This document shows, piece by piece, positions 1-64,000 of a DNA stretch of 64,000 bases. A program made the translations under genes and the position numbers. The stretch is from a virus (Duplodnaviria; Caudoviricetes). The stretch is from the IMG/VR virus record IMGVR_UViG_3300027759_003166; one strand, 5' to 3'. How positions within the stretch are numbered: position 1 is the first letter of the stretch; each line of letters starts with the position of its first letter. The notes beneath the pieces are model-generated. The model had not been told where the DNA came from. It searched no databases and saw only the letters and a program-made list of their open reading frames with translations.

Positions 1-739
1 GTCTGCCTTTCATGTATGCGTTAGATATATTTGGCATACCGTGTCCTTGCACAGCTAATGTTTGCCCATGTTGTGTACCAGGTGCAATGTTCACTTCTAA
101 TGTACGACCATCTATAATAGTAAATGGTATATTTTTTCCTAGAATTGCATCTATACAATTAACCTGCAAGGTTTTAACTAAATCATCTCCCTGACGTTGA
201 AATTCATGATGTGGCATAACGTGTACTGAAAGATGTATGTCACCCCTGGGTGCATTACTAACAGAATCGTCGCCCATTCCTGATAATCTCAGTGTAGTTC
301 CGTCGACTACACCTGCTGGAATTTTAATTTCTAATACTTGATCTCTGCCCGACGGTAGAGTAATATTAGCAATAAGATCTTTTCCGTAATATGCTTCTTC
401 TAAGGTAATTTGAGTTTGGAGATTTAGATTTCTATTTCTCATAGGTGGCCCACGCCTACCAAACATATCTCCAAAAGGATGTCCACCACCAAATGCATGA
501 TGAAACATTTCTTCAAATCCCTGGGGTCCACCAAAGTGGAATCCCTGTGGTTGAGGATTATCGTATTGTTGTCTTCGTTGAGGGTCGCTTAATGTTTCGT
601 AAGCTGCCTGTACTTCTTGAAACTTAGCTTTATCACCGCCGCGATCTGGATGATGTTGATTAGCCATTCGGCGATAAGCAAGTTTAATGTCGTCTGGTCT
701 GGCGTTTCTATCCACGCCCAAAGTTGAGTAATGATCCAT
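1..739 (-). CDS. dnaJ: DnaJ-class chaperone (J-domain plus C-terminal domain), 3' end beyond window
   Basis: Manual translation from ATG at 739: MDHYSTLGVDRNARPDDIKLAYRRMANQHHPDRGGD (HPD motif); downstream IKIPAGVVDG..RGD and DnaJ_C-like segments. Not in the ORF track because it is open at the window edge. Confidence 0.9.
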   Translation of the reverse strand, partial: MDHYSTLGVDRNARPDDIKLAYRRMANQHHPDRGGDKAKFQEVQAAYETLSDPQRRQQYDNPQPQGFHFGGPQGFEEMFHHAFGGGHPFGDMFGRRGPPMRNRNLNLQTQITLEEAYYGKDLIANITLPSGRDQVLEIKIPAGVVDGTTLRLSGMGDDSVSNAPRGDIHLSVHVMPHHEFQRQGDDLVKTLQVNCIDAILGKNIPFTIIDGRTLEVNIAPGTQHGQTLAVQGHGMPNISNAYMKGR

Positions 740-807
740 AATTATATCCCTAATAGAAAAAAGGTATAGTAGATTATACTATACCTTTTAGGTGATGTCA
801 AGAGATT

Positions 808-1011
808 TTATTTCTTCTTAACTGGAACCTCAGTGCCTTCTAATTTTTTATGCACTTTGATTTTTTTACACACTTGAACCGGTTTTCCGGCCTTCATTAC
901 AGGCTTGCCAGCCTTGTCTAATTTATCTTTACAAACTTCTTTTGTTTCCCCGCCAGCATATGCTGTGCTGGACATAATGCCTACAAGTAATACCGCTAAT
1001 AATTTATTCAT
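808..1011 (-). CDS. small secreted/basic hypothetical protein
   Basis: Signal-peptide-like N-terminus, Lys-rich body. Confidence 0.6.
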   Translation of the reverse strand: MNKLLAVLLVGIMSSTAYAGGETKEVCKDKLDKAGKPVMKAGKPVQVCKKIKVHKKLEGTEVPVKKK

Positions 1012-1023
1012 TTTAATGTTCCT

Positions 1024-1596
1024 TTATAACATTGGTTGTTGTGGTTGTACAGGTGCGGGTTTGCCACCAAATCCTGTAACAACTGTTGAGGAGCCACCCG
1101 CTGGCGCTCCAAATCCTGAATTACCACCAAAGCCTGTTGGTGCTGGTGAACCAAAATTGCCGGAGTTACCAAAACTACCGGAGTTACCAAAGCCGCCTGC
1201 TGGTGAATTAAATCCGCCATTATTTGATCCTCCTACAGTAACTGTATTTTGTGCGCCTGGTGGAACATAAGTTGTTCCTAATCCTGGTTGACCTAACCCG
1301 CCGTTATTTGCACCATTTAATTTTTCTTGTGTGCGACCGTGTGCAGCAATACCAAGTACAGCGCCCATGGCAATGTGGAACAATCCTGCACCTTGTAGTG
1401 TTAATGGTTGCCATTGTGAATTAACTGCCCCATGGCTGAGACTTTGTAATAAACTCCAAAGTACTGGAAATACTACCATGTCCATGGTACAGATTAGCAT
1501 ATACATCCAACCCATCATTGGACGCCATTTACTGTTCATCCAATCTTCTTTTTTCTTCTCGCTTGCGCTGATTTTTTCTTCTTGCTCGTCTGCCAT
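1024..1596 (-). CDS. 3-TM holin-like protein (GTA holin family-like) with Gly-rich tail
   Basis: KWRPMMGW..WQPLTLQGAGLFHIAMGAVLG pattern, hydrophobic helices, near endolysin. Confidence 0.6.
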   Translation of the reverse strand: MADEQEEKISASEKKKEDWMNSKWRPMMGWMYMLICTMDMVVFPVLWSLLQSLSHGAVNSQWQPLTLQGAGLFHIAMGAVLGIAAHGRTQEKLNGANNGGLGQPGLGTTYVPPGAQNTVTVGGSNNGGFNSPAGGFGNSGSFGNSGNFGSPAPTGFGGNSGFGAPAGGSSTVVTGFGGKPAPVQPQQPML

Positions 1597-1644
1597 GGGT
1601 TGCTCCGTTAAGTGTACTGATATTTATCAATTTTTCACGTAAAA

Positions 1645-2127
1645 CTATCTAACAAATATGAACTGCCAAAATAATGCACCAATTGGAACAATACATGCAA
1701 TAGCTGCAATAAACAACAGTGTGTTCATTATTAATTCACCCATTGTTTCACGCTGTCTTTGAATACGTTCTTCTTCTAATCTTTCCGCGTCTGCCCGTTC
1801 TTTGGCCATCCTAGTACGTTCGGCAATCATCTCATAATATACATCATCGTTGCCACTCCAGATTAACATATCTTTTAGATAACGTTCATCTTCACGTAAC
1901 TTCTTAGATGCCCAGGCAATTTGTAATGCTTCAGCAGCAATTTGGCTATCACTTTTCTTTATGCTTTCAATTTTCTTTTTGGTACTAGCAACGTGTACCT
2001 GATCTGCCATGCTGTAGAATTTACTAACTTCACCTATTAAATTATTAATATCTTTGCCCATAGCAATGGCACCTTTTATACCTGCTATAGTAGCTTGTGC
2101 TCCAGCGTAGATAGTTAGCGGATCCAT
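1645..2127 (-). CDS. hypothetical coiled-coil protein with C-terminal TM helix
   Basis: 160-aa ORF, stop overlaps next start. Confidence 0.7.
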   Translation of the reverse strand: MDPLTIYAGAQATIAGIKGAIAMGKDINNLIGEVSKFYSMADQVHVASTKKKIESIKKSDSQIAAEALQIAWASKKLREDERYLKDMLIWSGNDDVYYEMIAERTRMAKERADAERLEEERIQRQRETMGELIMNTLLFIAAIACIVPIGALFWQFIFVR

Positions 2128-2366
2128 TATTTTTCTATACCTTTATCCTTGGGCCAATAAGGAATCATAGTCCAGCGGCATACTCTACCATTCTCTACGA
2201 ATTCATTTGCACCATACGTTTTTCTACCTTCTTCGCAAACTTTTTCAAGTTTACGCCAATGGTGGCTATCTTGTGGAGCAATTATAGGAGCATAAGGATC
2301 CGATGAAGCCGTAAGAATCAACAGCGAAAATGCGGATATCAGAATACCGGGTTTGAAAATCCACAT
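2127..2366 (-). CDS. hypothetical exported protein
   Basis: Hydrophobic N-terminus, operon context. Confidence 0.55.
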   Translation of the reverse strand: MWIFKPGILISAFSLLILTASSDPYAPIIAPQDSHHWRKLEKVCEEGRKTYGANEFVENGRVCRWTMIPYWPKDKGIEK

Positions 2367-2433
2367 TAGTACGCTCCATAATAGTGTACTATTATTTAAA
2401 GGAGCAGACTATTAAGTTAAGTATGTAGTTAAG

Positions 2434-2970
2434 TTAGAAGAAAAGCCAGAAGCCTTGTGCCATTAGTATTAATCCTACAGCACCAACACCTAGACTAGCT
2501 TTATACATCTTATTGTTAACTGCTAAGATACTTGCTGATAACAATACAATTGCAAGTTGGAATAACATACCTGAAAATGTTAGCCAAGGACCGTGTAACC
2601 TTGCTTCGTCACGGGCAGCTTCTAGTCCCTGTGCCTTTGCAAGTAATTCTTTCTTGCCTTCGCCTTTTTCAGGATCAGTTTCATAGCGAGCAATCTTTGC
2701 TTCTAGTTTAGCAATACGTTCTTTATCTTTACTTTGTTTAGCATCTTCTAATTGCCCTTCAGCAATAGTTTGCTTGATACTTTTAGATTGATAAAATCCA
2801 TAGGTGTTGCTGGCTTTTAGCAAATTAGTCTGTGCTATGCCGCTAAAGTTATTAGCAAGGTAAGTGTTGCCCGCTAAAAATAATGCCATAAAGACAATAA
2901 CTAATCCTGCCTTGTCTTTAATCTGTGCTTCACGTTCGCTACGTGATAAAGGTTTTGCTTCGTCTGCCAT
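2434..2970 (-). CDS. DUF4337-like membrane protein
   Basis: N- and C-terminal TM helices around a coiled coil; YQSKSIKQ motif. Confidence 0.6.
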   Translation of the reverse strand: MADEAKPLSRSEREAQIKDKAGLVIVFMALFLAGNTYLANNFSGIAQTNLLKASNTYGFYQSKSIKQTIAEGQLEDAKQSKDKERIAKLEAKIARYETDPEKGEGKKELLAKAQGLEAARDEARLHGPWLTFSGMLFQLAIVLLSASILAVNNKMYKASLGVGAVGLILMAQGFWLFF

Positions 2971-3250
2971 CTTACGCTCCTCAGTGTGTTAATTTATTCA
3001 GTTTTTTCTTTCTTTTGTAAAACAAATACTCCGGGTTTTTCTGGATCTTCAACCCATTCAGTGTCGTCGCCTTCTACCAACCCATTTAGAACTTTTACAA
3101 TTGGTTTCATATTATGATCCTTCTGAGTTTTTGTTTTGTGCGGCAGCGGCAGCGGCCACAGCCTCGGCAGCGGCCAATACTTGTTTGACTAGTTTGTCAG
3201 CCGCATCGGCTAACTCTTTGTTGATCTTTTGTTGTTCTTCTGGTGTCATA

Positions 3251-3874
3251 TTATGCACCCATTACGTGTAATGCGTGTTGGTAGTGTTTAATACGATCAT
3301 CTAAGCCAATATAGCCGCCATTGATCTTACGTGTCATTGTTTTAATATCACCAGCATCTGCTTCGTTGTTTAGATTATTACTTTCCCAGAACCAGCAAGC
3401 ACTTTGTACAGCGCCTTCAAACGTAGCCAAATATTCTGGAATATCTTCTACAGGTGTTTCAATACTTTCGGCAAAACGTGTATAGTTATCTTTGCCTGTA
3501 AGTTGAATTAAACCACGTCCGCAATACTTGTAGCCATCGCCACTGTGTTCATCACCATTGCCCATACGACTAGCATATACACGATTAGCAATCATTTCTT
3601 GTTTGCCTGCATATGCACCAGCAATATCGTCATTGGGGAAATACTTAGGAAATACCTTACGCAATGTTACTGCTCTGTAGTTTAAGTTTTCTTTTAAGAA
3701 TACAAAACTACCGCTTTCGTGAGCGCATTGAGCTAGGAACGCTGCTACTCTGTTAGGAGTATTAATATCGTAATCAGGCAATGCTTGTTCTAATGCGTGA
3801 TACCAGTGATCAATATATGGATTACCTGGAAGTAATTGTGCCAATTGTTCTTGTGATAAAATAAAGTCTGACAT
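3251..3874 (-). CDS. glycoside hydrolase family 19 endolysin
   Basis: FLAQCAHESG, ENLNY, YCGRGLIQLTGKDNY, TRKINGG motifs. Confidence 0.92.
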   Translation of the reverse strand: MSDFILSQEQLAQLLPGNPYIDHWYHALEQALPDYDINTPNRVAAFLAQCAHESGSFVFLKENLNYRAVTLRKVFPKYFPNDDIAGAYAGKQEMIANRVYASRMGNGDEHSGDGYKYCGRGLIQLTGKDNYTRFAESIETPVEDIPEYLATFEGAVQSACWFWESNNLNNEADAGDIKTMTRKINGGYIGLDDRIKHYQHALHVMGA

Positions 3875-4003
3875 TATTCCCCCTTGCGAAATACAGCAAC
3901 AACCTTCGTTTGAATGTTTTTAGCAAATTCAGGTTGTGGAAAATTCCATCCTACAAATGCTCCTAATGCTAACCAAAATAATGTTTCTAACATAATATTC
4001 TCC

Positions 4004-4273
4004 TTATTTTATATTCTCAAATATCTCTTTTTGTTTATTATACCACAGTGTCCACGCCTCATTTTTTATCACACATTCGTGATATAATGTATAGTTGGTA
4101 GTGACTGCTTTTGTAAAATCAATGATACTTATGTGCTCACCTTCAATGGTTTTCAGTGGAGGACATTTTTCCATTAACACATCAGGTGCAATAGGAAACT
4201 TGGCTACTACAGGCACCGTTGTAGAACACGCTGTAAGAAATAATGCCAAACAAATTATTAATATTTTTTTCAT
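4004..4273 (-). CDS. o-spanin-like lipoprotein
   Basis: Lipobox LTAC, Pro/Cys segment, position beside endolysin. Confidence 0.7.
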   Translation of the reverse strand: MKKILIICLALFLTACSTTVPVVAKFPIAPDVLMEKCPPLKTIEGEHISIIDFTKAVTTNYTLYHECVIKNEAWTLWYNKQKEIFENIK

Positions 4274-5014
4274 TTATGCCTTTTTTATCACTGTAAGAAA
4301 TTCTACACCTACCCACCCTTGTTTATTACCTTTAACAAAAGCATATCCATTTTCCAACTTTAAAACATCCAAACGTGTGCCTGGTGCTAATTTTTCTATT
4401 TTTTCATCTTTAATATTTTTAGTTGATCTAATGTTAGCCCAGGTAATCACTGTAGCAGTTGCTACAATAACTGGTTGTTGTACCTCTGCTTGAACCTGTG
4501 GTGTTGTTTTTACTTCAGGTTCAGCTGGTGCCGCTTCAGGTTCTTTAGGAATTTCAATAGGTTGATTCAGTGCAGCAGCATTATGTGTTTTAATAATGAT
4601 ACCGGGTATAGGACAATTTTCTATAAACTTAACTACTTCTTTGTCTTTAACAACTTCTCGATCTATATAGTTAATAATGTTCTTGCCACGCTCGTGAACT
4701 ATCTTAGTTTTTTCAGCAATTATGGTGACAATTTTTACATTTTCTTCTTGACTTTTTGCCTCTGCTATGGCTACTTTTTCTTCCATCTCTTTAACTTTTG
4801 CCTGCCATTTTGCTTCGTTGGCAATACTGCCTTCCATCCATATACCAAGTAATAATGCTAGAACTCCGCCGTATTGTAATGGAATCCTATATGTACTAAT
4901 GAAAGGAATGCGTTTTAAAACTAGTGCAGATAATACCGCAATTAGACCACATATAGTTAAAAAATGCCAGAATATATTGGGTAAAAACGACAGCAACCAC
5001 ATAATTTGCCACAT
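4274..5014 (-). CDS. i-spanin-like membrane protein with C-terminal SH3b-like domain
   Basis: Two N-terminal TM helices, coiled coil, P/E/A linker, ANIRS..GTRLDVL..GWV SH3b-like tail. Confidence 0.55.
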   Translation of the reverse strand: MWQIMWLLSFLPNIFWHFLTICGLIAVLSALVLKRIPFISTYRIPLQYGGVLALLLGIWMEGSIANEAKWQAKVKEMEEKVAIAEAKSQEENVKIVTIIAEKTKIVHERGKNIINYIDREVVKDKEVVKFIENCPIPGIIIKTHNAAALNQPIEIPKEPEAAPAEPEVKTTPQVQAEVQQPVIVATATVITWANIRSTKNIKDEKIEKLAPGTRLDVLKLENGYAFVKGNKQGWVGVEFLTVIKKA

Positions 5015-5017
5015 ATT

Positions 5018-5758
5018 TTACCACCTGTCTTTTTCTATAACAACAGCACGGGTGCCGTTCCTAATTAAAAATTGTTTACCAATTTTATTAATTTCGTAAT
5101 TGCCCATATACTTGGTTAAGAAGAACATTTGGCTCTGACTGCTTTCGTCTAATGAAAGTGGACCAGGTACTGTTTTCTTAACATCTTCGTAGTCGCCAAT
5201 GGCAATAAATTTAGCAGAAATATCACCAGCATATGGTTTGCTAAATATCAAATTATTATCAGATTCGAGAGCAACATCCACTATACCTTGGTCAAAAAAT
5301 TCTCTAACATCAGTATTTTTAATTTCCATCACTTTACGTTCGTAGTCTTCTTTAGTCATTGGTATTGCCTCTGTAATATTGTCTTCATTAAATTCGAGGC
5401 TAGTTACTGCCTTTTGATAGCGGAATTTCCATTCACGGCAATCACATAGTTGTCCAACGCCGCCTAACAATTCTTTCAATTGTGTTTTTAATTCTGGAGT
5501 TCTTTGTATTTCTACAAATACTTGATATTGACCATCATTTTCTTCTCCAGCACTCATATCAGCATCAAGAATAAAGTCATAGCCTTTTTCGATAAATTCC
5601 ATCATATCTATGGCTGGATTCTTTTCACGTACACGGAAACCTAATACAATTACGTCCCCGTCCTCGCCCATTTTGCTTTTATATTGATCAACGGTGAACA
5701 GCTCTGATACATAGCTTCTTAGATCTCCGGATCTTAGTCCTTCATTAAGTTGTGGCAT
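5018..5758 (-). CDS. hypothetical protein
   Basis: Long ORF; probable start MPQLNEG. Confidence 0.7.
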   Translation of the reverse strand: MPQLNEGLRSGDLRSYVSELFTVDQYKSKMGEDGDVIVLGFRVREKNPAIDMMEFIEKGYDFILDADMSAGEENDGQYQVFVEIQRTPELKTQLKELLGGVGQLCDCREWKFRYQKAVTSLEFNEDNITEAIPMTKEDYERKVMEIKNTDVREFFDQGIVDVALESDNNLIFSKPYAGDISAKFIAIGDYEDVKKTVPGPLSLDESSQSQMFFLTKYMGNYEINKIGKQFLIRNGTRAVVIEKDRW

Positions 5759-6272
5759 CTGCTGGAGCCTCCATTGGTTCTTCTTGTGCAACATTTTCTG
5801 TTTCAGCTGTATTATTGCTGTATTTCATTAGTTCAGCCATTCTGTTATTTTCTTGATTTTCTTTACCCACATACACATCCTGCATTAGTTTCTTAGGCAT
5901 AATAATGGTCACAGTCCAAATAGGATGTGCATCGATCTTACCTTTTTTAGTGCCAGGTCTGAAGTCGCCAGGGTCCTTGATCTTACGTGGTAGCATAACT
6001 ACTTCTTTGGCAAAAACTACTTGGCAACCGTAATCTACAAGTCGTTTGCCGCCTTTGGGATCTGGCATATTTTCACGCGACCACATAAATTTACATTCTA
6101 CATCATAGCGATTTACTTTAGGTCCAGAAATTAATTCGCCTTCTTCCCAATTTTTAAACACATATACATCTAATTCGTCAATAACACGTTCAAAGTCTTT
6201 TAATACTTTAAACGCACTATTGTTTTCACTAAGTGTTTGTAGATTCTTTATAACGTCTATAATGTCGTGCAT
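5745..6272 (-). CDS. hypothetical protein
   Basis: Probable start MHDIIDV downstream of a TAAATA motif. Confidence 0.7.
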   Translation of the reverse strand: MHDIIDVIKNLQTLSENNSAFKVLKDFERVIDELDVYVFKNWEEGELISGPKVNRYDVECKFMWSRENMPDPKGGKRLVDYGCQVVFAKEVVMLPRKIKDPGDFRPGTKKGKIDAHPIWTVTIIMPKKLMQDVYVGKENQENNRMAELMKYSNNTAETENVAQEEPMEAPADATT

Positions 6273-6417
6273 AGGCTTTCTCTTTATCAAATATTTATCC
6301 ATAACTGGCCGATATACTATGTTAAATTACAGTGGTCCAAAAATGGGTACTTTGAGCTGGTATTTTGAAATAAATTTTAAATATTATTGCAGGTCAATCT
6401 TCACCAAGGAGGTAAAA

Positions 6418-7179
6418 TTGCCTAGAGCCAATAGAAAGAACAGGGATATGAGTGAAAAACGAGATCCTAGATTCCACAAAGAATCAAATAGCAACTTAAT
6501 TCAAATTAAGCCATATTTGAAAAGAAGCCAGCAAGTCAATATAGTTCCACGAAACCTAAGCCAAGAGAACTATCTCGAATTGCTAAAAAACCCCAAGAAA
6601 TACATTGTTTTAGCCATCGGTCCAGCCGGTACGGGTAAAACAATGTTAGCCGTACAGATGGCAATTAAATTGTATAAGGAAGGGTCAATTAGTAAAATAA
6701 TAGTAACCCGCCCTGCTGTATCGGTAGATGAAGAACATGGGTTTTTGCCCGGGGATTTAAATGCCAAAATGGCACCCTGGACTAGACCTATATTTGACGT
6801 CTTTGAAGAATACTATCACCCTAAGGAGATAGCAGGTATGTTAGAAGATGGATCCATTGAGATCAGTCCACTAGCATATATGAGGGGGAGAACATTTAAG
6901 AATGCTTTTGTCATTGCTGACGAAATGCAAAATGCCACTCCGAGTCAGATGAAGATGTTATTAACTAGAATTGGCAATAATTCTAGAATGGTAGTTACTG
7001 GAGATTTAAACCAAGCCGACCGTCCTAGTGAAAACGGTCTCCTAGAGTTTTGCAGTTTGTTCGGACAAGGAGGTGATTCGCGAATGATTGCAATGGCGAG
7101 ATTTGAAACTCAAGATATTGAACGACACCCAGTCGTTAAGGAAGTGTTAAAAATCTATAAGGAACAAACTGACGATTAA
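6418..7179 (+). CDS. phoH: PhoH family ATPase
   Basis: GPAGTGKT Walker A, TRPAV, GFLPG, YMRGRT, DEMQN, TGD; TTG start after GGAGG inferred. Confidence 0.95.
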   Translation: MPRANRKNRDMSEKRDPRFHKESNSNLIQIKPYLKRSQQVNIVPRNLSQENYLELLKNPKKYIVLAIGPAGTGKTMLAVQMAIKLYKEGSISKIIVTRPAVSVDEEHGFLPGDLNAKMAPWTRPIFDVFEEYYHPKEIAGMLEDGSIEISPLAYMRGRTFKNAFVIADEMQNATPSQMKMLLTRIGNNSRMVVTGDLNQADRPSENGLLEFCSLFGQGGDSRMIAMARFETQDIERHPVVKEVLKIYKEQTDD

Positions 7180-7202
7180 TTAACTTAACTAACTCAAACG
7201 AC

Positions 7203-7244
7203 AAACCGCATAGTACTGACCTGCAATCGACTATGCGGTTTTTC
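7203..7244. terminator. likely bidirectional intrinsic terminator
   Basis: 12-bp inverted repeat aaaccgcatagt/actatgcggttt between convergent genes. Confidence 0.7.
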
Positions 7245-7939
7245 TATTCCCAAATATTATCCCATGATTCGGGATACGCTTCGTAGTCTAATGTTTCAAC
7301 TAATTTTATATTATTCAAACTAAGATGATAGGCCAGCAATCCTTCGGCATGAGGAGAAAAACCATTTTCCATATAACTGTTCATATGGTGTATCAAATTA
7401 GTATAGATCGTCATATTATCCGATGACGATATTGCAAGATGATCACTCATGCCATATCCATGTATGTAATGTTTATTTTTTGAAGGAGTATATATTACGT
7501 TTGTCTCTTGCTCTAAATGAAGTTTTATATCAGTTAAATTAACGTGAGAAATACAGTCATCTGGTCTTGCTCTTATAACCAAGTCATACTTGCCATGTAA
7601 TTTTTCACATTCTTGCCTCATACGGTCTGCTCTGTATAAACTACCAAATTGGGATAGCAATGGATCTTTATAGACTGGTTCACTAACATCTAACCCTGCA
7701 AGAATATTTGGAGGCCATACTAGTTTATTTCTGATAGTTTCTACAGCCCACTCTCTACTAGCTATATTCATCCACGGTGGAGGAACCAAGGGAATTGGTT
7801 CATAGTGTAATCTATGATAGCTATTATTCCAAAGATAAAAATACCAGTCTAGCTGGTCGTATCCGATTATATTCTTTACTAGATCGTCTAATGACTTTCT
7901 GAATCTAGGTTGTCCTGAAAATAATATTGCTACTCTCAT
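7244..7939 (-). CDS. glycan-related hypothetical protein (GQPRF paralog family)
   Basis: MRVAILFSGQPRF..YDLVIRARPD..DHLAI; paralogs at 48387, 58457, 59843. Confidence 0.6.
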   Translation of the reverse strand: MRVAILFSGQPRFRKSLDDLVKNIIGYDQLDWYFYLWNNSYHRLHYEPIPLVPPPWMNIASREWAVETIRNKLVWPPNILAGLDVSEPVYKDPLLSQFGSLYRADRMRQECEKLHGKYDLVIRARPDDCISHVNLTDIKLHLEQETNVIYTPSKNKHYIHGYGMSDHLAISSSDNMTIYTNLIHHMNSYMENGFSPHAEGLLAYHLSLNNIKLVETLDYEAYPESWDNIWE

Positions 7940-7940
7940 T

Positions 7941-8861
7941 CTATTGTAAACGTGCTAATTTTACCAAAGTTGCCGCAAGGTTGATTTCTGGATCAGCAAT
8001 CAATGTGTGATCAACTAATCCTTGTTTAATGATCAACAATGCTTGATCTTTTTGTTCTTCAGTCTTGCCAAACAAATCTAAGTTGGTATACATCCATGTG
8101 TAAAGTTCTTCCATTTCCTCAGGGCGGGCACGACCACATAACAATGTACGTGCTTCTTTGATCTTGCCTTTCTTAAACAGCTCAACCATATCAACTTTAT
8201 AATCAGCAACACCTTCGTCTCCGGCACTAGGAGTTAATAATTTACCACCATTGACATTTTGTTGTACCATATTGATACACTTACGCAAATCGGGATAAGT
8301 TAGTTTAACATAGGTATCCAATACATCAAGATCAAAGTCTACATTTTCTTCTACAAGAATAGTTGCTACTCTGGCAGTAAATTCTGTTTGGTCGGTCTTG
8401 TCCACATGAAAGCCCTGACAACGACTATGAAGAGCAGGAATAATTCTATTTGGGTAATTGCAAGTAAGAATAAACCTACTATGGTTACTATAGGTCTCCA
8501 TAACTCCGCGAAGGATTGCCTGTGCGTTAGGCGTGAGATAATCTGCTTCATCTAATAGTACCACCTTAAAAGGACCAAATGGAATCATCTGTACAAAGTT
8601 GATGATCTTATCACGTACAGTATCTACATTGTTATCACGACTTGCGTTGATTTCAAGTACATCGTATTCTTCAATGTTTAGTTCATTACACAATACTTTG
8701 GCTAATGTAGTTTTACCAATACCGGCAGCACCACTTAGCAACAGATGTGGAATGCTGCCTTCTTTGATCCACGATTGTACCTGACGACGTTGTGCGTCAT
8801 CTTTGAACACATAATCGCCAACCTTTCTTGGACGATACTTTTCTACCCAGAGTTCAATCAT
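7941..8861 (-). CDS. clamp loader small subunit (RFC/gp44-like AAA+)
   Basis: WVEKYRP, GAAGIGKT, INAS, LLDEAD, SRC motifs. Confidence 0.93.
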   Translation of the reverse strand: MIELWVEKYRPRKVGDYVFKDDAQRRQVQSWIKEGSIPHLLLSGAAGIGKTTLAKVLCNELNIEEYDVLEINASRDNNVDTVRDKIINFVQMIPFGPFKVVLLDEADYLTPNAQAILRGVMETYSNHSRFILTCNYPNRIIPALHSRCQGFHVDKTDQTEFTARVATILVEENVDFDLDVLDTYVKLTYPDLRKCINMVQQNVNGGKLLTPSAGDEGVADYKVDMVELFKKGKIKEARTLLCGRARPEEMEELYTWMYTNLDLFGKTEEQKDQALLIIKQGLVDHTLIADPEINLAATLVKLARLQ

Positions 8862-9026
8862 ACTAGTTCCTCAACAATACCAAGCATTTCTGCTATGATT
8901 AGACAATATCCTGCCATTAAAAAGTTTCCTCCAATTAAGCAAGCACCTGCTACGATGCGGATAGCACTCTTTACAAGGCTAACATAAAAATGTCCGCGAC
9001 TTGTATCTTTAGGTTGTACTTCAATA

Positions 9027-9323
9027 TTATCCACGCAATGACTCCATAGTAATAATCTTTGCTATGCTATGTCCAAGATCTTGATCATGTCCTACAATGT
9101 GTAGTTGATTTTGACTACGATCCTTCTGACGATCATACACACGAGTCTCAACAATAGTTCCACCGTTGGCACGATAGACGCTTAGACGCAAGGGTTCTGT
9201 ACTAAGAGTTTCTCCGGGTTCTGTGGATGTTATAGCAAGTCCTCTCGACACCTTATTTGCTCGTTGTGCCTCATCAGGCGGGAATATAAAATTGTGCATC
9301 TTATTTCGTAACCAGTTTTTCAT
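9027..9323 (-). CDS. hypothetical protein
   Basis: ORF in operon context. Confidence 0.6.
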   Translation of the reverse strand: MKNWLRNKMHNFIFPPDEAQRANKVSRGLAITSTEPGETLSTEPLRLSVYRANGGTIVETRVYDRQKDRSQNQLHIVGHDQDLGHSIAKIITMESLRG

Positions 9324-9784
9324 TTTTTATTTCCTTCTGCTTCTGCTACACGTTTGCGTAGACTGCTGCTACTAAAGGAATGATCTCGTCCATTATAGAC
9401 AATTTCAATTCCACGTTTGAGACAAATATCTCTACCTGTAAAGTCCTTGTCTGCATACTCTATACCTAATATTCTAACATCAATAGGCAAAATAAGCAAG
9501 AGGTCTTCAAGATCTTTTTCTGTCTGATATACAACCACTTCATCTACATTACGATTTGTGCTAACTTGTATCTGACGCTCTACAATACTTTGTATCGGAG
9601 GATTCTTACTATCCGGGCGATCAATAGTTGGATCTGTTTGTAATGCTGCGATCAAATAATCACAATGATTTTTAGCCTCTGCTAACATAGCAATATGGCC
9701 AGCATGAAAAAGGTCCCATGCACTAAAAACAATACCAATTTTTTTATTTTGAGATTTAAGATCTTTGAGTTTGTTAAATATCAT
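9320..9784 (-). CDS. cytidylyltransferase (TagD-like)
   Basis: DLFHAGH HxGH motif, VDEVV, SFSSSSLR. Confidence 0.85.
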   Translation of the reverse strand: MIFNKLKDLKSQNKKIGIVFSAWDLFHAGHIAMLAEAKNHCDYLIAALQTDPTIDRPDSKNPPIQSIVERQIQVSTNRNVDEVVVYQTEKDLEDLLLILPIDVRILGIEYADKDFTGRDICLKRGIEIVYNGRDHSFSSSSLRKRVAEAEGNKK

Positions 9785-9911
9785 CTGTATATAATTCCTT
9801 TGAAAAGCATTCGTGTTTTCCTCCTATTTTTAAACTGGAAGGTATGTATGATACATGTTTATATTTTTTAAGTACATATTATACTCAGACATGTAATATC
9901 TCAAAAGTTAA

Positions 9912-10115
9912 TCACTTCCAGTCGTCCTCATCTCTAAATCCCATATGTGGCCAAATATTGTTATCAAATATTTGTGCCATTTGATTCCATAATGCCTTAC
10001 GTTCGGATCCTGTCATACCTGAGACAAACGGAGCATCGTCGGGATGTTTATCTAAACCATAATCGTGCCTAACAGTAAGACACATACTAGTAATAATTTG
10101 TTCACGTGTTTTCAT
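9912..10115 (-). CDS. hypothetical protein
   Basis: ORF directly downstream of consensus promoter. Confidence 0.6.
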   Translation of the reverse strand: MKTREQIITSMCLTVRHDYGLDKHPDDAPFVSGMTGSERKALWNQMAQIFDNNIWPHMGFRDEDDWK

Positions 10116-10120
10116 AGTAT

Positions 10121-10157
10121 ATTATAGTCGTAAAAAAAGGGCCTGTCAAGCCCTTTT
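10121..10157 (-). promoter_or_regulatory. sigma70-type promoter (TTGACA-17-TATAAT) whose -35 lies in a terminator hairpin loop
   Basis: plus-strand tgtcaa 10144-10149 and attata 10121-10126; hairpin aaaagggc/gccctttt. Confidence 0.75.
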
Positions 10158-10497
10158 ATGCTCTTCTCATCCAACCTTCGGGTTTTTCATCAGCAGTAGC
10201 AAGTATTGCCTTTGTATCCACTCGCCGCAGTTCAATTATATCGTTGTCGTTTAATTCGAGTTCAACGGTTCTTCCCCAACGTCCATGTTCTACTAAAACC
10301 CATTCTCCGACCTGAACATCAGTTTGTTCTGGACCAATAGCCCATACACGACCCCAGCGTGGATAGATTCCTTCTGCCTTACCGTTATCACTAGTAAGTA
10401 CTATGCCAGCTTTGGTAGTTTGCATACCAAACTCCATATTAGAAACAATAACGGTATCCTTAATAGGAACAATTTTACCTTTAACTTTCATCTGCAA
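10156..10497 (-). CDS. groES: co-chaperonin GroES
   Basis: PIKDTVIV, TKAGIVL, GRVWAIGP, VQVGEWVL pattern. Confidence 0.85.
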   Translation of the reverse strand: MQMKVKGKIVPIKDTVIVSNMEFGMQTTKAGIVLTSDNGKAEGIYPRWGRVWAIGPEQTDVQVGEWVLVEHGRWGRTVELELNDNDIIELRRVDTKAILATADEKPEGWMRRA

Positions 10498-10774
10498 CCT
10501 TGGTCTTTCTTGCTGGTGTGGTAGTGTCGACTACGTTTCGTGGACCCGCAGCCAATTTTGGTTCTACAGGTTGTGGTGTATCTGGAATAATTTTATTATT
10601 ACTCTGATAATATTCTGCCATTGCATCTTCACGTTTTTTAATAATTTTGCCGCCAGGTCCGAGTTCGTCTCCGCGAGCATTTACTCTAACATTACCTATA
10701 GCAGGCATGAGTTCATTTTGTCTCATTAATTTATCCATGTCAACTACTTTACCTTGCATTGATCTATGTACCAT
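10481..10774 (-). CDS. hypothetical protein
   Basis: ORF with SD-like GGAG. Confidence 0.65.
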   Translation of the reverse strand: MVHRSMQGKVVDMDKLMRQNELMPAIGNVRVNARGDELGPGGKIIKKREDAMAEYYQSNNKIIPDTPQPVEPKLAAGPRNVVDTTTPARKTKVADES

Positions 10775-10783
10775 ATTTTTCTC

Positions 10784-11308
10784 CTATTTTAAGAATTCTC
10801 TTATATCAAGCTCAAACTTTATTGAGTCTATTTTGTGAACACCTAGCAAGTATAGGCAATAACTGGCTACACTACTACCACGTCCTACACCCCATACTAG
10901 GCTATTTTCTCTCATTGTGTCTACTAAGTATTTAAGATAACCTAGTAGCTCAATCATGTCATATTGGACAAATAATTCCAGTTCTTCTAATACTCTATTA
11001 GTTTCCACATCCGTTTTACACAATGATAGCAAATGTTCTACTATATTTAATGATGTAGATTTATACTCTTCTGGCATAAACCAGTCATTTTGTAAATCTA
11101 AATCAAATTGCTTCAATGACGTATTTGGATCTTTGTAAGTGTTCAGATATTCAAAATTATCTCTATTTAGATCTTTGGCAGTATTAAATTGATCCACTGT
11201 AGTTTGATCCACGTGGATATTTTTAAATGTTTTTATTTTACCCGTATAAAGGGCATCAAACATTTCTGTAGAAGATACTAGAATAGCACCGTACTCATTT
11301 ATTGTCAT
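10784..11308 (-). CDS. stand-alone fragment of DNA polymerase III alpha (DnaE-like)
   Basis: WGVGRGSSVASYCLYLLGVHKID..FL; ends before the catalytic PDxDxD motif. Confidence 0.75.
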   Translation of the reverse strand: MTINEYGAILVSSTEMFDALYTGKIKTFKNIHVDQTTVDQFNTAKDLNRDNFEYLNTYKDPNTSLKQFDLDLQNDWFMPEEYKSTSLNIVEHLLSLCKTDVETNRVLEELELFVQYDMIELLGYLKYLVDTMRENSLVWGVGRGSSVASYCLYLLGVHKIDSIKFELDIREFLK

Positions 11309-11339
11309 TTTGTTAGTTTACACTACTAACTGATTATTG

Positions 11340-11585
11340 TCAACGATCTATTTTAATAAATTCGTCTAAATCTTGATTTCTATTTTGGATAAGTTTCTTA
11401 TTAGCTTCTTGCTGTCTGCGAGATTGTTCATCTTTGTAAACTTGCAATATTACTGAAATTTGTTGCATAACTCCGCTTTGGCCAAATCTGGATGCTATAA
11501 AATATTTCTGCATTAATTCAGTTATTTTATTATCGACATCATCATTTTTTAATGTTGACAAATCTGGCAACAATGGATTAAACAT
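11340..11585 (-). CDS. hypothetical protein
   Basis: 81-aa ORF. Confidence 0.6.
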   Translation of the reverse strand: MFNPLLPDLSTLKNDDVDNKITELMQKYFIASRFGQSGVMQQISVILQVYKDEQSRRQQEANKKLIQNRNQDLDEFIKIDR

Positions 11586-11591
11586 ATGTTA

Positions 11592-12335
11592 TTATCCAAA
11601 CACCACGCCGTTATTTCCAATGCAGAACCATTTGCTGTTAATGTATTGTAATGTACATCCATCGCCGATAGCATCAAATGTCATAGTACCCGAACCTGAT
11701 GATTTCCAACCAGCGTTGGCAACAGTAATAACCATATCGCCATTATCGCCTACCATCATAAAAGTTTTAATTAAACCAATTCGATCGCCTGCTGCTAATG
11801 TAGCGGTACTTGCGGCCGCAGTAGTAAAATAACCCGCAGTTTTCTGTAAATTAGAAGCACCTCCATTAATCAATGCTTCATTGCTTTGAACAGCTAGCGT
11901 ACCTTGAATAATAGTATTTCCAGATACTCCTAATCCTACAGTTAGAATACTACCTGCACAACTAATATTACCTGCACAGTTAATATCACCTGTATCCGTT
12001 ACTGAACTACCATTTAAAACTACGGATGTTCCAGTAAATGTATACCATGTACTGCCAAAATAATATGCTGGTTTATTAACATCAGTTAAAAATACCATAG
12101 TTCCGTCGTTTACATCACCTAAATTATATAGTTCACTAGATGTATGATTGTTTAATGTAAGATTGCTAGGATCAGATGTGGTTAATTGTAAGTCGCTAAT
12201 TTCTGTACTGGCCACTGCTAGTGCAGATTGTACTTTGGCAAAATTTGTTCTAAATCCCTGACTATCATTATCAACTCCTGGTATTGGAAAATTGATATTA
12301 ATATCATCACTATAATTTGTAATTGTACTTGCCAC
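11592..12335 (-). CDS. probable virion/tail-associated protein
   Basis: T/S/G/N-rich beta-type composition, directly downstream of tail fibre gene. Confidence 0.55.
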   Translation of the reverse strand: MASTITNYSDDININFPIPGVDNDSQGFRTNFAKVQSALAVASTEISDLQLTTSDPSNLTLNNHTSSELYNLGDVNDGTMVFLTDVNKPAYYFGSTWYTFTGTSVVLNGSSVTDTGDINCAGNISCAGSILTVGLGVSGNTIIQGTLAVQSNEALINGGASNLQKTAGYFTTAAASTATLAAGDRIGLIKTFMMVGDNGDMVITVANAGWKSSGSGTMTFDAIGDGCTLQYINSKWFCIGNNGVVFG

Positions 12336-12368
12336 TGTTAACTCCGATTATTTTTATTATTTATTGGG

Positions 12369-15300
12369 TTAGATTTTAGCTAATTGTTTTTTGAGTTCTT
12401 TAACTTCTGCAGAAAGTTCTTTAATAGCCTCGACTAATAATGGAACAATTCTTTCATATTTAACAGCCATATATCCATCTTCTCTAGTAGTTACTACTTC
12501 GGGTAATACTGCTTCAACTTGTTGAGCCAGCAATCCTGCTTCTGTTAGAGTGGTATCTCTATCTCTGGCCAACTCATTCCAATTATATGTAATGCCGTCT
12601 AATTTATTAATTTTATCAACCGCATTGGTAATAGGTTTGATGTTAGTCTTTAATCTTTGGTCAGATGCAGAATATGCAATAACATCTCCGGTAACACTTA
12701 GATTATGAGTTCCACCATAACCAAAATACATCTCTCCTTTGGCCAAATAATAAGCAACAGGCCCAAAGCCAGAATCGCCATTGTAAAAAAGGTATTGATC
12801 CATGCCAGTTCCGAATCTTACTACACCACTGTTAGAATTGCTATTAAAATTTTGTAATCTTATCTCTCCGCTTGTTGCGGTGTATTTTGTTGAAGTAGTT
12901 TCTCCGGTAACTTTAAGATTTTTATTATTTCCTACAATTGTATCCATACCCGCAATAAACAATCCGGCACCTAGCCCACTAGAATTAGCGGCGTCATGGG
13001 CCATATAAGTTCCACTACCTGCGGCTCCAAAACGTAATACACCGGCAGCAGCGGTGCCTCCATAATTGTTAATGCTCACTACACTTTGTACAGCTAATCC
13101 ATTGTCTCCAGTTAAGTTCATTCTGGACAGACCTTGTACAGCAAACTCTAATTTATCCCCGTTAGAAGTTCCATCATAGATTGAACTATTTGTAGCAAAA
13201 TTAAATGATTTTGCAAACATTCCCCAACCATTAGTACCTGCTGTTCCACCAACATACAATGATCGTTTTGATCCAGCGCCACCATTCAATGCCCATAATA
13301 AGTTAGCATCGCCTGCTAGTGTTCCTGCATTATTATATATAACCTGCTGTGTAGTACCCGCCCCGGCAGTACCTGTTGCACCTTGAATACCTTGTACACC
13401 CTGAATACCTTGTAATCCTTGTACACCCTGAATACCTTGTAATCCTTGTAATCCTTGTGTGCCTTGATTACCTTGAGCACCGGTTATACCCTGACTACCT
13501 TGAGTACCTGACCCATTAGCACCTTGCGTACCAGCGCCCGCGGCACCGGTGGCACCTTGGGTAGCTGTACCAATAGCACCTTGCGTACCAGCACCAGTAG
13601 CACCTTGAGCAGCAGTAGCACCTGTTGAACCTTGAGCACCATTTGCTCCTTGAACATTACCTGCTTGTCCTTGAACACCCTGGCCGCCTTGAGCACCTTG
13701 AGCAGCAGTAGCACCTATTGAACCTTGAGCACCATTTGCTCCTTGCACATTACCTGCTTGTCCTTGAACGCCTTGATTACCTTGTATTCCAAGATTTCCT
13801 TGTGCGCCTTGTGCGCCTGATCCTTGAACACCCTGGCTACCTTGAATACCAATTACACCTTGACTACCTTGAGTACCATTAGCGCCTTGAGTACCTGTTG
13901 CATCCACTCCTGCTTGTCCTTGAATACCTCTAGTACCTTGATTACCAGTTACACCCTGACTACCTTGAGCACCATTAGCGCCTTGTGCTGTACCTGCCTG
14001 TCCTTGAACGCCTTGATTGCCTTGAATACCTAGAGAACCTATAGAACCCTGAGCACCTTGTACATTACCTGCTTGTCCTTGTACACCTTGATTACCTTGA
14101 ACACCATTAGCACCTTGAGCCGCAGTAGGACCCACTGGTCCGGTAGCACCCTGTGCTGTACCTGCTTGTCCCTGTACACCCTGACCGCCTTGAGCACCTT
14201 GTGTACCTTGACGTCCATTTGATCCTTGAATACCCTGTGCATCTACTCCTGCTTCTCCTTGTATACCCTGCCCGCCTTGAGCACCTTGTGTACCTTGACG
14301 TCCAGTTGATCCTTGTATACCTTGAGTACCAATTCCGTCTGCACCTTGAATACCTTGTCTTCCCTGAATACCTTGACTACCTTGACTACCTTGTGCAACA
14401 GCTGAGCCGTCCCTTCCTTGTACACCTTGATTACCTTGAGTACCAGTTCCTTGCGATCCTTGAGCACCAGATCCCTGTACACCCTGACCGCCTTGAGCAC
14501 CTTGTGTACCTTGACGTCCATTTGATCCTTGAATACCCTGTGAACCGCCACCACCTGTAAATAAAACACCATTTTGGTATAAATTTCCACCAAAATAAAT
14601 GTCTCTACCAACACCCAATCCACCTGCTACTACCATTGCAGCACTTGAAGTAGATGTTGCATTTGTATAATTATAAGTAGAAATTATATCGTCGGTTTTA
14701 ATTAATGTTGTAGTTACAGTTGTATATTGAATTACTAATTTTTCTGCAACAATTTGACCACCAACATATAAATCACCTTGTATACCAGCACCACCAGCTA
14801 CAGTTAATGCACCTGTTGTACTTGACACTGCCGCAGTTGACGTGGTAATAGTTACACTAGGCACTGATAATTTTTTATTAGTGGTACTATAGGACAAATC
14901 GCTAGAATTGTTTAATGGATAGTATCCACTAGTACCACTTGCCATTGTAATATACCAATTTCCCAAAACACTTGTAGCATTGGTAATATATTCGTTATCA
15001 CTATTTGATGAACTAGCTGCTTTGCCAACCATTAAAGTGGAAGTAGAGACCCATGTAGCAGTTGATCCAGAATATTGGAGAATATTTCCAGTACTACCAG
15101 TACTAATAAAAGAAGTTGAACTAGTACCATTTTGAATAGGAATACTTCCTCTTACCCCACCTGCAAGATTTGTTGATGTATTGGCCGTTAATGCCGCAGC
15201 AGCAGCAGGTCCTTGAACACCTTGTATACCTTGTGTACCTTGTATACCTTGAGATCCTCTAGCGCCCTGTACACCCTGACTACCTTGGGCACCATTGTAT

Positions 15301-15617
15301 CCTTGAGCACCTTGGCTTGCCTGTGTACCTTGAGCACCTCGAGTGCCTTGTATACCCTGAACACCAGAACCTTGAGTACCCTGGGCACCTTGAGCACCCT
15401 GAGGACCTTGTACACCTTGAATTCCCTGTATACCCTGTCTTCCTTGTGTGCCTTGTAATCCAACACTACCTGTATATCCTGCAACACCAAGCAATTGTCT
15501 TGCTACAACAGTTGGTAATAATCCTTCAATTCCGTCATTTTTTATAACAAATTGAGCAGAAGAGGGCGTGGCCCCGGGAATTACTGGTAATGTATTCAGT
15601 TCGGCTCTAATTGGCAT
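12369..15617 (-). CDS. collagen-like tail fibre with C-terminal intramolecular chaperone (peptidase S74-like)
   Basis: Long G-X-Q repeats; SDQRLKTNI..GLLAQQVEAVLPEVV..VKYERIVPLLVEAIKEL. Confidence 0.88.
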   Translation of the reverse strand: MPIRAELNTLPVIPGATPSSAQFVIKNDGIEGLLPTVVARQLLGVAGYTGSVGLQGTQGRQGIQGIQGVQGPQGAQGAQGTQGSGVQGIQGTRGAQGTQASQGAQGYNGAQGSQGVQGARGSQGIQGTQGIQGVQGPAAAAALTANTSTNLAGGVRGSIPIQNGTSSTSFISTGSTGNILQYSGSTATWVSTSTLMVGKAASSSNSDNEYITNATSVLGNWYITMASGTSGYYPLNNSSDLSYSTTNKKLSVPSVTITTSTAAVSSTTGALTVAGGAGIQGDLYVGGQIVAEKLVIQYTTVTTTLIKTDDIISTYNYTNATSTSSAAMVVAGGLGVGRDIYFGGNLYQNGVLFTGGGGSQGIQGSNGRQGTQGAQGGQGVQGSGAQGSQGTGTQGNQGVQGRDGSAVAQGSQGSQGIQGRQGIQGADGIGTQGIQGSTGRQGTQGAQGGQGIQGEAGVDAQGIQGSNGRQGTQGAQGGQGVQGQAGTAQGATGPVGPTAAQGANGVQGNQGVQGQAGNVQGAQGSIGSLGIQGNQGVQGQAGTAQGANGAQGSQGVTGNQGTRGIQGQAGVDATGTQGANGTQGSQGVIGIQGSQGVQGSGAQGAQGNLGIQGNQGVQGQAGNVQGANGAQGSIGATAAQGAQGGQGVQGQAGNVQGANGAQGSTGATAAQGATGAGTQGAIGTATQGATGAAGAGTQGANGSGTQGSQGITGAQGNQGTQGLQGLQGIQGVQGLQGIQGVQGIQGATGTAGAGTTQQVIYNNAGTLAGDANLLWALNGGAGSKRSLYVGGTAGTNGWGMFAKSFNFATNSSIYDGTSNGDKLEFAVQGLSRMNLTGDNGLAVQSVVSINNYGGTAAAGVLRFGAAGSGTYMAHDAANSSGLGAGLFIAGMDTIVGNNKNLKVTGETTSTKYTATSGEIRLQNFNSNSNSGVVRFGTGMDQYLFYNGDSGFGPVAYYLAKGEMYFGYGGTHNLSVTGDVIAYSASDQRLKTNIKPITNAVDKINKLDGITYNWNELARDRDTTLTEAGLLAQQVEAVLPEVVTTREDGYMAVKYERIVPLLVEAIKELSAEVKELKKQLAKI
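13380..14545 (-). repeat. coding collagen-like G-X-Y repeats with internal duplications
   Basis: About 69-nt near-identical blocks at about 14171-14239 and 14474-14542; 27-nt tandem units near 13388-13441. Confidence 0.85.
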
Positions 15618-15667
15618 AGGGTATTTCTCTCATATTATGATAATGTATTTATTACTTAGGTAACTAT

Positions 15668-15868
15668 TTAATGTAGAGTTTTTTCAGTAATCAAATTTAT
15701 ATCAGTTATGCCAAAGATTTTTAATATTTTTTTAATTGTTTTAGGAGGATCTTCCATTAAATCTTCTGGAAACATCATACTTTTTAGTTCTCCATTTGGA
15801 CTTATTATAAATCCATAATCACCTTCACAAAATTCTTCATCACTAAAATCTTCTTCTTCATTGATCAT
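15668..15868 (-). CDS. hypothetical acidic protein
   Basis: 66-aa ORF. Confidence 0.55.
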   Translation of the reverse strand: MINEEEDFSDEEFCEGDYGFIISPNGELKSMMFPEDLMEDPPKTIKKILKIFGITDINLITEKTLH

Positions 15869-15943
15869 TATATGTTCTTTTTATTAACTAGGTATTTATA
15901 GAGATAAATAATAGTATCATTTAATTCTTAAAGGAAATGAATC

Positions 15944-16408
15944 ATGTTTAAAAAAATTAAAGAATTCTTCGTAGGTAAGCCCGTAGAAGTAAGCACACCT
16001 GTTCCATATAAAGTAGAAACATATGTTCCTCCAGTAACGGTAGAACCACCTGTAGACGAACATCAACTAGCGGTTCAACTAGCACAGGATGGAGTAAATG
16101 CAGGTAAAACTAATGAACAAATGGCTGTTGAAATTAACAGTAAATATGGCAAAAGTTTTACTGCTCAAAATGTAGCTGATTTTATTGCAGCCAACAATAT
16201 TGTTGCATCTACACCTGTTGTAGATCAAGTGGCAGTAGTAAGTGCTGCCGAAGGTTCTGCTCTATCAGTTGAACCAGAAAAGAAAGCACGTAAACCACGT
16301 ACTCCTAAGGCAGAAACAGCGGTTAAAGAAAAAGCCCCAGCAAAAGCCAAGGCTCCTAAATTGACAGTTGTCAAAGCTGAAAAGAAGCCTAACTCAAAGA
16401 AAGCCTAA
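15944..16408 (+). CDS. hypothetical protein with K/A/P-rich basic tail
   Basis: AAGGA SD, upstream TAAATA; C-terminus KKARKPRTPKAETAVKEKAPAKAKAPK. Confidence 0.7.
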   Translation: MFKKIKEFFVGKPVEVSTPVPYKVETYVPPVTVEPPVDEHQLAVQLAQDGVNAGKTNEQMAVEINSKYGKSFTAQNVADFIAANNIVASTPVVDQVAVVSAAEGSALSVEPEKKARKPRTPKAETAVKEKAPAKAKAPKLTVVKAEKKPNSKKA

Positions 16409-17422
16409 TTGTTTAGCCTGCTCGTGTAATGCGAAGCTGGCTAAATTTTTACCTTTACTTTCGGCCATGATATCAAAGTGGTCTAAAAAACTCAGTGCCC
16501 ATTCGTTCACTGCTGTATTCCAGTAGAAATCAGAATGTGCTCTGAGTTTTCCTTTTTTGTGTCCGCTTTCTAAAAGGGTGCTAAGATCGGGTAATTGTGT
16601 TGTGGAATGGCCTGTGAGTATATCTTCGCGAGATATACTGTAGTGCATAGTAGGACGCACGCCACGCCAACTATCGATAATCCTCTTAACACGGTCGTCA
16701 GTTTTTTCAATGTATTCTCCTGTGTGTATATAATGGTGGTGTATATCTAACACCAAAGCGAGATCGTTGCAGAGTTCAAGACTTGAGTCAATTCCCCAGC
16801 TGATTTCGTCGTTTTCAATGGTGATGCAGTTTCTTGCCTCGGTGCTGAGTCGCTTGAGGGCAGCTTGGATACCGGCTGGACCGGCCCTACCTGAGATATG
16901 GACGTTGATTTTAAAGTCTTGAAACGATTTACCATAGCCCATGAACCTGGCCATATCTGCATGATATTCAAATTCCTCTATGCTCCTATTGACAATATCA
17001 GGATTATCAGAGGCAAGCACAGTAAACTGCCCAGGATGAAAAGAAAGACGTACATCACTGCTGCGAGCGATATCCCCAATAGATAGAAAATTGCGCTCAC
17101 AATAATCCCGAACATCAGTACGGCGCCAGAAATAAGCCCAATCAGATTGGGTATAAACAGGCAGCAAATCACTGCTAAGGCGAACCATCCTAAGATTCTG
17201 ATCAAGTTGTCCTACTCTTTCCACCAGCATTCTGGTGCTTTCAATATTACCCACCATTAAGTCCCAGAGTTTTTGCTCTGCAACATCTTTACTCTGTCTA
17301 TTTAACCAAGCAACAGTGGTAGCACCTGTATTATACTTTTTAGCATCATCTGTGGGTTTAATGCCATTTACCTGCTCTTTATGATCAATCCACTTACACG
17401 CAAATCCAATTCGTTTAGTCAC
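16394..17422 (-). CDS. uvsE: UV damage endonuclease UvsE/UVDE
   Basis: RIGFACK, RLSSDLLP, RLSFHPGQF, ITIENDE, LDIHHH, HSD; GTG start inferred. Confidence 0.92.
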   Translation of the reverse strand: MTKRIGFACKWIDHKEQVNGIKPTDDAKKYNTGATTVAWLNRQSKDVAEQKLWDLMVGNIESTRMLVERVGQLDQNLRMVRLSSDLLPVYTQSDWAYFWRRTDVRDYCERNFLSIGDIARSSDVRLSFHPGQFTVLASDNPDIVNRSIEEFEYHADMARFMGYGKSFQDFKINVHISGRAGPAGIQAALKRLSTEARNCITIENDEISWGIDSSLELCNDLALVLDIHHHYIHTGEYIEKTDDRVKRIIDSWRGVRPTMHYSISREDILTGHSTTQLPDLSTLLESGHKKGKLRAHSDFYWNTAVNEWALSFLDHFDIMAESKGKNLASFALHEQAKQLGFL

Positions 17423-17597
17423 TTTTAGCTTTCGATAGAGTCCATGAACCGTTGTCACCTTCTTCCCAATTTAGGGTGTCGCCTTCTTTCCAGCCTTGTA
17501 AATCCAGCATTGCTTGGGGCAAGGGCATAACAAGATCTCCGCTGCCATCATCTGCTTCTTCTAATGTAACTGTCCAAGATGTTGTTGTAGTTGTCAT
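17415..17597 (-). CDS. AbrB/MazE-like small DNA-binding protein
   Basis: LVMPLPQAML..GWKEGDTLNW swapped-hairpin pattern. Confidence 0.6.
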   Translation of the reverse strand: MTTTTTSWTVTLEEADDGSGDLVMPLPQAMLDLQGWKEGDTLNWEEGDNGSWTLSKAKSD

Positions 17598-17719
17598 TGT
17601 ATATTCCTAATCATGTTAATAACTGTTAACGCTTCTGTAAAATCAGTAATTGGTAATTCAATAGGTTCCCAATTGTGATAAGATTGTTGCCAGCGAATAG
17701 TATATTTCATGTTATTATT

Positions 17720-18652
17720 TTACACGATATTACGGAAATAGTCAATTGTTTTTATCAGTCCTTGCTCCAAATTGATCTTTGGTTCCCAATTTAATAATTG
17801 TTTGGCTTTAGTAATATCTGGTCTACGTTGTTTTGGATCGTCTTGTGGTAACGGCATTTGTAGAATTTTGCTATCGGTTCCTGTAAGTTGGATAATTTTT
17901 TCAGCAAGTTCCCACATAGTGAATTCACCTGGGTTACCGATATTAATAGGACCTACAATATCGTCTTCTGTGGCCATAAGTGCCATCATACCATCTAACA
18001 AGTCGTCAACATAGCAGAAGCTACGTGTTTGCTGACCCGAACCGTAGATAGTAATATCTTTGCCTTGTAGAGCCTGTACAATGAAATTACTAACAACTCT
18101 ACCGTCATTTTCCGCCATTCTTGGACCGTACGTATTGAAAATACGCATGATCTTGGCATGAACACCGTGTACACGATAGTAATCCATAAACAATGTTTCC
18201 GCTGCACGTTTACCTTCGTCGTAACAACTACGTATACCAATCGGATTTACATTGCCCCAATATTCTTCCGGTTGTGGATGAACGTGTGGATCACCGTAGA
18301 CTTCGCTGGTACTGGCCTGCAATATTCGAGCACCTGTACGTTTAGCAAGACCTAGTAAGTTGTAACTTCCAATTACACTAGTTTTCATAGTTTGGATTGG
18401 ATCCCATTGATAGTAATATGGGCTTGCTGGGCAAGCAAGATTATAAATTTCATCTACTTCAACATAAAGAGGCAAGCAAATATCTTGTCTAATAACTTCA
18501 AAGTTTTTACAATCGAGTAAATGTTCAATATTCTTTTTACTTCCAGTAAAATAATTATCCACACAAAGAACATGATGTCCTTCTTTGACTAAACGATCGC
18601 ATAAGTGACTGCCAAGGAATCCAGCACCACCGGTTACTAGTATTTTTTTCAT
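17720..18652 (-). CDS. UDP-glucuronate decarboxylase (UDP-xylose synthase family SDR)
   Basis: [49 protein letters not shown]. Confidence 0.92.
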
Positions 18653-18681
18653 ATTTTTCTCTTTTTAAAATTATATATTAA

Positions 18682-19341
18682 TTACATTCGATGGTAAGTG
18701 TTTTTTCCAAGAAATTCTTCTTTGTATTCTCTTTTCATAAACATTATATCTATTTGTAATAGGAATTCTTCTGCTCTATGTATTTCTAATATATCTATAG
18801 GTAAAAAATCTTTAGATTTAAAATATTCTAAATAATCATTTATATTTGGAGAACCTAAATTATATTGAATAATTGGACATTCAGTATAGATCAATTTTGT
18901 AGTATCAATGATACTTGAAGATCCAGCCAATATATCAAGCTCTGATCCTTGCGTATCTAATTTGATAAAATCAGGTTTAGGTAAATTGTTTTCTAAAATT
19001 AATTGATCAAGTGTTGTGCAAGGATATTGTACACTGGTAATATTATCGTAATGTGCGGAATTTTCTTTATAATAACTATCTCCTGTACCATTACGTAGAT
19101 AAAAATTAACATATTCTCTTCCGGGATTTGATAATATAGATTGAAAATATTTAAATCCTGTATTTTTTAAGTAATCGGCATGGGCAGAATTAGCTTCAAA
19201 CAATATAAATTCGCTGTCAGGGAATACTGTATTCTTTATGTCTTGACTCCACGTTCCCTGGCAAGCACCAATATCATATATGGTATCAATAGTCAATCCA
19301 GCAGCTTTTAGTTTTATTAAAAATTCTGATAAAGTTTGCAT
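18682..19341 (-). CDS. FkbM family methyltransferase
   Basis: YDIGACQG, FEAN, IKLDTQGSELDIL. Confidence 0.85.
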   Translation of the reverse strand: MQTLSEFLIKLKAAGLTIDTIYDIGACQGTWSQDIKNTVFPDSEFILFEANSAHADYLKNTGFKYFQSILSNPGREYVNFYLRNGTGDSYYKENSAHYDNITSVQYPCTTLDQLILENNLPKPDFIKLDTQGSELDILAGSSSIIDTTKLIYTECPIIQYNLGSPNINDYLEYFKSKDFLPIDILEIHRAEEFLLQIDIMFMKREYKEEFLGKNTYHRM

Positions 19342-19342
19342 T

Positions 19343-19996
19343 TTATAATATTAATTGAAAAGTTTTATCAATAAAATTTTGATATTCTTTTATCACTGTG
19401 TCTACATTTGGTCCTAACCAGTTGTTCATGAATATTTTATATGGAATTGTATTATTCCACTCGTAGATTACTTCAGTTCTATTATATGTTGATACAGATG
19501 ATTTAACAATACTTTCTAAAAAATTTAATTTAGGAATAACAATCATTTCACCGTTTTCAGTTTTATCAAAAATATATCTATGATGTATATATCCTAACCA
19601 ATTAACATTTTCACATCTGGATAATTCTTGATATATAGATGGCATGGTAATAATACCTTGATGTGCAATCTTAGGAAGATATTCTAAAGCAGTAAATGGA
19701 TTATAAACATCTTCTAATGTATGTGTGCAAATAGCGTAATCAAATTTACCATCAATATTAACAATGTTCAACAACTTTTGCCATTCTGTTTCTCTACAGA
19801 TATCCATATTAATAAATTTTGATAAATCCTTTGATGGCACAAAATCAACTATTAGATCGCATACATTTGAACTCCAACCATCTGCTGACCCGCCGATATC
19901 TATAACTCTAAAAGAATTATTCAGTTGTTTTTGTTCAACGATATAATTTATTATATCAGCTCTGCTTTCGGCAATATTGCCATATTTAATTTTCAT
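19343..19996 (-). CDS. SAM-dependent methyltransferase-like protein
   Basis: VIDIGG, FDYAICTHTLED. Confidence 0.6.
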   Translation of the reverse strand: MKIKYGNIAESRADIINYIVEQKQLNNSFRVIDIGGSADGWSSNVCDLIVDFVPSKDLSKFINMDICRETEWQKLLNIVNIDGKFDYAICTHTLEDVYNPFTALEYLPKIAHQGIITMPSIYQELSRCENVNWLGYIHHRYIFDKTENGEMIVIPKLNFLESIVKSSVSTYNRTEVIYEWNNTIPYKIFMNNWLGPNVDTVIKEYQNFIDKTFQLIL

Positions 19997-20972
19997 TATT
20001 TAAAAATACCTTTTCAAATGTATATATCACATTTTTTGGAGAAAACTCTTGATTTAGATATTCTGTGTTAAATGGATTTGTTTTTTCTAAATTTAAAAGT
20101 ATATATTCAAGTTCGAGCTTGTTTCTATATTTGTGTACATTATCTTTTAAATGTAAAAAATGGGCCCTTCCTCCTAGAGGATGAGTTGTTTGCAATTCTT
20201 CATTATCGTATGATAGTATCTGTTTATTTTTGGAGGCAAATTCTAAAACAGCCATTCCAAATGTTTCTCCATAATCTCTGGCATGTAAAAATGCATCACA
20301 GGTATTAATAAATTTAGATTTATCTTCTAATTCAACAAGAGAGTTGAGATATATACATCTTTCATGTTTTATTGTTTTTTCTGTATTAACTAGTACAATC
20401 CACATATCTGTTCTAATATCAAGAATTTTCTCTATAGTAGAAGGTACAAAATTCACATTAAATGTTTCATATCCACCGTATCTTCCTAATACAATTGCAT
20501 CATTTGGTATTCCTAATTCATTTCTAATGTCTAAATTTGTTTCTGGAAAATTAACCATATAAGGAACATATGGTAATTGATTGCCAGATTGAATCTTCAT
20601 CCATTCAGATGTTACAGCATAAACTTCACCGTGTTTATAATTTGCATTATGTACAAATACCGAATGGATAAGATTCTTTGTATTTTGAACAATTATATTA
20701 TCTTGGTATCCAAATTTTTGTGTATAAAAATACTCAATATTATTCTTATCAACTAATTGCTGTACTTCGTTAAAATTAAAATAAGATACGGTACGGAATC
20801 TTTTTTTAAATTTCTGTAATACTTGTTTATTGGTTTGATTTTTTAAATCAAAACTAATGATTGTATTCAATCCTAATATTTCTTCACAATATAATGCATA
20901 ATCGTATATGGCTACAGTGGTGCCTCTGAGACCTAAAGAATTTTCGTGAAATATAATAGTTTTAGAAGACAC
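19986..20972 (-). CDS. GT-B glycosyltransferase-like protein
   Basis: CDAFLHAR..GETFGMAVLE acceptor-side motif. Confidence 0.65.
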   Translation of the reverse strand: MSSKTIIFHENSLGLRGTTVAIYDYALYCEEILGLNTIISFDLKNQTNKQVLQKFKKRFRTVSYFNFNEVQQLVDKNNIEYFYTQKFGYQDNIIVQNTKNLIHSVFVHNANYKHGEVYAVTSEWMKIQSGNQLPYVPYMVNFPETNLDIRNELGIPNDAIVLGRYGGYETFNVNFVPSTIEKILDIRTDMWIVLVNTEKTIKHERCIYLNSLVELEDKSKFINTCDAFLHARDYGETFGMAVLEFASKNKQILSYDNEELQTTHPLGGRAHFLHLKDNVHKYRNKLELEYILLNLEKTNPFNTEYLNQEFSPKNVIYTFEKVFLNNEN

Positions 20973-21840
20973 GAGTTTTACCTAACAGGAATTTTTGTAC
21001 TCGCTCTAATTCAAATACCTTAGCAGGCAATTTACTCAATGGATATTTTTTAAGTATATGATCCAGGCGTCCGAGTGGTTCAGTATCACCATCCTGCGGA
21101 ACGTATGTATCTAAAAATTTAACAATTTCTTCATTAGTGTTTTTTCCCTTAGCGGCACCGGCAATGGCGCCGTCGGAGTTATTAAAAGATAAAAATTTAG
21201 TTTTTAATCTTTCCTGATCTCCCATCCAGGTAAAATGCCATCCTGCTTCTTTAATTTCTCCATTGTCAAGTGTAAATATATCTTTATATATAATATCATT
21301 ACGTTGCAGAGTGTGTGATTCTCTAATCTTGCTCAATGTATAATTTTTTATATGATGTGGTAAACATACAAATCCTGCCGTCCATTTTCTTGGATTATTA
21401 TAATTATCGTGAATGCTAAAATCCGCTCTACCTGCTAAAAATGACATTGGTATATGTAGAATATTCTCAGGATTATTCTTTGCTACTTGGGCATAGTATT
21501 TTACAAATTTTGGATTGATAATCTCATCGCAATCAGTGCAAAAAATTATAGAATCATCGTCGATGTATTTTGCAGCTATATCTCTTTGTAAATTTTCTCT
21601 TTTTACATGACTTGGCTCTATGTTAATTCCAGGCAACTCTGTATCTATAATTTTAATTTTATCTGTGGGCAATCCTAGTTCTTGAATTATTTTACGGCAA
21701 GATAATTCTTTTGGAATACCACTGTGTGTGTGATCTGCATCGCAAATTATAAATTGATCAACCACATCGTATAACAACGATATTCTTAGTTCGAGCAATT
21801 CTTTCTCATTGAAATAAGGAAAACAATCAATAATTTTCAT
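20962..21840 (-). CDS. GT17 (MGAT3-like) glycosyltransferase
   Basis: DCFPYFNEKELLELR, E..QRD, DCDEI, GWHFTW. Confidence 0.8.
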   Translation of the reverse strand: MKIIDCFPYFNEKELLELRISLLYDVVDQFIICDADHTHSGIPKELSCRKIIQELGLPTDKIKIIDTELPGINIEPSHVKRENLQRDIAAKYIDDDSIIFCTDCDEIINPKFVKYYAQVAKNNPENILHIPMSFLAGRADFSIHDNYNNPRKWTAGFVCLPHHIKNYTLSKIRESHTLQRNDIIYKDIFTLDNGEIKEAGWHFTWMGDQERLKTKFLSFNNSDGAIAGAAKGKNTNEEIVKFLDTYVPQDGDTEPLGRLDHILKKYPLSKLPAKVFELERVQKFLLGKTRVF

Positions 21841-21844
21841 AATT

Positions 21845-22444
21845 TTAATCAAAGAAAAACATTTGCCACAGTCTACAATTTTCTTTACTGCTACCAAAAT
21901 AACCAGATGCAGCATGAATTAATCCAGCGTCAAAAATTACCAATCTATTGAACACATTACCTACAACATCCACAGGCTCGTAAGGAGTAGGATCTAAGAA
22001 TGTTCCATGATTAAAACATTCCATTATCTTTGATTCTCCATTATGGCGTACCCTAGTCTTTTTATGAGCATAAAAACTTGTACCACACGATACTGGCGCA
22101 TCGGGTGTAAGATATATCATTGCAGCCCATCTTTGATCGTCACAATGATATACTAATGGTTGACCAGAAACATTATATTGGAATCTGCCATTCATTCCAT
22201 ATTTTTCCCAATTATCCTCCATGGTCCAACCTGTAATTTTTATACCCATTATTTTTTCAAAGGCTTCTCGTGTACCTGGTATAAAACATTGTTTTCTTGT
22301 TCTATTTCCAATATATCCAGGATCGTCAAAAAATTCTTGCTCCAATGCATATTTTCTTACAGCATATGGATCATCAAAGAAATCATCAACAACATGAAGT
22401 CTTTTATTCATGTTTGGATTTGGAGTTAAAAACAAATTACTCAT
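21845..22444 (-). CDS. 2OG-Fe(II) oxygenase-like protein (DUF6445-like)
   Basis: VVDDFFDDP, HCD, IYLTP, FNRLVIFD..H, RL facial-triad pattern. Confidence 0.7.
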   Translation of the reverse strand: MSNLFLTPNPNMNKRLHVVDDFFDDPYAVRKYALEQEFFDDPGYIGNRTRKQCFIPGTREAFEKIMGIKITGWTMEDNWEKYGMNGRFQYNVSGQPLVYHCDDQRWAAMIYLTPDAPVSCGTSFYAHKKTRVRHNGESKIMECFNHGTFLDPTPYEPVDVVGNVFNRLVIFDAGLIHAASGYFGSSKENCRLWQMFFFD

Positions 22445-22719
22445 ACTGGCATATAAATGTTAGACCATTGTTTAAGTTTTTCAATTTTGGCCTGTTTGGC
22501 AATTTCAAGATTGTCCATAGTTACTAGATTTAGTTCTAACATAATATCAATCATTGCCAGCATATCACCTAATTCTTCTTCGAGATGTTCCAGATTAGTT
22601 TTGGGTTTGCCAGGTTTCAAATTTCCAATACCAAATCGTCTAATCTTACTTACCGCTTGTATAACTTCAGCACATTCTTCTTGAAGAATGTCCAATACTT
22701 CTTTTTCTTTAGCGTTCAT
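22441..22719 (-). CDS. MazG-like NTP pyrophosphohydrolase
   Basis: EECAEV..EEELGD. Confidence 0.8.
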   Translation of the reverse strand: MNAKEKEVLDILQEECAEVIQAVSKIRRFGIGNLKPGKPKTNLEHLEEELGDMLAMIDIMLELNLVTMDNLEIAKQAKIEKLKQWSNIYMPV

Positions 22720-22873
22720 ATTTTACCAATGCCTTATTACACCTGCTACGATAAACATATTTGTTATCACATAGCACAACACAATACAAGAACGGATGAA
22801 GGCAACACGATTTGCCTCTTCATCCGTGCTGCCTGCTTTTTCACCTAGGGCCTTGGCCCAAAGTCTCCAGGTT

Positions 22874-23353
22874 TTACTGAAACTCATTATCTTCGCGATG
22901 TCCTTGTCTACCTGCCATATTAGAGTCAGTTTCGCGAACTTCTACTTTACAGCACCAAACTCTTGCAGCTTCTTCGCTGCCACAATTTGGTAAGAAGATT
23001 GTGTTTACATATTCATACAAGAAATCAGCAAGACCTTCGCAGCCTGTTTTTTCTACTTCTGTAATCTTAGCAAGTTTTAGTCTACCAAGCTCTAATAAGT
23101 GTTCACGCATTGGATCATCCTGTGCCACAAGCAATGTGTGATCAAACCAATCTTCTAAACAAGCCTTGAGTGGTTTTAATCCACCAAAGTCTGTACACCA
23201 ATTACGTGCGTCCAATGTATCGCATTCAAATTCAAAGTGGAAACTCATTGCGTATCCATGAATTAGATTACAATGACTTTGGGCACGCCATTGACGATAA
23301 GCTACAGGACCAATTTGTCTGTATGTTTTTGTACTAAAATATTTCTTTGCCAT
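22874..23353 (-). CDS. queD: 6-carboxy-5,6,7,8-tetrahydropterin synthase / PTPS family
   Basis: C..IHGY, DFGGLK, FDH, E..N catalytic pattern. Confidence 0.85.
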   Translation of the reverse strand: MAKKYFSTKTYRQIGPVAYRQWRAQSHCNLIHGYAMSFHFEFECDTLDARNWCTDFGGLKPLKACLEDWFDHTLLVAQDDPMREHLLELGRLKLAKITEVEKTGCEGLADFLYEYVNTIFLPNCGSEEAARVWCCKVEVRETDSNMAGRQGHREDNEFQ

Positions 23354-23421
23354 TATTTTCTCCTATGTTATAGCATAGGCGGCAGAGTTTGTATACCGGG
23401 ATGAACGCCGAAGGCCGGTGT
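23354..23421 (-). promoter_or_regulatory. candidate preQ1-I-like riboswitch with SD-sequestering hairpin
   Basis: P1 ACCGG/CCGGU, loop ending AUC, A-rich tail UACAAACU, hairpin CCUAUG/CAUAGG covering AGGAG. Confidence 0.5.
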
Positions 23422-23434
23422 AATAATATTTAGT

Positions 23435-24019
23435 TTAACGCTTTTCAACGATCTTGTCAACCAGGCCATATGCCAATGCTTCTTCAGCACTCATAAATGT
23501 ATCACGATCCATATCTCGTTCAAAGTCAGCATAAGTTTTTCCTGCTGTATTGTGTTCGACATATAACTTGGTTAACATAGTTTTCATCTGTGTAATTTCT
23601 TTGTATTGTATCTCAATATCACTTTGCATACCACGAGCACCACCACTTGGTTGATGTATCATATGACGACTATGTGGCAACATATAACGCTTGCCAGGAT
23701 GACCCGCCTGTGCCAAGAAACTGCCCATACTACAGGCTTGACCCATAACATAAGTACAGACATCTGGTTTAACAAATTGCATAACATCATAAATGGCCAT
23801 ACCACTTGTAATTACACCACCGGGACTATTAATGTAAAAGTGAATATCTTTCTCAGAATCGGCACTCTCCAAATGTAGCATCTGTGCCACTACAAGATTG
23901 CTGCTATGATCATCAACTGGTCCATTTAGGAACACGATGCGCTCATTGAGCAAACGACTAAAGATGTCAAAAGCACGTTCGCCTTGACCAGTCTTTTCAA
24001 CCACCATTGGTACTAACAT
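23435..24019 (-). CDS. clpP: ATP-dependent Clp protease proteolytic subunit
   Basis: [23 protein letters not shown] (Ser), MIHQP (His), DRD. Confidence 0.95.
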
Positions 24020-24028
24020 AATATTTCC

Positions 24029-24484
24029 TTATTTTACTTCTTTATAGGTCTGTGGAAAGATTTCTTTCTTTACAGCACCGTAATCGCCTGTACCGTGACG
24101 TACAATATAATCATTACCTGTTGTATAGGTAAGGTCGCCCCAACTTGTGTGTAGCACGCCATCGTGATCCGCAAGTTTTACCTGTTTAGGAATAGACTTG
24201 GGACTAGCAGTGCTATCACCGTTGTCTGTTTTCAACTCATGGAAGGTTTTAGGATCATTGAGATATTCTTCACCTTCTGGACCAGTAATAACATAGTCAC
24301 CGACCCTTCCTTGTAAAGCCTTATTTTCTAGTGATTTAATAATTTCAGGCTCGGTTAAAATCCTAAATGGTTCAATCTTGTTTGCAATCTTAGCGGCAAC
24401 AAATGATCCTGTTTTAAACCATTCATCATTAACGCCGGTGCTTTCTACTAAGTTGATAATTTTTCTAATATCTTCGTTGCTCAT
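24029..24484 (-). CDS. hypothetical protein with two (P/T/V)GDY-like repeats
   Basis: GRVGDYVITGPEGE and TGNDYIVRHGTGD. Confidence 0.6.
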   Translation of the reverse strand: MSNEDIRKIINLVESTGVNDEWFKTGSFVAAKIANKIEPFRILTEPEIIKSLENKALQGRVGDYVITGPEGEEYLNDPKTFHELKTDNGDSTASPKSIPKQVKLADHDGVLHTSWGDLTYTTGNDYIVRHGTGDYGAVKKEIFPQTYKEVK

Positions 24485-24909
24485 TATTGATAATCCTTAT
24501 CTAATTTTACATTGGTCAATCCTGCTACCACTTGGAATTTATCCCAAGCAATCTTTGCCGCTGGATTACGTTCTAACTCACTACTTGGCAAACAAGTCTC
24601 TAACCAAAACTCATCTCGACGTTGTGGATGTGCTCCAAATTTACGAGGTTGATGTAGTTTACCTTGATCCCAAAGATCACAACTTACACTGCGGAATTTA
24701 GCCTCATCTTCTTTACTGTTAAAACTATAATGTCCCCATTCTGGAGTACTCATTCCACCATAACAATAACCTTCCCAAATGCCTTTCCACTGCTCGTCAT
24801 CATTGGGATCAAATTTAGTACGGGCAATAATTACTAATACATCGTTGATATCTACTCGTTCTTCAACAATGTCAAGAACACATCTACTATAACTAAGTCC
24901 GATTTTCAT
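24484..24909 (-). CDS. hypothetical protein
   Basis: 141-aa ORF in operon. Confidence 0.65.
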   Translation of the reverse strand: MKIGLSYSRCVLDIVEERVDINDVLVIIARTKFDPNDDEQWKGIWEGYCYGGMSTPEWGHYSFNSKEDEAKFRSVSCDLWDQGKLHQPRKFGAHPQRRDEFWLETCLPSSELERNPAAKIAWDKFQVVAGLTNVKLDKDYQ

Positions 24910-25159
24910 TTTGTTCTTTCTTTTCTATGTCGTATTGTTTAACCATACGATAAAGTGGTTCCATCTTTTCTTGAAATACGTGTGGTGCTAATTCCGCCGC
25001 CGCATTCATATCCCATACACTAGGATAGTGTCGCAACATACTACGGGCGGTATCTCTTATAAGTTTTGGAATCCGAGGAGTGTGCGATGGATTACAGAGA
25101 TCAATTAAGAATCTCCGTGTCTCCACTATAGCACGATAGCGTTCATCAGGCAATGTCAT
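24893..25159 (-). CDS. hypothetical protein
   Basis: Probable start MTLPDERY. Confidence 0.6.
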   Translation of the reverse strand: MTLPDERYRAIVETRRFLIDLCNPSHTPRIPKLIRDTARSMLRHYPSVWDMNAAAELAPHVFQEKMEPLYRMVKQYDIEKKEQNENRT

Positions 25160-25715
25160 TTGTGGCTTTCCAAAGTTCTGCACGAGCCTTGGAACCTTCT
25201 GGATCACGAGTATATTCGTTGATCATTTCACGCAATGCGTTATTGATATATTCGTTAAGAGTAATATCTTGACGATGTGCGTTTAATGCTGCTTCTAACA
25301 ATAACCCATCTGGCAAATCAATTGGAACACTTATATCAGTGCTGTAATCTTCACCTGCCTTAATAGACAACGCCTTTTGAATAAAGTCCTCATCAACTTC
25401 GAGATCAATAAACTCAACATCATCCCAGGCCATATTATCTACCCCGCGCTTCTCAGCTTCCTTTTCGTGTTTTTTAACATACTCGGGATTGATTATACGA
25501 TAAGCACGATCGTTAGTAAAGTCGCAAACTTCTACACTATAGACCTTATGGCTCTTGGTGCTGAATACAATATTAAAACTATATCCACCTTTGCCATGGA
25601 TGCCATTCCAACTAGACAGTTGATAACTATTTGAGCCAAAGCAACTCCAACCATAGTTATCACCTTCGGTAATTTTATAATCTACCAATTCCATCCATTC
25701 TTTCATATCAATCAT
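25146..25715 (-). CDS. hypothetical protein, possible ribbon-helix-helix C-terminus
   Basis: C-terminal AHRQDITLNEYINNAL. Confidence 0.6.
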   Translation of the reverse strand: MIDMKEWMELVDYKITEGDNYGWSCFGSNSYQLSSWNGIHGKGGYSFNIVFSTKSHKVYSVEVCDFTNDRAYRIINPEYVKKHEKEAEKRGVDNMAWDDVEFIDLEVDEDFIQKALSIKAGEDYSTDISVPIDLPDGLLLEAALNAHRQDITLNEYINNALREMINEYTRDPEGSKARAELWKATNDIA

Positions 25716-26172
25716 GATTTGTTTCCTTAGTTAGTTCGCATAATAAAATAAAGTGATCGTAGGCTTTCTTCACTGCTGCATTAGAGTATAACACATCTGC
25801 TTCCTTTTGTAAAGCCTTTATAGCTGCTTCGGCTAAATCTCTTGCACTTCCGTGACTTAGTGGGCATAGTTCATCGCCAAACTCTTTAGCTAATTTTTCC
25901 CAAGCCTTTTTTTGCCCAGGAGTAATAGGAGTACTCACCGGTTTCAGTTCAGCCTGCTTGCGGATTTGTTCACAAACAGCATCTTCCGCCACACGTCCGG
26001 CAGCAATCAAAGCCGCATAGTTTGGGTCAATGTTAAAATAGCGAGACATGCCTCCGGGATAAACCATAACCAAATGATTACCTTTTGGAAAACTATCTAA
26101 TAGTTCGTTGTCGTATTCGGCTACTGGAACGTATTTACGTCCTACCTTTTCATAAAATATCTTCTTGGTCAT
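25708..26172 (-). CDS. hypothetical protein
   Basis: 154-aa ORF. Confidence 0.65.
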   Translation of the reverse strand: MTKKIFYEKVGRKYVPVAEYDNELLDSFPKGNHLVMVYPGGMSRYFNIDPNYAALIAAGRVAEDAVCEQIRKQAELKPVSTPITPGQKKAWEKLAKEFGDELCPLSHGSARDLAEAAIKALQKEADVLYSNAAVKKAYDHFILLCELTKETNHD

Positions 26173-26446
26173 TGTTCAATCCATTGCTACGTTTATCTGT
26201 TCTTGTATCTAAGTTTTGGTCAAAGCGTCGTTCAGTGATTGTCTTTTCCTTAAACACCTTCTCTCTGGAACAAAGTAGGCACTTTGGATTACCGCAATCT
26301 AATGCGTGATGTTTGGCCAATCGATGTGGTTCTTTAATATACTTTTCGTTGCCTGATTCTTTGGCAAGTTTTAATTGCTTGTTAATGGCATTCTCGTCTT
26401 TGAGCAGACGGCGGCTATGTTTGAATTTATCTTCTTCTGTGCTCAT
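26150..26446 (-). CDS. hypothetical protein with HxxxC..CxxC motif
   Basis: HHALDCGNPKCLLC. Confidence 0.6.
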   Translation of the reverse strand: MSTEEDKFKHSRRLLKDENAINKQLKLAKESGNEKYIKEPHRLAKHHALDCGNPKCLLCSREKVFKEKTITERRFDQNLDTRTDKRSNGLNNDQEDIL

Positions 26447-26618
26447 TCTTCTTCATCCTCTTCTTCGTAATCTTCTTTATTATCTACTAGATATCCAGGG
26501 CAATTAACATAGTCAGAATATTCACAATAAAAATATCCAAATAAAAGATGAGCACCAAAATATATAAGAGCCAATGCTCCAACTACTTGTAGAATGCTAA
26601 ATCTATTATAGAATCTGT

Positions 26619-26837
26619 TCATTCTTCAATGCCATATTCTTTATAAAGTTCATCCAATGCGTTACGAACCTGTTCGGCTACGGGACGATACTTCACAGGG
26701 TGGATAGGATGATAGTTCCATTCTGTGCCCTTCCATACTCGACTACCATTCAATAGTCGATCAACCTCTGATAGGATTTGAAAGCGTGGATCAGCCCACA
26801 TATTGATTTGATTATCAGGAACGATTGGGGTGTTCAT
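26619..26837 (-). CDS. hypothetical protein
   Basis: 72-aa ORF after GGAG. Confidence 0.55.
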   Translation of the reverse strand: MNTPIVPDNQINMWADPRFQILSEVDRLLNGSRVWKGTEWNYHPIHPVKYRPVAEQVRNALDELYKEYGIEE

Positions 26838-26934
26838 TGTTCAACTCCTGTTGCTGGACAGAATGGGGTATGCCCATCCTTGTTGGGATTTCTTTGACAA
26901 TGCTTGCACCAGTTATAATCTTTAAGTTGGTTCA

Positions 26935-27288
26935 TTAGTCATCTCCAATCACTTCAGTTGGATAATAGGATACATCACTGCTGGCTCCATCTCGCCGAAC
27001 CCATAATTTACCAGTGGGTTCGATATAATTAACTGTGCCCCTAGCACCAACATTGAATTTAGAGACAACTTTGATCCGGCTACCAACTTTGATTGATTTA
27101 TCTTCAACTCCGAAATGTTGTTTAATCAAATCATTGGCCTTGTACGGTTCTGCTTTGTCAGCAATGTCAGAACATTCTCTAATAATCAACTCGGCGAACT
27201 TTTTACAAAATTCATCAGAAATGTTCCAGGGACCAGAGGAAATGTCCTCAACAGCCTTGTCAGCAAGTTCTATAATTCGTTCGTTCAT
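26935..27288 (-). CDS. HFGVE-family small protein with KOW/SH3-like extension
   Basis: MNERI..FAELIIREC..HFGVE then KVGSRIKV..GARGTV. Confidence 0.6.
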   Translation of the reverse strand: MNERIIELADKAVEDISSGPWNISDEFCKKFAELIIRECSDIADKAEPYKANDLIKQHFGVEDKSIKVGSRIKVVSKFNVGARGTVNYIEPTGKLWVRRDGASSDVSYYPTEVIGDD

Positions 27289-27491
27289 TCTTCAACTCCG
27301 AAATGTGCCATAATCTGATTACGAACCTCATACTCGCCACCCTCATACAGATGACCAATGTCAGCGCATTCCCGCACAATCAACTCGGCGAACTTTTCAA
27401 TGGCTTCTTGTTCATAAGTGCCTAACTCATCCCAGCAACCTGATGCTGTCAGTCCTGCTTGATATAATAGGTCTTCATATTTTTGGTTCAT
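27285..27491 (-). CDS. HFGVE-family small protein
   Basis: KFAELIVREC..HFGVEE. Confidence 0.6.
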   Translation of the reverse strand: MNQKYEDLLYQAGLTASGCWDELGTYEQEAIEKFAELIVRECADIGHLYEGGEYEVRNQIMAHFGVEE

Positions 27492-27494
27492 TCT

Positions 27495-27698
27495 TCAACT
27501 CCTATCAACATCTGTGTTATGCTCATAACAATCTAAACATACTGCGTCATAGCGTGGGCCCATACAATGATAGATAGAACCACGACAATACGTACAAAGT
27601 ATAAACGCTTGTGTGACTATACTACCTTTTGGTGGAGCATACAAGGGTAGAAACCCTGCGAAACTTTCAGTATATCCAATTAGTTCTTGGTCGTCCAT
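27495..27698 (-). CDS. small zinc-finger-like protein
   Basis: CxxC..CxxC. Confidence 0.5.
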   Translation of the reverse strand: MDDQELIGYTESFAGFLPLYAPPKGSIVTQAFILCTYCRGSIYHCMGPRYDAVCLDCYEHNTDVDRS

Positions 27699-28054
27699 TA
27701 GTTATCCTTGATATCTTTGTCAAGATGACTATTTTTAATAGTCCTCATTAACTGACGATTGCGTTCATCTTGTTCTTTACGCTTACGCTTGTCATCCATC
27801 TTCCGATCAATGGTCATACGATCATATTCTCGTGCCCACAATACACCTTGCATAAACCTGTCGGCATGTTCTAATGAGCCAGCAAACAATTCAGCATCAC
27901 GGCTGTAGATAGGCAATGCGTCTCGATCTTTTGGAACCAACGCTACATTCTCGCCATACATATCATCATGCTTGTAAGCAGTAAATTTCATTCCAAGCAG
28001 ATCTGCACGTTCCTCTAATTTGCGAATTTGTCTAATATGATTCCAACCTGACAT
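27698..28054 (-). CDS. hypothetical protein
   Basis: 118-aa ORF. Confidence 0.6.
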   Translation of the reverse strand: MSGWNHIRQIRKLEERADLLGMKFTAYKHDDMYGENVALVPKDRDALPIYSRDAELFAGSLEHADRFMQGVLWAREYDRMTIDRKMDDKRKRKEQDERNRQLMRTIKNSHLDKDIKDN

Positions 28055-28063
28055 GATAACTCC

Positions 28064-29266
28064 TTACTTAAACACTTTTAAAATCATAATGTCTGCATTC
28101 ATTCTACCATTCAACATGGTATCAGTGGCCTTAATGGCACTCAACCAAGTCTCAACACGACGTTGCGTATTCTGCAATTTAAAGTCTTTCAACTGCTCTG
28201 CGGGCTTACGCAAAGTCTTTTGTATTGATTTGTCAGTAAAGTCAATGATACTTGTACCTTTAACATTAAGCCCTGCACTGGTTTTAGAAATATACATACC
28301 AATCTTGCGTGTCTTAGAGTTATATACAATAGCTGCCTGAGCACCAATCAAGCCTGCCGCTGGCACTGACGTCACACCCAACTTGTCATCGGTCATTTTA
28401 AACTTAATTTTCTTAACCAATTCTTCTGCGGGTTTAACTTTCTTAGCACGTGGCTTCTTCATTACTTTGGCTTCTGCGGCAATCTGCTCACAGGCCTGTG
28501 CAATGCTTTCGTAAAATTCAATCAACTTCTTAACATTCTTACGGCTTGCAAATTTGTAGCTTTCTTTCAATTGCTCATCTGCATTACCACTGGCAAGTTC
28601 TTGCAATTCTGCTAAACCACGAGCAAAGAATCCTTTGATATAGCGAGACTGTGCTGCTTTAGCACCCTTGCCACGCAAAAGGCTAACCATCTTAAACGCT
28701 TTAGGGTCAAATGCCTCTGGATCAACAATCCAAGAGTCAATAGCAGCATCAATCTCGTCACTCATACTAACTGCTTGCTCACGGATACGATCTTGAATAT
28801 TCATAACAGGTGCAGCAGACTTAGATGCCTTAATTACCTCAACTTCCTCAATATCCCACTTGCCTGCTTCCACTGTTTCGGCAATTTGCAATTTAAGCCA
28901 GTCTGCAGAACTTGCATTATTGTTCCAACCTTGTTTAGTTGCTGGCATACCTTTGAGCAAACAGGCAGCAATAGAACCCATGGTCAAATTACAACGCCAA
29001 TCTTTGGTTTTCTTAAATGCTTGGATTTGATCACGAGTGTAATCATTACGACCCATCCAATCAATAACTTTGGGTTTAAGTTCTTTGCTGGAACTTTCCA
29101 AACGGTAGTACTTCATTGCTTCGCGGAACATAGAAGTAAATTCTGTAGCAGACCAATCGTCAGCGCCGTCCCATTTTGGGCTCAGATCACGTTTAGCATT
29201 TTCGCGAATGCTTTGGCCCGTAATGCGGGTTTTCTTTACTGCTACTTTTTTTGTTGCTGTTGCCAT
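28064..29266 (-). CDS. hypothetical protein (400 aa) behind a consensus early promoter
   Basis: TTGACA-17-TATAAT at 29300-29328, GGAG SD. Confidence 0.75.
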   Translation of the reverse strand: MATATKKVAVKKTRITGQSIRENAKRDLSPKWDGADDWSATEFTSMFREAMKYYRLESSSKELKPKVIDWMGRNDYTRDQIQAFKKTKDWRCNLTMGSIAACLLKGMPATKQGWNNNASSADWLKLQIAETVEAGKWDIEEVEVIKASKSAAPVMNIQDRIREQAVSMSDEIDAAIDSWIVDPEAFDPKAFKMVSLLRGKGAKAAQSRYIKGFFARGLAELQELASGNADEQLKESYKFASRKNVKKLIEFYESIAQACEQIAAEAKVMKKPRAKKVKPAEELVKKIKFKMTDDKLGVTSVPAAGLIGAQAAIVYNSKTRKIGMYISKTSAGLNVKGTSIIDFTDKSIQKTLRKPAEQLKDFKLQNTQRRVETWLSAIKATDTMLNGRMNADIMILKVFK

Positions 29267-29345
29267 AAATTGCTCCTGGTGTGCTGTTTATATGTATTAA
29301 TTATACAGGAATTATGGCTCAATGTCAAGTGTTGGTTTTACCAAA

Positions 29346-29930
29346 CTAAAATTTATTATGATCTCCGTCCCGAAATATCCAACCTAACTTCTTTAGGTCT
29401 TCCATAATTTCGTCAGTGATCATACCTTCTGGAACAGATGCTAGACTTTCTTTATAAGAGGTCTGTTGCTCAAGTGTCATTTGTTCCCATACTACGTCCT
29501 CGAAAGGATCCCTACTTTGAATACCACTACAGTACCAATCAATATAGTCACCTTCACCACGCATATGTGCCACAATGCCACCAGCATAACGCCAACTGGC
29601 ACCCCAGCGTTCGTCTTTGAGAATTGGAAATACTTCAAGTCGCTGGAAATCGTTATTACACATGGCAGCATAAAGATGTTGAGCATATATACGACTTTCA
29701 CGTACTTTGGCAACCATCCACTCGGAACTACGCATATCAAATTCCATATTGTTCTTTTGCCATTCTGTATCAGTTACGTTTTTTTCATCTTGTTCAATAG
29801 CATCTTCATGCATTTTAATCAATTCTTGAACATGTGGATCTTCTAGACTTTTTCCATTCTCAAGAGCAAGTTCAATATAAGCATCTTTTTGGAAACCATA
29901 TCGATTAGGGCTGCTGGATATTTTGGACAT
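29346..29930 (-). CDS. hypothetical protein
   Basis: 194-aa ORF. Confidence 0.65.
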   Translation of the reverse strand: MSKISSSPNRYGFQKDAYIELALENGKSLEDPHVQELIKMHEDAIEQDEKNVTDTEWQKNNMEFDMRSSEWMVAKVRESRIYAQHLYAAMCNNDFQRLEVFPILKDERWGASWRYAGGIVAHMRGEGDYIDWYCSGIQSRDPFEDVVWEQMTLEQQTSYKESLASVPEGMITDEIMEDLKKLGWIFRDGDHNKF

Positions 29931-30083
29931 TTGGAGTTGCTGGTCTACGGGCGCAGTATTCGCAGTTAAGGTCAGAGCACATTTCTTCTAACCACTTATT
30001 ACATTTATCGCAGTAATAAGCATCGTAGCCGTTTGAATACGATTTCTTATTACCGCAATTGCATAAATCACTTAGTGTATTGA

Positions 30084-30935
30084 TTAAGTCCATAGACTAT
30101 CACGAGCCTTAATCAAGCGAATCATCATAGCCTCATCTTCTTTATCGTAGGCCTGTTCAATCTTGGTAGTAAGTTTAAGAGCCTTCTTGCCTAGTTTTTC
30201 AGTTTCAGGATTCTTTGATTGTATGCCGATCCAACGATGTTCATCACCCGATTCCTTACGTAGAAGATCGCAGTACTCACTCCAACCACTGGCATCATGT
30301 GGATCTGGACGAGCGGGATACACAGTGGTCCACCACATGTAAAGTTCTTTGATTTCCTTGGCACGAACAGCCTGACCTGTTGGACGACCGTAGTTTTCGT
30401 CACCTTCTTCTACACCCATATCGTTACCAAGTGTAAGTGTCATTGCCCAGTCAAGATGGTCAAGTCCGGCCTGTGGGCAACGCCATGTGCGCCAACGCCA
30501 CCAACCTGTGGCCCAGAATGGAGGATTGTATTTGGCACGGGCTTCTTTATCGCCCCAGGCAATGTGATGCCATGCTTGTTCTACTTCAACAAAATCAACC
30601 AACTCATTGAATAGACAAGGCAAAAAGCGGTTCCCCACATCGCACCATTCACCCGGTTTAATATTCCGGGGATGAGCGGTAAGACCATGAGTGCGACTAA
30701 CCCAACGGTTGTTAATGTAGTACTTGATATCATAAATTTTCCTTACAGGCCAGGTTACAAAATCTTGGAGAAGGCCGAGTCCTTCTTCAGCAATCCACCA
30801 ACGGATGGGATAGTCGCGTTTGGCACGAGTTTCCCACTCATGCCATTCTTCGCTGGTACCAGATTTTAGTTTGGTAGTACCGCGAAGCCAGTCTGCAAAA
30901 GGAGTGCATGACCAATAATGTGTATGTTGTGCCAT
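30084..30935 (-). CDS. hypothetical Trp-rich protein
   Basis: 283-aa ORF. Confidence 0.7.
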   Translation of the reverse strand: MAQHTHYWSCTPFADWLRGTTKLKSGTSEEWHEWETRAKRDYPIRWWIAEEGLGLLQDFVTWPVRKIYDIKYYINNRWVSRTHGLTAHPRNIKPGEWCDVGNRFLPCLFNELVDFVEVEQAWHHIAWGDKEARAKYNPPFWATGWWRWRTWRCPQAGLDHLDWAMTLTLGNDMGVEEGDENYGRPTGQAVRAKEIKELYMWWTTVYPARPDPHDASGWSEYCDLLRKESGDEHRWIGIQSKNPETEKLGKKALKLTTKIEQAYDKEDEAMMIRLIKARDSLWT

Positions 30936-30936
30936 A

Positions 30937-31182
30937 TCATTTCTTTCTTTGTTTAACGCTTAGTATAGCAGCATTTACTTCGTGTGTCAATGCTTTGTCG
31001 TCCCATTTTAGTTCAGTTCGACCATCTTCAAAATAGGTAACCGTTAAGTGACTACCTTGTACAACTCTTGGCCAAACTTCAGCCATTTCTGCTATATCGG
31101 CAGATTCAATTACTTTAGATTTCTTTTTAGTTGCCATTATTCTTTCCTCTTCAAAAATGGAGACAAGTTTGGAGGAGTCCAT
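30937..31182 (-). CDS. hypothetical protein
   Basis: Probable start at internal MATKKK. Confidence 0.5.
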   Translation of the reverse strand: MDSSKLVSIFEEERIMATKKKSKVIESADIAEMAEVWPRVVQGSHLTVTYFEDGRTELKWDDKALTHEVNAAILSVKQRKK

Positions 31183-31496
31183 CCAATGGGTTTAAGAACT
31201 TTTCCATCTTCACGTTTACGGACCTTACCTGTCTCTCGATCTATTTTGGCAAAGTTAGTTGCCATAACTTCTTTCCAAGCACCTTCACCATCTGCACCCA
31301 TGCTATGGATAGCACCAATGGTGACCACAAGAATATCAATAAGTGCATCTAATGTTTCTACATCGTCTTCTGCTTCTTGTAGTTCGTTAAATTCTTCTTC
31401 GATAAGACTAATGTACATATCGTATTGTTTTTGATCACCTGTAACACTTTGATCACAGGCCCGCATAAACGTTTCTTGATCTCTAAAAGGATTCAT
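31137..31496 (-). CDS. MazG-like/PRA-PH-like NTP pyrophosphatase
   Basis: LIEEEFNEL..DALIDI..NFAK..DGKVLKP. Confidence 0.8.
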   Translation of the reverse strand: MNPFRDQETFMRACDQSVTGDQKQYDMYISLIEEEFNELQEAEDDVETLDALIDILVVTIGAIHSMGADGEGAWKEVMATNFAKIDRETGKVRKREDGKVLKPIGWTPPNLSPFLKRKE

Positions 31497-31684
31497 TATA
31501 CTGCTACCTTTAATTGGTTCTCATTATAAATGTGTAAAGCCCCTGCTACTTCTGGAGTAGTACATTCTACAACAACTCTACGTTCGCCGGCTAGTGTATC
31601 AAATACTGATACAACAATGCCAGGCCATTTATAGCCACTAACTTTTTCTACTTTATCACCTACTGCTAGTAATGCCATTTTCAT
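31496..31684 (-). CDS. small SH3-fold-like protein
   Basis: VGDKVEKVSGYKWPGIV. Confidence 0.5.
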   Translation of the reverse strand: MKMALLAVGDKVEKVSGYKWPGIVVSVFDTLAGERRVVVECTTPEVAGALHIYNENQLKVAV

Positions 31685-31979
31685 TTCCCCATCTTAAATA
31701 ATATTCACTTAACTTTTTCATTTCTAACTCTGCTTCTATAGCATATAGATATCCGTATGTTGATTGATCTAATTGTCTATGCCATATGGGTTTATCTATA
31801 GCGTGTTCCATAACAAACTTACCCGGATCACTTTCTTGCCACTTATATAATGGTTCAGCAGCGTATAGATCAGGGTCTTCAACATCTCCCAATCGAAAAC
31901 GATGAACAATCACCTTGTGAATCTCTTTGACCACAAGTTGGTCACCTTCATAGGATTGTTCCCACCTCACCTTGCCCAT
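31656..31979 (-). CDS. hypothetical protein
   Basis: 107-aa ORF. Confidence 0.6.
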   Translation of the reverse strand: MGKVRWEQSYEGDQLVVKEIHKVIVHRFRLGDVEDPDLYAAEPLYKWQESDPGKFVMEHAIDKPIWHRQLDQSTYGYLYAIEAELEMKKLSEYYLRWGNENGITSSR

Positions 31980-32281
31980 TTTAATATAAACAATGTTTTA
32001 AACTTTTCAGCATCCCCACGACTCTTAAATTGCCAACGATCATATGCAATCCTTTGACAGTTGGGCCAAGTTGATAATTGTTCCGTGGCCCAAAAAATAC
32101 TTGCATCAAACTCTTTTGAATCCAAATTCCAATCATCATAAATTAGAATTCGAAATTTTCCCGTTATGTCCGGGATCAAATCAATCATAAACTTAGGCTG
32201 ACCGTATTCTGCAATGTCTTTATACTTGGCGTACTCCGGTTCAAGTTGCTTGAGCATATGTTTCCACGGATCAGCGGTCAT
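31967..32281 (-). CDS. hypothetical protein
   Basis: 104-aa ORF. Confidence 0.6.
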   Translation of the reverse strand: MTADPWKHMLKQLEPEYAKYKDIAEYGQPKFMIDLIPDITGKFRILIYDDWNLDSKEFDASIFWATEQLSTWPNCQRIAYDRWQFKSRGDAEKFKTLFILKWAR

Positions 32282-32763
32282 GCCTTCTTTTTCTTATAGT
32301 AAGGACGACGGGCTTTATTAGGTTTTGTTACCAACGGACCATGTTCGCCGTCCTTCTGAGATTGTTCAAGGGCAGCATGAATAGCATCTGGGCTAACTTC
32401 ATCCTCATCTGCCATATGTTCTTCAAACCTATCAGTCTCTTCGTTTAATTCTTCATCATCAGAAATAACGACCACTCCAGTCCTTCCTAACATTTTGTGT
32501 GCAGCATCAGGGTTACTAAATGCATCTCTAATGCTACCAACGTGTCCATCTTTAGTTTGACTAATAGTATGCCAAGTTCGAATCTCAAGCAACATCTCTA
32601 TTTCTGTAGGAATACCAATAACATAATGTGGCTCTTTATTAAATCCATCATAGTCAATGGTAAACACTTTAAGTATTGTACCTTGTGTGGATTTGACATT
32701 ATCTCTGCTAATACCGTAAATCCAAACGGTATCGCCTACATTATATTTTTTCTTAACAGTCAT
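32278..32763 (-). CDS. hypothetical protein
   Basis: 161-aa ORF. Confidence 0.65.
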   Translation of the reverse strand: MTVKKKYNVGDTVWIYGISRDNVKSTQGTILKVFTIDYDGFNKEPHYVIGIPTEIEMLLEIRTWHTISQTKDGHVGSIRDAFSNPDAAHKMLGRTGVVVISDDEELNEETDRFEEHMADEDEVSPDAIHAALEQSQKDGEHGPLVTKPNKARRPYYKKKKA

Positions 32764-32947
32764 AGTTTATCAGGGCGAGCCTGCTCTTTGCTTTTAACGT
32801 CAAGAAGACCAGTAATAAATTTAATAGCCTTGCGATCGGTATCATAAACGTATTCTTGATCTTCATCATCGTCATTACGCAAAGTAACGATAACACCGTT
32901 TTTAACTTTGCGTATTTCAATAGATTCAAACATAAGAATCCTTTCTT

Positions 32948-33775
32948 TTATTGTTGCGGGACACTCAAATTATAGTTAAAGTGGAAAATACCAATGTGTG
33001 CAATTTCGCGGCTTAGTTCTTGATCACACCACAACTGATATCCTGCCTTCTGTGCTTGTTGACAGAAGAAAATGTCTTCACCAATTTCGAGATTTAAATG
33101 AGGAATGTATTCTTGTAGGTAATGTGGTTGTGGAATCTTTTCATAAACTTCACGTTTGCACAATACCATACCATGTGGTAATACATCAATTAATTCCATT
33201 GCAGGACTATTGTCTGTAGTTTGGAATTCTTGGAATTGGCCAGCGCCACCCATCATACCTGTAAAGTTAGGATTGGGGAAACGACGACGACGATAGTTTG
33301 CACCAACAATGGGTACATTACGGGACAATAGACGCATAGGTGCATCAATGGGGAATTTCATATCGCTGTCAACCCACCAAATATAATCAAAGTCTGATTT
33401 CATAAAGATGTCAACTAGATTACGACGAGCAATAGTAATTACTGATCCAATGTTAAAAGCACAATTAATCTTAATGCCATTGGCAACCATATTAGCACAA
33501 GCCATGGCAAGATGTTGTGCAAATTCTGCATTAACCATTTCCATAGCAGGGACTGCAACCATGATACTTGGACGTTGTCCTCCCTGCATTGGAGCAGGTC
33601 TTGGTTGTCCTTGATTCATAAATGATCGTTGCATATTAGTAGCAGCATTACCAACAGGTGTGTTACGACTTGGGATATTTAATTTAGTCTTTCCGCCTGT
33701 AGCAGGACCATTTGCAACGGAAGGTTCAGCAGTAGGTGCTGTACGACTTGGAATGTTTAATTTACCTTTTTTCAT
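32948..33775 (-). CDS. GT-A fold glycosyltransferase-like protein with low-complexity N-terminus
   Basis: IARRNLV..WWVDSD DxD motif, GEDIFFC. Confidence 0.7.
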   Translation of the reverse strand: MKKGKLNIPSRTAPTAEPSVANGPATGGKTKLNIPSRNTPVGNAATNMQRSFMNQGQPRPAPMQGGQRPSIMVAVPAMEMVNAEFAQHLAMACANMVANGIKINCAFNIGSVITIARRNLVDIFMKSDFDYIWWVDSDMKFPIDAPMRLLSRNVPIVGANYRRRRFPNPNFTGMMGGAGQFQEFQTTDNSPAMELIDVLPHGMVLCKREVYEKIPQPHYLQEYIPHLNLEIGEDIFFCQQAQKAGYQLWCDQELSREIAHIGIFHFNYNLSVPQQ

Positions 33776-33904
33776 TTTTTTCCTTATATGTTATTAGGTT
33801 TTATCGTGGAGCGAATTCTTGTTGTAGTTTGATGCCGCTATTTTAACAGCATCCTTTTTAATATTTAACATAAATAAAGTATACACTAAAATTTCTTAAA
33901 GTCA

Positions 33905-34573
33905 ATGTTTTTAGATAACAAATACACAAAAATTTATTATAAATTAATCAATAATGCATTATTGCGAAATCATGTTAAACTACCACATGATGGATTTCAA
34001 GTACATCATATAATACCAAAGTGTATTGGTGGAACCGATAATAAATCAAATCTCGTAACATTACATTTTAAAGAACATAGGGTATGTCATTGTTTATTAA
34101 TCAAAATGCAAATCACTAAATCTGCAGAAATTAAAATGCGACATGCTTATGGTTTTTTTAACAAAAGTAGTCGGTACAATGGACCTAGATATAAACGAGG
34201 TAAGGACAACATTTTCTCCAACCCTAAGATTATTGAGCAAGTTCGAAGTAGAATGATACATAATAATCCTATGAAAAATTCTGCTATACAAGAAAAACGG
34301 TTAGTATCGTGGAAATCTAATCGTGCCGCTAAAAACTTTATACCTCCAAGAATACTTAAAGATAAATTTATTACACCATTTGGTATATTTAAAACTAAAA
34401 AAGAAATACAGAAAGTTTTAAACATACCTGAATGGACTTTAAATACCATCTACAATAATTTAGATTCTTTTCCTATATCAAATGGAAGAAGTAGTAAAAA
34501 GATTGCACATTTAAATATTGATATAAACAAGACTTGGAAAGATAATGGATTTGACTTACTTACCGTTTCTTGA
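33905..34573 (+). mobile_element. free-standing HNH homing endonuclease
   Basis: QVHHIIPKCIGG..NLV.L..EH...H; antisense to neighbours, overlaps folE 3' end by 18 bp. Confidence 0.75.
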
Positions 34574-35350
34574 TTGAAGTAATATATTATCAAAGAACTC
34601 TTTTTTTGTTCCTTTATCAGTATTAAACGCACCTTTAAGTACAGTAGTTTGAGTTAAAGAACTATGTGCCATTATGCCTCTATTGGTGCAGCACCCATGT
34701 TCGGCTTCGAGATAAACAGCTACGTTTTCGCTGTCTGTGGCTTTCATGATTTCACGAGCAATGTCGTTACAAAGTTCTTCTTGTAGAGTACCGCGTCTAG
34801 CACACCATTGTGCGATGCGTGTATACTTACTTAATCCTATTAACTTCTGCGCGGCCAAGATTCCGATATAGGCAACGCCACTAACAGGTTGATGATGATG
34901 ACTACACATTGATTTAAGTTCACTACGAACTACCAACATTCCTTCATACCGTTCATCGCTGTCATTTGGAAATGCAGTTGCATCAGGTGCCGTCTCATAT
35001 CTACCTGCCATAATTTCATTGAAATACATCTTGGCCAAACGACGAGCAGTGCCTTTACTATTAGGATCATTCTCTCGATCAATAAGCAATGTATCCAATA
35101 CAGTTTCAAATGCTTCTGTGGCTTCGTTAATCAAGTGTTCCTTGTCAGATTCTGCAATATAGTCACTGATATTGTCACCAGCCCAAAATCTTTTACCGTC
35201 AAGACGCATACGGCTACGTAACGCCTCGCTCAAATACTTGCCAGGACTATCTTTCTTAGCAAATAATTTATGCCCGTCAACTGGCACATACTCTTGTGCC
35301 GTAATTCCATTTATAGTTGGATCAGGTTTAAATGTTCTATTTTCACTCAA
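34556..35350 (-). CDS. folE: GTP cyclohydrolase I
   Basis: TARRLAKMY, SMCSHH, GLSK, LQEE, HGCC..RG. Confidence 0.93.
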   Translation of the reverse strand: MSENRTFKPDPTINGITAQEYVPVDGHKLFAKKDSPGKYLSEALRSRMRLDGKRFWAGDNISDYIAESDKEHLINEATEAFETVLDTLLIDRENDPNSKGTARRLAKMYFNEIMAGRYETAPDATAFPNDSDERYEGMLVVRSELKSMCSHHHQPVSGVAYIGILAAQKLIGLSKYTRIAQWCARRGTLQEELCNDIAREIMKATDSENVAVYLEAEHGCCTNRGIMAHSSLTQTTVLKGAFNTDKGTKKEFFDNILLQSRNGK

Positions 35351-35381
35351 TTATATTCTCCAGTACAGTTATAATACACGA

Positions 35382-36176
35382 TTATTTAGATTCTGTCAAC
35401 CTAAGTAAAGTATTTTTCTTAACTGCCGCATCCAGAACATTCATTACTATCTCATGTTTTTCTGCGTACTTGAGTAATGCGCTGGTATCTTTAGGGAAAC
35501 ACGCTCCACCGAATCCATAATTACCATCTGGCCCAGGTACTTGCATATGGCTAGATCCAATTCGTCGATCCTGTGTAATCATGTACGCAACTTGATTAAA
35601 ATCTACACCGGTCTTTGAACATAGTGTTTCGAGTTCATTCATAAACACAACCTTAGTAGCCATAAATGTATTGATCGCATATTTGGCCATTGCGGCTTCG
35701 GCAATTGTACAATGCTGTATTCTTTTTAAGTTCTTTTGGGATAATTGTATAATACGGTCTGCTTCTCTTATGTAAGCAGGGACTCTTCCACCGATAAAAA
35801 CAAACTCACCATTTGCGTAATCTTTAACGGCATGGGCCGCAGTTAAAAATTCTGGAGCATGGATTAGATTTGGATGCTGTATATTCTGTGCTTCATACCA
35901 ATCAGGTGGTGCTGTACATTTACTAATGATAACACCTGTATATCCACGTCTATGTAACTCATTTAGTATCCCTCCTAATATGCTTGTATCACAGGTACCG
36001 TCGTCGTCTTGAGGAGTTGGTACGCATACAAATATACCACTACACTTCATTAAATCTTGATATGTAGCGTTATGTCCTTTAGCAGGATCCATAACAAAGA
36101 GTTCTGCGTCCATTTCTAAAGCATTCGCAATGGCACCGCCTACAAAGCCAAAGCCTATAATTCCAATTTTTTCCAT
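35382..36176 (-). CDS. UDP-glucose/GDP-mannose dehydrogenase family (short form)
   Basis: IGFGFVG, CVPTP, PEFL, KYAINTF, GFGGACFPKD. Confidence 0.85.
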   Translation of the reverse strand: MEKIGIIGFGFVGGAIANALEMDAELFVMDPAKGHNATYQDLMKCSGIFVCVPTPQDDDGTCDTSILGGILNELHRRGYTGVIISKCTAPPDWYEAQNIQHPNLIHAPEFLTAAHAVKDYANGEFVFIGGRVPAYIREADRIIQLSQKNLKRIQHCTIAEAAMAKYAINTFMATKVVFMNELETLCSKTGVDFNQVAYMITQDRRIGSSHMQVPGPDGNYGFGGACFPKDTSALLKYAEKHEIVMNVLDAAVKKNTLLRLTESK

Positions 36177-36267
36177 ACGATTATTTTTAAAGATTATTTT
36201 AGCACCGCCCATGGTGCCTGGCATGTTCAAAGTCATGCTATCATTATAGCATACTATTTAACTTAGA

Positions 36268-37002
36268 TCAATAGCAGATCCAATCTTTATTGCGATATGG
36301 TTTGCCAATAGCGGCATTTGGGAGATATTGTAAAACTTTCTTCTTTACTTTTTTAATAATTGGATGATTGTGGTCGTGATCAAATGCTTTAAGATACATA
36401 AACCATTCATCATATCTTACTCGTTTATTTTTCTGATCAATGTTTAAATGCCTAACAACATCCTTGGTACTCTTATATTTGTCTAGTAGATCACAGGCAA
36501 TATTAAAACCGTAAGCATCTATTTCATCACTGTTGCCCAAATAACTTTGTTCTAATCTTTTAGATGCTCTACGTGCGGTACTTGGATAATCTGGCAAGTC
36601 TTTAAACTCCCGTCTGCGGAATTGTCGCATATGGATAATCTCATGCAGTATGGTATCTGCAATTACCAAACATATTCTATAAAATTTACGTGTATTGATT
36701 TTTAAGTATATGTCCTTGGGATTGTATAATAATGAAACTTCTATACACGGTTTATCATTTTGATCATGCAAACTATAGTAGCATCCTCCGATCATAACTG
36801 AATTAGTATCTGCCTTGTCATATTTTGATTTGGCTATACGTAATGGAATGTATTTTTTTAAATGCCTATAGATCATACCGTGGAATTGATTAACGGTTAA
36901 CTGTTGATTTATTATCTTTGGAGCCAGTGCCCAAATAAAACCAGCAATACCATGACGATTCACTGATGACCAATCAAACTCTGATCTACTTGCCATAGAC
37001 AT
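36268..37002 (-). CDS. HEXXH zinc-metallopeptidase-like protein
   Basis: ILHEIIHMRQ..EIDAYG. Confidence 0.55.
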   Translation of the reverse strand: MSMASRSEFDWSSVNRHGIAGFIWALAPKIINQQLTVNQFHGMIYRHLKKYIPLRIAKSKYDKADTNSVMIGGCYYSLHDQNDKPCIEVSLLYNPKDIYLKINTRKFYRICLVIADTILHEIIHMRQFRRREFKDLPDYPSTARRASKRLEQSYLGNSDEIDAYGFNIACDLLDKYKSTKDVVRHLNIDQKNKRVRYDEWFMYLKAFDHDHNHPIIKKVKKKVLQYLPNAAIGKPYRNKDWICY

Positions 37003-37074
37003 CCTTTATTGTACATCAGTATTTATTAGGTTGTTAAATACATTCGGGTCAAACCAATTAACTATATTAATATT

Positions 37075-37413
37075 ATGAATTACTGGTCAAGAGAACAAAC
37101 TAAAGCGTGGATTACACAATTAGAAGATCGTTTAGAAGATATTGCAGAGTATCTTGAAAAAACAGAAATATGGTGTGATGAAAATGGTATAGACGATGAT
37201 CGAGTAGTATTCATGTGTATGTTCCTCACTTGTATTTGGGTTAGCCAACTACGCGGTGAAGAAATTACCTATGTTGAACTCATGGAAATGTTAGGTGTAG
37301 ATGAATTAGAAGTAGGCGAAGAAAAATTCTATGAATTAGACGATCAATATGCCGGACTTACTCACAAAGAATTATTAGTTGAAGCTGTATCAAATTTTGA
37401 TCCAGAGGATTAA
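37075..37413 (+). CDS. hypothetical acidic protein
   Basis: 112-aa ORF, convergent with Fe-S genes. Confidence 0.65.
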
Positions 37414-37739
37414 ACAGAAAAGCTAGATCCACAACCACAAGTGGATTGAGCATTAGGATTTTTAATTATAAAATTTGATCCCATGAGTTCTTCTTTGTAA
37501 TCTATTGTAGCACCTTGTAAGTATTGCATACTTATAGCATCTACCAACACGGTCATGCCTGGTTTTTTAATTACAAAATCGTCTTCATTTTTTTCTTCGT
37601 CAAGAGTGAACCCATAATTAAATCCACTGCATCCGCCACCTTGTACAAAAGTTCTTAACATTATTTTTGGATTATTTTCTTCTGCAAGAATATCTGCAAT
37701 TTTAAGTATTGCAGAGTTAGTGATTTCAATTTGATCCAT
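37410..37739 (-). CDS. erpA: A-type Fe-S carrier (ErpA-like)
   Basis: [22 protein letters not shown]. Confidence 0.85.
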
Positions 37740-38106
37740 GCTTGCTCCTATAATCAGTTATCGCCGCCTTGATTGCATCTTCTGCAAGTATGCTGCAATG
37801 TATCTTAACTGGAGGGAGGACTAATTCTTCAGCAATTTTTGAATTAGTAATTGTTCCTGCTTGGTCAAGAGTTTTGCCTTTAATCCATTCAGTAACAAGG
37901 CTTGAGCTGGCAATTGCACTTCCACAGCCGTATGTTTTAAACCTTGCATCTGTAATGATTCCGTCTTCTACTTTTATTTGTAATTTCATTACATCCCCAC
38001 ACGCAGGTGCTCCTACCATACCTGTACCTATAGAATCATCTATATCAAACTTACCCACATTACGAGGGTTTTCATAATGATCAATTACAATATCCGAGTA
38101 TGCCAT
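37726..38106 (-). CDS. iscU: Fe-S scaffold IscU
   Basis: [40 protein letters not shown]. Confidence 0.95.
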
Positions 38107-38107
38107 A

Positions 38108-38434
38108 TTAAATCCTAAAACTTTCTCCACAGCCGCAACGATCGCGTTCCTGTGGATTGTTAAAGTCAAACCCTTCATTGAGTCCTTGTTTTTTCCAGTC
38201 TATTTCAAGACCGTTTAGATAAACAGAATCTCTCCCATTTACCCAAACTGTTACTCCATGACTATCGTATTTAAACCAGTCGCGAGTAACCGGTGCTTGA
38301 TCTATATATTCTAATACATAGGCCAATCCCGAGCAACCTGTAGTTCGAACACCAACTTTAAGTCCTATGCCCTTGCCACGTTTAACTAATTGTTGTTTGA
38401 CTTTATTTGATGCTTGTTCAGTCAATGTGATCAT
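38108..38434 (-). CDS. iscA: A-type Fe-S carrier IscA
   Basis: GVRTTGCSG, NPQE..CGCGESF. Confidence 0.9.
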   Translation of the reverse strand: MITLTEQASNKVKQQLVKRGKGIGLKVGVRTTGCSGLAYVLEYIDQAPVTRDWFKYDSHGVTVWVNGRDSVYLNGLEIDWKKQGLNEGFDFNNPQERDRCGCGESFRI

Positions 38435-38436
38435 TT

Positions 38437-38685
38437 TTAGCTGTAGTCTCTGACTGTGCCACCATGACGAACACTTTTCATCTTCTTACCTTTTAGACGT
38501 ACCCCCGATCCATCAACGCCTTGCTTGCCTGTACCTGCTGTATGTTCGCTGTCATGTGCTAATAAACCATGGCTTACACATTGAGCATATCTAACATTGC
38601 TTAGACGTGAATGCCCAACGGAGCATTGACTGGCTGTAGGAGTAGCTAGATCTTTTTCGGTAAGTAGTTCTATAATTCGCATCAA
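38437..38685 (-). CDS. small hypothetical protein, possible capsid-targeting N-terminus
   Basis: MRIIELLTE; TAAATA immediately upstream. Confidence 0.55.
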   Translation of the reverse strand: MMRIIELLTEKDLATPTASQCSVGHSRLSNVRYAQCVSHGLLAHDSEHTAGTGKQGVDGSGVRLKGKKMKSVRHGGTVRDYS

Positions 38686-38692
38686 GTATTTA

Positions 38693-39019
38693 TTATTTGA
38701 AAAGGATTAATCCCATAATCAATGTTTGAGCAGCAAATCCTAAGCAAATTGTAGCAATATACAGGAAATTACGTTCAATTAAGCTCTTAAAGAACAAAGT
38801 AAGCAATCCACTCCAGACAAATACCATAAGATCTACAGGTGGTAGCTTGTCACTTTGCGCCATTAGTACAGCTAAAAGCGTGGGAATACTGGCAAAATGT
38901 AGCAGAATAATAGTTACCCAACCCAATGTGTGGGCACTCATATGGCCGAGATGATCTCGGAAAAATACATAAATTTTATTAGGTACACTTCCAACCATCT
39001 CTAAAAATTCTAATTTCAT
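38693..39019 (-). CDS. membrane protein
   Basis: Three hydrophobic helices. Confidence 0.65.
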   Translation of the reverse strand: MKLEFLEMVGSVPNKIYVFFRDHLGHMSAHTLGWVTIILLHFASIPTLLAVLMAQSDKLPPVDLMVFVWSGLLTLFFKSLIERNFLYIATICLGFAAQTLIMGLILFK

Positions 39020-39028
39020 TTTGCTTCC

Positions 39029-39595
39029 TTACTTGTAAAAAATGTGATGTCCAATTTTAGCCACTTGCTCTTTCTTCCAACCAGGATTAATATAATCCGC
39101 ATGGTAGTATAGAGCATTCTTCAAACTAGGTAAACGATAGTCTTCCAGTAGAACCTTTTGAGCAGCAATCATACTTTCGTTATAGTTAGCACGATTAGTA
39201 GGTCTGAATGCTACTTCTCTATCGCATACCCAAGAGAATTGGCATACTACTTTTTCGTAGAATACATTCTTCTGATAAATGACCTTACAAACGTCGCCAG
39301 GAAACTGGCTGCTGTTTACACGGTTCATGGTCACTTGAGCTACAGCGACTTTGCCTTCAAATGGCTCGCTGCCTGCTTCGTGATATATATTTTTAGCAAG
39401 ACACCCTAATTGGCGTTCTCGCATTTCGGCAGTAACCTGTGCTGTTGTGGTTACTCCCACACGGGAAAATTTGTCTGTTACTGCCCAATGTAGCAGCATT
39501 ATACTACTAAGAAATGCTATTGCCATTAACGTAATGTTAAGAATCTTAGCAGCCGATGTACCAGTCTGTTCCCTGTCTAGCGCAATAGTAGTCAT
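39029..39595 (-). CDS. cell wall hydrolase (SleB/Hydrolase_2 family)
   Basis: CLAKNIYHEA, AVAQVTMNR, QFSW, YYHADY, IGHHIFY. Confidence 0.9.
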   Translation of the reverse strand: MTTIALDREQTGTSAAKILNITLMAIAFLSSIMLLHWAVTDKFSRVGVTTTAQVTAEMRERQLGCLAKNIYHEAGSEPFEGKVAVAQVTMNRVNSSQFPGDVCKVIYQKNVFYEKVVCQFSWVCDREVAFRPTNRANYNESMIAAQKVLLEDYRLPSLKNALYYHADYINPGWKKEQVAKIGHHIFYK

Positions 39596-39671
39596 TTAGA
39601 CCTCCTTTTCGTTAGCGGTTAAGTAGTTATCAATAAGTTATTAGTATAAACTATTAATATAATGATGTCAA

Positions 39672-39884
39672 CTATTTGTTTATCCTCATTATCTGCCAAT
39701 TGTTACTGTTGCCTTTAACACCATCGTCGTAGAGTAATTCAACATTACCCCAGAAACTTTCTTCACCATCATAACTTAGACGTTGTTGTATTACAGTGGC
39801 TTCCATTTTAAGTGGTGCTACCCAGACTCTTTCACCAGGTTTCCAAATTGGACCATTTCCGTTGCTATCAACTTCTTTATCCAT
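39672..39884 (-). CDS. hypothetical protein
   Basis: 70-aa ORF. Confidence 0.55.
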   Translation of the reverse strand: MDKEVDSNGNGPIWKPGERVWVAPLKMEATVIQQRLSYDGEESFWGNVELLYDDGVKGNSNNWQIMRINK

Positions 39885-40016
39885 ATTAAATCCTTATGTT
39901 AGAAGTACAAACGTGTTTTTGAGTTACAATAACTTCTGGAATAGTTACTTGGCTCAATAGCAAAAGCCAAAGGAATGTACTAACTCCAAATCCAATTAAG
40001 TATTCTTTATATTTGC

Positions 40017-40220
40017 TCATTCTTCTATTCCAAAATGTTCTTTAATCATTCTAACCATATAGGGTCTATCAGGTGATATTCGAACTACTATTGCAGTACA
40101 TTCGTTGACCACTAATTCTGTAAATTTTAAAATATCAAATGGGTGATTGCGGTCGTAGATGTGAGCATTAATTTTAAATCCACATTGATCAGCAATTTCT
40201 CTAATGCGTTCTTCATTCAT
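40017..40220 (-). CDS. HFGVE-family small protein
   Basis: MNEERI..FTELVVNEC..HFGIEE. Confidence 0.6.
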   Translation of the reverse strand: MNEERIREIADQCGFKINAHIYDRNHPFDILKFTELVVNECTAIVVRISPDRPYMVRMIKEHFGIEE

Positions 40221-48386: not shown

Positions 48387-49007
48387 CTATGCTCTTATAA
48401 GTTTAAAAAATTGATTATCACCGCTATTATGACATCCATCAAAAATAAAATGAGTATTCCAATCACCGATGCGATGACTTACATGTCTATACATTGGGTG
48501 CATATCATAATTGTCTCTATAAGGACAAAGATTTTCTCTATTAATTGCTTCAATAAATTGAAATAAGTATTTTTTAGGAAACGCATATAATGCATCTCCT
48601 ACAAACCGATCATTGGTCCAAAATGGTTCAATTTCTTTAAAAAGGAAATTAAATTTATTATAGTCTATATTCCAAGTGTTAACTGGAGTATTGAAATGAA
48701 TATCATATCTAGTAGCAATAATAAAATCTAAATCTTCGTAGATCAATTCTTCCATACTACGCTTATAGGTAGTACGAATCTGACTTCCTTGATATGGGAT
48801 AATAACAGCCTTAGATGCATTGTAATGCTCTATCATTCCTGTTAGTTCAGGATGTGGATATGTTGTGAGATAAACCCCTGCATTAGGAATAACATTAATA
48901 AGTTTTTCTTTTATGTTATCTTTTGCCAGCTTCCAATCTCGATCAGCTTTGGCTGTTCCTACTGCCTGTCCCCACGCGGCACCTGTTAATACTATTCCTA
49001 TTTTCAT
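48387..49007 (-). CDS. glycan-related hypothetical protein (divergent GQPRF family)
   Basis: MKIGIVLTG..DFIIATRYD..GDALY. Confidence 0.55.
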   Translation of the reverse strand: MKIGIVLTGAAWGQAVGTAKADRDWKLAKDNIKEKLINVIPNAGVYLTTYPHPELTGMIEHYNASKAVIIPYQGSQIRTTYKRSMEELIYEDLDFIIATRYDIHFNTPVNTWNIDYNKFNFLFKEIEPFWTNDRFVGDALYAFPKKYLFQFIEAINRENLCPYRDNYDMHPMYRHVSHRIGDWNTHFIFDGCHNSGDNQFFKLIRA

Positions 49008-49019
49008 TTATGTTTAATC

Positions 49020-49095
49020 TGGAGCGGGTGATCGGAGTCGAACCGACGACAATCACGTTGGCAACGTGGCGCTCTACCAGCTGAGCTACACCCGC
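49020..49095 (-). tRNA. tRNA-Gly(GCC)
   Basis: Loop UUGCCAA, U73, CCA. Confidence 0.93.
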
Positions 49096-49118
49096 ATAAT
49101 TTTATTTACTATCTTAGT

Positions 49119-49196
49119 TGGAGTGCCGGGTCGGATTTGAACCGACGGTTTGACAGTTTTGCAGACTGTTGCGTTGGGCCTCTCCGCCACCGACAC
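49119..49196 (-). tRNA. tRNA-Cys(GCA)
   Basis: Loop CUGCAAA, U73, CCA. Confidence 0.92.
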
Positions 49197-49203
49197 ACTT
49201 ATT

Positions 49204-49278
49204 TGGCGGGCCGCCTAGGACTCGAACCCAGACTTAACAGATTTGGAATCTGCGGTGCAGCCATTACACTAACGACCC
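49204..49278 (-). tRNA. tRNA-Trp(CCA)
   Basis: Loop UUCCAAA, G73, CCA. Confidence 0.9.
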
Positions 49279-49427
49279 TTTTTTCTTTTGAGGAAGTCCA
49301 CCTTTGGACCACTCTGTATTTTCGTATATTGCTAACTCATCTTTTGATATTCGTTTAGCAATAATACCATTGTTTATTAATATTGTTCCTATATTAGCCT
49401 CTGCTACTAGGGATACATATATTTGTT

Positions 49428-50087
49428 TTATGCAGGTTCTACAAGAAAATTCTTGTACCATTCTGCTTCTGTTAACATTTCAACAATTTTATAATTATTA
49501 TTGTTTATCCAACTGTCAAACTCATTGAGATTTGAATTACTCACTTCTACAAACAATAAAGGTCTACATCTTGCTATAGTATCAGCAAGTCCAATGAGTA
49601 CATCCATTTCCATGCCTTCTACATCAATTTTAATCAAATCAATTTTTTTATTATAAAATAAGGCATCGCCTGGTACTTGAGGAATACCCGATATCATCCC
49701 TTGATCTTTTAAACTTGTTGCACCTAAATTATCGTTAAACATTTCTCGAATGCCTGAAAACCCAAATCTAGAACCCATTGCTAGACCTAGAAAATCTATG
49801 TTAACGGATTTGCAATAATTCAATGCTATATTTTGTAATAGTAATTTATAGCTCTGTGCTATTGGCTCAATGACAATTATTTCTTTTGGATTCAGATACC
49901 AATCAAAAAATATAGTGTGATTACCCACATTTGCCCCAACATCTACAATTGTAAGATCTGGAGGAATATATTTTATTAGTTTATCCAATTCATCTCGTTC
50001 ATAAAATTCACATTTAAGATGATGACGTTGAATAGTATCATTACCATTATCTACCATAAATTTTAATTTTCTCATATATGCTTTCAT
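49428..50087 (-). CDS. FkbM family methyltransferase
   Basis: VDVGANVGNH, IEP, IKIDVEGME. Confidence 0.88.
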   Translation of the reverse strand: MKAYMRKLKFMVDNGNDTIQRHHLKCEFYERDELDKLIKYIPPDLTIVDVGANVGNHTIFFDWYLNPKEIIVIEPIAQSYKLLLQNIALNYCKSVNIDFLGLAMGSRFGFSGIREMFNDNLGATSLKDQGMISGIPQVPGDALFYNKKIDLIKIDVEGMEMDVLIGLADTIARCRPLLFVEVSNSNLNEFDSWINNNNYKIVEMLTEAEWYKNFLVEPA

Positions 50088-50092
50088 TTATT

Positions 50093-50182
50093 TGGCGGAA
50101 CGACTGAGACTCGAACTCAGAAACCCTCTTTCGAGAGTCGATGGATTAGCAATCCACTCCAATACCATTATGGGACCGTTCC
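50093..50182 (-). tRNA. tRNA-Ser(GCU)
   Basis: Long variable arm, loop UUGCUAA, G73, CCA. Confidence 0.92.
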
Positions 50183-50190
50183 TTAATTCT

Positions 50191-50303
50191 TGGTGCAACC
50201 GGTAGGTCTCGAACCTACAAAGGCGTTGTCTAGGACTTTGCCCCATCACCGGCTTTTCTTTTCAGAAGAAGCGGCAGGTCTGCCATATTCCACTCACGGT
50301 CGC
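50191..50303 (-). ncRNA. 113-nt tRNA-like RNA lacking an anticodon loop
   Basis: Acceptor GCGACCG/CGGUUGC plus ACCA, T-arm GUAGG-UUCGAGA-CCUAC, extended arm capped by GAAA. Confidence 0.6.
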
Positions 50304-50318
50304 AAGTATATTATATAC

Positions 50319-51056
50319 TTATTCGCCCGCTGTGTCAACTGATTTTACGTGAGCAAGTTCTTTGTTGATAAAGTCCCAAGCTCTTTGCAGTAACCTCTTG
50401 TAGTGAGGATTATCCGTTTTTTCTGGATATATGTCTGCTATATGTTTAACTTCAAATGCTCTATTTAGATATGCTGTCATTTTTGTTCTAAATGCTGCTG
50501 GATCTAAATGAGACAATTTAGGTATCACTGGCGAGATAAAATGTAATGCTTCAATAAAACGTGCATTAATTTCTGCCGGTTGTGCTCTATAAGCGGTATC
50601 TGGATCTTCCCGATCTGCTGGATTTCTTGCTGTACTATAACGTGTACTTTGATTAGCCCTATCCGACGATTTAAAATCGTCCATGGCGTGTCTTAGTTCG
50701 TGTGCAATAATAGTACGCATACGGTTAGAGGACAAGTAATCAGCATTTAAAGATATTGCCTTTTCTGCAGGATCCCATTCACCTAAGTGTGAGTCTGCTC
50801 CTGTTGCTCGTCCATTTAATCTACGTGCTAGATCTACAATAGCTTCATCTGAGGATATTGCCAAACGTATTCTATCCACGGCAGGAATTGGAGTGTCAAA
50901 TAGATCTCCAATGCGTCCAATATGTATTACGCCTGTTTCATCGTAGTCTAACTCTGTATCAGCGTATTGCTGTAGATAATCGTAGATAGTATCAGCAAGG
51001 CTCATAACAGCACGATCTTCTTCAGCAGTTTCAACTAGTAGTTCATGTATTCGCAT
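50319..51056 (-). CDS. HEXXH zinc-metallopeptidase-like protein, possible capsid-targeting N-terminus
   Basis: MRIHELLVE; IAHELRHAMD..EINARF; TAAATA just upstream. Confidence 0.6.
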   Translation of the reverse strand: MRIHELLVETAEEDRAVMSLADTIYDYLQQYADTELDYDETGVIHIGRIGDLFDTPIPAVDRIRLAISSDEAIVDLARRLNGRATGADSHLGEWDPAEKAISLNADYLSSNRMRTIIAHELRHAMDDFKSSDRANQSTRYSTARNPADREDPDTAYRAQPAEINARFIEALHFISPVIPKLSHLDPAAFRTKMTAYLNRAFEVKHIADIYPEKTDNPHYKRLLQRAWDFINKELAHVKSVDTAGE

Positions 51057-51068
51057 CTACTTATTTAG

Positions 51069-51156
51069 TGGAGGAAGATGTGAGATTCGAACTCACGGTC
51101 CCTTTCGAGACGACAGTTTTCAAGACTGTTGGTTTAAACCACTCACCCAATCTTCC
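51069..51156 (-). tRNA. tRNA-Ser(UGA)
   Basis: Long variable arm, loop CUUGAAA, CCA. Confidence 0.9.
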
Positions 51157-51164
51157 TTATGTGT

Positions 51165-51239
51165 TGGTGCGTCCGGATGGAATCGAACCACCATTACTAA
51201 GTTCGTAGCCTAGAGTATTCTCCATTATACTACGGACGC
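51165..51239 (-). tRNA. tRNA-Arg(ACG)
   Basis: Loop CUACGAA, CCA. Confidence 0.92.
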
Positions 51240-51246
51240 TTTAATT

Positions 51247-51320
51247 TGGTCCTCTCGACAAGAATCGAACTTGTAATGACCGGTTATCAGCCGATTGTTA
51301 TACCATTTAACTACAAGAGG
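51247..51320 (-). tRNA. tRNA-Ile(GAU)
   Basis: Loop CUGAUAA, CCA. Confidence 0.9.
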
Positions 51321-51405
51321 ATTTCGTGGTTGATTTCATCCTGAGCCACCCACTCTATTATACTATGTATAACGTGGGGCTTTGCTACACGACCAGGATC
51401 TGCTC

Positions 51406-51482
51406 TGGGGTAACCAATGGGGAACGATCCCATTCTATCACTTTCACAGAGTGAGGTGCTAAACCTTTACACTATGGTCACC
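51406..51482 (-). tRNA. tRNA-His(GUG) with G-1:C73
   Basis: Loop CUGUGAA, T-loop AUCGUUC, CCA. Confidence 0.88.
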
Positions 51483-51575
51483 ATATAAAAATACATTCCA
51501 AAAACTTCCGATTAGTTATGTCGGTCATAACGTTTATACAGGATAACTAATTCCTGCAGGAATGTATTTTTATAT
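51483..51575 (-). ncRNA. long-stem element IIc
   Basis: Perfect 17-bp inverted repeat atataaaaatacattcc/ggaatgtatttttatat; inner attagttat/ataactaat. Confidence 0.55.
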
Positions 51576-51579
51576 AATA

Positions 51580-51660
51580 CCATATAGAAACACATTGCTT
51601 CTGTCTCCAAGGACTTCTGATGGACTAGGTCACAGCCTAGGACAATGTGTTTTTATATGG
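51580..51660 (-). ncRNA. long-stem element IId
   Basis: 18-bp inverted repeat with one imperfect pair; two inner hairpins. Confidence 0.55.
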
Positions 51661-51732
51661 TAGGGGCACCCGGACTCGAACCGGGATAGATCGGGTAAAA
51701 GCCGACTATTCTAGCCTTTGAATTATACCCCC
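51658..51732 (-). tRNA. tRNA-Lys(UUU)
   Basis: Loop CUUUUAC, CCA. Confidence 0.88.
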
Positions 51733-51735
51733 ATA

Positions 51736-51810
51736 TGGTCCACAGCCCCAGAATCGAACTGGGCTCTCTCGGCTTAAGAGGCCGGACTTCGCCAGCAAAG
51801 TTTGCTGTGG
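51736..51810 (-). tRNA. tRNA-Lys(CUU)
   Basis: Loop CUCUUAA, A at position 8, CCA. Confidence 0.78.
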
Positions 51811-51872
51811 ATGGATTCGTAAATATTTTCTTTTACGTGCCATCCAGGACCATACGGGGGTCTAGGATGACA

Positions 51873-51896
51873 CTATCGTTTCGCTGAACGTTTCAT
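51873..51896 (-). other. 7-codon mini-ORF MKRSAKR with GGAG SD and downstream stems
   Basis: ATG AAA CGT TCA GCG AAA CGA TAG; GGAG 6 nt upstream. Confidence 0.35.
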
Positions 51897-51991
51897 GTCG
51901 TTCTCCTTTTAAAGTTTTCTCATAATAAAATACAGAGCACAAAATATAATTACTATCAATAGTAAGACCATAATATGCTCCTTGGTGTGGT

Positions 51992-52066
51992 TGGCAGGGA
52001 CTGAAGGTAACGCTCCTTCTCACCCAGTTTCAAAGACTGGTATCTGCTCTTATCGATTTAATCCCT
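51992..52066 (-). tRNA. atypical tRNA-Gln(UUG)
   Basis: Loop CUUUGAA, CCA; non-canonical T-loop AGCGUUA and D-loop. Confidence 0.65.
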
Positions 52067-52162
52067 ATGTTATCTAACTCTTGTTTTGTTAATACAGATA
52101 TTTTTAATTCCGGATGTTGAGTTATTTCCCCTGCCAAACAACACAATGCCCCAACAATAAAA

Positions 52163-52217
52163 CAGGATGCTTATTTTTCAATTAAAAGTTGAATTTAAAA
52201 TTTGCTGTTCGCATCCT
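52163..52217 (-). ncRNA. ACAGCAA hairpin element D (carries Lys-type anticodon stem-loop)
   Basis: AGGAUGC-GAACAGCAA...GCAUCCUG; inner UUCAA-CUUUUAA-UUGAA. Confidence 0.6.
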
Positions 52218-52222
52218 AAAAG

Positions 52223-52297
52223 TGGCTCCCTCGGGAAGGATCGAACTTCCGACCAATTGGTTAACAGCCAACTGCTCTACCTCTGAGCTACAAGGGA
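52223..52297 (-). tRNA. tRNA-Asn(GUU)
   Basis: Loop CUGUUAA, G73, CCA. Confidence 0.93.
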
Positions 52298-52305
52298 ATA
52301 ATAAA

Positions 52306-52516
52306 TTTGTAAGTAGTTCCGCCCATATTATCGGAACCATTCACCTTATTATACAAGGCCGGCAAGGTCTCGGTACGTTACTTGGGAGTCCTCCAAATGA
52401 TACGCCAATTGTATACTAGTCTTCCGACCAGCCGGGCATCGAACCCGCATCCTTTTACTGTTTCAGTTGTTCGAACGAACCTAGACAGCGTGACTTCTCT
52501 TGCTAACACTTACAAA
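52306..52516 (-). ncRNA. about 210-nt multi-hairpin RNA candidate with internal T-arm
   Basis: 9-bp terminal inverted repeat tttgtaagt/acttacaaa; GCGGG-UUCGAUG-CCCG; several further hairpins. Confidence 0.45.
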
Positions 52517-52519
52517 ACT

Positions 52520-52594
52520 TGGAGTCGCATACGGGTTTCGATCCCGTCTAGTCACCTTGAAAGGGTGATGACCTCGCCAGAAGTCTAATGCGAC
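52520..52594 (-). tRNA. tRNA-Glu(UUC)
   Basis: Loop CUUUCAA, CCA. Confidence 0.88.
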
Positions 52595-52603
52595 ATAATA
52601 AAA

Positions 52604-52662
52604 CAGGATAGCATTTTTTTTCATTAACGTTGAAAGTTTTTTGAGTTTGCTGTTGCTATCCT
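52604..52662 (-). ncRNA. ACAGCAA hairpin element E
   Basis: AGGAUAGC-AACAGCAA...GCUAUCCUG; inner UUUCA-ACGUUAA-UGAAA. Confidence 0.6.
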
Positions 52663-52721
52663 AAAACTTGGTGGATAACAGATGCCGACCGTAAGGTATA
52701 AGCACCCGCTTCTCCATAATT

Positions 52722-52798
52722 TGGCGCCCCGGACGGGAATCGAACCCGTGACCTCAACCGTGACAGGGTTGCGTGATAAACCGCTACACTACCGGAGC
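52722..52798 (-). tRNA. tRNA-Asp(GUC)
   Basis: Loop CUGUCAC, G73, CCA. Confidence 0.93.
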
Positions 52799-52804
52799 TA
52801 AACT

Positions 52805-52880
52805 TGGTGGAGGATAACGGATTCGAACCGTTTGCTCCTGGTTGCAAACCAGGTGTGTTAGCCAAGTATACCAATCCCCC
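52805..52880 (-). tRNA. tRNA-Ala(UGC)
   Basis: G3-U70, loop UUUGCAA, CCA. Confidence 0.88.
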
Positions 52881-52885
52881 GAATA

Positions 52886-52971
52886 TGGTGGAGGCGGATG
52901 GATTCGAACCACCGTGCTTTTTACGGGCAAGATTTACAGTCTTGTGCAATCAACCTCTCTGCCACGCCTCC
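52886..52971 (-). tRNA. tRNA-Tyr(GUA)
   Basis: Class II, loop CUGUAAA, CCA. Confidence 0.93.
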
Positions 52972-52979
52972 AAAATTGT

Positions 52980-53134
52980 TACACACTCCCGCTACGCTTT
53001 TTGACGCGATTCAAAGTCGCGAAAGAGAATGTGTATATTAAAACATACTAATGAAATTGCACTACCTCAGTTTCACGCTGAGTTACCAGTAGTCACGGAG
53101 GCATTGTCCTCCTGCAAATAGTATGCTTTAATAT
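52980..53134 (-). ncRNA. long-stem elements IIe (52980-53036, imperfect) and IIf (53035-53134)
   Basis: IIf 16-bp inverted repeat atattaaaacatacta/tagtatgctttaatat (G-U on minus strand). Confidence 0.5.
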
Positions 53135-53239
53135 GACGAATTTTTTTATCTACAAGAAGATAATCCATCCTCGTCACCGCCCGTTTACCCCATGTTTATA
53201 GTGCAGGGTGTGGTCCTCGTTACCACATATTCACACTCG

Positions 53240-53276
53240 AAAAGCAAAAACCCCAGGGTGTTTAGTCCTAGGGTCC
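53240..53276 (-). terminator. intrinsic terminator of the leader (attenuator terminator)
   Basis: GACCCUAGG/CCUGGGGUU 9-bp stem followed by U-tract (UUUUUGCUUUU). Confidence 0.7.
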
Positions 53277-53299
53277 TTTGGAGTTAGTGTGTAGTTGTA

Positions 53300-53443
53300 T
53301 TACACTCTGGTCTCCTGGGACCCCTGGCTAATATAGCCCTCTGGTGTGCGATCATTAGATAGACTATCAAACGCCAACCAGCATGAGGGCATCTGCCCTA
53401 ATTTGGCTATCGTATGTTTATAGTTTCTAACTGCTGATTGCAT
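53300..53443 (-). CDS. 47-aa leader peptide containing all 20 amino acids
   Basis: MQSAVRNYKHTIAKLGQMPSCWLAFDSLSNDRTPEGYISQGSQETRV* by manual translation; below ORF-track cutoff. Confidence 0.6.
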   Translation of the reverse strand: MQSAVRNYKHTIAKLGQMPSCWLAFDSLSNDRTPEGYISQGSQETRV

Positions 53444-53500
53444 TTTACTTTCCAATTTACCTTTAAATTACTACACGGCATTATTGCTGTGTATGTATGA

Positions 53501-53529
53501 ATTATACATTTATTTAGCCTCGCTGTCAA
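53501..53529 (-). promoter_or_regulatory. sigma70 consensus promoter P1 of the tRNA array
   Basis: TTGACA-17-TATAAT (plus tgtcaa 53524-53529, attata 53501-53506). Confidence 0.85.
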
Positions 53530-53585
53530 CCTGTTTTTGCCTTTTTGAACAAAATATTTTGACTTTGTTGCTGTGTATGTGACTA

Positions 53586-53614
53586 ATTGTATAGTGATTG
53601 TGTTACCCTGTCAA
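53586..53614 (-). promoter_or_regulatory. sigma70-type promoter P2 of the tRNA array
   Basis: TTGACA-17-TACAAT (plus tgtcaa 53609-53614, attgta 53586-53591). Confidence 0.75.
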
Positions 53615-53724
53615 CTAGTTTGTTGTATTTTTACAACAGAAGATTTGTCCAAACTGTGTTTCAGTTCTTGACTTTGTTAGGGCAACTGTGTTTAAATAAG
53701 TGCTACTATAACTATAAGGAACGT

Positions 53725-54510
53725 ATGGCAAGAGACCTACTAGTAATTTTACGTAGCTGTACCATTGTACACGCTGCCAGCAACTCAACCAGATACATCA
53801 ATGTTTCTAAACACGAATTAGTCAAACACTGTATCAGCAGTTTGGTTAATAGCATCAATCAAGTAACTAATCATAATATTCGACTAGTTGTCTTAGATGA
53901 TCATAGCAGCCCCGAAGCTGTAGATGATATTAAAACCATAATTGGGCATTGTAAGTTTCCCACAGAATTTATACCTGTGTTAGATGGAACAGGCAATGGA
54001 CATACAATGAAATGTGTCTATGATCAGGTAGAACAGAATTGTACAGATCTATGGTATCACATTGAAGATGACTATCTACACGTACCAGAGGCTATTCAAG
54101 ATATGATCGATTCGGTGGATCAATTTGAATCCAACACAGGTAAATTAGTTGCTATTAATCCTCACGATGACATATGGAGGTATACAAAACAAATTTATCA
54201 TAGTATACTGTTACTTGGTCCATACAGACATTATAGGACAGTTCAACATACTACCTATACTTGTTTGGCCAGCCGTAACCTGTATAATCGTTACCGTAAT
54301 ATTTTCCAAGATTTGGTTAAACTTACTATTAACAAGGAAGGTTGGGTCGAGGACCGGTCAATAAATCAAATTTGGCAACAACCAGATGTTATGTTATTCA
54401 GTCCAATACCTGGTCTAGGATTTCATATTATGGATGAAAGCGGCAAGGATCCTTATTTTGATATTGACGCATTATGGAACAGTGTTCCTAAACTATGGAG
54501 AAAAGAATGA
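53725..54510 (+). CDS. GT-A fold glycosyltransferase-like protein
   Basis: VVLDDHS, YHIEDDYLH; start MARDLL after AAGGA. Confidence 0.7.
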   Translation: MARDLLVILRSCTIVHAASNSTRYINVSKHELVKHCISSLVNSINQVTNHNIRLVVLDDHSSPEAVDDIKTIIGHCKFPTEFIPVLDGTGNGHTMKCVYDQVEQNCTDLWYHIEDDYLHVPEAIQDMIDSVDQFESNTGKLVAINPHDDIWRYTKQIYHSILLLGPYRHYRTVQHTTYTCLASRNLYNRYRNIFQDLVKLTINKEGWVEDRSINQIWQQPDVMLFSPIPGLGFHIMDESGKDPYFDIDALWNSVPKLWRKE

Positions 54511-55349
54511 AAGTATATGACTGTTTTACATTTTTCAATGAGTTAGATCTATTAGAAGTGCGTTTAAACGAACTTTATAATAGCGTAGATTATTTTGTCA
54601 TTGCTGAGGCTAATATGAGTCACAGTGGCAAACCCAAAGAATATGTATTAGAACAAAATTGGGAAAGATTTAAACCTTTCCACGATAAGATACGTTATCT
54701 TAAGATTGATGACTTTCCTGTAACCAACAATAGTTGGGTACGTGAGAAGTTTCAACGTGATGCTCTTAAGCGTGGAATCACTGATAAACAAGCAGATGAT
54801 TTGATCATAATTAGTGATCTTGACGAAATTCCACGTGGAGATATTATAGAATTGATCAAAGAAGATGAGAACAAATATGAACGTTATGTATTATGTGTTC
54901 CATTATTTAGATACAAGTTTAATTTCTTAAAATGGCATCACCCTGTGATCAATCAACAAATGATTGTAACTAGGGCTCACGTATTCACTAACCCTGAAAA
55001 AGAACGTGATTTTACTCATGCCTGGCTACCACCCGCGCCCGATGTTGTTTATCTACATCATGCTGGTTGGCACTTTAGCTACTTAGGTGATGATAAGAAT
55101 GCAGTACATAAATTACAAAACTTTGCTCATACAGAACAAAATATACCTGAAATTGTTGATGTGTTCAATATTGATCGAATGATAGAAGAAAAATGTGGAC
55201 CAAATCCTGCTGACATTGAAAAGTTTGAATACGTTCAACTTGATGATTATTTTCCTAAATGTGTAGTTGATAATCAAGAAAAATACAAAGATTTAATTAT
55301 TCCAAACGCTACTATACCAATCTTTAAATTCTATCCGGAGGACGTATAA
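54507..55349 (+). CDS. GT17 (MGAT3-like) glycosyltransferase
   Basis: YDCFTFFNELDLLEVR, REKFQRD, SDLDEIP, GWHFSY. Confidence 0.85.
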   Translation: MKVYDCFTFFNELDLLEVRLNELYNSVDYFVIAEANMSHSGKPKEYVLEQNWERFKPFHDKIRYLKIDDFPVTNNSWVREKFQRDALKRGITDKQADDLIIISDLDEIPRGDIIELIKEDENKYERYVLCVPLFRYKFNFLKWHHPVINQQMIVTRAHVFTNPEKERDFTHAWLPPAPDVVYLHHAGWHFSYLGDDKNAVHKLQNFAHTEQNIPEIVDVFNIDRMIEEKCGPNPADIEKFEYVQLDDYFPKCVVDNQEKYKDLIIPNATIPIFKFYPEDV

Positions 55350-56233
55350 TGAAAGTTTATGATATGTTTTCATTCTATAATGAATTTGAAATTTTAGAAA
55401 TAAGATTAAAAGAATTATGGGATACAGTAGATTATTTTGTATTAGTTGAGTCTAACACTACTTTTACAGGATTACCCAAGGAATACTTCTTTGAAAATAA
55501 TAAAGAAAGATTTGCTCCATATTTAGAAAAAATTCGTCATATTAAACTTGATGACTCAATTGAGGAACAACGCAGAGTATTGCCTGGGCAAATAGATGAT
55601 ACCTGGGTACGTGAAAAATATCAACGTTACATAGCTTATAAAGAGCTATCAGATGTTTCTCCTGAGGATCTTTTGATAATCAGTGATTGTGATGAAATAC
55701 CACGTGCTGACATGATTGAAATGATCAAGGAGGATGAAAACGATTATGATCGTTATATCATATATATAGCTCAATTTAATTACAAAATTAACTATATGAA
55801 AATACAACATCCTAGTAGCCATCCTGCAATTATAACTGTTAGAGGTCGTGTATTTACAAATCCTCAACAAGAAAGAGAATATTCATTCTATTGGAACCCA
55901 AAACCAAATAATACAATATCAGTACATCATGGCGGCTGGCACTTTACCTATTTTGGTAATGAAGATCATTGTTTGAACAAAATTAAAAGTTTTGCTCATA
56001 CTGAACAAAATGTTGGAAAAATTGTTGATGAATATAATATTTCATGGATGATTCGAAACAAATACGGTCATGAAGGAATTAATAGTAAGCATAACGAAAG
56101 ATTTGAGTATGTATTAGTTGATGACTATTTTCCTAAATGCATAACAGAAAATTTAGATAAGTGGGATCATATGATCATACCAGATGCGGTGTTCAGAGTT
56201 GATGACCTTTACAGAGAAAATGAAAAATATTAA
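55349..56233 (+). CDS. GT17 (MGAT3-like) glycosyltransferase
   Basis: YDMFSFYNEFEILEIR, REKYQR, SDCDEIP, GWHFTY. Confidence 0.85.
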   Translation: MKVYDMFSFYNEFEILEIRLKELWDTVDYFVLVESNTTFTGLPKEYFFENNKERFAPYLEKIRHIKLDDSIEEQRRVLPGQIDDTWVREKYQRYIAYKELSDVSPEDLLIISDCDEIPRADMIEMIKEDENDYDRYIIYIAQFNYKINYMKIQHPSSHPAIITVRGRVFTNPQQEREYSFYWNPKPNNTISVHHGGWHFTYFGNEDHCLNKIKSFAHTEQNVGKIVDEYNISWMIRNKYGHEGINSKHNERFEYVLVDDYFPKCITENLDKWDHMIIPDAVFRVDDLYRENEKY

Positions 56234-56975
56234 TATGACTAATTTAAGAACACCTCCAACTGCTAAACCCCATAATCCAACATCCGATCAAGAAACATCA
56301 ATTAAATTTGCTGGTGAATGGGATTCTGAACTAGCGGTTAAAATTCAAAATGCATGGTTTAGTTCAATTTCTATGGAATTCAAATTACCAGAATGGGTTC
56401 GTTATATGGATGGTGCCAGTGGAAAAAAATATAGATATTTTATTAACAACATGATTCAATCCCTGGACGATGCTAGATATTTAGAAATTGGGACCTGGGC
56501 AGGATCGACTGCATGTTCTGCTCTATATGGAAACAAGGTTAAAACAACCTGTGTTGATAATTGGGCAGAGTTCGGCGGCCCAAAAGATTTATTCTTTTCA
56601 AATATAGACAAATTAAAATCTCCAGACATTGATTTTTCTTTTATAGAAAATGATTTTAATCTTATAGATTATACATCTATAGGAAAATTTAACGTGTATA
56701 TGTATGATGGAGCTCATTCTGAAGAAAATCAATACAACGGAGTTGCTAGGGTATTACCTGCATTAGATGACACCTTCTTACTGGTTGTTGATGATTGGAA
56801 TTGGAATGCTGTTAGATCAGGAACACTTAATGCTATTAACGATAAAAATCTCAGCATAGTATGCAGTATAGAAATTCGAACAATGCAACAAGAGGTATGG
56901 TGGGCTCCTGATATTTTAGGATCCGACAGCGACTGGCATAATGGATACTTTATAGCATTAATTAAAAAAGGATAA
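56220..56975 (+). CDS. class I SAM methyltransferase (Methyltransf_24-like)
   Basis: YLEIGTWAGS, YMYDGAH, VVDDWNW; start uncertain. Confidence 0.75.
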   Translation: MKNINMTNLRTPPTAKPHNPTSDQETSIKFAGEWDSELAVKIQNAWFSSISMEFKLPEWVRYMDGASGKKYRYFINNMIQSLDDARYLEIGTWAGSTACSALYGNKVKTTCVDNWAEFGGPKDLFFSNIDKLKSPDIDFSFIENDFNLIDYTSIGKFNVYMYDGAHSEENQYNGVARVLPALDDTFLLVVDDWNWNAVRSGTLNAINDKNLSIVCSIEIRTMQQEVWWAPDILGSDSDWHNGYFIALIKKG

Positions 56976-56977
56976 CA

Positions 56978-57757
56978 ATGACAACATTTTCACATTCAGG
57001 AACTACAGGTGATACATTTTGTGCCTTAGTAATTCCAAAAATATTTGGCGAAGGAGAAGTATATCTCAAGTTGAATAACCTAGAACATGTAATAAACACT
57101 AAATTAGGGTGGAGCAATAAAGGAAATCGGCATGAAGGTCGTATGACTGAAAATGATTATGAAGTAATGCGTGAATTAATTTTACATCAAAAATACATTA
57201 CTAAATTTGAAATTTGGAATGGTCAAGGAATTGATTATGAATTAGAAGATGCATACGATCATTTAGAGACAGGATTCTTTCCTAGAAATTTTAGCAATCA
57301 ATATGCATTAGCTGCCGGAATAGATCCTAAGAAGCATGAAAAAGAATTACAAATGCTTCCGTGGTTGGAGTGCCGAGAGCCCCGTAAATTTCCTGGAAGA
57401 CCTATTGTTATACATCGTAGTCCTAATTACCAAGAAGGTAATCCAGTAGATAGCCCACATTGGAGAAAAATTATAGATCGAGGTTTAGCAGATCAAGCGG
57501 TATTTGTAGGCGCTGATAGCGATCACGATTACTTTGAAAATCTTTACAAAATACGTGTACCTTATTATAGAACTCCAGACTGGATGGAATTAGCCCGTGT
57601 AATACAAGGTAGTGAACTTATGATTACTAGCATGGGAGGTCCAAGTGCTTTATGTTTATGTCTTGGAAAAACAATGATGCTAGAACCTCGCAAAAATGAA
57701 CCACACGAAAGATTAGAAATCAACTATCCTCTCAGAGTTAATATACAATATTTTTAA
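56978..57757 (+). CDS. glycosyltransferase-like protein (GT9-like)
   Basis: HSGTTGD N-terminus, ELARVIQGSELMI. Confidence 0.55.
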   Translation: MTTFSHSGTTGDTFCALVIPKIFGEGEVYLKLNNLEHVINTKLGWSNKGNRHEGRMTENDYEVMRELILHQKYITKFEIWNGQGIDYELEDAYDHLETGFFPRNFSNQYALAAGIDPKKHEKELQMLPWLECREPRKFPGRPIVIHRSPNYQEGNPVDSPHWRKIIDRGLADQAVFVGADSDHDYFENLYKIRVPYYRTPDWMELARVIQGSELMITSMGGPSALCLCLGKTMMLEPRKNEPHERLEINYPLRVNIQYF

Positions 57758-57767
57758 AAGGTAAATT

Positions 57768-58433
57768 ATGACAATAGAAATTAAATGGACAGGTGATTTA
57801 AATTCTCCAGATGGAGAAAAATTAATCGATGCCTTTAAACAAGCATATAGAATGAATCATAAATTATCTGATTTTGTATTGAATATGCGTGGAATGAGCG
57901 GTAAAAAATATAGAGTATTAATTAACACATTGATTGAAAACACGTCTGATGTTAGATATTTAGAAATAGGATCTTATAAAGGATCAACCGCTTGTGCAGC
58001 AATCTATGGCAATGATGCAAAATTATCTTGTATTGATACATTCATATGGAGCTCTAGTCAAGAGCTAAAAGATAACATTGCTCTGGCTTCAACTAAAAAT
58101 GTAGATTTTAAATTATTTGAGCAAGATTTTAGAACCATTGACTATTCTAACATTGGAAAATATAATGTATATATGTACGACGGCCCTCACGATGAGAGAG
58201 ATCAGTTTGACGGAATTTTAATTGCACAACCAGCTTTGGAAGATAAATTTTTATTAATAGTTGATGATTGGAATGGGTCTCACGTGCAGAACGGTACAAT
58301 AAATGCCATGAAATATCTAGGGTTAAATGTGTTAGCAAGCGTGGAGATTTTTTCACCCAACGAACCAATCACAGATGAAAAAAGTGATTGGCATTTTGGA
58401 TATTTCATAGGTTACGTTGAAAAATCTCAGTAA
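57768..58433 (+). CDS. class I SAM methyltransferase, paralog of 56220
   Basis: YLEIGSYKGS, YMYDGPH, IVDDWNG. Confidence 0.75.
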   Translation: MTIEIKWTGDLNSPDGEKLIDAFKQAYRMNHKLSDFVLNMRGMSGKKYRVLINTLIENTSDVRYLEIGSYKGSTACAAIYGNDAKLSCIDTFIWSSSQELKDNIALASTKNVDFKLFEQDFRTIDYSNIGKYNVYMYDGPHDERDQFDGILIAQPALEDKFLLIVDDWNGSHVQNGTINAMKYLGLNVLASVEIFSPNEPITDEKSDWHFGYFIGYVEKSQ

Positions 58434-58456
58434 CCAATTCATTAAACTTTTACAGA

Positions 58457-59176
58457 ATGAAAATAGCAATAATAATATGTGGACAGCCTAGGTTTACTGA
58501 TGATTTTAAAAACACCTTAACTAATCTTAAAGGTTATACTCATGCCGATTGGTTTTGTTATTTCACAGGCAACAATCAAGGAATCCCATCTAATAAACTT
58601 CCTTCAGAGTTTTGGAGAGAAATTACTGATACAAAATTAGCAGCAAATACTCTTCAATCTATGTTACCACCGACTAATTTTATTAGATCATTTGAATTGT
58701 CTGATAGTGACTATATTGAACTACCAAAAGAACCTCTAGAAGTTCCTACGCCTGCTTATAAAATGTGGTATAATTTATTTCAAGTTAATCAACTTCGACT
58801 TAACTATGAAAAACAAAATAACATTATATACGATATGGTTGTACGCATACGTCCTGATGCAGGGTTAGTAGATGAAGTAGATCTAAATAATCTAATGGAA
58901 CATATTAATCACTCGGTAATAACTCCTATAAACAAAATTGCAGGACACCTTAACCTTAGTCCCGACTCTCCTCAAATGTGTGATTGTCTTGCTATTGCTT
59001 CTCCAGAAAATATGAATATATATTGTGATATGATTCACGACGCTCATAACAATTTCTTTACTCAAACTAGGTATACTTGGCATACAGAAAGTGCTCATGC
59101 ATTACATTTAAAAAATCATAATGTTACTATAACACCGTGTAATTTTAAAATATCAATACGCGGTGATGCTAATTAA
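58457..59176 (+). CDS. GQPRF-family hypothetical protein
   Basis: MKIAIIICGQPRF..YDMVVRIRPD..CDCLAI. Confidence 0.6.
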   Translation: MKIAIIICGQPRFTDDFKNTLTNLKGYTHADWFCYFTGNNQGIPSNKLPSEFWREITDTKLAANTLQSMLPPTNFIRSFELSDSDYIELPKEPLEVPTPAYKMWYNLFQVNQLRLNYEKQNNIIYDMVVRIRPDAGLVDEVDLNNLMEHINHSVITPINKIAGHLNLSPDSPQMCDCLAIASPENMNIYCDMIHDAHNNFFTQTRYTWHTESAHALHLKNHNVTITPCNFKISIRGDAN

Positions 59177-59219
59177 GCATCCAATAAATATTCAGATTAT
59201 TAAATAGAAAGACAATAAA

Positions 59220-59846
59220 ATGCCAAATACAATATACATTGATAGTACATACTGCCCTACAGATTTATGTCTTATTGGATCAGACTGTAATACCGATAAG
59301 GCTCCCTACTCTTTAAACAGTGTTTGTTCAAAAGCACGAAAGGGATATACCGCAGTTTACGAGCTATTATTTTCATCTATGCGAAACAAAGAAATTAATT
59401 TTTGTGAGATAGGAATAGAGGCTGGCGCATCAGTTCAGATGTGGGAACAATATTTCTCTAAGGCTAATTTATTTGCATTTGAATATGATGAGAATAAAAT
59501 TGAATTATGTAAAAAATTAGCACCTAACACTAATTTTTTAAAAACTGATGTATCAAATGAACAAATCTTACATCAAACATTTAAAGATACAGATAAAATG
59601 TTTGACATAATTATTGATGATTCAAATCACCATCAACCGGATCAACTTAAAATAATAAAAGTATCTGTTGATTATTTAAAGCCTGGTGGTATACTAATTA
59701 TTGAAGATATTTACAGAGAGTATACAGAAGATATTTTTGATTCAGTTATTGGTGATGAGTGGGCATTTAAAGCATTTATTATTTGTGATCATCAAAACAG
59801 AAGCGGGCATGACAATGATAAAATATGGGTAGGTATTAAAAAATGA
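59220..59846 (+). CDS. sugar O-methyltransferase-like protein
   Basis: EIGIEAGASV.MWEQYF, IIIDDSNH, LKPGGILIIED. Confidence 0.75.
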   Translation: MPNTIYIDSTYCPTDLCLIGSDCNTDKAPYSLNSVCSKARKGYTAVYELLFSSMRNKEINFCEIGIEAGASVQMWEQYFSKANLFAFEYDENKIELCKKLAPNTNFLKTDVSNEQILHQTFKDTDKMFDIIIDDSNHHQPDQLKIIKVSVDYLKPGGILIIEDIYREYTEDIFDSVIGDEWAFKAFIICDHQNRSGHDNDKIWVGIKK

Positions 59847-60610
59847 AAGTAGCATTGGTAACTGGGGGACTTCCTAGATTCACAGTTGACTTTGTAAAGT
59901 TAATGAATCAATTAAAAGGATTTGACTCTGCTGATATTTACATGACATTATGGTCCACTGACTGGGCGATATCAGCAGAAGAGGCCAGGGCTAAAATAGA
60001 AAAAATATTACCACCTCAATATAATCTAGCTAAAATAACCATCGTTGATCAACCAGAATATGAACTACCACCTCATTCTACAAATTTGTCACCACCAGTT
60101 GATTCAAAATATATAACATGGTGGTATAAGCGTTTATATCTAGGATCTCTTGGACTTTCCTGGGCACATGATCTTATAGATAAAGAATACGACGCTGTTG
60201 TTGTATTTAGATTAGATGTTTCTGCAGATAGGGAGATTGATCTAAGTACCTATGATTTTTCAAATAAACAATTAATATGTTCTAACAATGGACATTCTGG
60301 ATTTCCAGATTATAAAATCAATGATCAATTAGTGTTTGGTTCTCAGGAATCTATAAAACTTTTATGTGACATGGGAAAAAATGTTAAAGAATTAGTTCCT
60401 TTATCTGATCCACAGTGGTCAAAAACAGATATAATAGATGGATCTGTATGGACCTGGAGCAGAGAGTGTTTAATAGGGTATTACATGAAACAAGTTGATG
60501 TACCGTTGATATATGGTAATTTTAATGTAGTAATGAACTCTCAAGGTAGATCACGATTTACGGATAAACATTTTCATCATCCTGTTTCAATAGATCCTAC
60601 AGAAATTTAA
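59843..60610 (+). CDS. GQPRF-family hypothetical protein
   Basis: MKVALVTGGLPRF..YDAVVVFRLD..NDQL. Confidence 0.6.
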   Translation: MKVALVTGGLPRFTVDFVKLMNQLKGFDSADIYMTLWSTDWAISAEEARAKIEKILPPQYNLAKITIVDQPEYELPPHSTNLSPPVDSKYITWWYKRLYLGSLGLSWAHDLIDKEYDAVVVFRLDVSADREIDLSTYDFSNKQLICSNNGHSGFPDYKINDQLVFGSQESIKLLCDMGKNVKELVPLSDPQWSKTDIIDGSVWTWSRECLIGYYMKQVDVPLIYGNFNVVMNSQGRSRFTDKHFHHPVSIDPTEI

Positions 60611-60615
60611 AAATT

Positions 60616-61338
60616 ATGAATATATTAATACCTATGGCAGGATTAGGGTCGAGATTTTTGACCAAAGGTTTTCATCAACCTAAACCATTAATTGATGTAA
60701 ACGGTACTCCTATGATTATAAGAGCAATAGAAAGTCTTGGTATCGATAATGCCAGATACTTATTTGTTATATCAAAAAATGAATATTCAGAAAGTGTTAA
60801 AAAAGAAATTTCAAAATATGTAAATTGTAATTTCATTGAAATTAATTATATTACAGAAGGACCTGCCTGTTCTGCATTATTGTTCAAAGATCAAATTAAC
60901 AACGATGATGAATTAATTATTGCCAACTGTGATCAAATTATGGAATGGAGTGCAGATTTATTTTTATTAAATGTTCGGCAATACGATGGTGCAGTAGTAA
61001 CCTATCACGAAACAACTGATAAAAATAGTTATGCTAAGGTTAATAAACAAGGTCAGGTTATAGAGATACAAGAAAAAAATGTAATAAGTAATATATCATT
61101 AAACGGAATACATTATTGGAAAAATGGTAGCTACTTTGTTGATAGCGCTCAAGAAATGATCGATGATGATTATAGGGCTCCTAATGGAGAATTCTATGTT
61201 GGACCATCGTACAATTATATGATTAAAAACAGATTAACAGTAGGTATATATCATATACCTAATCAGATGCATCACCCAGTGGGTGTACCAGACGATTTAG
61301 AAAAATTTATTAAATATGAAAATTCAAAAATTAGATAA
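60616..61338 (+). CDS. nucleotidyltransferase (NTP_transferase family)
   Basis: IPMAGLGSRF..PKPLI, ANCDQ, EFYV. Confidence 0.85.
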   Translation: MNILIPMAGLGSRFLTKGFHQPKPLIDVNGTPMIIRAIESLGIDNARYLFVISKNEYSESVKKEISKYVNCNFIEINYITEGPACSALLFKDQINNDDELIIANCDQIMEWSADLFLLNVRQYDGAVVTYHETTDKNSYAKVNKQGQVIEIQEKNVISNISLNGIHYWKNGSYFVDSAQEMIDDDYRAPNGEFYVGPSYNYMIKNRLTVGIYHIPNQMHHPVGVPDDLEKFIKYENSKIR

Positions 61339-61639
61339 CATGTGGAGAGGATGGTTTATTGGCAACTTTGAACCAACTGTATTAAAAACTAAAGACTTTG
61401 AAGTAGGTATATTAACACACAAGAAAGATGAAGTATGGCCAGAACATTATCATGCCATTGCTACAGAATATAATGTATTAATAAGCGGGCACATGACAGT
61501 ATGTGGAGAAGAACTACATTCTGGAGATATTTTTATTATAGAACCCAACGAAATAGCAAGACCTGTGTTCCATGAAGATTGTATAATAGTATGTGTAAAA
61601 ACACCAAGTGTACCAAAGGATAAGTATGAAGTTTTTTAG
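61316..61639 (+). CDS. cupin-fold protein
   Basis: GWFIGNF, HYH..ATEYN, VKTP. Confidence 0.7.
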   Translation: MKIQKLDNMWRGWFIGNFEPTVLKTKDFEVGILTHKKDEVWPEHYHAIATEYNVLISGHMTVCGEELHSGDIFIIEPNEIARPVFHEDCIIVCVKTPSVPKDKYEVF

Positions 61640-62819
61640 AAACAGAGAAGAAATAGATATAAACAAATACTTCATAGCAACATATGTTATGAAATCGTCA
61701 ACTTCACTTAAAGATGCTGCGTGGAATCTTGCTATAGGTCAAAGTGTAGGAAATCCTAGTGTTCGTAATGAATGGGAAACTGATGACTTATTTGAAAATC
61801 ACAGTTGTATCATTTTAGGTGATGAAAGCTATATGTCCACACAGATCTCGGGTATTGTAGAAATTGCATTTCCTGTAGCAAACATTGATTGGGATACAGA
61901 CGGAATTAGTCAACTTCTTTGCCACCTGATGGGAGGACAAGTTGATATTGATATTATTAAAAAATGTCGTTTGATAAAACTTGAATTGCCAAACAATGTT
62001 ACTCAGCATTTTTTAGGTCCTAAATTTGGAATTACAGGTTTTAGACAATTCACAGGACAATACAATAAACCATTATTTGGTGGTATCATTAAACCAAAGA
62101 TTGGAGTTTCTCCAGAAGTATTGCTAGAAATGGTTAAGCAAATGGTCGATGGTGGAGTTGATTTTATTAAAGAAGATGAAATCATGAGCAATCCCGTATG
62201 TGCTCCATTGGAACATAGGGTAGACATGATTGCTAACTATCTAGCCAAACAAAGTCGTAAAGTTGTATTCTGTCACACCATTAATGCAGATCCACATATT
62301 ATTATAGACCGTGTTAAGCGTGTACATGAGTTAGGTGGTAATGGAGTTCACGTTAATGTGTTTAGTGGAATTGGTGTGTATAATAGTATTCGCAAATTAG
62401 ATCTACCTTTATATCTACATTATCAAAGTAGCGGAGCGAAATTACTAACTGATGTAAATCACAGGTTTAGTATTAGTTGGCCAGTAATGTGCCAGTTAGC
62501 AACACTAATGGGTGTTGATACTATACAAACTGGCATGGTTGGAGGATATAGTAATGATGATCCAGTGGAGATTAAAGAATGTTTAGAAATATTAAGAGCA
62601 GGTAATACTGTGCCTGCACTTAGTTGTGGAATGCATCCCGGATTAGTTAATAAGGTCACCGAACTTGCAGGGTTAGATTATTTGGCCAATGCAGGTGGAG
62701 CAGTTCATGGTCACCCTGGCGGTACAGTTGCAGGTGCGCGAGCCATGAGACAAGCAATAGATAAAACGCATAATACAGAATATGATCAAGCAATTAACAA
62801 ATGGGGATTAATAATATGA
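61626..62819 (+). CDS. RuBisCO-like protein (form IV-type)
   Basis: AIGQSVG, GPKFG, GGIIKPKIG, GVDFIKEDE, SCG, GGAVHGHP. Confidence 0.88.
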   Translation: MKFFRNREEIDINKYFIATYVMKSSTSLKDAAWNLAIGQSVGNPSVRNEWETDDLFENHSCIILGDESYMSTQISGIVEIAFPVANIDWDTDGISQLLCHLMGGQVDIDIIKKCRLIKLELPNNVTQHFLGPKFGITGFRQFTGQYNKPLFGGIIKPKIGVSPEVLLEMVKQMVDGGVDFIKEDEIMSNPVCAPLEHRVDMIANYLAKQSRKVVFCHTINADPHIIIDRVKRVHELGGNGVHVNVFSGIGVYNSIRKLDLPLYLHYQSSGAKLLTDVNHRFSISWPVMCQLATLMGVDTIQTGMVGGYSNDDPVEIKECLEILRAGNTVPALSCGMHPGLVNKVTELAGLDYLANAGGAVHGHPGGTVAGARAMRQAIDKTHNTEYDQAINKWGLII

Positions 62820-63661
62820 GAATTATTGATAATTTCTTATTTCATAATGAGTTTGATCTTTTAGAGATTCGATTAAGTACACATTATGATTATGTGGATC
62901 AATTTACCATTGTAGAATGCAATCATACATTCACTGGTATACATAAAGGATTTAATCTAATTGAACAAAAAGAAAGATATGCTCCTTGGTGGGATAAGGT
63001 TAACTTAGTACAACCGGATAAGCCGCCTCACAATGATTCCTGGAATGCAGAACATTGGATGCGTAATCATTTCCAAACACAATGGGACAACTTAACCAAA
63101 GATGATGTTGTTATTATTGCTGACTTAGATGAAATAATTCGACCAGAAGCATTACAATTTATTAGAGAAACGGATTATGATTTTTATAAATTAGGAATGC
63201 CATTCTTTAATTTAAAATTTAATTATCTAAATTTAGTTCCTCATAATCCGTGGCCATCCGTTAAAGCATTTCGAGGATACTATGTTGAAGGAATGGATGG
63301 TATGAGAAATGTACATAGTGTTCCAGGAGGACGGCAAGTAGATCTACATCACTCAGGATGGCATTTTAGTTACCTCGGAGATGAAGAATATTGCAGGAAT
63401 AAATTACGCAGTTTTTCTCATAGTGAATGGAATCTTCCACATATTACTGATAATTTTAATGTTTCAAAAGCTATAGAAAATGGCCAAGATATTTTAGCAA
63501 GGCCTGGTTTTGTTTTTTGTCCAGTTAAACTTGATAATTATTTTCCAAAATATATTATTGATAATAAAGAAAAATTCAAAAATTACATATTACAAGATGG
63601 TGAAAAATCTGTATTAGACCATATACCCGGAAACGTACCGCAAGTATTATCCGTATTTTAA
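62816..63661 (+). CDS. GT17 (MGAT3-like) glycosyltransferase
   Basis: DNFLFHNEFDLLEIR, EHWMRN, ADLDEI, GWHFSY. Confidence 0.85.
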   Translation: MRIIDNFLFHNEFDLLEIRLSTHYDYVDQFTIVECNHTFTGIHKGFNLIEQKERYAPWWDKVNLVQPDKPPHNDSWNAEHWMRNHFQTQWDNLTKDDVVIIADLDEIIRPEALQFIRETDYDFYKLGMPFFNLKFNYLNLVPHNPWPSVKAFRGYYVEGMDGMRNVHSVPGGRQVDLHHSGWHFSYLGDEEYCRNKLRSFSHSEWNLPHITDNFNVSKAIENGQDILARPGFVFCPVKLDNYFPKYIIDNKEKFKNYILQDGEKSVLDHIPGNVPQVLSVF

Positions 63662-63683
63662 AAATTTATAAAGGAAAATAATA

Positions 63684-64000: not shown

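Follow-up and report, generated by a model that had tools for sequence, protein, structure and literature searches.

A covarying H-type pseudoknot in the leader of phage queD-like genes: a candidate riboswitch class outside preQ1-I

The window, by which we mean the whole 64,000-nucleotide stretch of DNA that was analysed (Caudoviricetes record IMGVR_UViG_3300027759_003166), carries on its minus strand a gene for a QueD-like protein of the 6-pyruvoyl-tetrahydropterin synthase (PTPS) family. The protein scores well under the NCBIfam QueD equivalog cut-off, and a sequence search of the PDB with it gave no match. ClpP is encoded by the gene upstream of the leader, and FolE, the pathway partner of QueD, is encoded further away on the same strand. 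An earlier note on this DNA had listed a series of leader elements between 23354 and 23421, and a direct reading of the window sequence finds all of them as written on the minus strand. The features of the locus, from 5' to 3' along that strand, are:

34556-35350, minus strand: FolE (GTP cyclohydrolase I), 11 kb from the leader
23432-23460, minus strand: sigma-70-like promoter TTGACA-17 nt-TAAACT, with 10 of 12 consensus matches
23415-23419, minus strand: P1 5' strand ACCGG, pairing with CCGGU
23410-23414, minus strand: L1 CCUUC, with a conserved YCU at its start and a length of 3-9 nt in relatives
23406-23409, minus strand: P2 5' strand GGCG, in the pseudoknot supported by covariation and the swap test
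23400-23405, minus strand: L2 UUCAUC, with near-invariant columns in which UCR is conserved and the invariant C adjoins P1
23395-23399, minus strand: P1 3' strand CCGGU, pairing with ACCGG
23367-23395, minus strand: internal sigma-70-like element TATACA-17 nt-(TGc)TATAAC, whose -10 in the window is without the final T
23382-23394, minus strand: L3 AUACAAACUCUGC, consensus WUAYAAAYUCYGC
23378-23381, minus strand: P2 3' strand CGCC, whose last two C also open the 5' arm of the SD hairpin
23362-23379, minus strand: SD-sequestering hairpin, a perfect 6 bp of CCUAUG (23379-23374) with CAUAGG (23367-23362) around the loop CUAUAA
23360-23364, minus strand: Shine-Dalgarno (SD) sequence AGGAG, covered by the 3' arm of the hairpin
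23353-23351, minus strand: start codon ATG of queD
22874-23353, minus strand: QueD-like PTPS family protein, 159 aa (PF01242, 1.5e-14; PHROG 2389 'QueD-like')

P1 has 5 bp and encloses a 15-nt loop (23414-23400) which contains GGCG and ends in UUCAUC. A 25-mer spanning P1 is unique within the window, and a model of the motif finds one strong match there at 66.8 bits, the next best reaching 10.7 bits. A scan of the window with Rfam 15 at gathering thresholds returned 27 tRNAs only. Folded as a single sequence, the leader is no better than its shuffles (z of -0.62), so the case for a leader RNA rests on comparison with relatives. On the opposite strand the complement of the P1 5' strand and L1 (plus strand, 23405-23421) forms a terminator-like hairpin followed by a T-rich run; it depends on the window's own L1 (CCUUCGG), which is not conserved, and is probably incidental.

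A blastn search of the clpP-queD region against 50,697 deposited phages gave distant ClpP matches only, which indicates that there is no close cultured relative. In IMG/VR, 361 contigs encode a close relative of the QueD protein, and about 70 of the best 80 of these have the same leader. This set was picked by the QueD protein alone and not by the motif, so that the conservation of L3, of L2 (...UCRNC) and of the hairpin is no artefact of selection. About 10% of the close queD relatives have unrelated leaders and the element is therefore dispensable. A DNA-pattern scan for the L3 core added at least 120 contigs to the protein-picked set. Just downstream of the motif lies a gene of the PTPS/QueD family in 186 of 187 IMG/VR loci; three paralogue classes can be told apart among these downstream genes, at 85-98%, 57-62% and 37-46% identity to the window protein. 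ClpP is present in only 21 of the 187 loci. With the PTPS gene constant and ClpP mostly absent, the element is to be assigned to queD rather than to its upstream neighbour. Five large records of related phages contain the motif, four of them in one copy and the fifth, of 524 kb, in two, each ahead of its own queD; a PTPS gene follows each copy that was inspected. The DNA runs in which the leader stretch occurs are lake, river and other freshwater metagenomes from several studies, and the motif is almost confined to uncultured freshwater phages. Our literature searches found no description of a phage RNA motif associated with PTPS or queD.

The alignment of related queD leaders, a comparison that the earlier note had suggested, finds both P1 and the loop-tail pseudoknot conserved. 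P1 is kept in more than 100 related phage contigs, and its second pair covaries (G-C 43, C-G 10, U-A 1), the other four pairs being near-invariant. Among 55 distinct in-register sequences, the partners of P1 and P2 are paired in 95.2% of cells, compared with 85.4 ± 0.8% in column shuffles (equalled in 0 of 500), and the covariation score is 0.257 against 0.076 (again 0/500); as many of the sequences are closely related, these shuffle counts overstate independence and are no true probabilities. When the partner was slid by 1-3 columns as a control, only 39-66% of cells were paired. By helix, the paired cells amount to 99.3% for P1 and 90% for P2, and pairs occur in which both partners have changed. 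The count of such double changes stood at 86/500 against the shuffles, whereas the other measures beat nearly every shuffle; all of the measures, the both-side changes included, lie above the slid controls. Three of the four P2 pairs have both-side changes: one is A-U in 28 sequences, G-C in 13 and C-G in 6, and another is C-G in 42, G-U in 5, U-A in 3, U-G in 2 and G-C in 1.

This formal count leaves out the sequences with an L2 longer by one nucleotide, that of the window among them, since both MAFFT and covariance-model alignments put them out of the P2 register; they were judged by eye and by an alignment-free partner swap. In the swap, loop and tail of the same leader form a duplex of -5.0 kcal/mol, compared with -3.96 kcal/mol for swapped partners (z of -8.6). 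By eye, the complementary loop:tail classes are GGCG:CGCC (the window), GGUG:CACC, GGCU:AGCC, GGGC:GCCC/GUCC, GGCA:UGCC/UGUC, GGCAU:AUGCC and AUGGCAU:AUGUCAU, and a second leader class pairs as ACGAC:GUCGU or, with a bulge, as CGA(A)CAU:AUGUCG, so that P2 ranges from 4 to 7 bp. Several of these classes contain G.U pairs, which on the other strand would be A.C mismatches; the constraint is thus on the sense-strand RNA of queD. The pseudoknot is also kept in the leader class whose platform downstream is of an entirely different kind (AUGUCGUCAAACUUGCU...) and in one locus (L160) with other hairpin arms and no -10-like loop. Thus, the GGCG:CGCC pairing proposed in the earlier note stands up to both the shuffles (0/500 for covariation) and the swap, and the comparison of sequences indicates that the queD leader is an H-type RNA pseudoknot in which both helices are real. 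The most conserved unpaired segment is L3, constant at 13 nt, with an invariant UCYGC just before P2.

The hairpin over the SD sequence is similarly supported by its relatives. Its arms covary, being CCUAUA/UAUAGG in two loci (L130 and L182) and CUCUAUU/AAUAGAG in L160, and its loop has anything between 6 and 13 nt; this variation speaks for an RNA hairpin and against the operator of a dimeric protein. To follow the accessibility of the SD we used partition-function models of 147 unique leaders, in nearest-neighbour folding that does not include pseudoknot energetics. The mean probability that the SD is unpaired was 0.29 in the free leader, 0.35 with P1 to L3 withdrawn from pairing and 0.72 with the P2 3' strand withdrawn as well; this last step raised accessibility in 144 of the 147 leaders and lowered it in none. 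In the main classes the predicted partner of the SD is the region of the P2 3' strand in 70-99% of cases, and the pseudoknot and the SD hairpin are consequently mutually exclusive. In the main class the hairpin over the SD has two nucleotides in common with the P2 3' strand, and the exclusivity of the two folds is as the earlier note had proposed.

The models predict that formation of the pseudoknot frees the SD, that is, an ON logic. Without ligand, the P2 3' strand would join the hairpin that buries AGGAG. A candidate ligand would lock the pseudoknot and thereby withdraw the two closing G-C pairs of the SD hairpin; the SD would then open and queD, or queD-queE in many relatives, would be translated. 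A phage-borne translational switch ahead of a queD-like gene, as the earlier note had imagined it, is thus consistent with the folding models and with leader parts that are conserved and covary in more than 100 phage contigs.

The genes around the motif place it in a metabolic module. In 103 of the 187 loci folE is found on the same strand, 1-6 kb upstream of the motif, and all five of the large related records contain it. A QueE-like radical-SAM gene, not found within the 64-kb window, is present in all five related records by protein search; the genes of the relatives match several QueE equivalogs with scores under their cut-offs. Of the 76 motif loci that hold such a gene, 74 have it 3' of queD on the same strand, often directly adjoining. 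In one related record (G003, 221500-225500) the genes 3' of queD encode a radical-SAM/SPASM protein of 365 aa and a QueE-like protein of 280 aa. A pair of PP-loop proteins of 211-222 aa encoded elsewhere in the same record reach the Pfam QueC cut-off marginally and match the C-terminal part of QueC only. A gene of the TGT/DpdA family was not detected in the five related records, and a search for HPPK detected none. We had read these phages as being without a deazaguanine route, a reading that is withdrawn in view of the QueE-like and weakly QueC-like PP-loop genes of the relatives. The regulated module runs from GTP through H2NTP to CPH4, probably to CDG, and onward, and with this composition both 7-deazaguanines and pterins stay candidate classes of ligand. 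Phages use synthesis of the 7-deazaguanine and pterin type for hypermodification of their DNA.

Two promoter-like elements accompany the leader. The outer one, TTGACA-17-TAAACT, overlaps the end of clpP, with the clpP stop codon inside its -10, and judging from its position transcription from it would begin about 5 nt before P1. In several relatives a TTGACA-16/17-TATAAT without mismatch has its end 7-11 nt before P1; in others the stop codon of an upstream gene directly precedes the motif. The inner element has its -35 (TWTAYA) over the junction of P1 and L3 and a TGn-extended -10 in the loop of the SD hairpin. Among the main-class leaders, 110 of 115 have TAnnnT at a spacing of 17-18 nt (TWTAYA-17/18-TGnTAnnnT), mostly TG-extended; neither the second leader class nor L160 has the element, and the window's version, with TATAAC as its -10, went uncalled in the promoter scan. 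Transcripts begun at this internal promoter would, from its placement, be without the aptamer and without the hairpin's 5' arm. The promoter is a possible second layer of control beside the RNA switch. Another possibility is that it acts as a sigma-dependent pause site. An internal promoter could explain part of the conservation of the leader. As for transcription, one contig from a lake metatranscriptome contains the aptamer of a relative, with 5 differences in 57 nt (window 23368-23424) and a different sequence of about 70 nt ahead of P1, and a second reads from queD into a class-2 leader. These contigs are weak evidence of transcription, as they show no transcript ends and could derive from carried-over DNA.

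What we find is what would generally be looked for in a riboswitch, namely a covarying aptamer in the leader of one set of genes and an expression platform that overlaps it. We consider it probable, on the strength of the comparative data, that the queD leader senses a metabolite, i.e. that it is the aptamer of an undescribed, phage-specific class of riboswitch. Its core has about 42 nt, made up of P1 with 5 bp, L1 beginning YCU..., P2 with 4-7 bp, L2 ending ...UCRNC and L3 with 13 nt. Going by gene context, the ligand would be a guanine-faced metabolite of the route from GTP through H2NTP and CPH4 to CDG/preQ0, with H2-neopterin triphosphate, CPH4, CDG and preQ0 as the named candidates. The fuller proposition, that in this new phage-specific class a pseudoknot of ~50 nt would sense a guanine-faced intermediate between GTP and the 7-deazaguanines or pterins and switch ON the translation of queD(-queE), seems to us evenly balanced. 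Against it stands that, to our knowledge, ON switches ahead of biosynthetic genes are uncommon except where a substrate or a signal is the ligand; the predicted direction would fit either of these better than an end product.

The earlier note had taken the leader for a likeness of the class I preQ1 riboswitch (preQ1-I, examples of which are found at B. subtilis queC and in T. tengcongensis), and the likeness holds in part. Both are small pseudoknots of the H type, with two G-C pairs at the top of a 5-bp P1, and have in common a P2 made of loop and 3' tail, an invariant C at the junction of L2 and P1, an A-rich start of L3, and a position in front of a gene of the 7-deazaguanine pathway with translational control through the SD, which here is predicted. 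What does not agree is the lengths of L3 and L1 and the logic of the switch. In preQ1-I the A-rich L3 is short and ends directly at the 3' strand of P2, and the ligand, with P2 stacked on it, sits above P1. Here L3 has 13 nt with the invariant UCYGC, as opposed to ~6-7 A-rich nucleotides; L1 has 3-9 nt rather than 2-3, so that P2, of up to 7 bp, is prevented from the stacking on P1 seen in preQ1-I; and the SD lies in a separate hairpin that competes with P2 and is predicted to give an ON switch, whereas preQ1-I is OFF, its fold with bound ligand either hiding the SD or making a terminator. The covariance search with preQ1 models that the note had proposed gave nothing at the motif: permissive Rfam scans of the 271 nt around the site and of 12 diverse motif loci had no match to PreQ1 or a related family at E ≤ 10, and RF00522 run on the five related phage records reached at best 15 bits or less, never at the motif, compared with a gathering score of 39 bits. 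Matches to PsrR1, sR41 and miRNA-type families in the permissive scans were rejected as noise. By these sequence models the leader is not a member of the preQ1-I family RF00522, and membership in class I is not supported; the note's proviso 'possibly ligand-variant' was well placed. We have to ask whether it could be a true but divergent class I preQ1 riboswitch, holding preQ1 or preQ0 in the same pocket and differing by insertions only, with the C at the L2/P1 junction, the U of L1 and an A of L3 as candidates for that pocket. The two closing G-C pairs of P1, the invariant C, the A-rich start of L3 and the H-type P2 speak for it, as does an operon encoding QueD-like and often QueE-like enzymes. 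It is nevertheless improbable in our view, given that RF00522, at E ≤ 10, has no match to the motif in the window or the 12 loci and stays at or below 15 bits elsewhere in the five records, that UCYGC is interposed between the A-run and P2 in the 13-nt L3, that L1 has 3-9 nt, that the logic is predicted to be ON and that TGT/DpdA was not detected in the five related records.

The main rival is another one, which we hold to be unlikely: that the pseudoknot is real but serves as a translational operator bound by a protein (either QueD or an RNA-binding activator or repressor of the phage), or as a constitutive structure for translation or mRNA stability. All of the support for RNA structure fits this equally well, and work on T4 established that phages use leader pseudoknots and hairpins as protein operators, the pseudoknot in the T4 gene 32 leader being an example. 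A co-evolving protein interface would be expected to drift, yet L2 and L3 are near-invariant over three PTPS classes (37-62% identity) and varied upstream genes, and the element is riboswitch-like in going with one metabolic gene family, one copy per genome. As we read it from the aligned sequences, loops that stay near-invariant while the proteins diverge to 37-60% identity fit a small, non-evolving ligand better than a co-evolving protein partner. After the divergent preQ1-I comes, as the least probable of the three and in our estimate very unlikely, a conservation at the level of DNA, in which an upstream terminator stem-loop is followed by a sigma-70 promoter (TWTAYA-17-TGnTATAAT) for queD and by an SD hairpin that silences read-through, all without a ligand. 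It would make sense of a hairpin loop whose conservation is otherwise unexpected and of the TAnnnT at 17-18 nt, mostly TG-extended, in 110 of the 115 main-class leaders, in which the -10 variants (TACACT, TAAAAT, TACAAT) keep T1, A2 and T6; there is also a likeness to T4 genes e and 49. The terminator part, which calls for a G+C-rich hairpin with 3-8 nt in the loop and a U-tract after it, is contradicted by P1 itself, with a loop of 13-19 nt and a tail of AUACAAA or UUACAAA without a U-tract, and no intrinsic terminator was called on the minus strand at the site. The promoter part leaves the covariation of P2 between the loop and the promoter 'spacer' unexplained and does not account for G.U pairs that are allowed on the sense strand only; the pseudoknot and L3 are kept in leader classes that have no -10-like element, the element goes with queD and not with the upstream gene, and the -10 of the window is TATAAC. 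As P2 covaries within the spacer and the pseudoknot is kept without the -10 element, a promoter cannot explain the pseudoknot.

The metabolite-sensing reading finds parallels in other compact RNAs. In guanidine-III (ykkC-III, RF01763) and in SAM-II/SAM-V riboswitches a single pseudoknot of 40-55 nt, with long loops that line the grooves of the helices, is the full aptamer; the queD leader has in common with them a compact H-type pseudoknot as the putative full aptamer and predicted translational control, and differs in its conserved nucleotides and gene association, a comparison made by cmscan only and giving no match. Of a different kind is the resemblance to T4 genes e, 49 and I-TevI, in which the SD is likewise under the 3' arm of a hairpin with the -10 of a promoter in its loop (here a match to the consensus). 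At T4 genes e and 49 the promoter lies within the hairpin that sequesters the ribosome-binding site, and its transcripts escape the repression. The T4 genes are without an upstream pseudoknot aptamer, their switch is purely temporal, and the -10 in our window is degenerate (TATAAC).

The motif is tiny, covaries clearly and is abundant, with copies in hundreds of lake-virome contigs, and its place is ahead of the genes for the queD(-queE) step of 7-deazaguanine/pterin synthesis. We know of few riboswitch classes that are essentially confined to viruses. If the metabolite-sensing reading is true, uncultured freshwater jumbo phages would have metabolite-level control over a pathway of nucleobase modification, and the identity of the ligand would reveal what these large phages monitor during infection. 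The leader could also add an aptamer chemistry related to that of preQ1-I yet distinct from it, and a compact ON switch for engineering.

Outside the viral records, scanning 596 Gb of genomes from bacteria and archaea with a 19-mer pattern gave at least 120 stretches, for a chance expectation that we estimate at ~200. Among the matches listed, one had a full model score (66 bits); the rest had 18-32 bits, scores which arise from the searched word itself. The single true match (L246) is on a contig of 183,398 bp in a metagenome-assembled genome of Haliscomenobacter sp. EUL_031, with QueD 98% and FolE 85% identical; a QueD this similar on a phage-sized contig indicates the same phage. Its presence there is either a binning artefact or a hint of a Saprospiraceae host.

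A few loci depart from the usual arrangement. In two of them (L031 and L032) the motif and the hairpin are followed by the first five codons of queD and a stop, and each contig has its intact queD behind an unrelated leader; a rearrangement or an insertion seems to have uncoupled the switch from the gene. In four others an extra open reading frame lies between the SD hairpin and queD (0.7-0.9 kb in L173, L183 and L139; also L128), so that the motif there fronts the inserted gene; three of the inserted frames have no Pfam match and that of L128 encodes a cupin. The record with two copies of the motif (G004, IMGVR_UViG_3300027749_002876, 524,565 bp, rated 100% complete) holds two diverged folE/motif/queD/queE-like modules at 28-32 kb and 497-503 kb, near its two ends and in opposite orientation, and may be either two related phages joined together or an inverted duplication of very large size.

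Follow-up and report, generated by a model that had tools for sequence, protein, structure and literature searches.

An anticodon-less RNA gene of tRNA-Leu type in a jumbo-phage tRNA array, with relatives in other phage-type contigs

A 113-nt element on the minus strand of a phage DNA stretch (50303-50191) is a real RNA gene located in a jumbo-phage tRNA array. It has the frame of a tRNA-Leu, with A73 and an encoded CCA end, but two hairpins take the place of the anticodon arm. Almost certainly it is a selected RNA that does not decode, and its conserved identity bases make it a probable substrate of leucyl-tRNA synthetase (LeuRS). As to its purpose, we tentatively propose a decoy for host tRNA-binding factors. 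Here we describe the gene together with its family of relatives. They appear to be a previously undescribed variant of a kind of phage RNA that is known but lacks an explanation.

The window, i.e. the whole 64,000-nt stretch that was analyzed (Caudoviricetes; IMG/VR record IMGVR_UViG_3300027759_003166), is DNA of a freshwater jumbo phage encoding a tail fibre, a clamp loader and an RNA polymerase omega subunit. Judged by the clamp loader, the Pseudomonas phages PA5oct and Paride (58%) are its nearest relatives in culture. Genes for the omega subunit (46232-46456) and for a PpiC-type rotamase (44666-44989), both on the minus strand, are located inside the tRNA array; among plasmid records, the sequences closest to the omega subunit are proteobacterial. 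ARAGORN placed 28 tRNAs around the RNA gene and made no call for the gene itself, and in Rfam the only match was tRNA (RF00005) at 20.6 bits, below the 29-bit threshold, with no other family near threshold. The features of the gene and its surroundings are listed in Table 1.

Table 1. Features of the RNA gene and its immediate neighbors in the window
Feature	Position	Strand	Remark
Whole RNA gene, tRNA-Leu-type frame without anticodon	50191..50303	-	105.6 bits against family model R1
Acceptor stem, 5' strand, positions 1-7; G3 at 50301	50297..50303	-	two-sided changes at 6 of 7 pairs
D arm; A10-U25, G11-C24, G12-C23; bulged U at 50292	50276..50294	-	
D-arm bases A14/A15; G18G19; A20a	50289/50288; 50284/50283; 50281	-	
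Hairpin 1, in anticodon-arm position; GAAA loop at 50263-50260	50248..50275	-	
Hairpin 2, at variable-arm position: basal stem, 3x3 internal loop, apical stem	50220..50244	-	
Triloop CUA of hairpin 2	50233-50231	-	
U48, partner of A15 (leucine-type Levitt pair)	50219	-	44 of 44 in protein-anchored set
T arm: G49-C65, U50-A64, A51-U63; loop with G59 and A60	50202..50218	-	
Acceptor stem, 3' strand, positions 66-72; U70 at 50197	50201-50195	-	
Discriminator A73; encoded CCA	50194; 50193-50191	-	family: A73 213/213, CCA 197/213
TTGACA (-35 box) of the sigma-70-type promoter; lies within the upstream ORF, at its 3' end	50333..50338	-	
-10 box TATAAT, 6 nt ahead of base 1	50310..50315	-	
tRNA-Ser(GCU), starting 8 nt past the CCA of the RNA	50093..50182	-	
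Upstream ORF, 245 aa, of no known family; its end carries the promoter	50319..51056	-	

An earlier sequence-only reading of the window had described the element as an anticodon-less tRNA mimic with a seven-pair acceptor stem, G3-U70, C2-G71, A73 and an encoded CCA, all of which are present at the given place on the minus strand. The bulged helix capped by GAAA, said to replace the anticodon arm, was likewise recovered as hairpin 1. Other parts of that description needed adjustment: the Leu-like D region is there, but its stem carries a bulged base; the T arm is present but not fully canonical, having A60 in its loop; and the supposed insert of about 29 nt does span 29 nt between the helix and the T stem, but forms a structured second hairpin. 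The folding z-score of the window copy is -2.43; family homology and covariation are far stronger evidence against chance. The earlier inference of a non-decoding tRNA-like RNA, for which decoy and aminoacyl-donor roles had been listed, is supported as to the kind of RNA.

The gene has its own promoter. TTGACA-17-TATAAT (50338-50310) was found as previously reported, at a distance of 6 nt from G1 rather than about 7, and is one of two 12/12 sigma-70 consensus matches within 10 kb. A promoter lies upstream of 195 of the 213 relatives described below. The distance from the -10 box to base 1 is exactly 6 nt in 182 of 213, as opposed to 2 of 636 true tRNAs from the same loci, and for this reason the promoter is counted as part of the gene. 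All relatives except one (212/213) begin with a purine. From this spacing, transcription probably starts at base 1 in the window copy and throughout the family, yielding an RNA without a leader whose 5' end would be a paired triphosphate and need no RNase P. The fixed promoter fits a product needed in quantity, and an AU-rich trailer after the CCA end in the family, together with the kept A73 and CCA, is as for a released RNA. In the window, the tRNA-Ser(GCU) gene, a neighbor that recurs in several array-type relatives, is probably co-transcribed with the RNA, and 5' cleavage of that tRNA would release the tRNA-like RNA. The 245-aa ORF upstream is a neighbor and not an obligate partner; at a related locus (L124) the ORF is present and the RNA absent.

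Pattern scans of viral and metagenome contigs yielded a family of at least 213 distinct sequences of 96-119 nt; counts given for it are counts of sequences, not of independent events. Because the scan patterns prescribed some bases of the D and T arms, invariance is quoted where possible from a second set, which was collected through the most frequent neighbor of the RNA, an Hc1-like protein, to avoid pattern bias. Regarding the 80 loci of this protein-anchored set, 58 contain a full RNA, one a truncated copy and 21 no RNA. The family secondary structure also holds in this set, which in addition revealed a second D-arm subtype with pair 12-23 changed from G-C to C-G. In an alignment of 83 members, 99% of the stem cells are paired and two-sided changes occur at 16 of 24 pairs, a covariation signal exceeding that of all shuffles and slid controls. 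The acceptor stem, the T stem and both inner hairpins covary, and the acceptor and T stems have 7 and 5 pairs, respectively, in all members. Coding constraint through antisense ORFs was ruled out, their lengths varying in all frames.

All relatives recovered are phage-type; among GTDB genomes there was a single matching contig, itself a phage-type tRNA array. Each of four long records has one RNA per genome, and a 95%-complete relative has none; the patchy presence is as for an accessory gene. Most copies are located outside tRNA arrays, 98 of the 127 copies with adequate flanks having no tRNA within 2 kb. The copies head operons in which the first downstream gene varies (Hc1-like protein, small secreted-looking protein or tRNA); the usual Hc1-like neighbor is missing from this window. 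Among cultured phages no record has both halves of the RNA, Paride, T4 and T5 are without a family member, and matches in Caulobacter and Aeromonas phages proved to be ordinary tRNAs.

The elbow, A73 and CCA are where the family is most conserved, whereas acceptor-stem pairs are free to covary and the anticodon arm is under no constraint. A canonical anticodon arm (5 pairs, 7-nt loop, U33 and a Leu anticodon) is not present in the family. As to the replaced arm, whose conservation in relatives had been suggested as a check, the two hairpins differ: hairpin 1 is free in length (12-34 nt) and loop (mostly 3-6 nt) and has no common sequence, whereas hairpin 2 is constrained. It measures 26-30 nt with its linker in most members, both of its stems (basal and apical) covary, and the middle base of its triloop is U in 193 of 202. 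Since hairpin 2 is conserved although E. coli LeuRS ignores the sequence of the variable arm, a further binding partner is likely. The tip of hairpin 2 was also considered as a relic UAG/UAA anticodon or a stop codon and rejected; its flanking bases covary and close the triloop, and 23 members differ.

The conserved set of identity bases is of the bacterial leucine type, not alanine. A14A15, G18G19, A20a, U48 and A73 are each found in 44 of 44 sequences of the protein-anchored set, where they were obtained without constraints on them; U8-A14 is also counted among the identity bases present, U8 having been required by the search behind the 44 sequences. In E. coli, LeuRS recognizes A73, A15-U48, G18G19 and A20a and ignores the variable-arm sequence (PMC9976931), and the anticodon arm is dispensable, variants without it being charged (PMC9976931; PMC2377443). 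These rules are borrowed here for a host that is probably a proteobacterium. In every array tested, those of T4 and T5 included, the true tRNAs that score best on the family model are tRNA-Leu. Both D-arm subtypes match tRNA-Leu isoacceptors. The major D-loop core is shared with 19 true tRNAs of these loci, all of them Leu, and the minor core with nine, of which seven are Leu(CAA). The T arm has features of its own: A51-U63 occurs in 213 of 213 members as opposed to 2 of 67 true phage tRNA-Leu, A60 is common in the T loops, and U54-A58 is broken in 3 of 213. With an additive table (PMC3239215) the predicted EF-Tu term is +0.68 for the family versus -0.10 +/- 0.36 kcal/mol for phage tRNA-Leu, i.e. 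binding is predicted to be weaker by a shift of 0.8 kcal/mol, which is below the outlier bar of 1.3 in the same study.

Three other accounts of what the RNA is can be weighed against this evidence. The G3-U70 and A73 of the window copy had led the sequence-only reading to emphasize alanine and tmRNA, and since G3-U70 alone can confer alanine acceptance, some side charging of this copy with alanine is possible. An alanine-accepting, tmRNA-like mimic is nevertheless very improbable and largely refuted at the family level, where pair 3-70 is G-C in 174, A-U in 32 and G-U in only 7 of the 213 members, G2-C71 occurs in none and the nearest relatives of the window copy by core sequence carry G3-C70, whereas all 10 true tRNA-Ala from the same loci have G3-U70; moreover, there is neither a tag frame nor a pseudoknot, and ARAGORN and Rfam call no tmRNA. 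Splicing of an intron-containing precursor to a decoding tRNA, named earlier as an observation that would overturn the mimic, has a precedent in the predicted tRNA introns reported for Lak phages (PMC6784885). It is hardly credible here: no single excision from the window copy yields a canonical anticodon arm, and in the family excision does so in 4 of 213 members compared with 4-9 in shuffles, none of them at position 37/38. The 96-nt members, in which hairpin 1 consists of 4 pairs and a 4-nt loop, are too short in this region for an anticodon arm. The remaining account, equally hard to credit, is a decaying tRNA-Leu pseudogene, to which a copy without the 5' acceptor strand and D loop (L218, 2324-2443; the sole clearly broken member seen) and the 16 of 213 members without encoded CCA could be attributed. 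The random decay expected of it was not found, the stems being kept by compensatory changes, in the protein-anchored set as well, with fixed promoter spacing and invariant identity bases.

The RNA was compared with the known tRNA-like RNAs. With class II tRNA-Leu (RF00005) it shares A73, A14/A15, U48, G18G19, A20a, the 7/5 stems and a long arm at the variable position, and one phage tRNA-Leu(GAG) has a similar extra D-stem base; it differs in having no anticodon arm of 5 pairs and 7 nt, a longer second arm with an internal loop, A51-U63, frequent A60 and a putatively leaderless transcript. The kind is already known from RNA1 of phage T5 (AY543070.1, misc_RNA rna1), annotated like RNA2 as 'tRNA-like stable RNA with unknown functions', because RNA1 combines a Leu-type D arm, A15, U48 and a T arm with hairpins in place of the anticodon arm. 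However, its core is unrelated, it is 144 nt long and lies inside a polycistron, and by our own reading of the annotated sequence it has U at 73 and no encoded CCA. On family model R1, T5 RNA1 and RNA2 score 19.5 and 13 bits compared with 82-120 bits for full-length members; RNA1 ranks below true T5 tRNAs. Species 1 RNA (rnaC) and species 2 RNA (rnaD) of T4 are small stable RNAs of unknown function from a phage tRNA cluster; rnaC shares a terminal T-arm-like hairpin, but both lack a Leu-type D arm, and the match amounts to about 20 bits over part of rnaC only.

Outside these phages, the tRNA-like domain of tmRNA is also CCA-ended with A73 and no anticodon, but requires G3-U70, lacks a D stem and carries a tag frame. 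The window contains a DUF2828/DUF7788 gene (42766-44187, minus strand) that is putatively TROVE-like, and a Ro60/TROVE gene is the neighbor expected of a Y RNA; a DUF2828 gene is near the RNA in 14 of 128 loci and absent from two complete phage records carrying the RNA. YrlA (RF02553; PMC4201824) is a tRNA elbow mimic found in phages too, but is permuted, with its ends forming a Ro60-binding stem, and the RNA had no Rfam match to it. The staphylococcal non-proteinogenic tRNA-Gly, an aminoacyl donor, resembles the RNA in being an extra gene alongside normal ones and in having a T stem for which weaker EF-Tu binding is predicted (PMC3239215), but it keeps its anticodon arm and has a known transferase, and the weakening predicted for the RNA is modest. 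Allo-tRNAs (PMC5389517) have 8/4 or 9/3 acceptor/T stems instead of 7/5. No description of the family was found in Rfam or in the literature searched, which covered little subscription literature or older T5 work.

A decoy for host tRNA-binding factors would account for the gene as follows. A stable, non-decoding phage RNA derived from tRNA-Leu would act off the ribosome and in stoichiometric amounts. The host sigma-70-type promoter, whose placement is seen in the sequence, would set the start at base 1, giving early and abundant synthesis of an RNA with a paired 5' end independent of RNase P, and the 3' end would arise by release from the operon transcript and trimming down to CCA. Covariation shows the acceptor, D and T stems and two hairpins; D/T-loop contacts would presumably make the top half L-shaped. 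By the known identity rules, host LeuRS would bind and probably leucylate the product, which, having no anticodon loop, could neither decode nor be cleaved there. It and real tRNAs might then compete for a host factor binding at the elbow, the acceptor end or the long arm. Most plausibly the target would be a tRNA-attacking defence toxin; examples are known of anti-phage nucleases that cleave tRNAs in the anticodon loop (PMC13434031). We favor the decoy because the fixed parts are generic docking surfaces, a cleavable anticodon loop is missing, no partner gene was seen to accompany the RNA and the gene is an accessory one. Against it, the conservation of hairpin 2 implies another partner that the decoy idea does not name, and a normal phage tRNA would serve too, this phage having two true tRNA-Leu genes.

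Partner genes were searched for with class I synthetase (PF00133; no match in 5 phage records) and with Leu/Phe transferase, Acetyltransf_6, Mom (run without a positive control) and CCA-enzyme (no match in 15 phage records); this absence is weak evidence because most of the records are fragments. An ATE_C-like gene is present in 1 of 22 records. A stand-alone ATE_C-like protein of 151 aa, a possible aminoacyl-tRNA transferase domain below the Pfam cut-off, occurs sporadically in two phage contigs (L433, 1345-1800; L347, 5540-5980).

Other roles are conceivable for the RNA. It appears unlikely that the RNA, once charged by LeuRS, escapes EF-Tu and serves as a dedicated leucine donor to an aminoacyl transferase of host or phage (for N-degron tagging or for envelope or DNA modification), although the distinctive A51-U63 and the weaker predicted EF-Tu term point in this direction, G3-C70, a determinant of the E. 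coli L/F transferase (PMC4105747), is present in 174 of 213 members, and Mom of phage Mu uses charged tRNA on DNA (PMC13219725). The EF-Tu shift stays under the 1.3 kcal/mol bar, and the full transferase set (G3-C70, C72, A4-U69 and C68) is found in none of the 213, the window copy lacking both G3-C70 and C68; the searches for transferases gave the results stated above. A natural tRNA scaffold is about as unlikely: here a Leu frame, favored since the anticodon arm does not matter to LeuRS, would stabilize and mature a cargo, with the hairpin 2 triloop as the protein-binding working part. The kept length, covarying stems and central U of hairpin 2 agree with this, as do other Leu-type frames with unrelated inserts in phages (L092, L014; T5 RNA1), but no gene travels with the RNA and the frame is conserved more than the cargo. 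Quite improbable is a cis-acting 5' leader whose paired +1 end protects or regulates the downstream operon mRNA. In its favor, the RNA always heads its transcript, and most copies lie outside tRNA arrays and 20-66 nt ahead of a gene. Against it, A73, CCA and an AU-rich trailer are as for a released RNA, the downstream genes are interchangeable, and a tRNA follows in this window.

The broader reading is offered with the same reserve as the decoy: that these are widespread jumbo-phage RNAs, leaderless, leucine-charged and never decoding, which may serve in counter-defence, as decoys or inhibitors of tRNA-targeting immunity, or as amino-acid donors. If true, a function would for the first time be given to the tRNA look-alikes of phages, which have been known since T4 and T5; among them, T5 RNA1 and RNA2 and T4 species 1 are annotated without function. 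A decoy would add RNA-based counter-defence, and a donor non-ribosomal use of leucine by phages. The 213 natural variants separate the fixed parts (elbow, A73, CCA, promoter spacing, T stem and triloop arm) from the free ones (anticodon arm and acceptor sequence). Standard tRNA finders miss this common jumbo-phage gene or miscall it, as ARAGORN did with three short relatives called tRNA-Arg(UCG) from a UUCG tetraloop.

Several further observations were made in the window and in related phage arrays. Besides the DUF2828/DUF7788 gene, the window has an AAA_33 kinase gene (41505-41966, minus strand); in relatives this pair occurs with a metallophosphoesterase and a DSP phosphatase, in what looks like an RNA-repair cluster. 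Repeated units on the minus strand between the tRNA genes (52598-52670, 52158-52222, 44440-44530, 44255-44375 and 44198-44258) have a common closing stem and differing interiors, some resembling lone anticodon hairpins (Glu, Lys); Rfam gave no match where they were scanned. No tRNA-Gln was called in the array; a minus-strand unit at 51990-52135 has a Gln(UUG)-type anticodon arm in a paired frame, about 90 extra nucleotides on the D side and a T loop of unusual form. Another uncalled tRNA-like unit (45025-45106, minus strand) consists of a T arm and three short hairpins.

Related phage arrays contain a second type of CCA-ended, anticodon-less tRNA-like RNA, about 120 nt long, whose D arm is not of the Leu type (L122, 8304-8424; L130, 3238-3355). 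Leu-type frames with unrelated inserts at or in the anticodon arm were seen at L013 (6617-6733), L092 (4322-4444), L014 (4613-4727) and L030 (258-377). GUU (Asn) tRNAs with G73, a long variable arm and a Leu-like D loop occur at L008 (8201-8302) and about 25 similar loci, and tRNA-Ile(UAU) genes about 90 nt in length, likewise with a long variable arm, at L130 (5703-5794) and L123 (9282-9371).

What the first reader, a model, noticed from the sequence alone, without database searches (positions are those of the whole stretch)
52163..52662. Anticodon stem-loop mimics displayed inside the ACAGCAA elements
Seen: the loop of element D folds as UUCAA-CUUUUAA-UUGAA, a 5-bp stem with the canonical 7-nt tRNA-Lys(UUU) anticodon loop. 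Element E gives UUUCA-ACGUUAA-UGAAA (GUU, Asn-like but without U33). Elements A and C carry a 7-nt UUCAAUU loop, which in C is a T-arm look-alike. The phage's own tRNA-Lys(UUU) has the altered loop CUUUUAC. Known: tRNA-Lys(UUU) is the target of PrrC and PARIS. Inference: the elements could be decoys that titrate anticodon nucleases or sentinels whose cleavage reports tRNase activity.
Basis: partly seen in the sequence, partly recalled or inferred. Interest (0 to 1): 0.72.

Follow-up and report, generated by a model that had tools for sequence, protein, structure and literature searches.

The report
Anticodon-arm mimics on phage Y-like RNAs
Two ~60-base RNAs inside a lake phage's tRNA gene array each combine a conserved "handle", linked to a Ro60-like ring protein gene, with a hairpin that copies a tRNA anticodon arm; this mimicry recurs and looks selected across related phages, but its purpose (decoy, sensor or repair adaptor) is untested.

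Summary
On the minus strand, element D (52217-52164) carries UUCAA-CUUUUAA-UUGAA, and element E (52662-52605) carries UUUCA-ACGUUAA-UGAAA.

In this window alone that could be chance, roughly 1 in 10. Across 138 unique short relatives from viral contigs it is not:
- 54 have a 5-bp stem with a 7-nt YU-NNN-R-N loop, against 2.8 +/- 1.7 in shuffles.
- The loop frame C32 U33 / A37 A38 is almost fixed, while the triplet (12 kinds) and the stem (12 kinds) vary.

Longer relatives carry a whole circularly permuted tRNA: anticodon arm, T arm, closed acceptor stem, D arm. D and E therefore look like stripped-down forms of these.

All share a handle: a covarying closing helix, then AACAGCAA, ending in CUGU. 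The handle also sits on the ribosome-binding site of a neighbouring gene (42766-44187). I show that this gene's product folds like Ro60. So these are mini Y-RNA-like partners with tRNA-mimic cargo, next to conserved kinase and phosphoesterase genes of the kind that heal cut RNA ends.

The decoy/sentinel reading is compatible with this but untested. One of its arguments, the phage's altered tRNA-Lys loop, is specific to this phage.

This scan has already reported the protein-RNA pairing on this genome and on at least 11 others. One of those reports, on another genome, also mentions anticodon-arm mimics.

The parts
52164..52217 (-). Element D. Handle P1 is 52217-52211 paired with 52170-52164. 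G+AACAGCAA bulge at 52210-52202. Cargo hairpin 52193-52177 with loop CUUUUAA at 52188-52182 (Lys-UUU-like). Starts 5 nt after the CCA of tRNA-Asn.
   Evidence: A 65-nt contig from an RNA library covers 52157-52220.
52605..52662 (-). Element E. P1 is 52662-52655 paired with 52612-52605. AACAGCAA at 52654-52647. Cargo hairpin 52635-52619 with loop ACGUUAA at 52630-52624 (GUU triplet, no Y32/U33). An 11-nt tail UGUUUUAUUAU runs up to tRNA-Glu +1 at 52594.
   Evidence: RNA-library contigs of 60 and 65 nt cover 52606-52665.
44449..44525 (-). Element C. Handle plus three small hairpins, the last a T-arm look-alike UUUGG-UUCAAUU-CCAAA (44479-44463). Follows the CCA of tRNA-Met.
44267..44369 (-). Element B. 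Handle variant with UUCAGCAA and an 80-nt insert. First RNA of the transcription unit of the Ro60-like gene.
44203..44256 (-). Element A. Leader copy of the handle (GAAUGU/ACAUUC). It ends 2-3 nt before the Shine-Dalgarno AAGG of the Ro60-like gene.
   Evidence: The canonical handle is present in the leader in 66 of 74 related loci, and most of the rest carry covarying variants.
44404..44432 (-). Sigma-70-type promoter TTGACA-17-TACAAT in front of B, A and the Ro60-like gene.
42766..44187 (-). Ro60-like ring protein gene (Pfam DUF2828 + DUF7788; phrog_850 'RNA-binding protein').
   Evidence: The model has pLDDT 91.6, and the 13 best PDB matches are all Ro60/TROVE proteins.
41505..41966 (-). 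PNK-like P-loop kinase (AAA_33).
   Evidence: Linked to the Ro60-like gene in 53 of 64 loci.
40421..41011 (-). Calcineurin-like metallophosphoesterase.
   Evidence: Linked in 56 of 64 loci.
52223..52297 (-). tRNA-Asn(GUU). Its 3' CCA defines the 5' side of D.
52520..52594 (-). tRNA-Glu(UUC). Its 5' end (the RNase P site) defines the 3' side of E.
51658..51732 (-). Phage tRNA-Lys(UUU) with anticodon loop CUUUUAC (C38).

Best explanation
D and E are two members of a large family of roughly 60- to 130-nt small RNAs that act as Y-RNA-like partners of a phage Ro60-like ring protein. Each RNA has two modules.

(1) The handle. It is a 6-8-bp closing helix whose sequence varies but always pairs, followed by an unpaired (N)AACAGCAA on the 5' strand, an A-rich 3' strand and a CUGU tail. 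This is the proposed protein-binding part. A bare copy of it sits right against the ribosome-binding site of the protein's own mRNA, which would allow feedback control.

(2) The cargo, derived from tRNA. In relatives it is a whole circularly permuted tRNA opened between the D arm and the anticodon arm, or one opened in the anticodon loop as in YrlA. In D and E only the anticodon arm is left.

The RNAs are probably released from the polycistronic tRNA transcript by the same cuts that trim the flanking tRNAs. P1 starts 5-9 nt after a CCA end, and the next tRNA starts 6-16 nt after P1.

The loop frame C32 U33 ... A37 A38 is kept while the triplet and the stem change. From this I infer that the cargo is selected to be read as an anticodon loop by some anticodon-loop-binding factor. 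I further infer that the particle works in tRNA damage handling together with the linked kinase and phosphoesterase, as a bait or adaptor for enzymes that cut or mend anticodon loops.

Shown: the anatomy, the family, covariation, gene linkage and the protein fold. Inferred: protein-RNA binding, processing, and the function.
For: Family and handle:
- The pattern scan returned 120 viral-contig loci, many with full elements.
- 214 unique elements occur in 2.08 Mb of fetched loci, with 33 different P1 arms, all compensated.
- On alignment A3, P1 is 100% paired and 4 of 7 pairs show changes on both sides. The covariation score is 0.483, against 0.123 +/- 0.013 in shuffles and 0.03-0.10 for slid partners.

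Anticodon-arm cargo:
- Shuffle test: 79 of 138 short elements have a 5-bp/7-nt hairpin (23 +/- 4 in shuffles); 54 have a YU-NNN-R-N loop (2.8 +/- 1.7); 43 have CU-NNN-AA (0.5 +/- 0.8).
- Frame conservation with 12 triplets and 12 stems.
- The loops are the same heptamers as those of real phage tRNAs, but no mimic arm is identical to a real one, and the stems are AU-rich. These are therefore old copies with a maintained loop.
- At least 15 long elements have the order anticodon arm, then T arm, with a D-arm-like motif after it in eight of them.
- The Rfam YrlA model hits long forms below threshold: L002 43.7 bits (E 1.8e-6), L110 39.5 bits.

Protein:
- Pfam DUF2828 + DUF7788; phrog_850 'RNA-binding protein', E 2e-138.
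- The best profile hits in the PDB are TROVE/Ro60 proteins, at the vWA motif.
- Model pLDDT 91.6. The Foldseek top 13 are all Ro60/TROVE, probability 1.00, TM 0.37-0.65.

Linkage:
- The canonical handle lies 66-70 nt before the start codon in 66 of 74 loci, and most of the rest carry covarying variants.
- It is also present with proteins only 59% and 42% identical.

Placement:
- Fixed spacing to the flanking tRNAs.
- There is no strong promoter between 53501 and 50338, so D and E lie inside one transcript.

Repair context:
- AAA_33 kinase and metallophosphoesterase genes are linked to the Ro60-like gene in 53 and 56 of 64 loci.

RNA hint:
- Whole contigs of 60-65 nt in lake RNA libraries coincide with D (depth 63.5) and with E.
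Against: - There is no direct evidence that the protein binds the handle or that the RNAs are processed as proposed. The RNA-library evidence is contigs only. Contigs can end where strains diverge, and the libraries may contain DNA.
- The cargo stems are marginal, at -0.7 to -1.1 kcal/mol.
- E lacks Y32/U33, and its closest kin drift further (ACGUUUA, AUGUUUA).
- Many elements, including the leader copies and many long forms, have no recognisable anticodon arm, so the arm is not essential to the family.
- The sequences are related, so the shuffle statistics overstate independence. Single-linkage clustering could not separate lineages.
- Alignment A3 was chosen for having the hairpin, so its 90% pairing of the cargo stem is partly circular.
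- The bias towards UUU and U36 may partly reflect AU-rich composition.
Confidence: 0.6

Rival explanations
1. First reader's specific reading. The anticodon-arm cargo is a decoy that occupies host anticodon nucleases (PrrC, RloC, PARIS AriB, colicin-like tRNases), or a sentinel whose cleavage reports them. For example, cleavage could free the Ro60-like ring and switch on repair.
For: - The frame is kept while the triplet varies, as expected if specificity for different anticodons matters.
- UUU is the commonest triplet (16 of 39), followed by UCU, GUU, GCA, GCU and GUA. From my own knowledge, Lys, Arg, Asn and Tyr anticodons are the classical targets of PrrC/PARIS, colicin D and colicin E5.
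- Whole permuted forms have a closed acceptor end, so they cannot be charged.
- Healing-type enzymes are linked.
- This phage's own tRNA-Lys has C38.
Against: - Nothing here touches a nuclease.
- 29 of 30 related tRNA-Lys(UUU) genes are canonical.
- The hairpins are weak and probably unmodified.
- A cleavable mimic does not titrate a turnover enzyme unless it binds without being cut.
- Many family members lack the arm.
- AU-rich composition favours UUU.
Confidence: 0.2
2. Relic. The hairpins are leftovers of permuted tRNA-like Y RNAs. Only the handle matters, and the anticodon-like loop has no function of its own.
For: - Short forms look like deletion derivatives of long forms.
- The E lineage is decaying.
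- Elements without any arm are common, and the leader copies need none.
Against: - A relic should lose the frame as fast as the triplet. Instead C32, U33, A37 and A38 are 92-100% kept on 12 different compensated stems.
- The frame is more uniform than in real phage tRNAs, where C32 is 62% and A38 is 76%.
Confidence: 0.15
3. Cis-acting punctuation. The elements are terminators, attenuators or RNase entry sites of the tRNA operon, not independent RNAs.
For: - P1 is followed by UGUUUU.
- Spacing to the flanking tRNAs is fixed.
Against: - The scan finds no terminator-like site at D or E.
- Eleven tRNAs downstream of E, nine of them also downstream of D, have no strong promoter of their own before 50338.
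- The loop enclosed by P1 is 40-130 nt.
- The same handle sits in an mRNA leader next to the ribosome-binding site.
- The cargo is tRNA-like.
Confidence: 0.04
4. DNA-level element. These would be recombination sites of a cassette system (attC-like folded single strands) or miniature mobile elements that target tRNA ends.
For: - Structure is conserved rather than sequence.
- The centre is variable.
- AAC...GTT-like ends are present.
- Cargo differs under the same P1 in close relatives.
Against: - All copies lie on the transcribed strand of the array.
- There is tight linkage to an RNA-binding-type protein and its ribosome-binding site.
- G-U pairs are tolerated in the cargo stems.
- I saw no integrase among the proteins scanned.
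Confidence: 0.02

Closest known systems
Bacterial and phage Ro60 (Rsr) with YrlA-type Y RNAs (Rfam RF02553; Chen et al. 2014, PMC4201824)
   Same: - A ring protein with the Ro60 fold is encoded next to small RNAs whose 5' and 3' ends form a closing helix and whose distal part mimics tRNA.
- Long relatives of D and E get sub-threshold full-length YrlA hits.
- There is an RNA-repair gene context.
   Different: - The protein is a distant branch: Pfam DUF2828/DUF7788, not TROVE, with only weak sequence similarity (E about 0.07).
- The handle (AACAGCAA bulge) is unlike the YrlA/Y RNA binding helix.
- YrlA replaces the anticodon arm with the protein-binding stem, whereas many of these RNAs keep an anticodon arm, and D and E keep only that.
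- There are many copies, scattered through a tRNA array.
Deinococcus radiodurans Yrn1 (described in PMC4201824)
   Same: A Y RNA that can be drawn with a possible anticodon arm of 5 bp.
   Different: Its loop has 6 nt, and no anticodon-loop frame is reported. There is a single RNA, and its handle is different.
Thermus phage phiLo Ro60 with Yrl1/Yrl2 (PMC12135203; PDB 9KOP, 9L5Y)
   Same: - A phage Ro60 with partner RNAs encoded just upstream of its gene.
- It is among the best structural matches to this protein.
   Different: - The Yrl RNAs are described as stem-bulge-stem with a CGAA motif. The terms tRNA-like and anticodon do not occur in that paper's text.
- It is a canonical TROVE protein.
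Class I RNAs of dictyostelid amoebae (Rfam RF01414; Kjellin et al. 2021, PMC7919456)
   Same: - Size of 42-65 nt.
- A 6-bp terminal helix conserved in pairing but not in sequence.
- A conserved motif ending in ACAGCAA directly after the 5' strand of the helix.
- A variable AU-rich centre and a 3' end of CUGU.
- RF01414 is the best Rfam match to both D and E, full length: 19.6 and 18.4 bits.
   Different: - The scores are far below the gathering score of 41.5.
- These are eukaryotic genes with their own promoter element.
- The known binder is an RRM protein, and no tRNA-like cargo is described.
- Common descent is not shown.
Circularly permuted tRNA genes of the red alga Cyanidioschyzon merolae (from my own knowledge)
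   Same: In the gene, the 3' half of a tRNA precedes the 5' half.
   Different: Those are matured into working tRNAs. Here the acceptor end is closed by a loop without CCA, so no working tRNA can result.
Phage answers to anticodon nucleases: T4 Pnkp + Rnl1 against PrrC, and the T5 tRNA-Lys variant against PARIS (from my own knowledge; reviewed in PMC7824862)
   Same: The theme is protecting or mending anticodon loops. A kinase and a phosphoesterase lie next to the system here.
   Different: Those use repair enzymes or resistant working tRNAs. As far as I could find, no displayed anticodon-arm mimic on a Ro60-like particle has been described.

Membership tests
tRNA anticodon stem-loop (as a structural mimic) | 5-bp stem closing a 7-nt loop | tested here: met
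   D and E both have it. In the family, 79 of 138 short elements have it, against 23 +/- 4 in shuffles.
tRNA anticodon stem-loop (as a structural mimic) | Loop frame Y32 U33 ... R37 | tested here: met
   D: C32 U33 A37 A38. In the family: 36/39, 38/39, 39/39 and 37/39. E itself fails at Y32 and U33 (its loop is ACGUUAA).
tRNA (working gene) | Acceptor stem with a free CCA end, D arm and T arm | tested here: not met
   D and E have none of these. Long relatives have the arms, but in permuted order and with a closed acceptor end.
YrlA / Y RNA (RF02553) | Reaches the Rfam gathering score (69 bits) | tested here: not met
   D and E get no YrlA hit. Long relatives score 28-44 bits.
YrlA / Y RNA (RF02553) | Encoded beside a Ro60 (TROVE + vWA) protein | tested here: met
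   The neighbouring protein has the Ro60 fold, though it is outside Pfam TROVE. A handle copy is present in the leader in 66 of 74 loci, and most of the rest carry covarying variants.
YrlA / Y RNA (RF02553) | tRNA-like domain with T arm, D arm and closed acceptor stem, with the anticodon arm replaced by the Ro-binding stem | tested here: inconclusive
   Some long relatives fit this (L002, L036, L050). Others keep the anticodon arm. D and E have only that arm.
YrlA / Y RNA (RF02553) | Bound by Ro60 | not testable with these tools
   Needs a gel-shift or pull-down experiment.
Dictyostelid Class I RNA (RF01414) | Reaches the Rfam gathering score (41.5 bits) | tested here: not met
   19.6 bits (D) and 18.4 bits (E). 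These are the best hits and are full length.
Dictyostelid Class I RNA (RF01414) | 6-bp terminal helix, conserved motif next to its 5' strand, CUGU end, about 60 nt | tested here: met
   compared with the paper's description. Seven of the 11 motif letters (ACAGCAA) are shared.
Intrinsic terminator | GC-rich hairpin with a short loop, directly followed by a U run, ending the transcript | tested here: not met
   No such site is found at D or E. The tRNAs downstream of them have no strong promoter of their own before 50338.
Anticodon-nuclease decoy or sentinel | Bound or cut by an anticodon nuclease | not testable with these tools
   No computation available here addresses it.

The most novel reading that the evidence does not exclude
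The Ro60-like particle is a phage tRNA-damage surveillance device. Its interchangeable anticodon-arm or whole-tRNA baits are recognised by host anticodon nucleases. Cutting or occupying the bait frees or redirects the ring protein. The linked kinase and phosphoesterase then heal broken tRNAs, while the handle on the gene's own leader sets the dose. The same handle in amoebal Class I RNAs would then hint at a much wider, unrecognised Ro60-like RNA system.
Probability: 0.15. Interest if true: 0.9.

Novelty: new variant of a known kind. Interest (0 to 1): 0.66.

Why it matters
Y RNAs of the YrlA type were known to copy the body of a tRNA but not its anticodon arm. Here a very abundant phage family attaches a tRNA mimic to a handle that travels with a Ro60-like protein. 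The protein has thousands of relatives in metagenomes. The mimic is often a whole tRNA including the anticodon arm, and in its smallest form only that arm.

The loop frame is kept while the triplet changes. That pattern points to a partner that reads anticodon loops.

This gives a concrete and cheap set of experiments on two open questions: what Ro60-type particles do in microbes, and how phages with large tRNA arrays deal with tRNA-cutting defences. If the cargo turns out to be only a relic, the family is still an uncatalogued RNA class that annotation pipelines currently miss.

Tried and rejected
- Close phage relatives: a megablast of 51600-53300 against GenBank phages found only tRNA-sized matches. 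No close cultured relative turned up, and no whole genome is held for this window.
- Rfam over 40-64 kb at E <= 1 showed nothing at the elements. The weak Class I hits appear only when the elements are scanned alone.
- The first structure prediction, on a shallow alignment of proteins >= 80% identical, failed (pLDDT 44). It was redone with 72 diverse sequences.
- A plain sequence search of the protein against the PDB found nothing.
- A literature search for DUF2828 gave only incidental plant and tardigrade mentions. Searches for permuted tRNA in phages, anticodon-nuclease decoys and TROVE/vWA/phage found no description of this RNA family.
- Clustering the short inserts by edit distance, to get independent lineages, lumped 124 of 138 into one cluster. 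The 11-representative test is too small to be useful.
- No link was found between the mimic's triplet and the anticodons of the flanking tRNAs: 4 of 54 are the same.
- A promoter reading of the elements was rejected: the -35/-10-like hexamers inside D and E are not in register between copies (read; 9/12 matches only).
- Infernal pairs AACAG with the 3' CUGU(U) as an alternative outer helix. Both segments are invariant, and my element finder required the UG, so this cannot be tested here. I treat it as unresolved, not as evidence.
- Runs X1, X2, X4 and X5 hold only parts of the stretch, at 90-99% likeness. Uncovered parts mean nothing.
Full report
**What is in the window**

The window is part of an uncultured lake phage. 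The contig carrying the identical protein is 213,787 bp. It has 28 tRNA genes on the minus strand between 44.5 and 53 kb.

The 'ACAGCAA elements' are all on that strand. D lies at 52217-52164 and E at 52662-52605. Three more, C, B and A (44525-44203), stand directly in front of a 473-aa gene at 42766-44187.

Each element has:
- a closing helix, P1 (GGAUGC/GCAUCC in D, GGAUAGC/GCUAUCC in E, GGAUAC/GUAUCC in C, GAAUGU/ACAUUC in A);
- an unpaired (N)AACAGCAA just after the 5' strand of P1;
- a variable insert and an A-rich 3' strand;
- CUG(U) after the helix.

- D contains UUCAA-CUUUUAA-UUGAA, and E contains UUUCA-ACGUUAA-UGAAA, exactly as described.
- Thermodynamics does not settle D. The whole-element fold prefers the overlapping UUAAA-UUCAACU-UUUAA. 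Comparison does settle it (see below).
- C carries a T-loop look-alike.
- A's UUCAAUU loop rests on four A-U pairs and is not kept in homologous leader copies.
- The phage's tRNA-Lys(UUU) loop is CUUUUAC.
- In this window alone, one fully canonical loop among five elements is about a 1-in-10 event, judging from shuffles.

**Relatives**

A 14-base pattern from the handle pulled 120 viral-contig loci, many with complete elements. A scan with the neighbouring protein pulled 80 more loci.

In 2.08 Mb of these loci I find 214 distinct elements with 33 different, always complementary, P1 arms. Insert lengths fall in two groups: about 25-40 nt (138 elements) and mostly 85-100 nt (76 elements).

**The long inserts are tRNA-like**

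At least 15 read anticodon arm, then T arm. In eight of these a D-arm-like motif follows, and in examples read in full (L110, L082, L015) a closed acceptor hairpin lies between the two. That is a complete tRNA circularly permuted at the 26/27 junction, with no free CCA end.

Others (L002, L036, L050) are opened in the anticodon loop, as in YrlA. The Rfam YrlA model hits them over its full length, but below threshold (43.7, 39.5 and 30.2 bits).

**The short inserts are mostly what is left of the anticodon arm**

| Feature among 138 short elements | Observed | Dinucleotide shuffles |
|---|---|---|
| 5-bp/7-nt hairpin | 79 | 23 +/- 4 |
| YU-NNN-R-N loop | 54 | 2.8 +/- 1.7 (max 9) |
| CU-NNN-AA loop | 43 | 0.5 +/- 0.8 |

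In 39 aligned, in-register members the frame is C32 36/39, U33 38/39, A37 39/39 and A38 37/39. The triplet takes 12 values (UUU 16, UCU 7, GUU 3, GCA 3, and others) and the stem takes 12 forms.

On that alignment:
- P1 is 100% paired, with compensatory change at 4 of 7 pairs.
- The cargo stem is 90% paired, with compensatory change at 4 of 5 pairs. The rows were picked for having the hairpin, so this figure is partly circular.

E belongs to a lineage with the same stem. There the canonical CUGUUAA, CUGUAAA and CUUUUAA coexist with decayed loops (ACGUUAA, ACGUUUA, AUGUUUA).

The mimic loops are the same heptamers as in the 1,203 distinct real tRNAs of these loci. However, the stems have about 2 of 10 G or C bases against about 6 of 10, and no mimic arm equals a real one. 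So these are old copies whose loops have been kept.

The frame is also more uniform than in real tRNAs, where C32 is 62% and A38 is 76%.

**The partner protein**

- The 473-aa protein is Pfam DUF2828 + DUF7788 and phrog_850 'RNA-binding protein'.
- A profile of 72 diverse relatives finds TROVE/Ro60 chains as its best, weak PDB matches, at the vWA metal-site motif.
- The model built on that alignment is confident (pLDDT 91.6, pTM 0.91).
- Its 13 best structural matches are all Ro60/TROVE proteins from frog, human, Deinococcus and Thermus phage phiLo, aligned over the full length.

**Linkage between handle and protein**

- The canonical handle lies 66-70 nt before the start codon, ending 2-3 nt before the Shine-Dalgarno sequence, in 66 of 74 loci.
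- Most of the remaining loci have covarying variants (GUUUAG/CUAAAC, GGUUAU/AUAACC).
- It is still there beside proteins only 59% and 42% identical. The first of these has six tandem elements upstream.

The leader copies have no anticodon arm. So the arm is not the proposed protein-binding part; it is cargo.

**Placement and expression**

- In 98 of 214 elements, P1 starts 5-9 nt after a tRNA's CCA (mode 6). In 88, the next tRNA begins 6-16 nt after P1.
- There is no strong promoter between 53501 and 50338, and no terminator-like site at D or E. D and E therefore sit inside a polycistronic tRNA transcript, and the flanking tRNA cuts would release them.
- In lake RNA libraries, whole contigs of 65 nt (depth 63.5) and of 60 and 65 nt coincide with D and E. 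This is only a weak hint, because contigs can break where strains diverge and DNA may be present in the libraries.

**Context**

A PNK-like kinase (41505-41966) and a metallophosphoesterase (40421-41011) follow the Ro60-like gene. They stay linked to it, in varying order, in 53 and 56 of 64 loci. These are the activities that heal 5'-OH and 2',3'-cyclic phosphate ends.

A review of jumbo phages notes ROT/TROVE proteins with a tRNA-like partner as a repair platform (PMC7824862).

**Reading**

The best-supported account is that D and E are mini Y-RNA-like partners of a Ro60-like protein, with a tRNA-derived anticodon-arm cargo that is under selection as an anticodon-loop mimic. What reads that loop is unknown.

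Its supporting contrast with the phage's own tRNA-Lys holds for this phage only: 29 of 30 relatives are canonical.

A pure-relic reading is disfavoured by the kept frame. It is not excluded, especially for E.

**Comparison with what is known**

- The system works like Rsr/YrlA (PMC4201824) and like phiLo Ro60/Yrl (PMC12135203). It fails their membership tests: it is below the Rfam threshold, has a different handle, and its protein is outside Pfam TROVE.
RF01414 is the best, full-length but sub-threshold, Rfam match to both D and E. The published description also matches the handle: a 6-bp covarying end helix, a motif ending in ACAGCAA, a CUGU end, and a length of about 60 nt. Homology is not shown.
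- I found no paper describing this RNA family or its anticodon-arm cargo.

**Earlier notes of this scan**

I read these only. The scan has already reported the protein-handle pairing on this genome and on at least 11 others. One report on another genome mentions anticodon-arm mimics.

Noticed in passing
window 52669-52721 (- strand): E is not preceded by a called tRNA. It follows a ~50-nt segment after tRNA-Asp that ends in ...UUAUCCACCA, a CCA-type end without a recognisable tRNA.
   Followed up: no
window 52298-52519 (- strand): The 220-nt spacer between tRNA-Asn and tRNA-Glu has a T-arm-like CGGG-UUCGAUG-CCCG (about 52447-52433). ARAGORN and Rfam call no tRNA there. RNA-library contigs cover 52283-52416.
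   Followed up: no
window 44267-44369 (- strand): Element B uses UUCAGCAA instead of AACAGCAA and has an 80-nt insert with no tRNA-like arm that my patterns recognise. An element in the same position (its 3' arm and CUGUU tail) is visible just upstream of the leader copy in most related loci, and several UUCAGCAA elements with 80-88-nt inserts occur among them.
   Followed up: partly
window 47555-48217 and 49428-50087 (- strand): Two FkbM-type methyltransferase genes sit inside the tRNA array. One has a weak TRM5/TYW2-like match.
   Followed up: no
window 61608-62819 (+ strand): A 403-aa ORF matches the RuBisCO large-chain catalytic domain (E 1e-36), which is unusual for a phage.
   Followed up: no
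window 34556-35350 and 37726-38178 (- strand): GTP cyclohydrolase I and a NifU-like protein are encoded a few kb downstream of the Ro60-like gene.
   Followed up: no
L201:3900-4395 (+ strand): A phage whose Ro60-like protein is only 59% identical has six tandem handle elements, with new P1 variants (GGGAUAG, GGACUGC, AGACUAC), between a promoter and the gene. The last one has UACUGCAA.
   Followed up: partly
A3 rows with P1 GGAUAGC (for example window E, L001, L028, L037, L124): Under one and the same P1 helix, the cargo differs between related phages (triplets GUU, UUU, UGA, GUA). This suggests fast turnover or swapping of the cargo while the handle stays fixed.
   Followed up: partly
all tRNA-linked elements: AACAG of the handle is complementary to the CUGUU that follows P1. 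Infernal uses it as an alternative outer helix. It could be a switch or a coincidence of two invariant motifs.
   Followed up: no

Follow-up and report, generated by a model that had tools for sequence, protein, structure and literature searches.

A short phage leader encoding all twenty amino acids as a likely ribosome-mediated attenuator at the head of a tRNA array

The tRNA array on a 64,000-nucleotide stretch of phage DNA, which was analysed as a whole and is referred to as the window in the following, is headed by what is likely a ribosome-mediated (leader-peptide) transcription attenuator that senses the overall supply of aminoacyl-tRNA, although experimental evidence for this function does not exist. 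The sequence features of the leader, their conservation, the covariation of both competing helices, selection for a complete set of amino acids in the leader peptide and the invariable presence of a tRNA array downstream are shown in this work. Features typical of leader-peptide attenuators are met: a short ORF lies behind a promoter, a terminator precedes the regulated genes, a second helix is exclusive with this terminator and the ORF ends within the antiterminator. Enrichment of regulatory codons for the sensed amino acid or amino acids is the feature that is not met; the leader has a complete set instead.

Neither the reason for the presence of tRNA arrays in large phages nor the control of these arrays is settled. 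Codon-usage matching, compensation of host-tRNA decay and escape from tRNA-cutting defences have been proposed as their roles. In the full-text literature that could be searched, no paper was found that describes control of phage tRNA genes or arrays by a leader peptide, or a leader with twenty amino acids. Attenuation as a class of mechanism is known; sensing of a complete set instead of codon runs, which is inferred here, and a tRNA array as the target are probably new.

Results

Promoters and leader ORF

On the minus strand of the window, two promoters are followed by an A-rich 5' region of about 50 nt, the leader ORF, the terminator, a structured RNA and the tRNA genes, in this order. The elements up to the end of the ORF are:

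53586-53614, minus strand: upstream tandem promoter of the sigma-70 type, TTGACA-17-TACAAT (11/12 matches)
53501-53529, minus strand: leader promoter, TTGACA-17-TATAAT (perfect, 12/12 matches)
53448-53453, minus strand: weak, putative SD-like sequence GGAAAG, 4 nt 5' of the ATG in an A-rich context, inferred from the sequence alone
53300-53443, minus strand: leader ORF of 47 codons plus TAA (ATG at 53443, TAA at 53302-53300)

The product of the leader ORF, MQSAVRNYKHTIAKLGQMPSCWLAFDSLSNDRTPEGYISQGSQETRV, has 47 residues and contains 20 of 20 amino acids, the set being already complete within codons 1-35. The ORF uses 37 distinct codons and is free of codon runs; residues 1-12 of the peptide are all different, which has a probability of 1.5% under uniform usage (20!/8!/20^12). 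Of 32 codon decoding classes 30 are covered, and codons are present for 27 of the 29 phage tRNAs; among these codons, an internal AUG and an AUA correspond to the extra tRNAs with CAU anticodons. Just 0.17% of 46-codon segments from the phage's own genes match 27 tRNAs.

Taken by itself, a single complete ORF of this length is only mildly surprising. For a lone 47-residue peptide the probability of containing all 20 amino acids is 3.2-3.4% under the composition of the phage or of the leader family, and 2.5% of real 47-residue segments from the long ORFs of the window are complete. The leader ORF is the sole complete peptide among the 59 ATG-ORFs of 41-55 aa in the window. The significance of the complete set rests on the comparison within the family of homologous leaders.

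Terminator and antiterminator

The ORF runs into a region that can adopt two alternative folds, consisting of the following elements:

53240-53276, minus strand: intrinsic terminator with a 10-bp stem (53276-53267 with 53257-53248), a 9-nt loop and the U tract UUUUUGCUUUU (fold -14.4 kcal/mol)
53318-53324, minus strand: 5' strand of antiterminator helix P1a, GGGGUCC, codons 40-42 (covariation)
53270-53276, minus strand: 3' strand of P1a, GGACCCU, the first seven bases of the terminator 5' arm (covariation, folding)
53312-53315, minus strand: 5' strand of helix P1b, GGAG, also SD-like (RNAalifold pairing with CUCC/CUUC)
53280-53283, minus strand: 3' strand of P1b, CUCC (RNAalifold, folding)
53289-53305, minus strand: apical hairpin P2, GUGUA / UACAC, the 5' arm of which is overlapped by the stop codon UAA (53302-53300)

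The arms of the terminator stem in the window are GGACCCUAGG and CCUGGGGUUU; with its 9-nt loop this terminator is skipped by a hairpin scan limited to loops of at most 8 nt. Pairing between GGGGUCC (53324-53318) and GGACCCU (53276-53270) is exact and overlaps the terminator 5' arm. Because both P1a and the terminator make use of the segment GGACCCU, the two structures are mutually exclusive. Application of RNAalifold to the RNA that is present before the terminator 3' arm is synthesised revealed an antiterminator that is bigger than initially recognised, in that the 7-bp helix P1a, (A/G)GGGUCC:GGACCC(U/C), is joined by P1b and P2.

In the window, energies of -21.8 kcal/mol and -14.4 kcal/mol are calculated for antiterminator and terminator, respectively. 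The full-length states with the terminator and with P1a are only 1.8 kcal/mol apart, which is compatible with a switch that is decided kinetically. No conserved partner of GGGUCC that could form an anti-antiterminator (1:2-type) was found upstream in the leaders; the mean pairing probability of GGGUCC in the upstream RNA taken by itself is 0.62. Since a conserved anti-antiterminator is not established, read-through may be the default in the absence of a ribosome on the leader. The segment GGAG had also been considered as the signal of a start-stop mini-ORF. This was abandoned as the main reading, since the antiterminator pairs GGAG with CUCC, although GGAG may still serve both purposes.

A 275-nt metatranscriptome contig from a lake is 100% identical to the window and spans 53488-53214. 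It starts a few bases past the start site expected from the leader promoter and is compatible with an RNA that began at the predicted start and ran 26 nt beyond the U tract. This remains no more than a possibility, as assembled contigs cannot show ends or levels and the ends of this one are not proof.

Covariation of the two helices

A plain MAFFT alignment split the P1a 5' strand into two registers and understated its pairing, so that an end-anchored alignment and a count per sequence were used. For the terminator, 98% of cells are paired in 72 sequences, with compensatory changes in five of nine pairs. P1a is paired in 97% of cells in the end-anchored alignment and three of its pairs covary. 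In a control in which the partner was slid by one column, pairing of P1a and P1b drops to 62-70%.

When 130 leaders are counted individually, P1a is GGGUCC:GGACCC in 108, GGGUUC:GAACCC in 12, GGGUCU:AGACCC in two and GGGUAC:GUACCC in one; the remainder consists of three leaders with a G-U intermediate and four with one mismatch. The pair flanking P1a is A-U in 28, G-C in 21 and G-U in 10 of 65 cases. P1b is paired in 86% of cells with both-side changes in three of three pairs, the alignment being less certain at this position, and compensatory variants of the P2 arms are visible in homologs. The inner fold made up of P1b and P2 has a mean z of -3.4 versus shuffles.

The stop codon resides within this inner fold in all 130 of 130 leaders and the P1a 5' strand begins a median of 21 nt before it. 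GGGUCC is translated in two frames across homologs, either as G-S or as R/G-V. As homologs read the same segment in two different frames, the constraint on GGGUCC acts on the nucleotides.

Homologous leaders and completeness of the peptide

Homologous leaders were gathered from IMG/VR contigs, that is from uncultured phages, via three independent anchors: a divergently transcribed glycosyltransferase, the motif of the downstream structured RNA and a motif in the nucleotide sequence of the leader. A search with an nhmmer profile constructed from eight leaders gave 158 hits, 132 of which remained after deduplication; one truncated sequence was dropped, leaving 131 distinct leaders including that of the window. 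Searches with blastn and tblastn against deposited phage genomes detected neither a cultured relative of the window nor a DNA relative. No family matching the leader peptide is present in Pfam or PHROGs, and Rfam has none for the leader or the downstream RNA, its only hits being noise below threshold, for example mir-644 on the other strand. A scan of bacterial genomes with the unspecific pattern GGGTCC..AAGGACCCYAGG produced 120 hits, mostly in high-GC sequences, none of which fits the leader model.

A promoter of the form TTGACN-16..18-TANNNT is located upstream in 127 of 131 leaders and a GGA/GAG/AGG motif occurs at -16 to -4 in 96 of 131. Among the leader hits with a recognisable terminator, only one lacks the ORF. 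Leader peptides comprise 41-55 aa, with a median ORF length of 48.

Amino-acid completeness is kept in the family far beyond chance and beyond shared ancestry. All 20 amino acids are found in 106 of the 131 peptides versus 5.4 expected from composition and length, and 19 more peptides have 19. In a greedy set of representatives that are less than 35% identical, seven of 15 are complete versus 0.60 expected (Poisson-binomial P = 1.3e-7), and each of these 15 has at least 17 distinct amino acids. Divergent yet complete members include L045 (41 aa), L070 (42 aa), L065 (42 aa) and L004 (45 aa). A small gene of 53-58 aa located just after the terminator in many relatives was used as a control: it is complete in three of 90 cases, which corresponds to chance level, and averages 16.6 distinct amino acids. 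Of the 106 complete leader peptides, 95 are already complete upstream of P1a.

Cysteine occurs in 91% of the peptides at an average of 0.98 copies, distributed over 26 alignment columns, whereas independent placement predicts its presence in 62%. In pairs that are 45-85% identical, its column is shared in only 19% of cases. Histidine, at an average of 1.17 copies in 23 alignment columns, is present in 99% of the peptides compared with a prediction of 69%. These rare residues in all likelihood behave as though their presence, not their position, is selected. Within amino-acid types, single-copy residues are more conserved than multi-copy residues (Mantel-Haenszel odds ratio 2.96), as would be expected under selection for completeness.

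Close relatives have a common peptide core, AKQAGFMPSxWLAINSLSxDRTPE, that fades in distant, still complete members. Since single-copy residues are conserved, much of this core is accounted for. Variation in the W...DRTPE block is mostly synonymous. Selection for completeness acting on single-copy residues, together with decoding classes, may explain part of the conservation of this block, and a role at the level of the peptide is not excluded.

Leaders contain 35.5 distinct codons versus 32.0 when synonymous codons are redrawn from phage usage, and 28.6 of 32 purine/pyrimidine-ending decoding classes versus 26.5 in the same comparison. The codon classes of the leader do not clearly track the tRNAs carried by each phage (odds ratio 1.3; 23 loci, truncated arrays). 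Many relatives have their sole upstream Glu codon 2-4 codons before P1a; stalling at this codon would place the ribosome over part of P1a.

The preliminary description of the leader had listed a perfect promoter, a 47-codon ORF with 20 amino acids and 37 codons, 12 different first residues (about 1.5% under uniform usage), a terminator, the alternative pairing of GGGGUCC with GGACCCU and 29 downstream tRNAs for 20 amino acids. All of these points held, the complementarity being exact and the tRNA count including a tRNA-Gln that is recovered only at a relaxed ARAGORN threshold. A comparison of homologs had been proposed there, with the expectation that amino-acid diversity, ORF length and the two alternative stems are kept while the peptide diverges. 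This held as well: peptide identity among the leaders falls below 30% while ORF, length, terminator and alternative stem persist. Of the outcomes that had been named as refuting, absence of an ORF from homologous leaders is not the case, the ORF being kept, whereas persistence of one particular peptide sequence is seen in part, in the common core of close relatives. The interpretation as a pan-tRNA-sensing attenuator is supported by the 130 homologous leaders.

The tRNA array and its surroundings

Two elements follow the terminator:

52985-53227, minus strand: structured non-coding RNA of about 240 nt between the terminator and the first tRNA (conserved motif)
44531-52971, minus strand: tRNA array with 29 tRNAs for 20 amino acids (ARAGORN)

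The structured RNA is the first thing transcribed past the terminator after read-through. Its motif, AACGAGGWCC..AAACGGGCGG, is present in more than 120 viral contigs and its helices covary as judged by eye; no Rfam match was obtained for 53227-52985. The first member of the array is a tRNA-Tyr (52971), 269 nt after the U tract. With ARAGORN at default settings 28 tRNAs are found, none of them for Gln, and the relaxed threshold adds tRNA-Gln(UUG) at 51992-52066, giving 29. Among the homologs, same-strand tRNAs are located downstream in 83 of 83 loci for which at least 2.5 kb of downstream sequence is available. In these loci the first tRNA follows after a median of 434 nt, and a median of 19 tRNAs lie within 8 kb.

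The first 12 tRNAs of the array (52971-51069) are without a strong promoter of their own. Strong internal promoters follow at 50338 (perfect, 50338-50310), 48267, 47321, 46773 and 44432. Those at 50338 and 48267 were inspected and no leader ORF was found after either of them. The distal tRNAs would be transcribed independently from the internal promoters and bypass the switch. Because these promoters lie further on, the switch is inferred to gate the proximal tRNAs together with the structured RNA, while for the distal tRNAs it would merely contribute to transcription.

Discussion

Proposed mechanism

While the elements of the switch and their conservation are evident, translation of the ORF, the direction of the switch and its physiological trigger are inferred from sequence alone. 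We put forward that transcription begins at one or two strong sigma-70-type promoters and that a ribosome would load onto the 47-codon ORF. When decoding is smooth, the ribosome would trail the polymerase through the final seven codons to the stop codon, all of which are situated inside the 5' half of the antiterminator. A ribosome at the end of the ORF would cover P1a, P1b and the P2 5' arm and thereby keep the antiterminator open. GGACCCU would then be free, the terminator stem would form and transcription would end at the U tract near 53240. A ribosome that is delayed within roughly the first 35-40 codons, or that is absent, would on the other hand allow the antiterminator to form first once GGACCCU has been made; the terminator would be blocked and the polymerase would proceed into the structured RNA and the tRNA genes.

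As the leader holds every amino acid, a shortage of any charged tRNA should turn tRNA synthesis on, and a sufficient supply of charged tRNAs should turn it off. A bolder reading, towards which we lean by a narrow margin, is that the leader tests the whole decoding system, with at least one codon kept by selection for each amino acid and for almost all tRNA species of the phage. Any single shortage of a charged tRNA would then release replacement tRNAs and the structured RNA, and restored decoding would shut off their synthesis, such that the element would act as a homeostat and conceivably as a counter-defence trigger. Starvation, a mismatch in codon usage, phage-induced decay of host tRNAs and host anticodon nucleases are possible causes of such a shortage.

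Three functional statements of the preliminary description go beyond what the present data support. Dependence of read-through on translation is not shown. The same applies to a trigger by starvation or by the anticodon nucleases PrrC, RloC or AriB, the link to nucleases being speculation. Finally, gating of the whole array is not shown, as the internal promoters bypass the switch for distal tRNAs.

Relation to known attenuators

The closest published analogue is the whiB7/wblC system of Actinobacteria, which likewise consists of a promoter-proximal uORF, a Rho-independent terminator and a competing antiterminator (PMC10274678). Efficient translation of the uORF leads to termination and stalling to read-through, general translation stress being sensed (PMC10274678); the same logic is proposed here for the phage leader. 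The amino acids sensed are those in the uORF and one codon is enough (PMC10274678): removal of the single Trp codon strongly lowers the response of the whiB7 uORF attenuator to Trp starvation (PMC10274678). By analogy with this Trp codon, a single codon may also suffice for sensing in the phage leader. The whiB7 uORF of M. smegmatis contains every amino acid but Cys, i.e. 19 of 20 (PMC10274678). There are clear differences, however. The whiB7/wblC attenuator controls a transcription factor on a bacterial chromosome whereas the phage leader precedes tRNA genes. The whiB7 uORFs consist of 25-40% alanine and lack several amino acids in many species, while alanine makes up 5.7% of the residues in the phage leader family and completeness is apparently selected. 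Despite their similar working, the two are without sequence relationship and the phage element is not a member of this group.

The trpL, hisL, leuL, thrL, pheL and ilv leaders follow the same logic as the phage leader with respect to the ORF, the exclusive helices and the position of the stop codon. In pheM-pheST, leader-peptide logic is applied to genes of the translation apparatus. The classical leaders contain runs of one to three cognate codons and respond to one or few amino acids, in contrast to about one or two copies of each in the phage leader, and their targets are biosynthetic or synthetase genes instead of a tRNA array. T-box riboswitches resemble the phage leader in that translation-related genes are controlled by a choice between terminator and antiterminator that responds to tRNA charging. 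However, T-boxes bind one uncharged tRNA directly and do not require translation, whereas the phage leader conserves an ORF. No Rfam match to a T-box was obtained at E up to 10 on 52960-53560, nor at E up to 1 on 44000-54000.

Alternative explanations

The leader could simply be a conventional gene for a small early protein, equipped with a terminator of its own. In this case the peptide, with its core W...DRTPE, would be functional, the alternative pairing would merely tune mRNA stability or leakiness of the terminator and the complete set would be inherited. The conserved peptide core, the mostly synonymous variation and retention of the ORF among homologs speak for this possibility, and leader peptides that act in trans, such as peTrpL, exist. 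Nevertheless, we regard it as unlikely. Completeness persists below 35% identity (seven of 15 versus 0.6 expected), Cys and His shift their position yet stay present, and homologs translate the tail that follows DRTPE in two frames but keep its nucleotide sequence. Furthermore, the stop codon is always within the covarying antiterminator, the peptide matches no Pfam or PHROG family and the matched control gene is complete in only three of 90 cases.

Similarly unlikely is an attenuator that reports nothing but the general availability of ribosomes, as a timing device or as a read-out of host shut-off, so that composition of the peptide would be irrelevant and individual tRNAs would not be sensed. 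It is true that the RNA architecture works with any ORF, that the antiterminator should form by default without a ribosome and that the perfect sigma-70 consensus implies early transcription by the host polymerase. Such a device would, however, give no reason for the position-independent retention of 20 amino acids or for the raised diversity of codon classes.

A sequence-specific arrest peptide comparable to TnaC or SecM, in which a W...D...P motif stalls the ribosome for a small molecule or factor, appears very unlikely and was rejected: the window peptide WLAFDSLSNDRTP does align with TnaC WFNIDNKIVDHRP at W, D, D and P, but residue spacing is variable, with 9-14 residues from W to P among homologs and 11-21 nt from the Pro codon to P1a, and distant members without the motif keep the switch and the complete set.

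Significance and occurrence

Should the preferred reading as an attenuator sensing overall aminoacyl-tRNA supply prove true, phages would measure decoding capacity and supply tRNAs only on need. Leader-peptide attenuation would be extended to the sensing of all amino acids instead of one, and to tRNA genes in addition to biosynthetic genes. The leader family represents a rare case in which selection targets the set of amino acids that a peptide contains and not the peptide sequence, and the element, the function of which is inferred, may constitute a compact natural sensor of translation stress and a potential reporter.

The sequence of the window was found in public lake and freshwater metagenome runs, and its source has been described as a lake-water giant phage. 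Beyond the 3' end of the array, genes are present for a DUF2828/DUF7788 'RNA-binding' protein, an AAA_33 kinase and a metallophosphoesterase, three genes that might fit a neighbourhood devoted to RNA maintenance.

Structured RNA and small gene downstream of the terminator

The space between the terminator and the first tRNA gene of the array is occupied by a conserved RNA element:

52985-53227, minus strand: multi-hairpin RNA, flanked by the terminator on one side and by tRNA-Tyr on the other

Its motif AACGAGGWCC..AAACGGGCGG is present in more than 120 viral contigs, its helices exhibit compensatory changes, as judged by eye, and it does not match any Rfam family. On the basis of sequence alone, we infer that this RNA would be the first product of read-through past the terminator.

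In many of the relatives, i.e. homologous leader loci from uncultured phage contigs, a gene for a protein of 53-58 amino acids (motif ...EQLQKLIQDKFERA...) is inserted directly 3' of the terminator and ahead of the structured RNA. Loci carrying this gene include L011, L013, L008, L007 and L001, while it is absent from the window, L006 and L009. In these relatives, the proposed attenuator switch would control a protein gene as well.

The terminator loop (53258-53266, minus strand) and its homologs share the consensus GAUUAAAAAC, a degree of conservation far above what a terminator needs. The loop is possibly a binding site for some partner. At its predicted 5' end, the leader transcript can fold into a small hairpin (ACACAGC..GCCGUGU, 53473-53492, minus strand), and relatives retain a hairpin at this place, with differing sequences.

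An atypical tRNA and tRNA-like elements

50186-50302, minus strand: tRNA-like element of about 115 nt, directly 3' of a perfect internal promoter (50338-50310)
51992-52066, minus strand: tRNA-Gln(UUG)
L011 ~4145-4235 and L008 ~3039-3130, minus strand: tRNA-like sequence with a long insertion, just 5' of the first called tRNA

In addition to an acceptor-like stem (GCGACCG/CGGTTGC), the first element encodes a CCA and contains the T arm GGTTCGAGACC, and it is called a tRNA by neither ARAGORN nor Rfam. The sequence in L011 and L008 (GGAGCCC...GGGCTCCACCA) likewise encodes its CCA end and is not called by ARAGORN. We regard tRNA-Gln(UUG) as atypical because it is found only by ARAGORN at a relaxed threshold and is not detected by Rfam at E values up to 1.

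Protein genes within and around the array

53725-64000, plus strand: block of GT2-like and GT17-like glycosyltransferase genes, divergent from the leader, its start adjoining the leader promoters
47555-48217 and 49428-50087, minus strand: two paralogous FkbM-type methyltransferase genes, sited among the tRNA genes
40421-44187, minus strand: DUF2828/DUF7788 protein, AAA_33 kinase and metallophosphoesterase, 3' of the array

The region 3' of the array may constitute a neighbourhood for RNA quality control or repair. Its DUF2828/DUF7788 protein belongs to PHROG 850, which is annotated as 'RNA-binding protein' and occurs in about 700 deposited phages.
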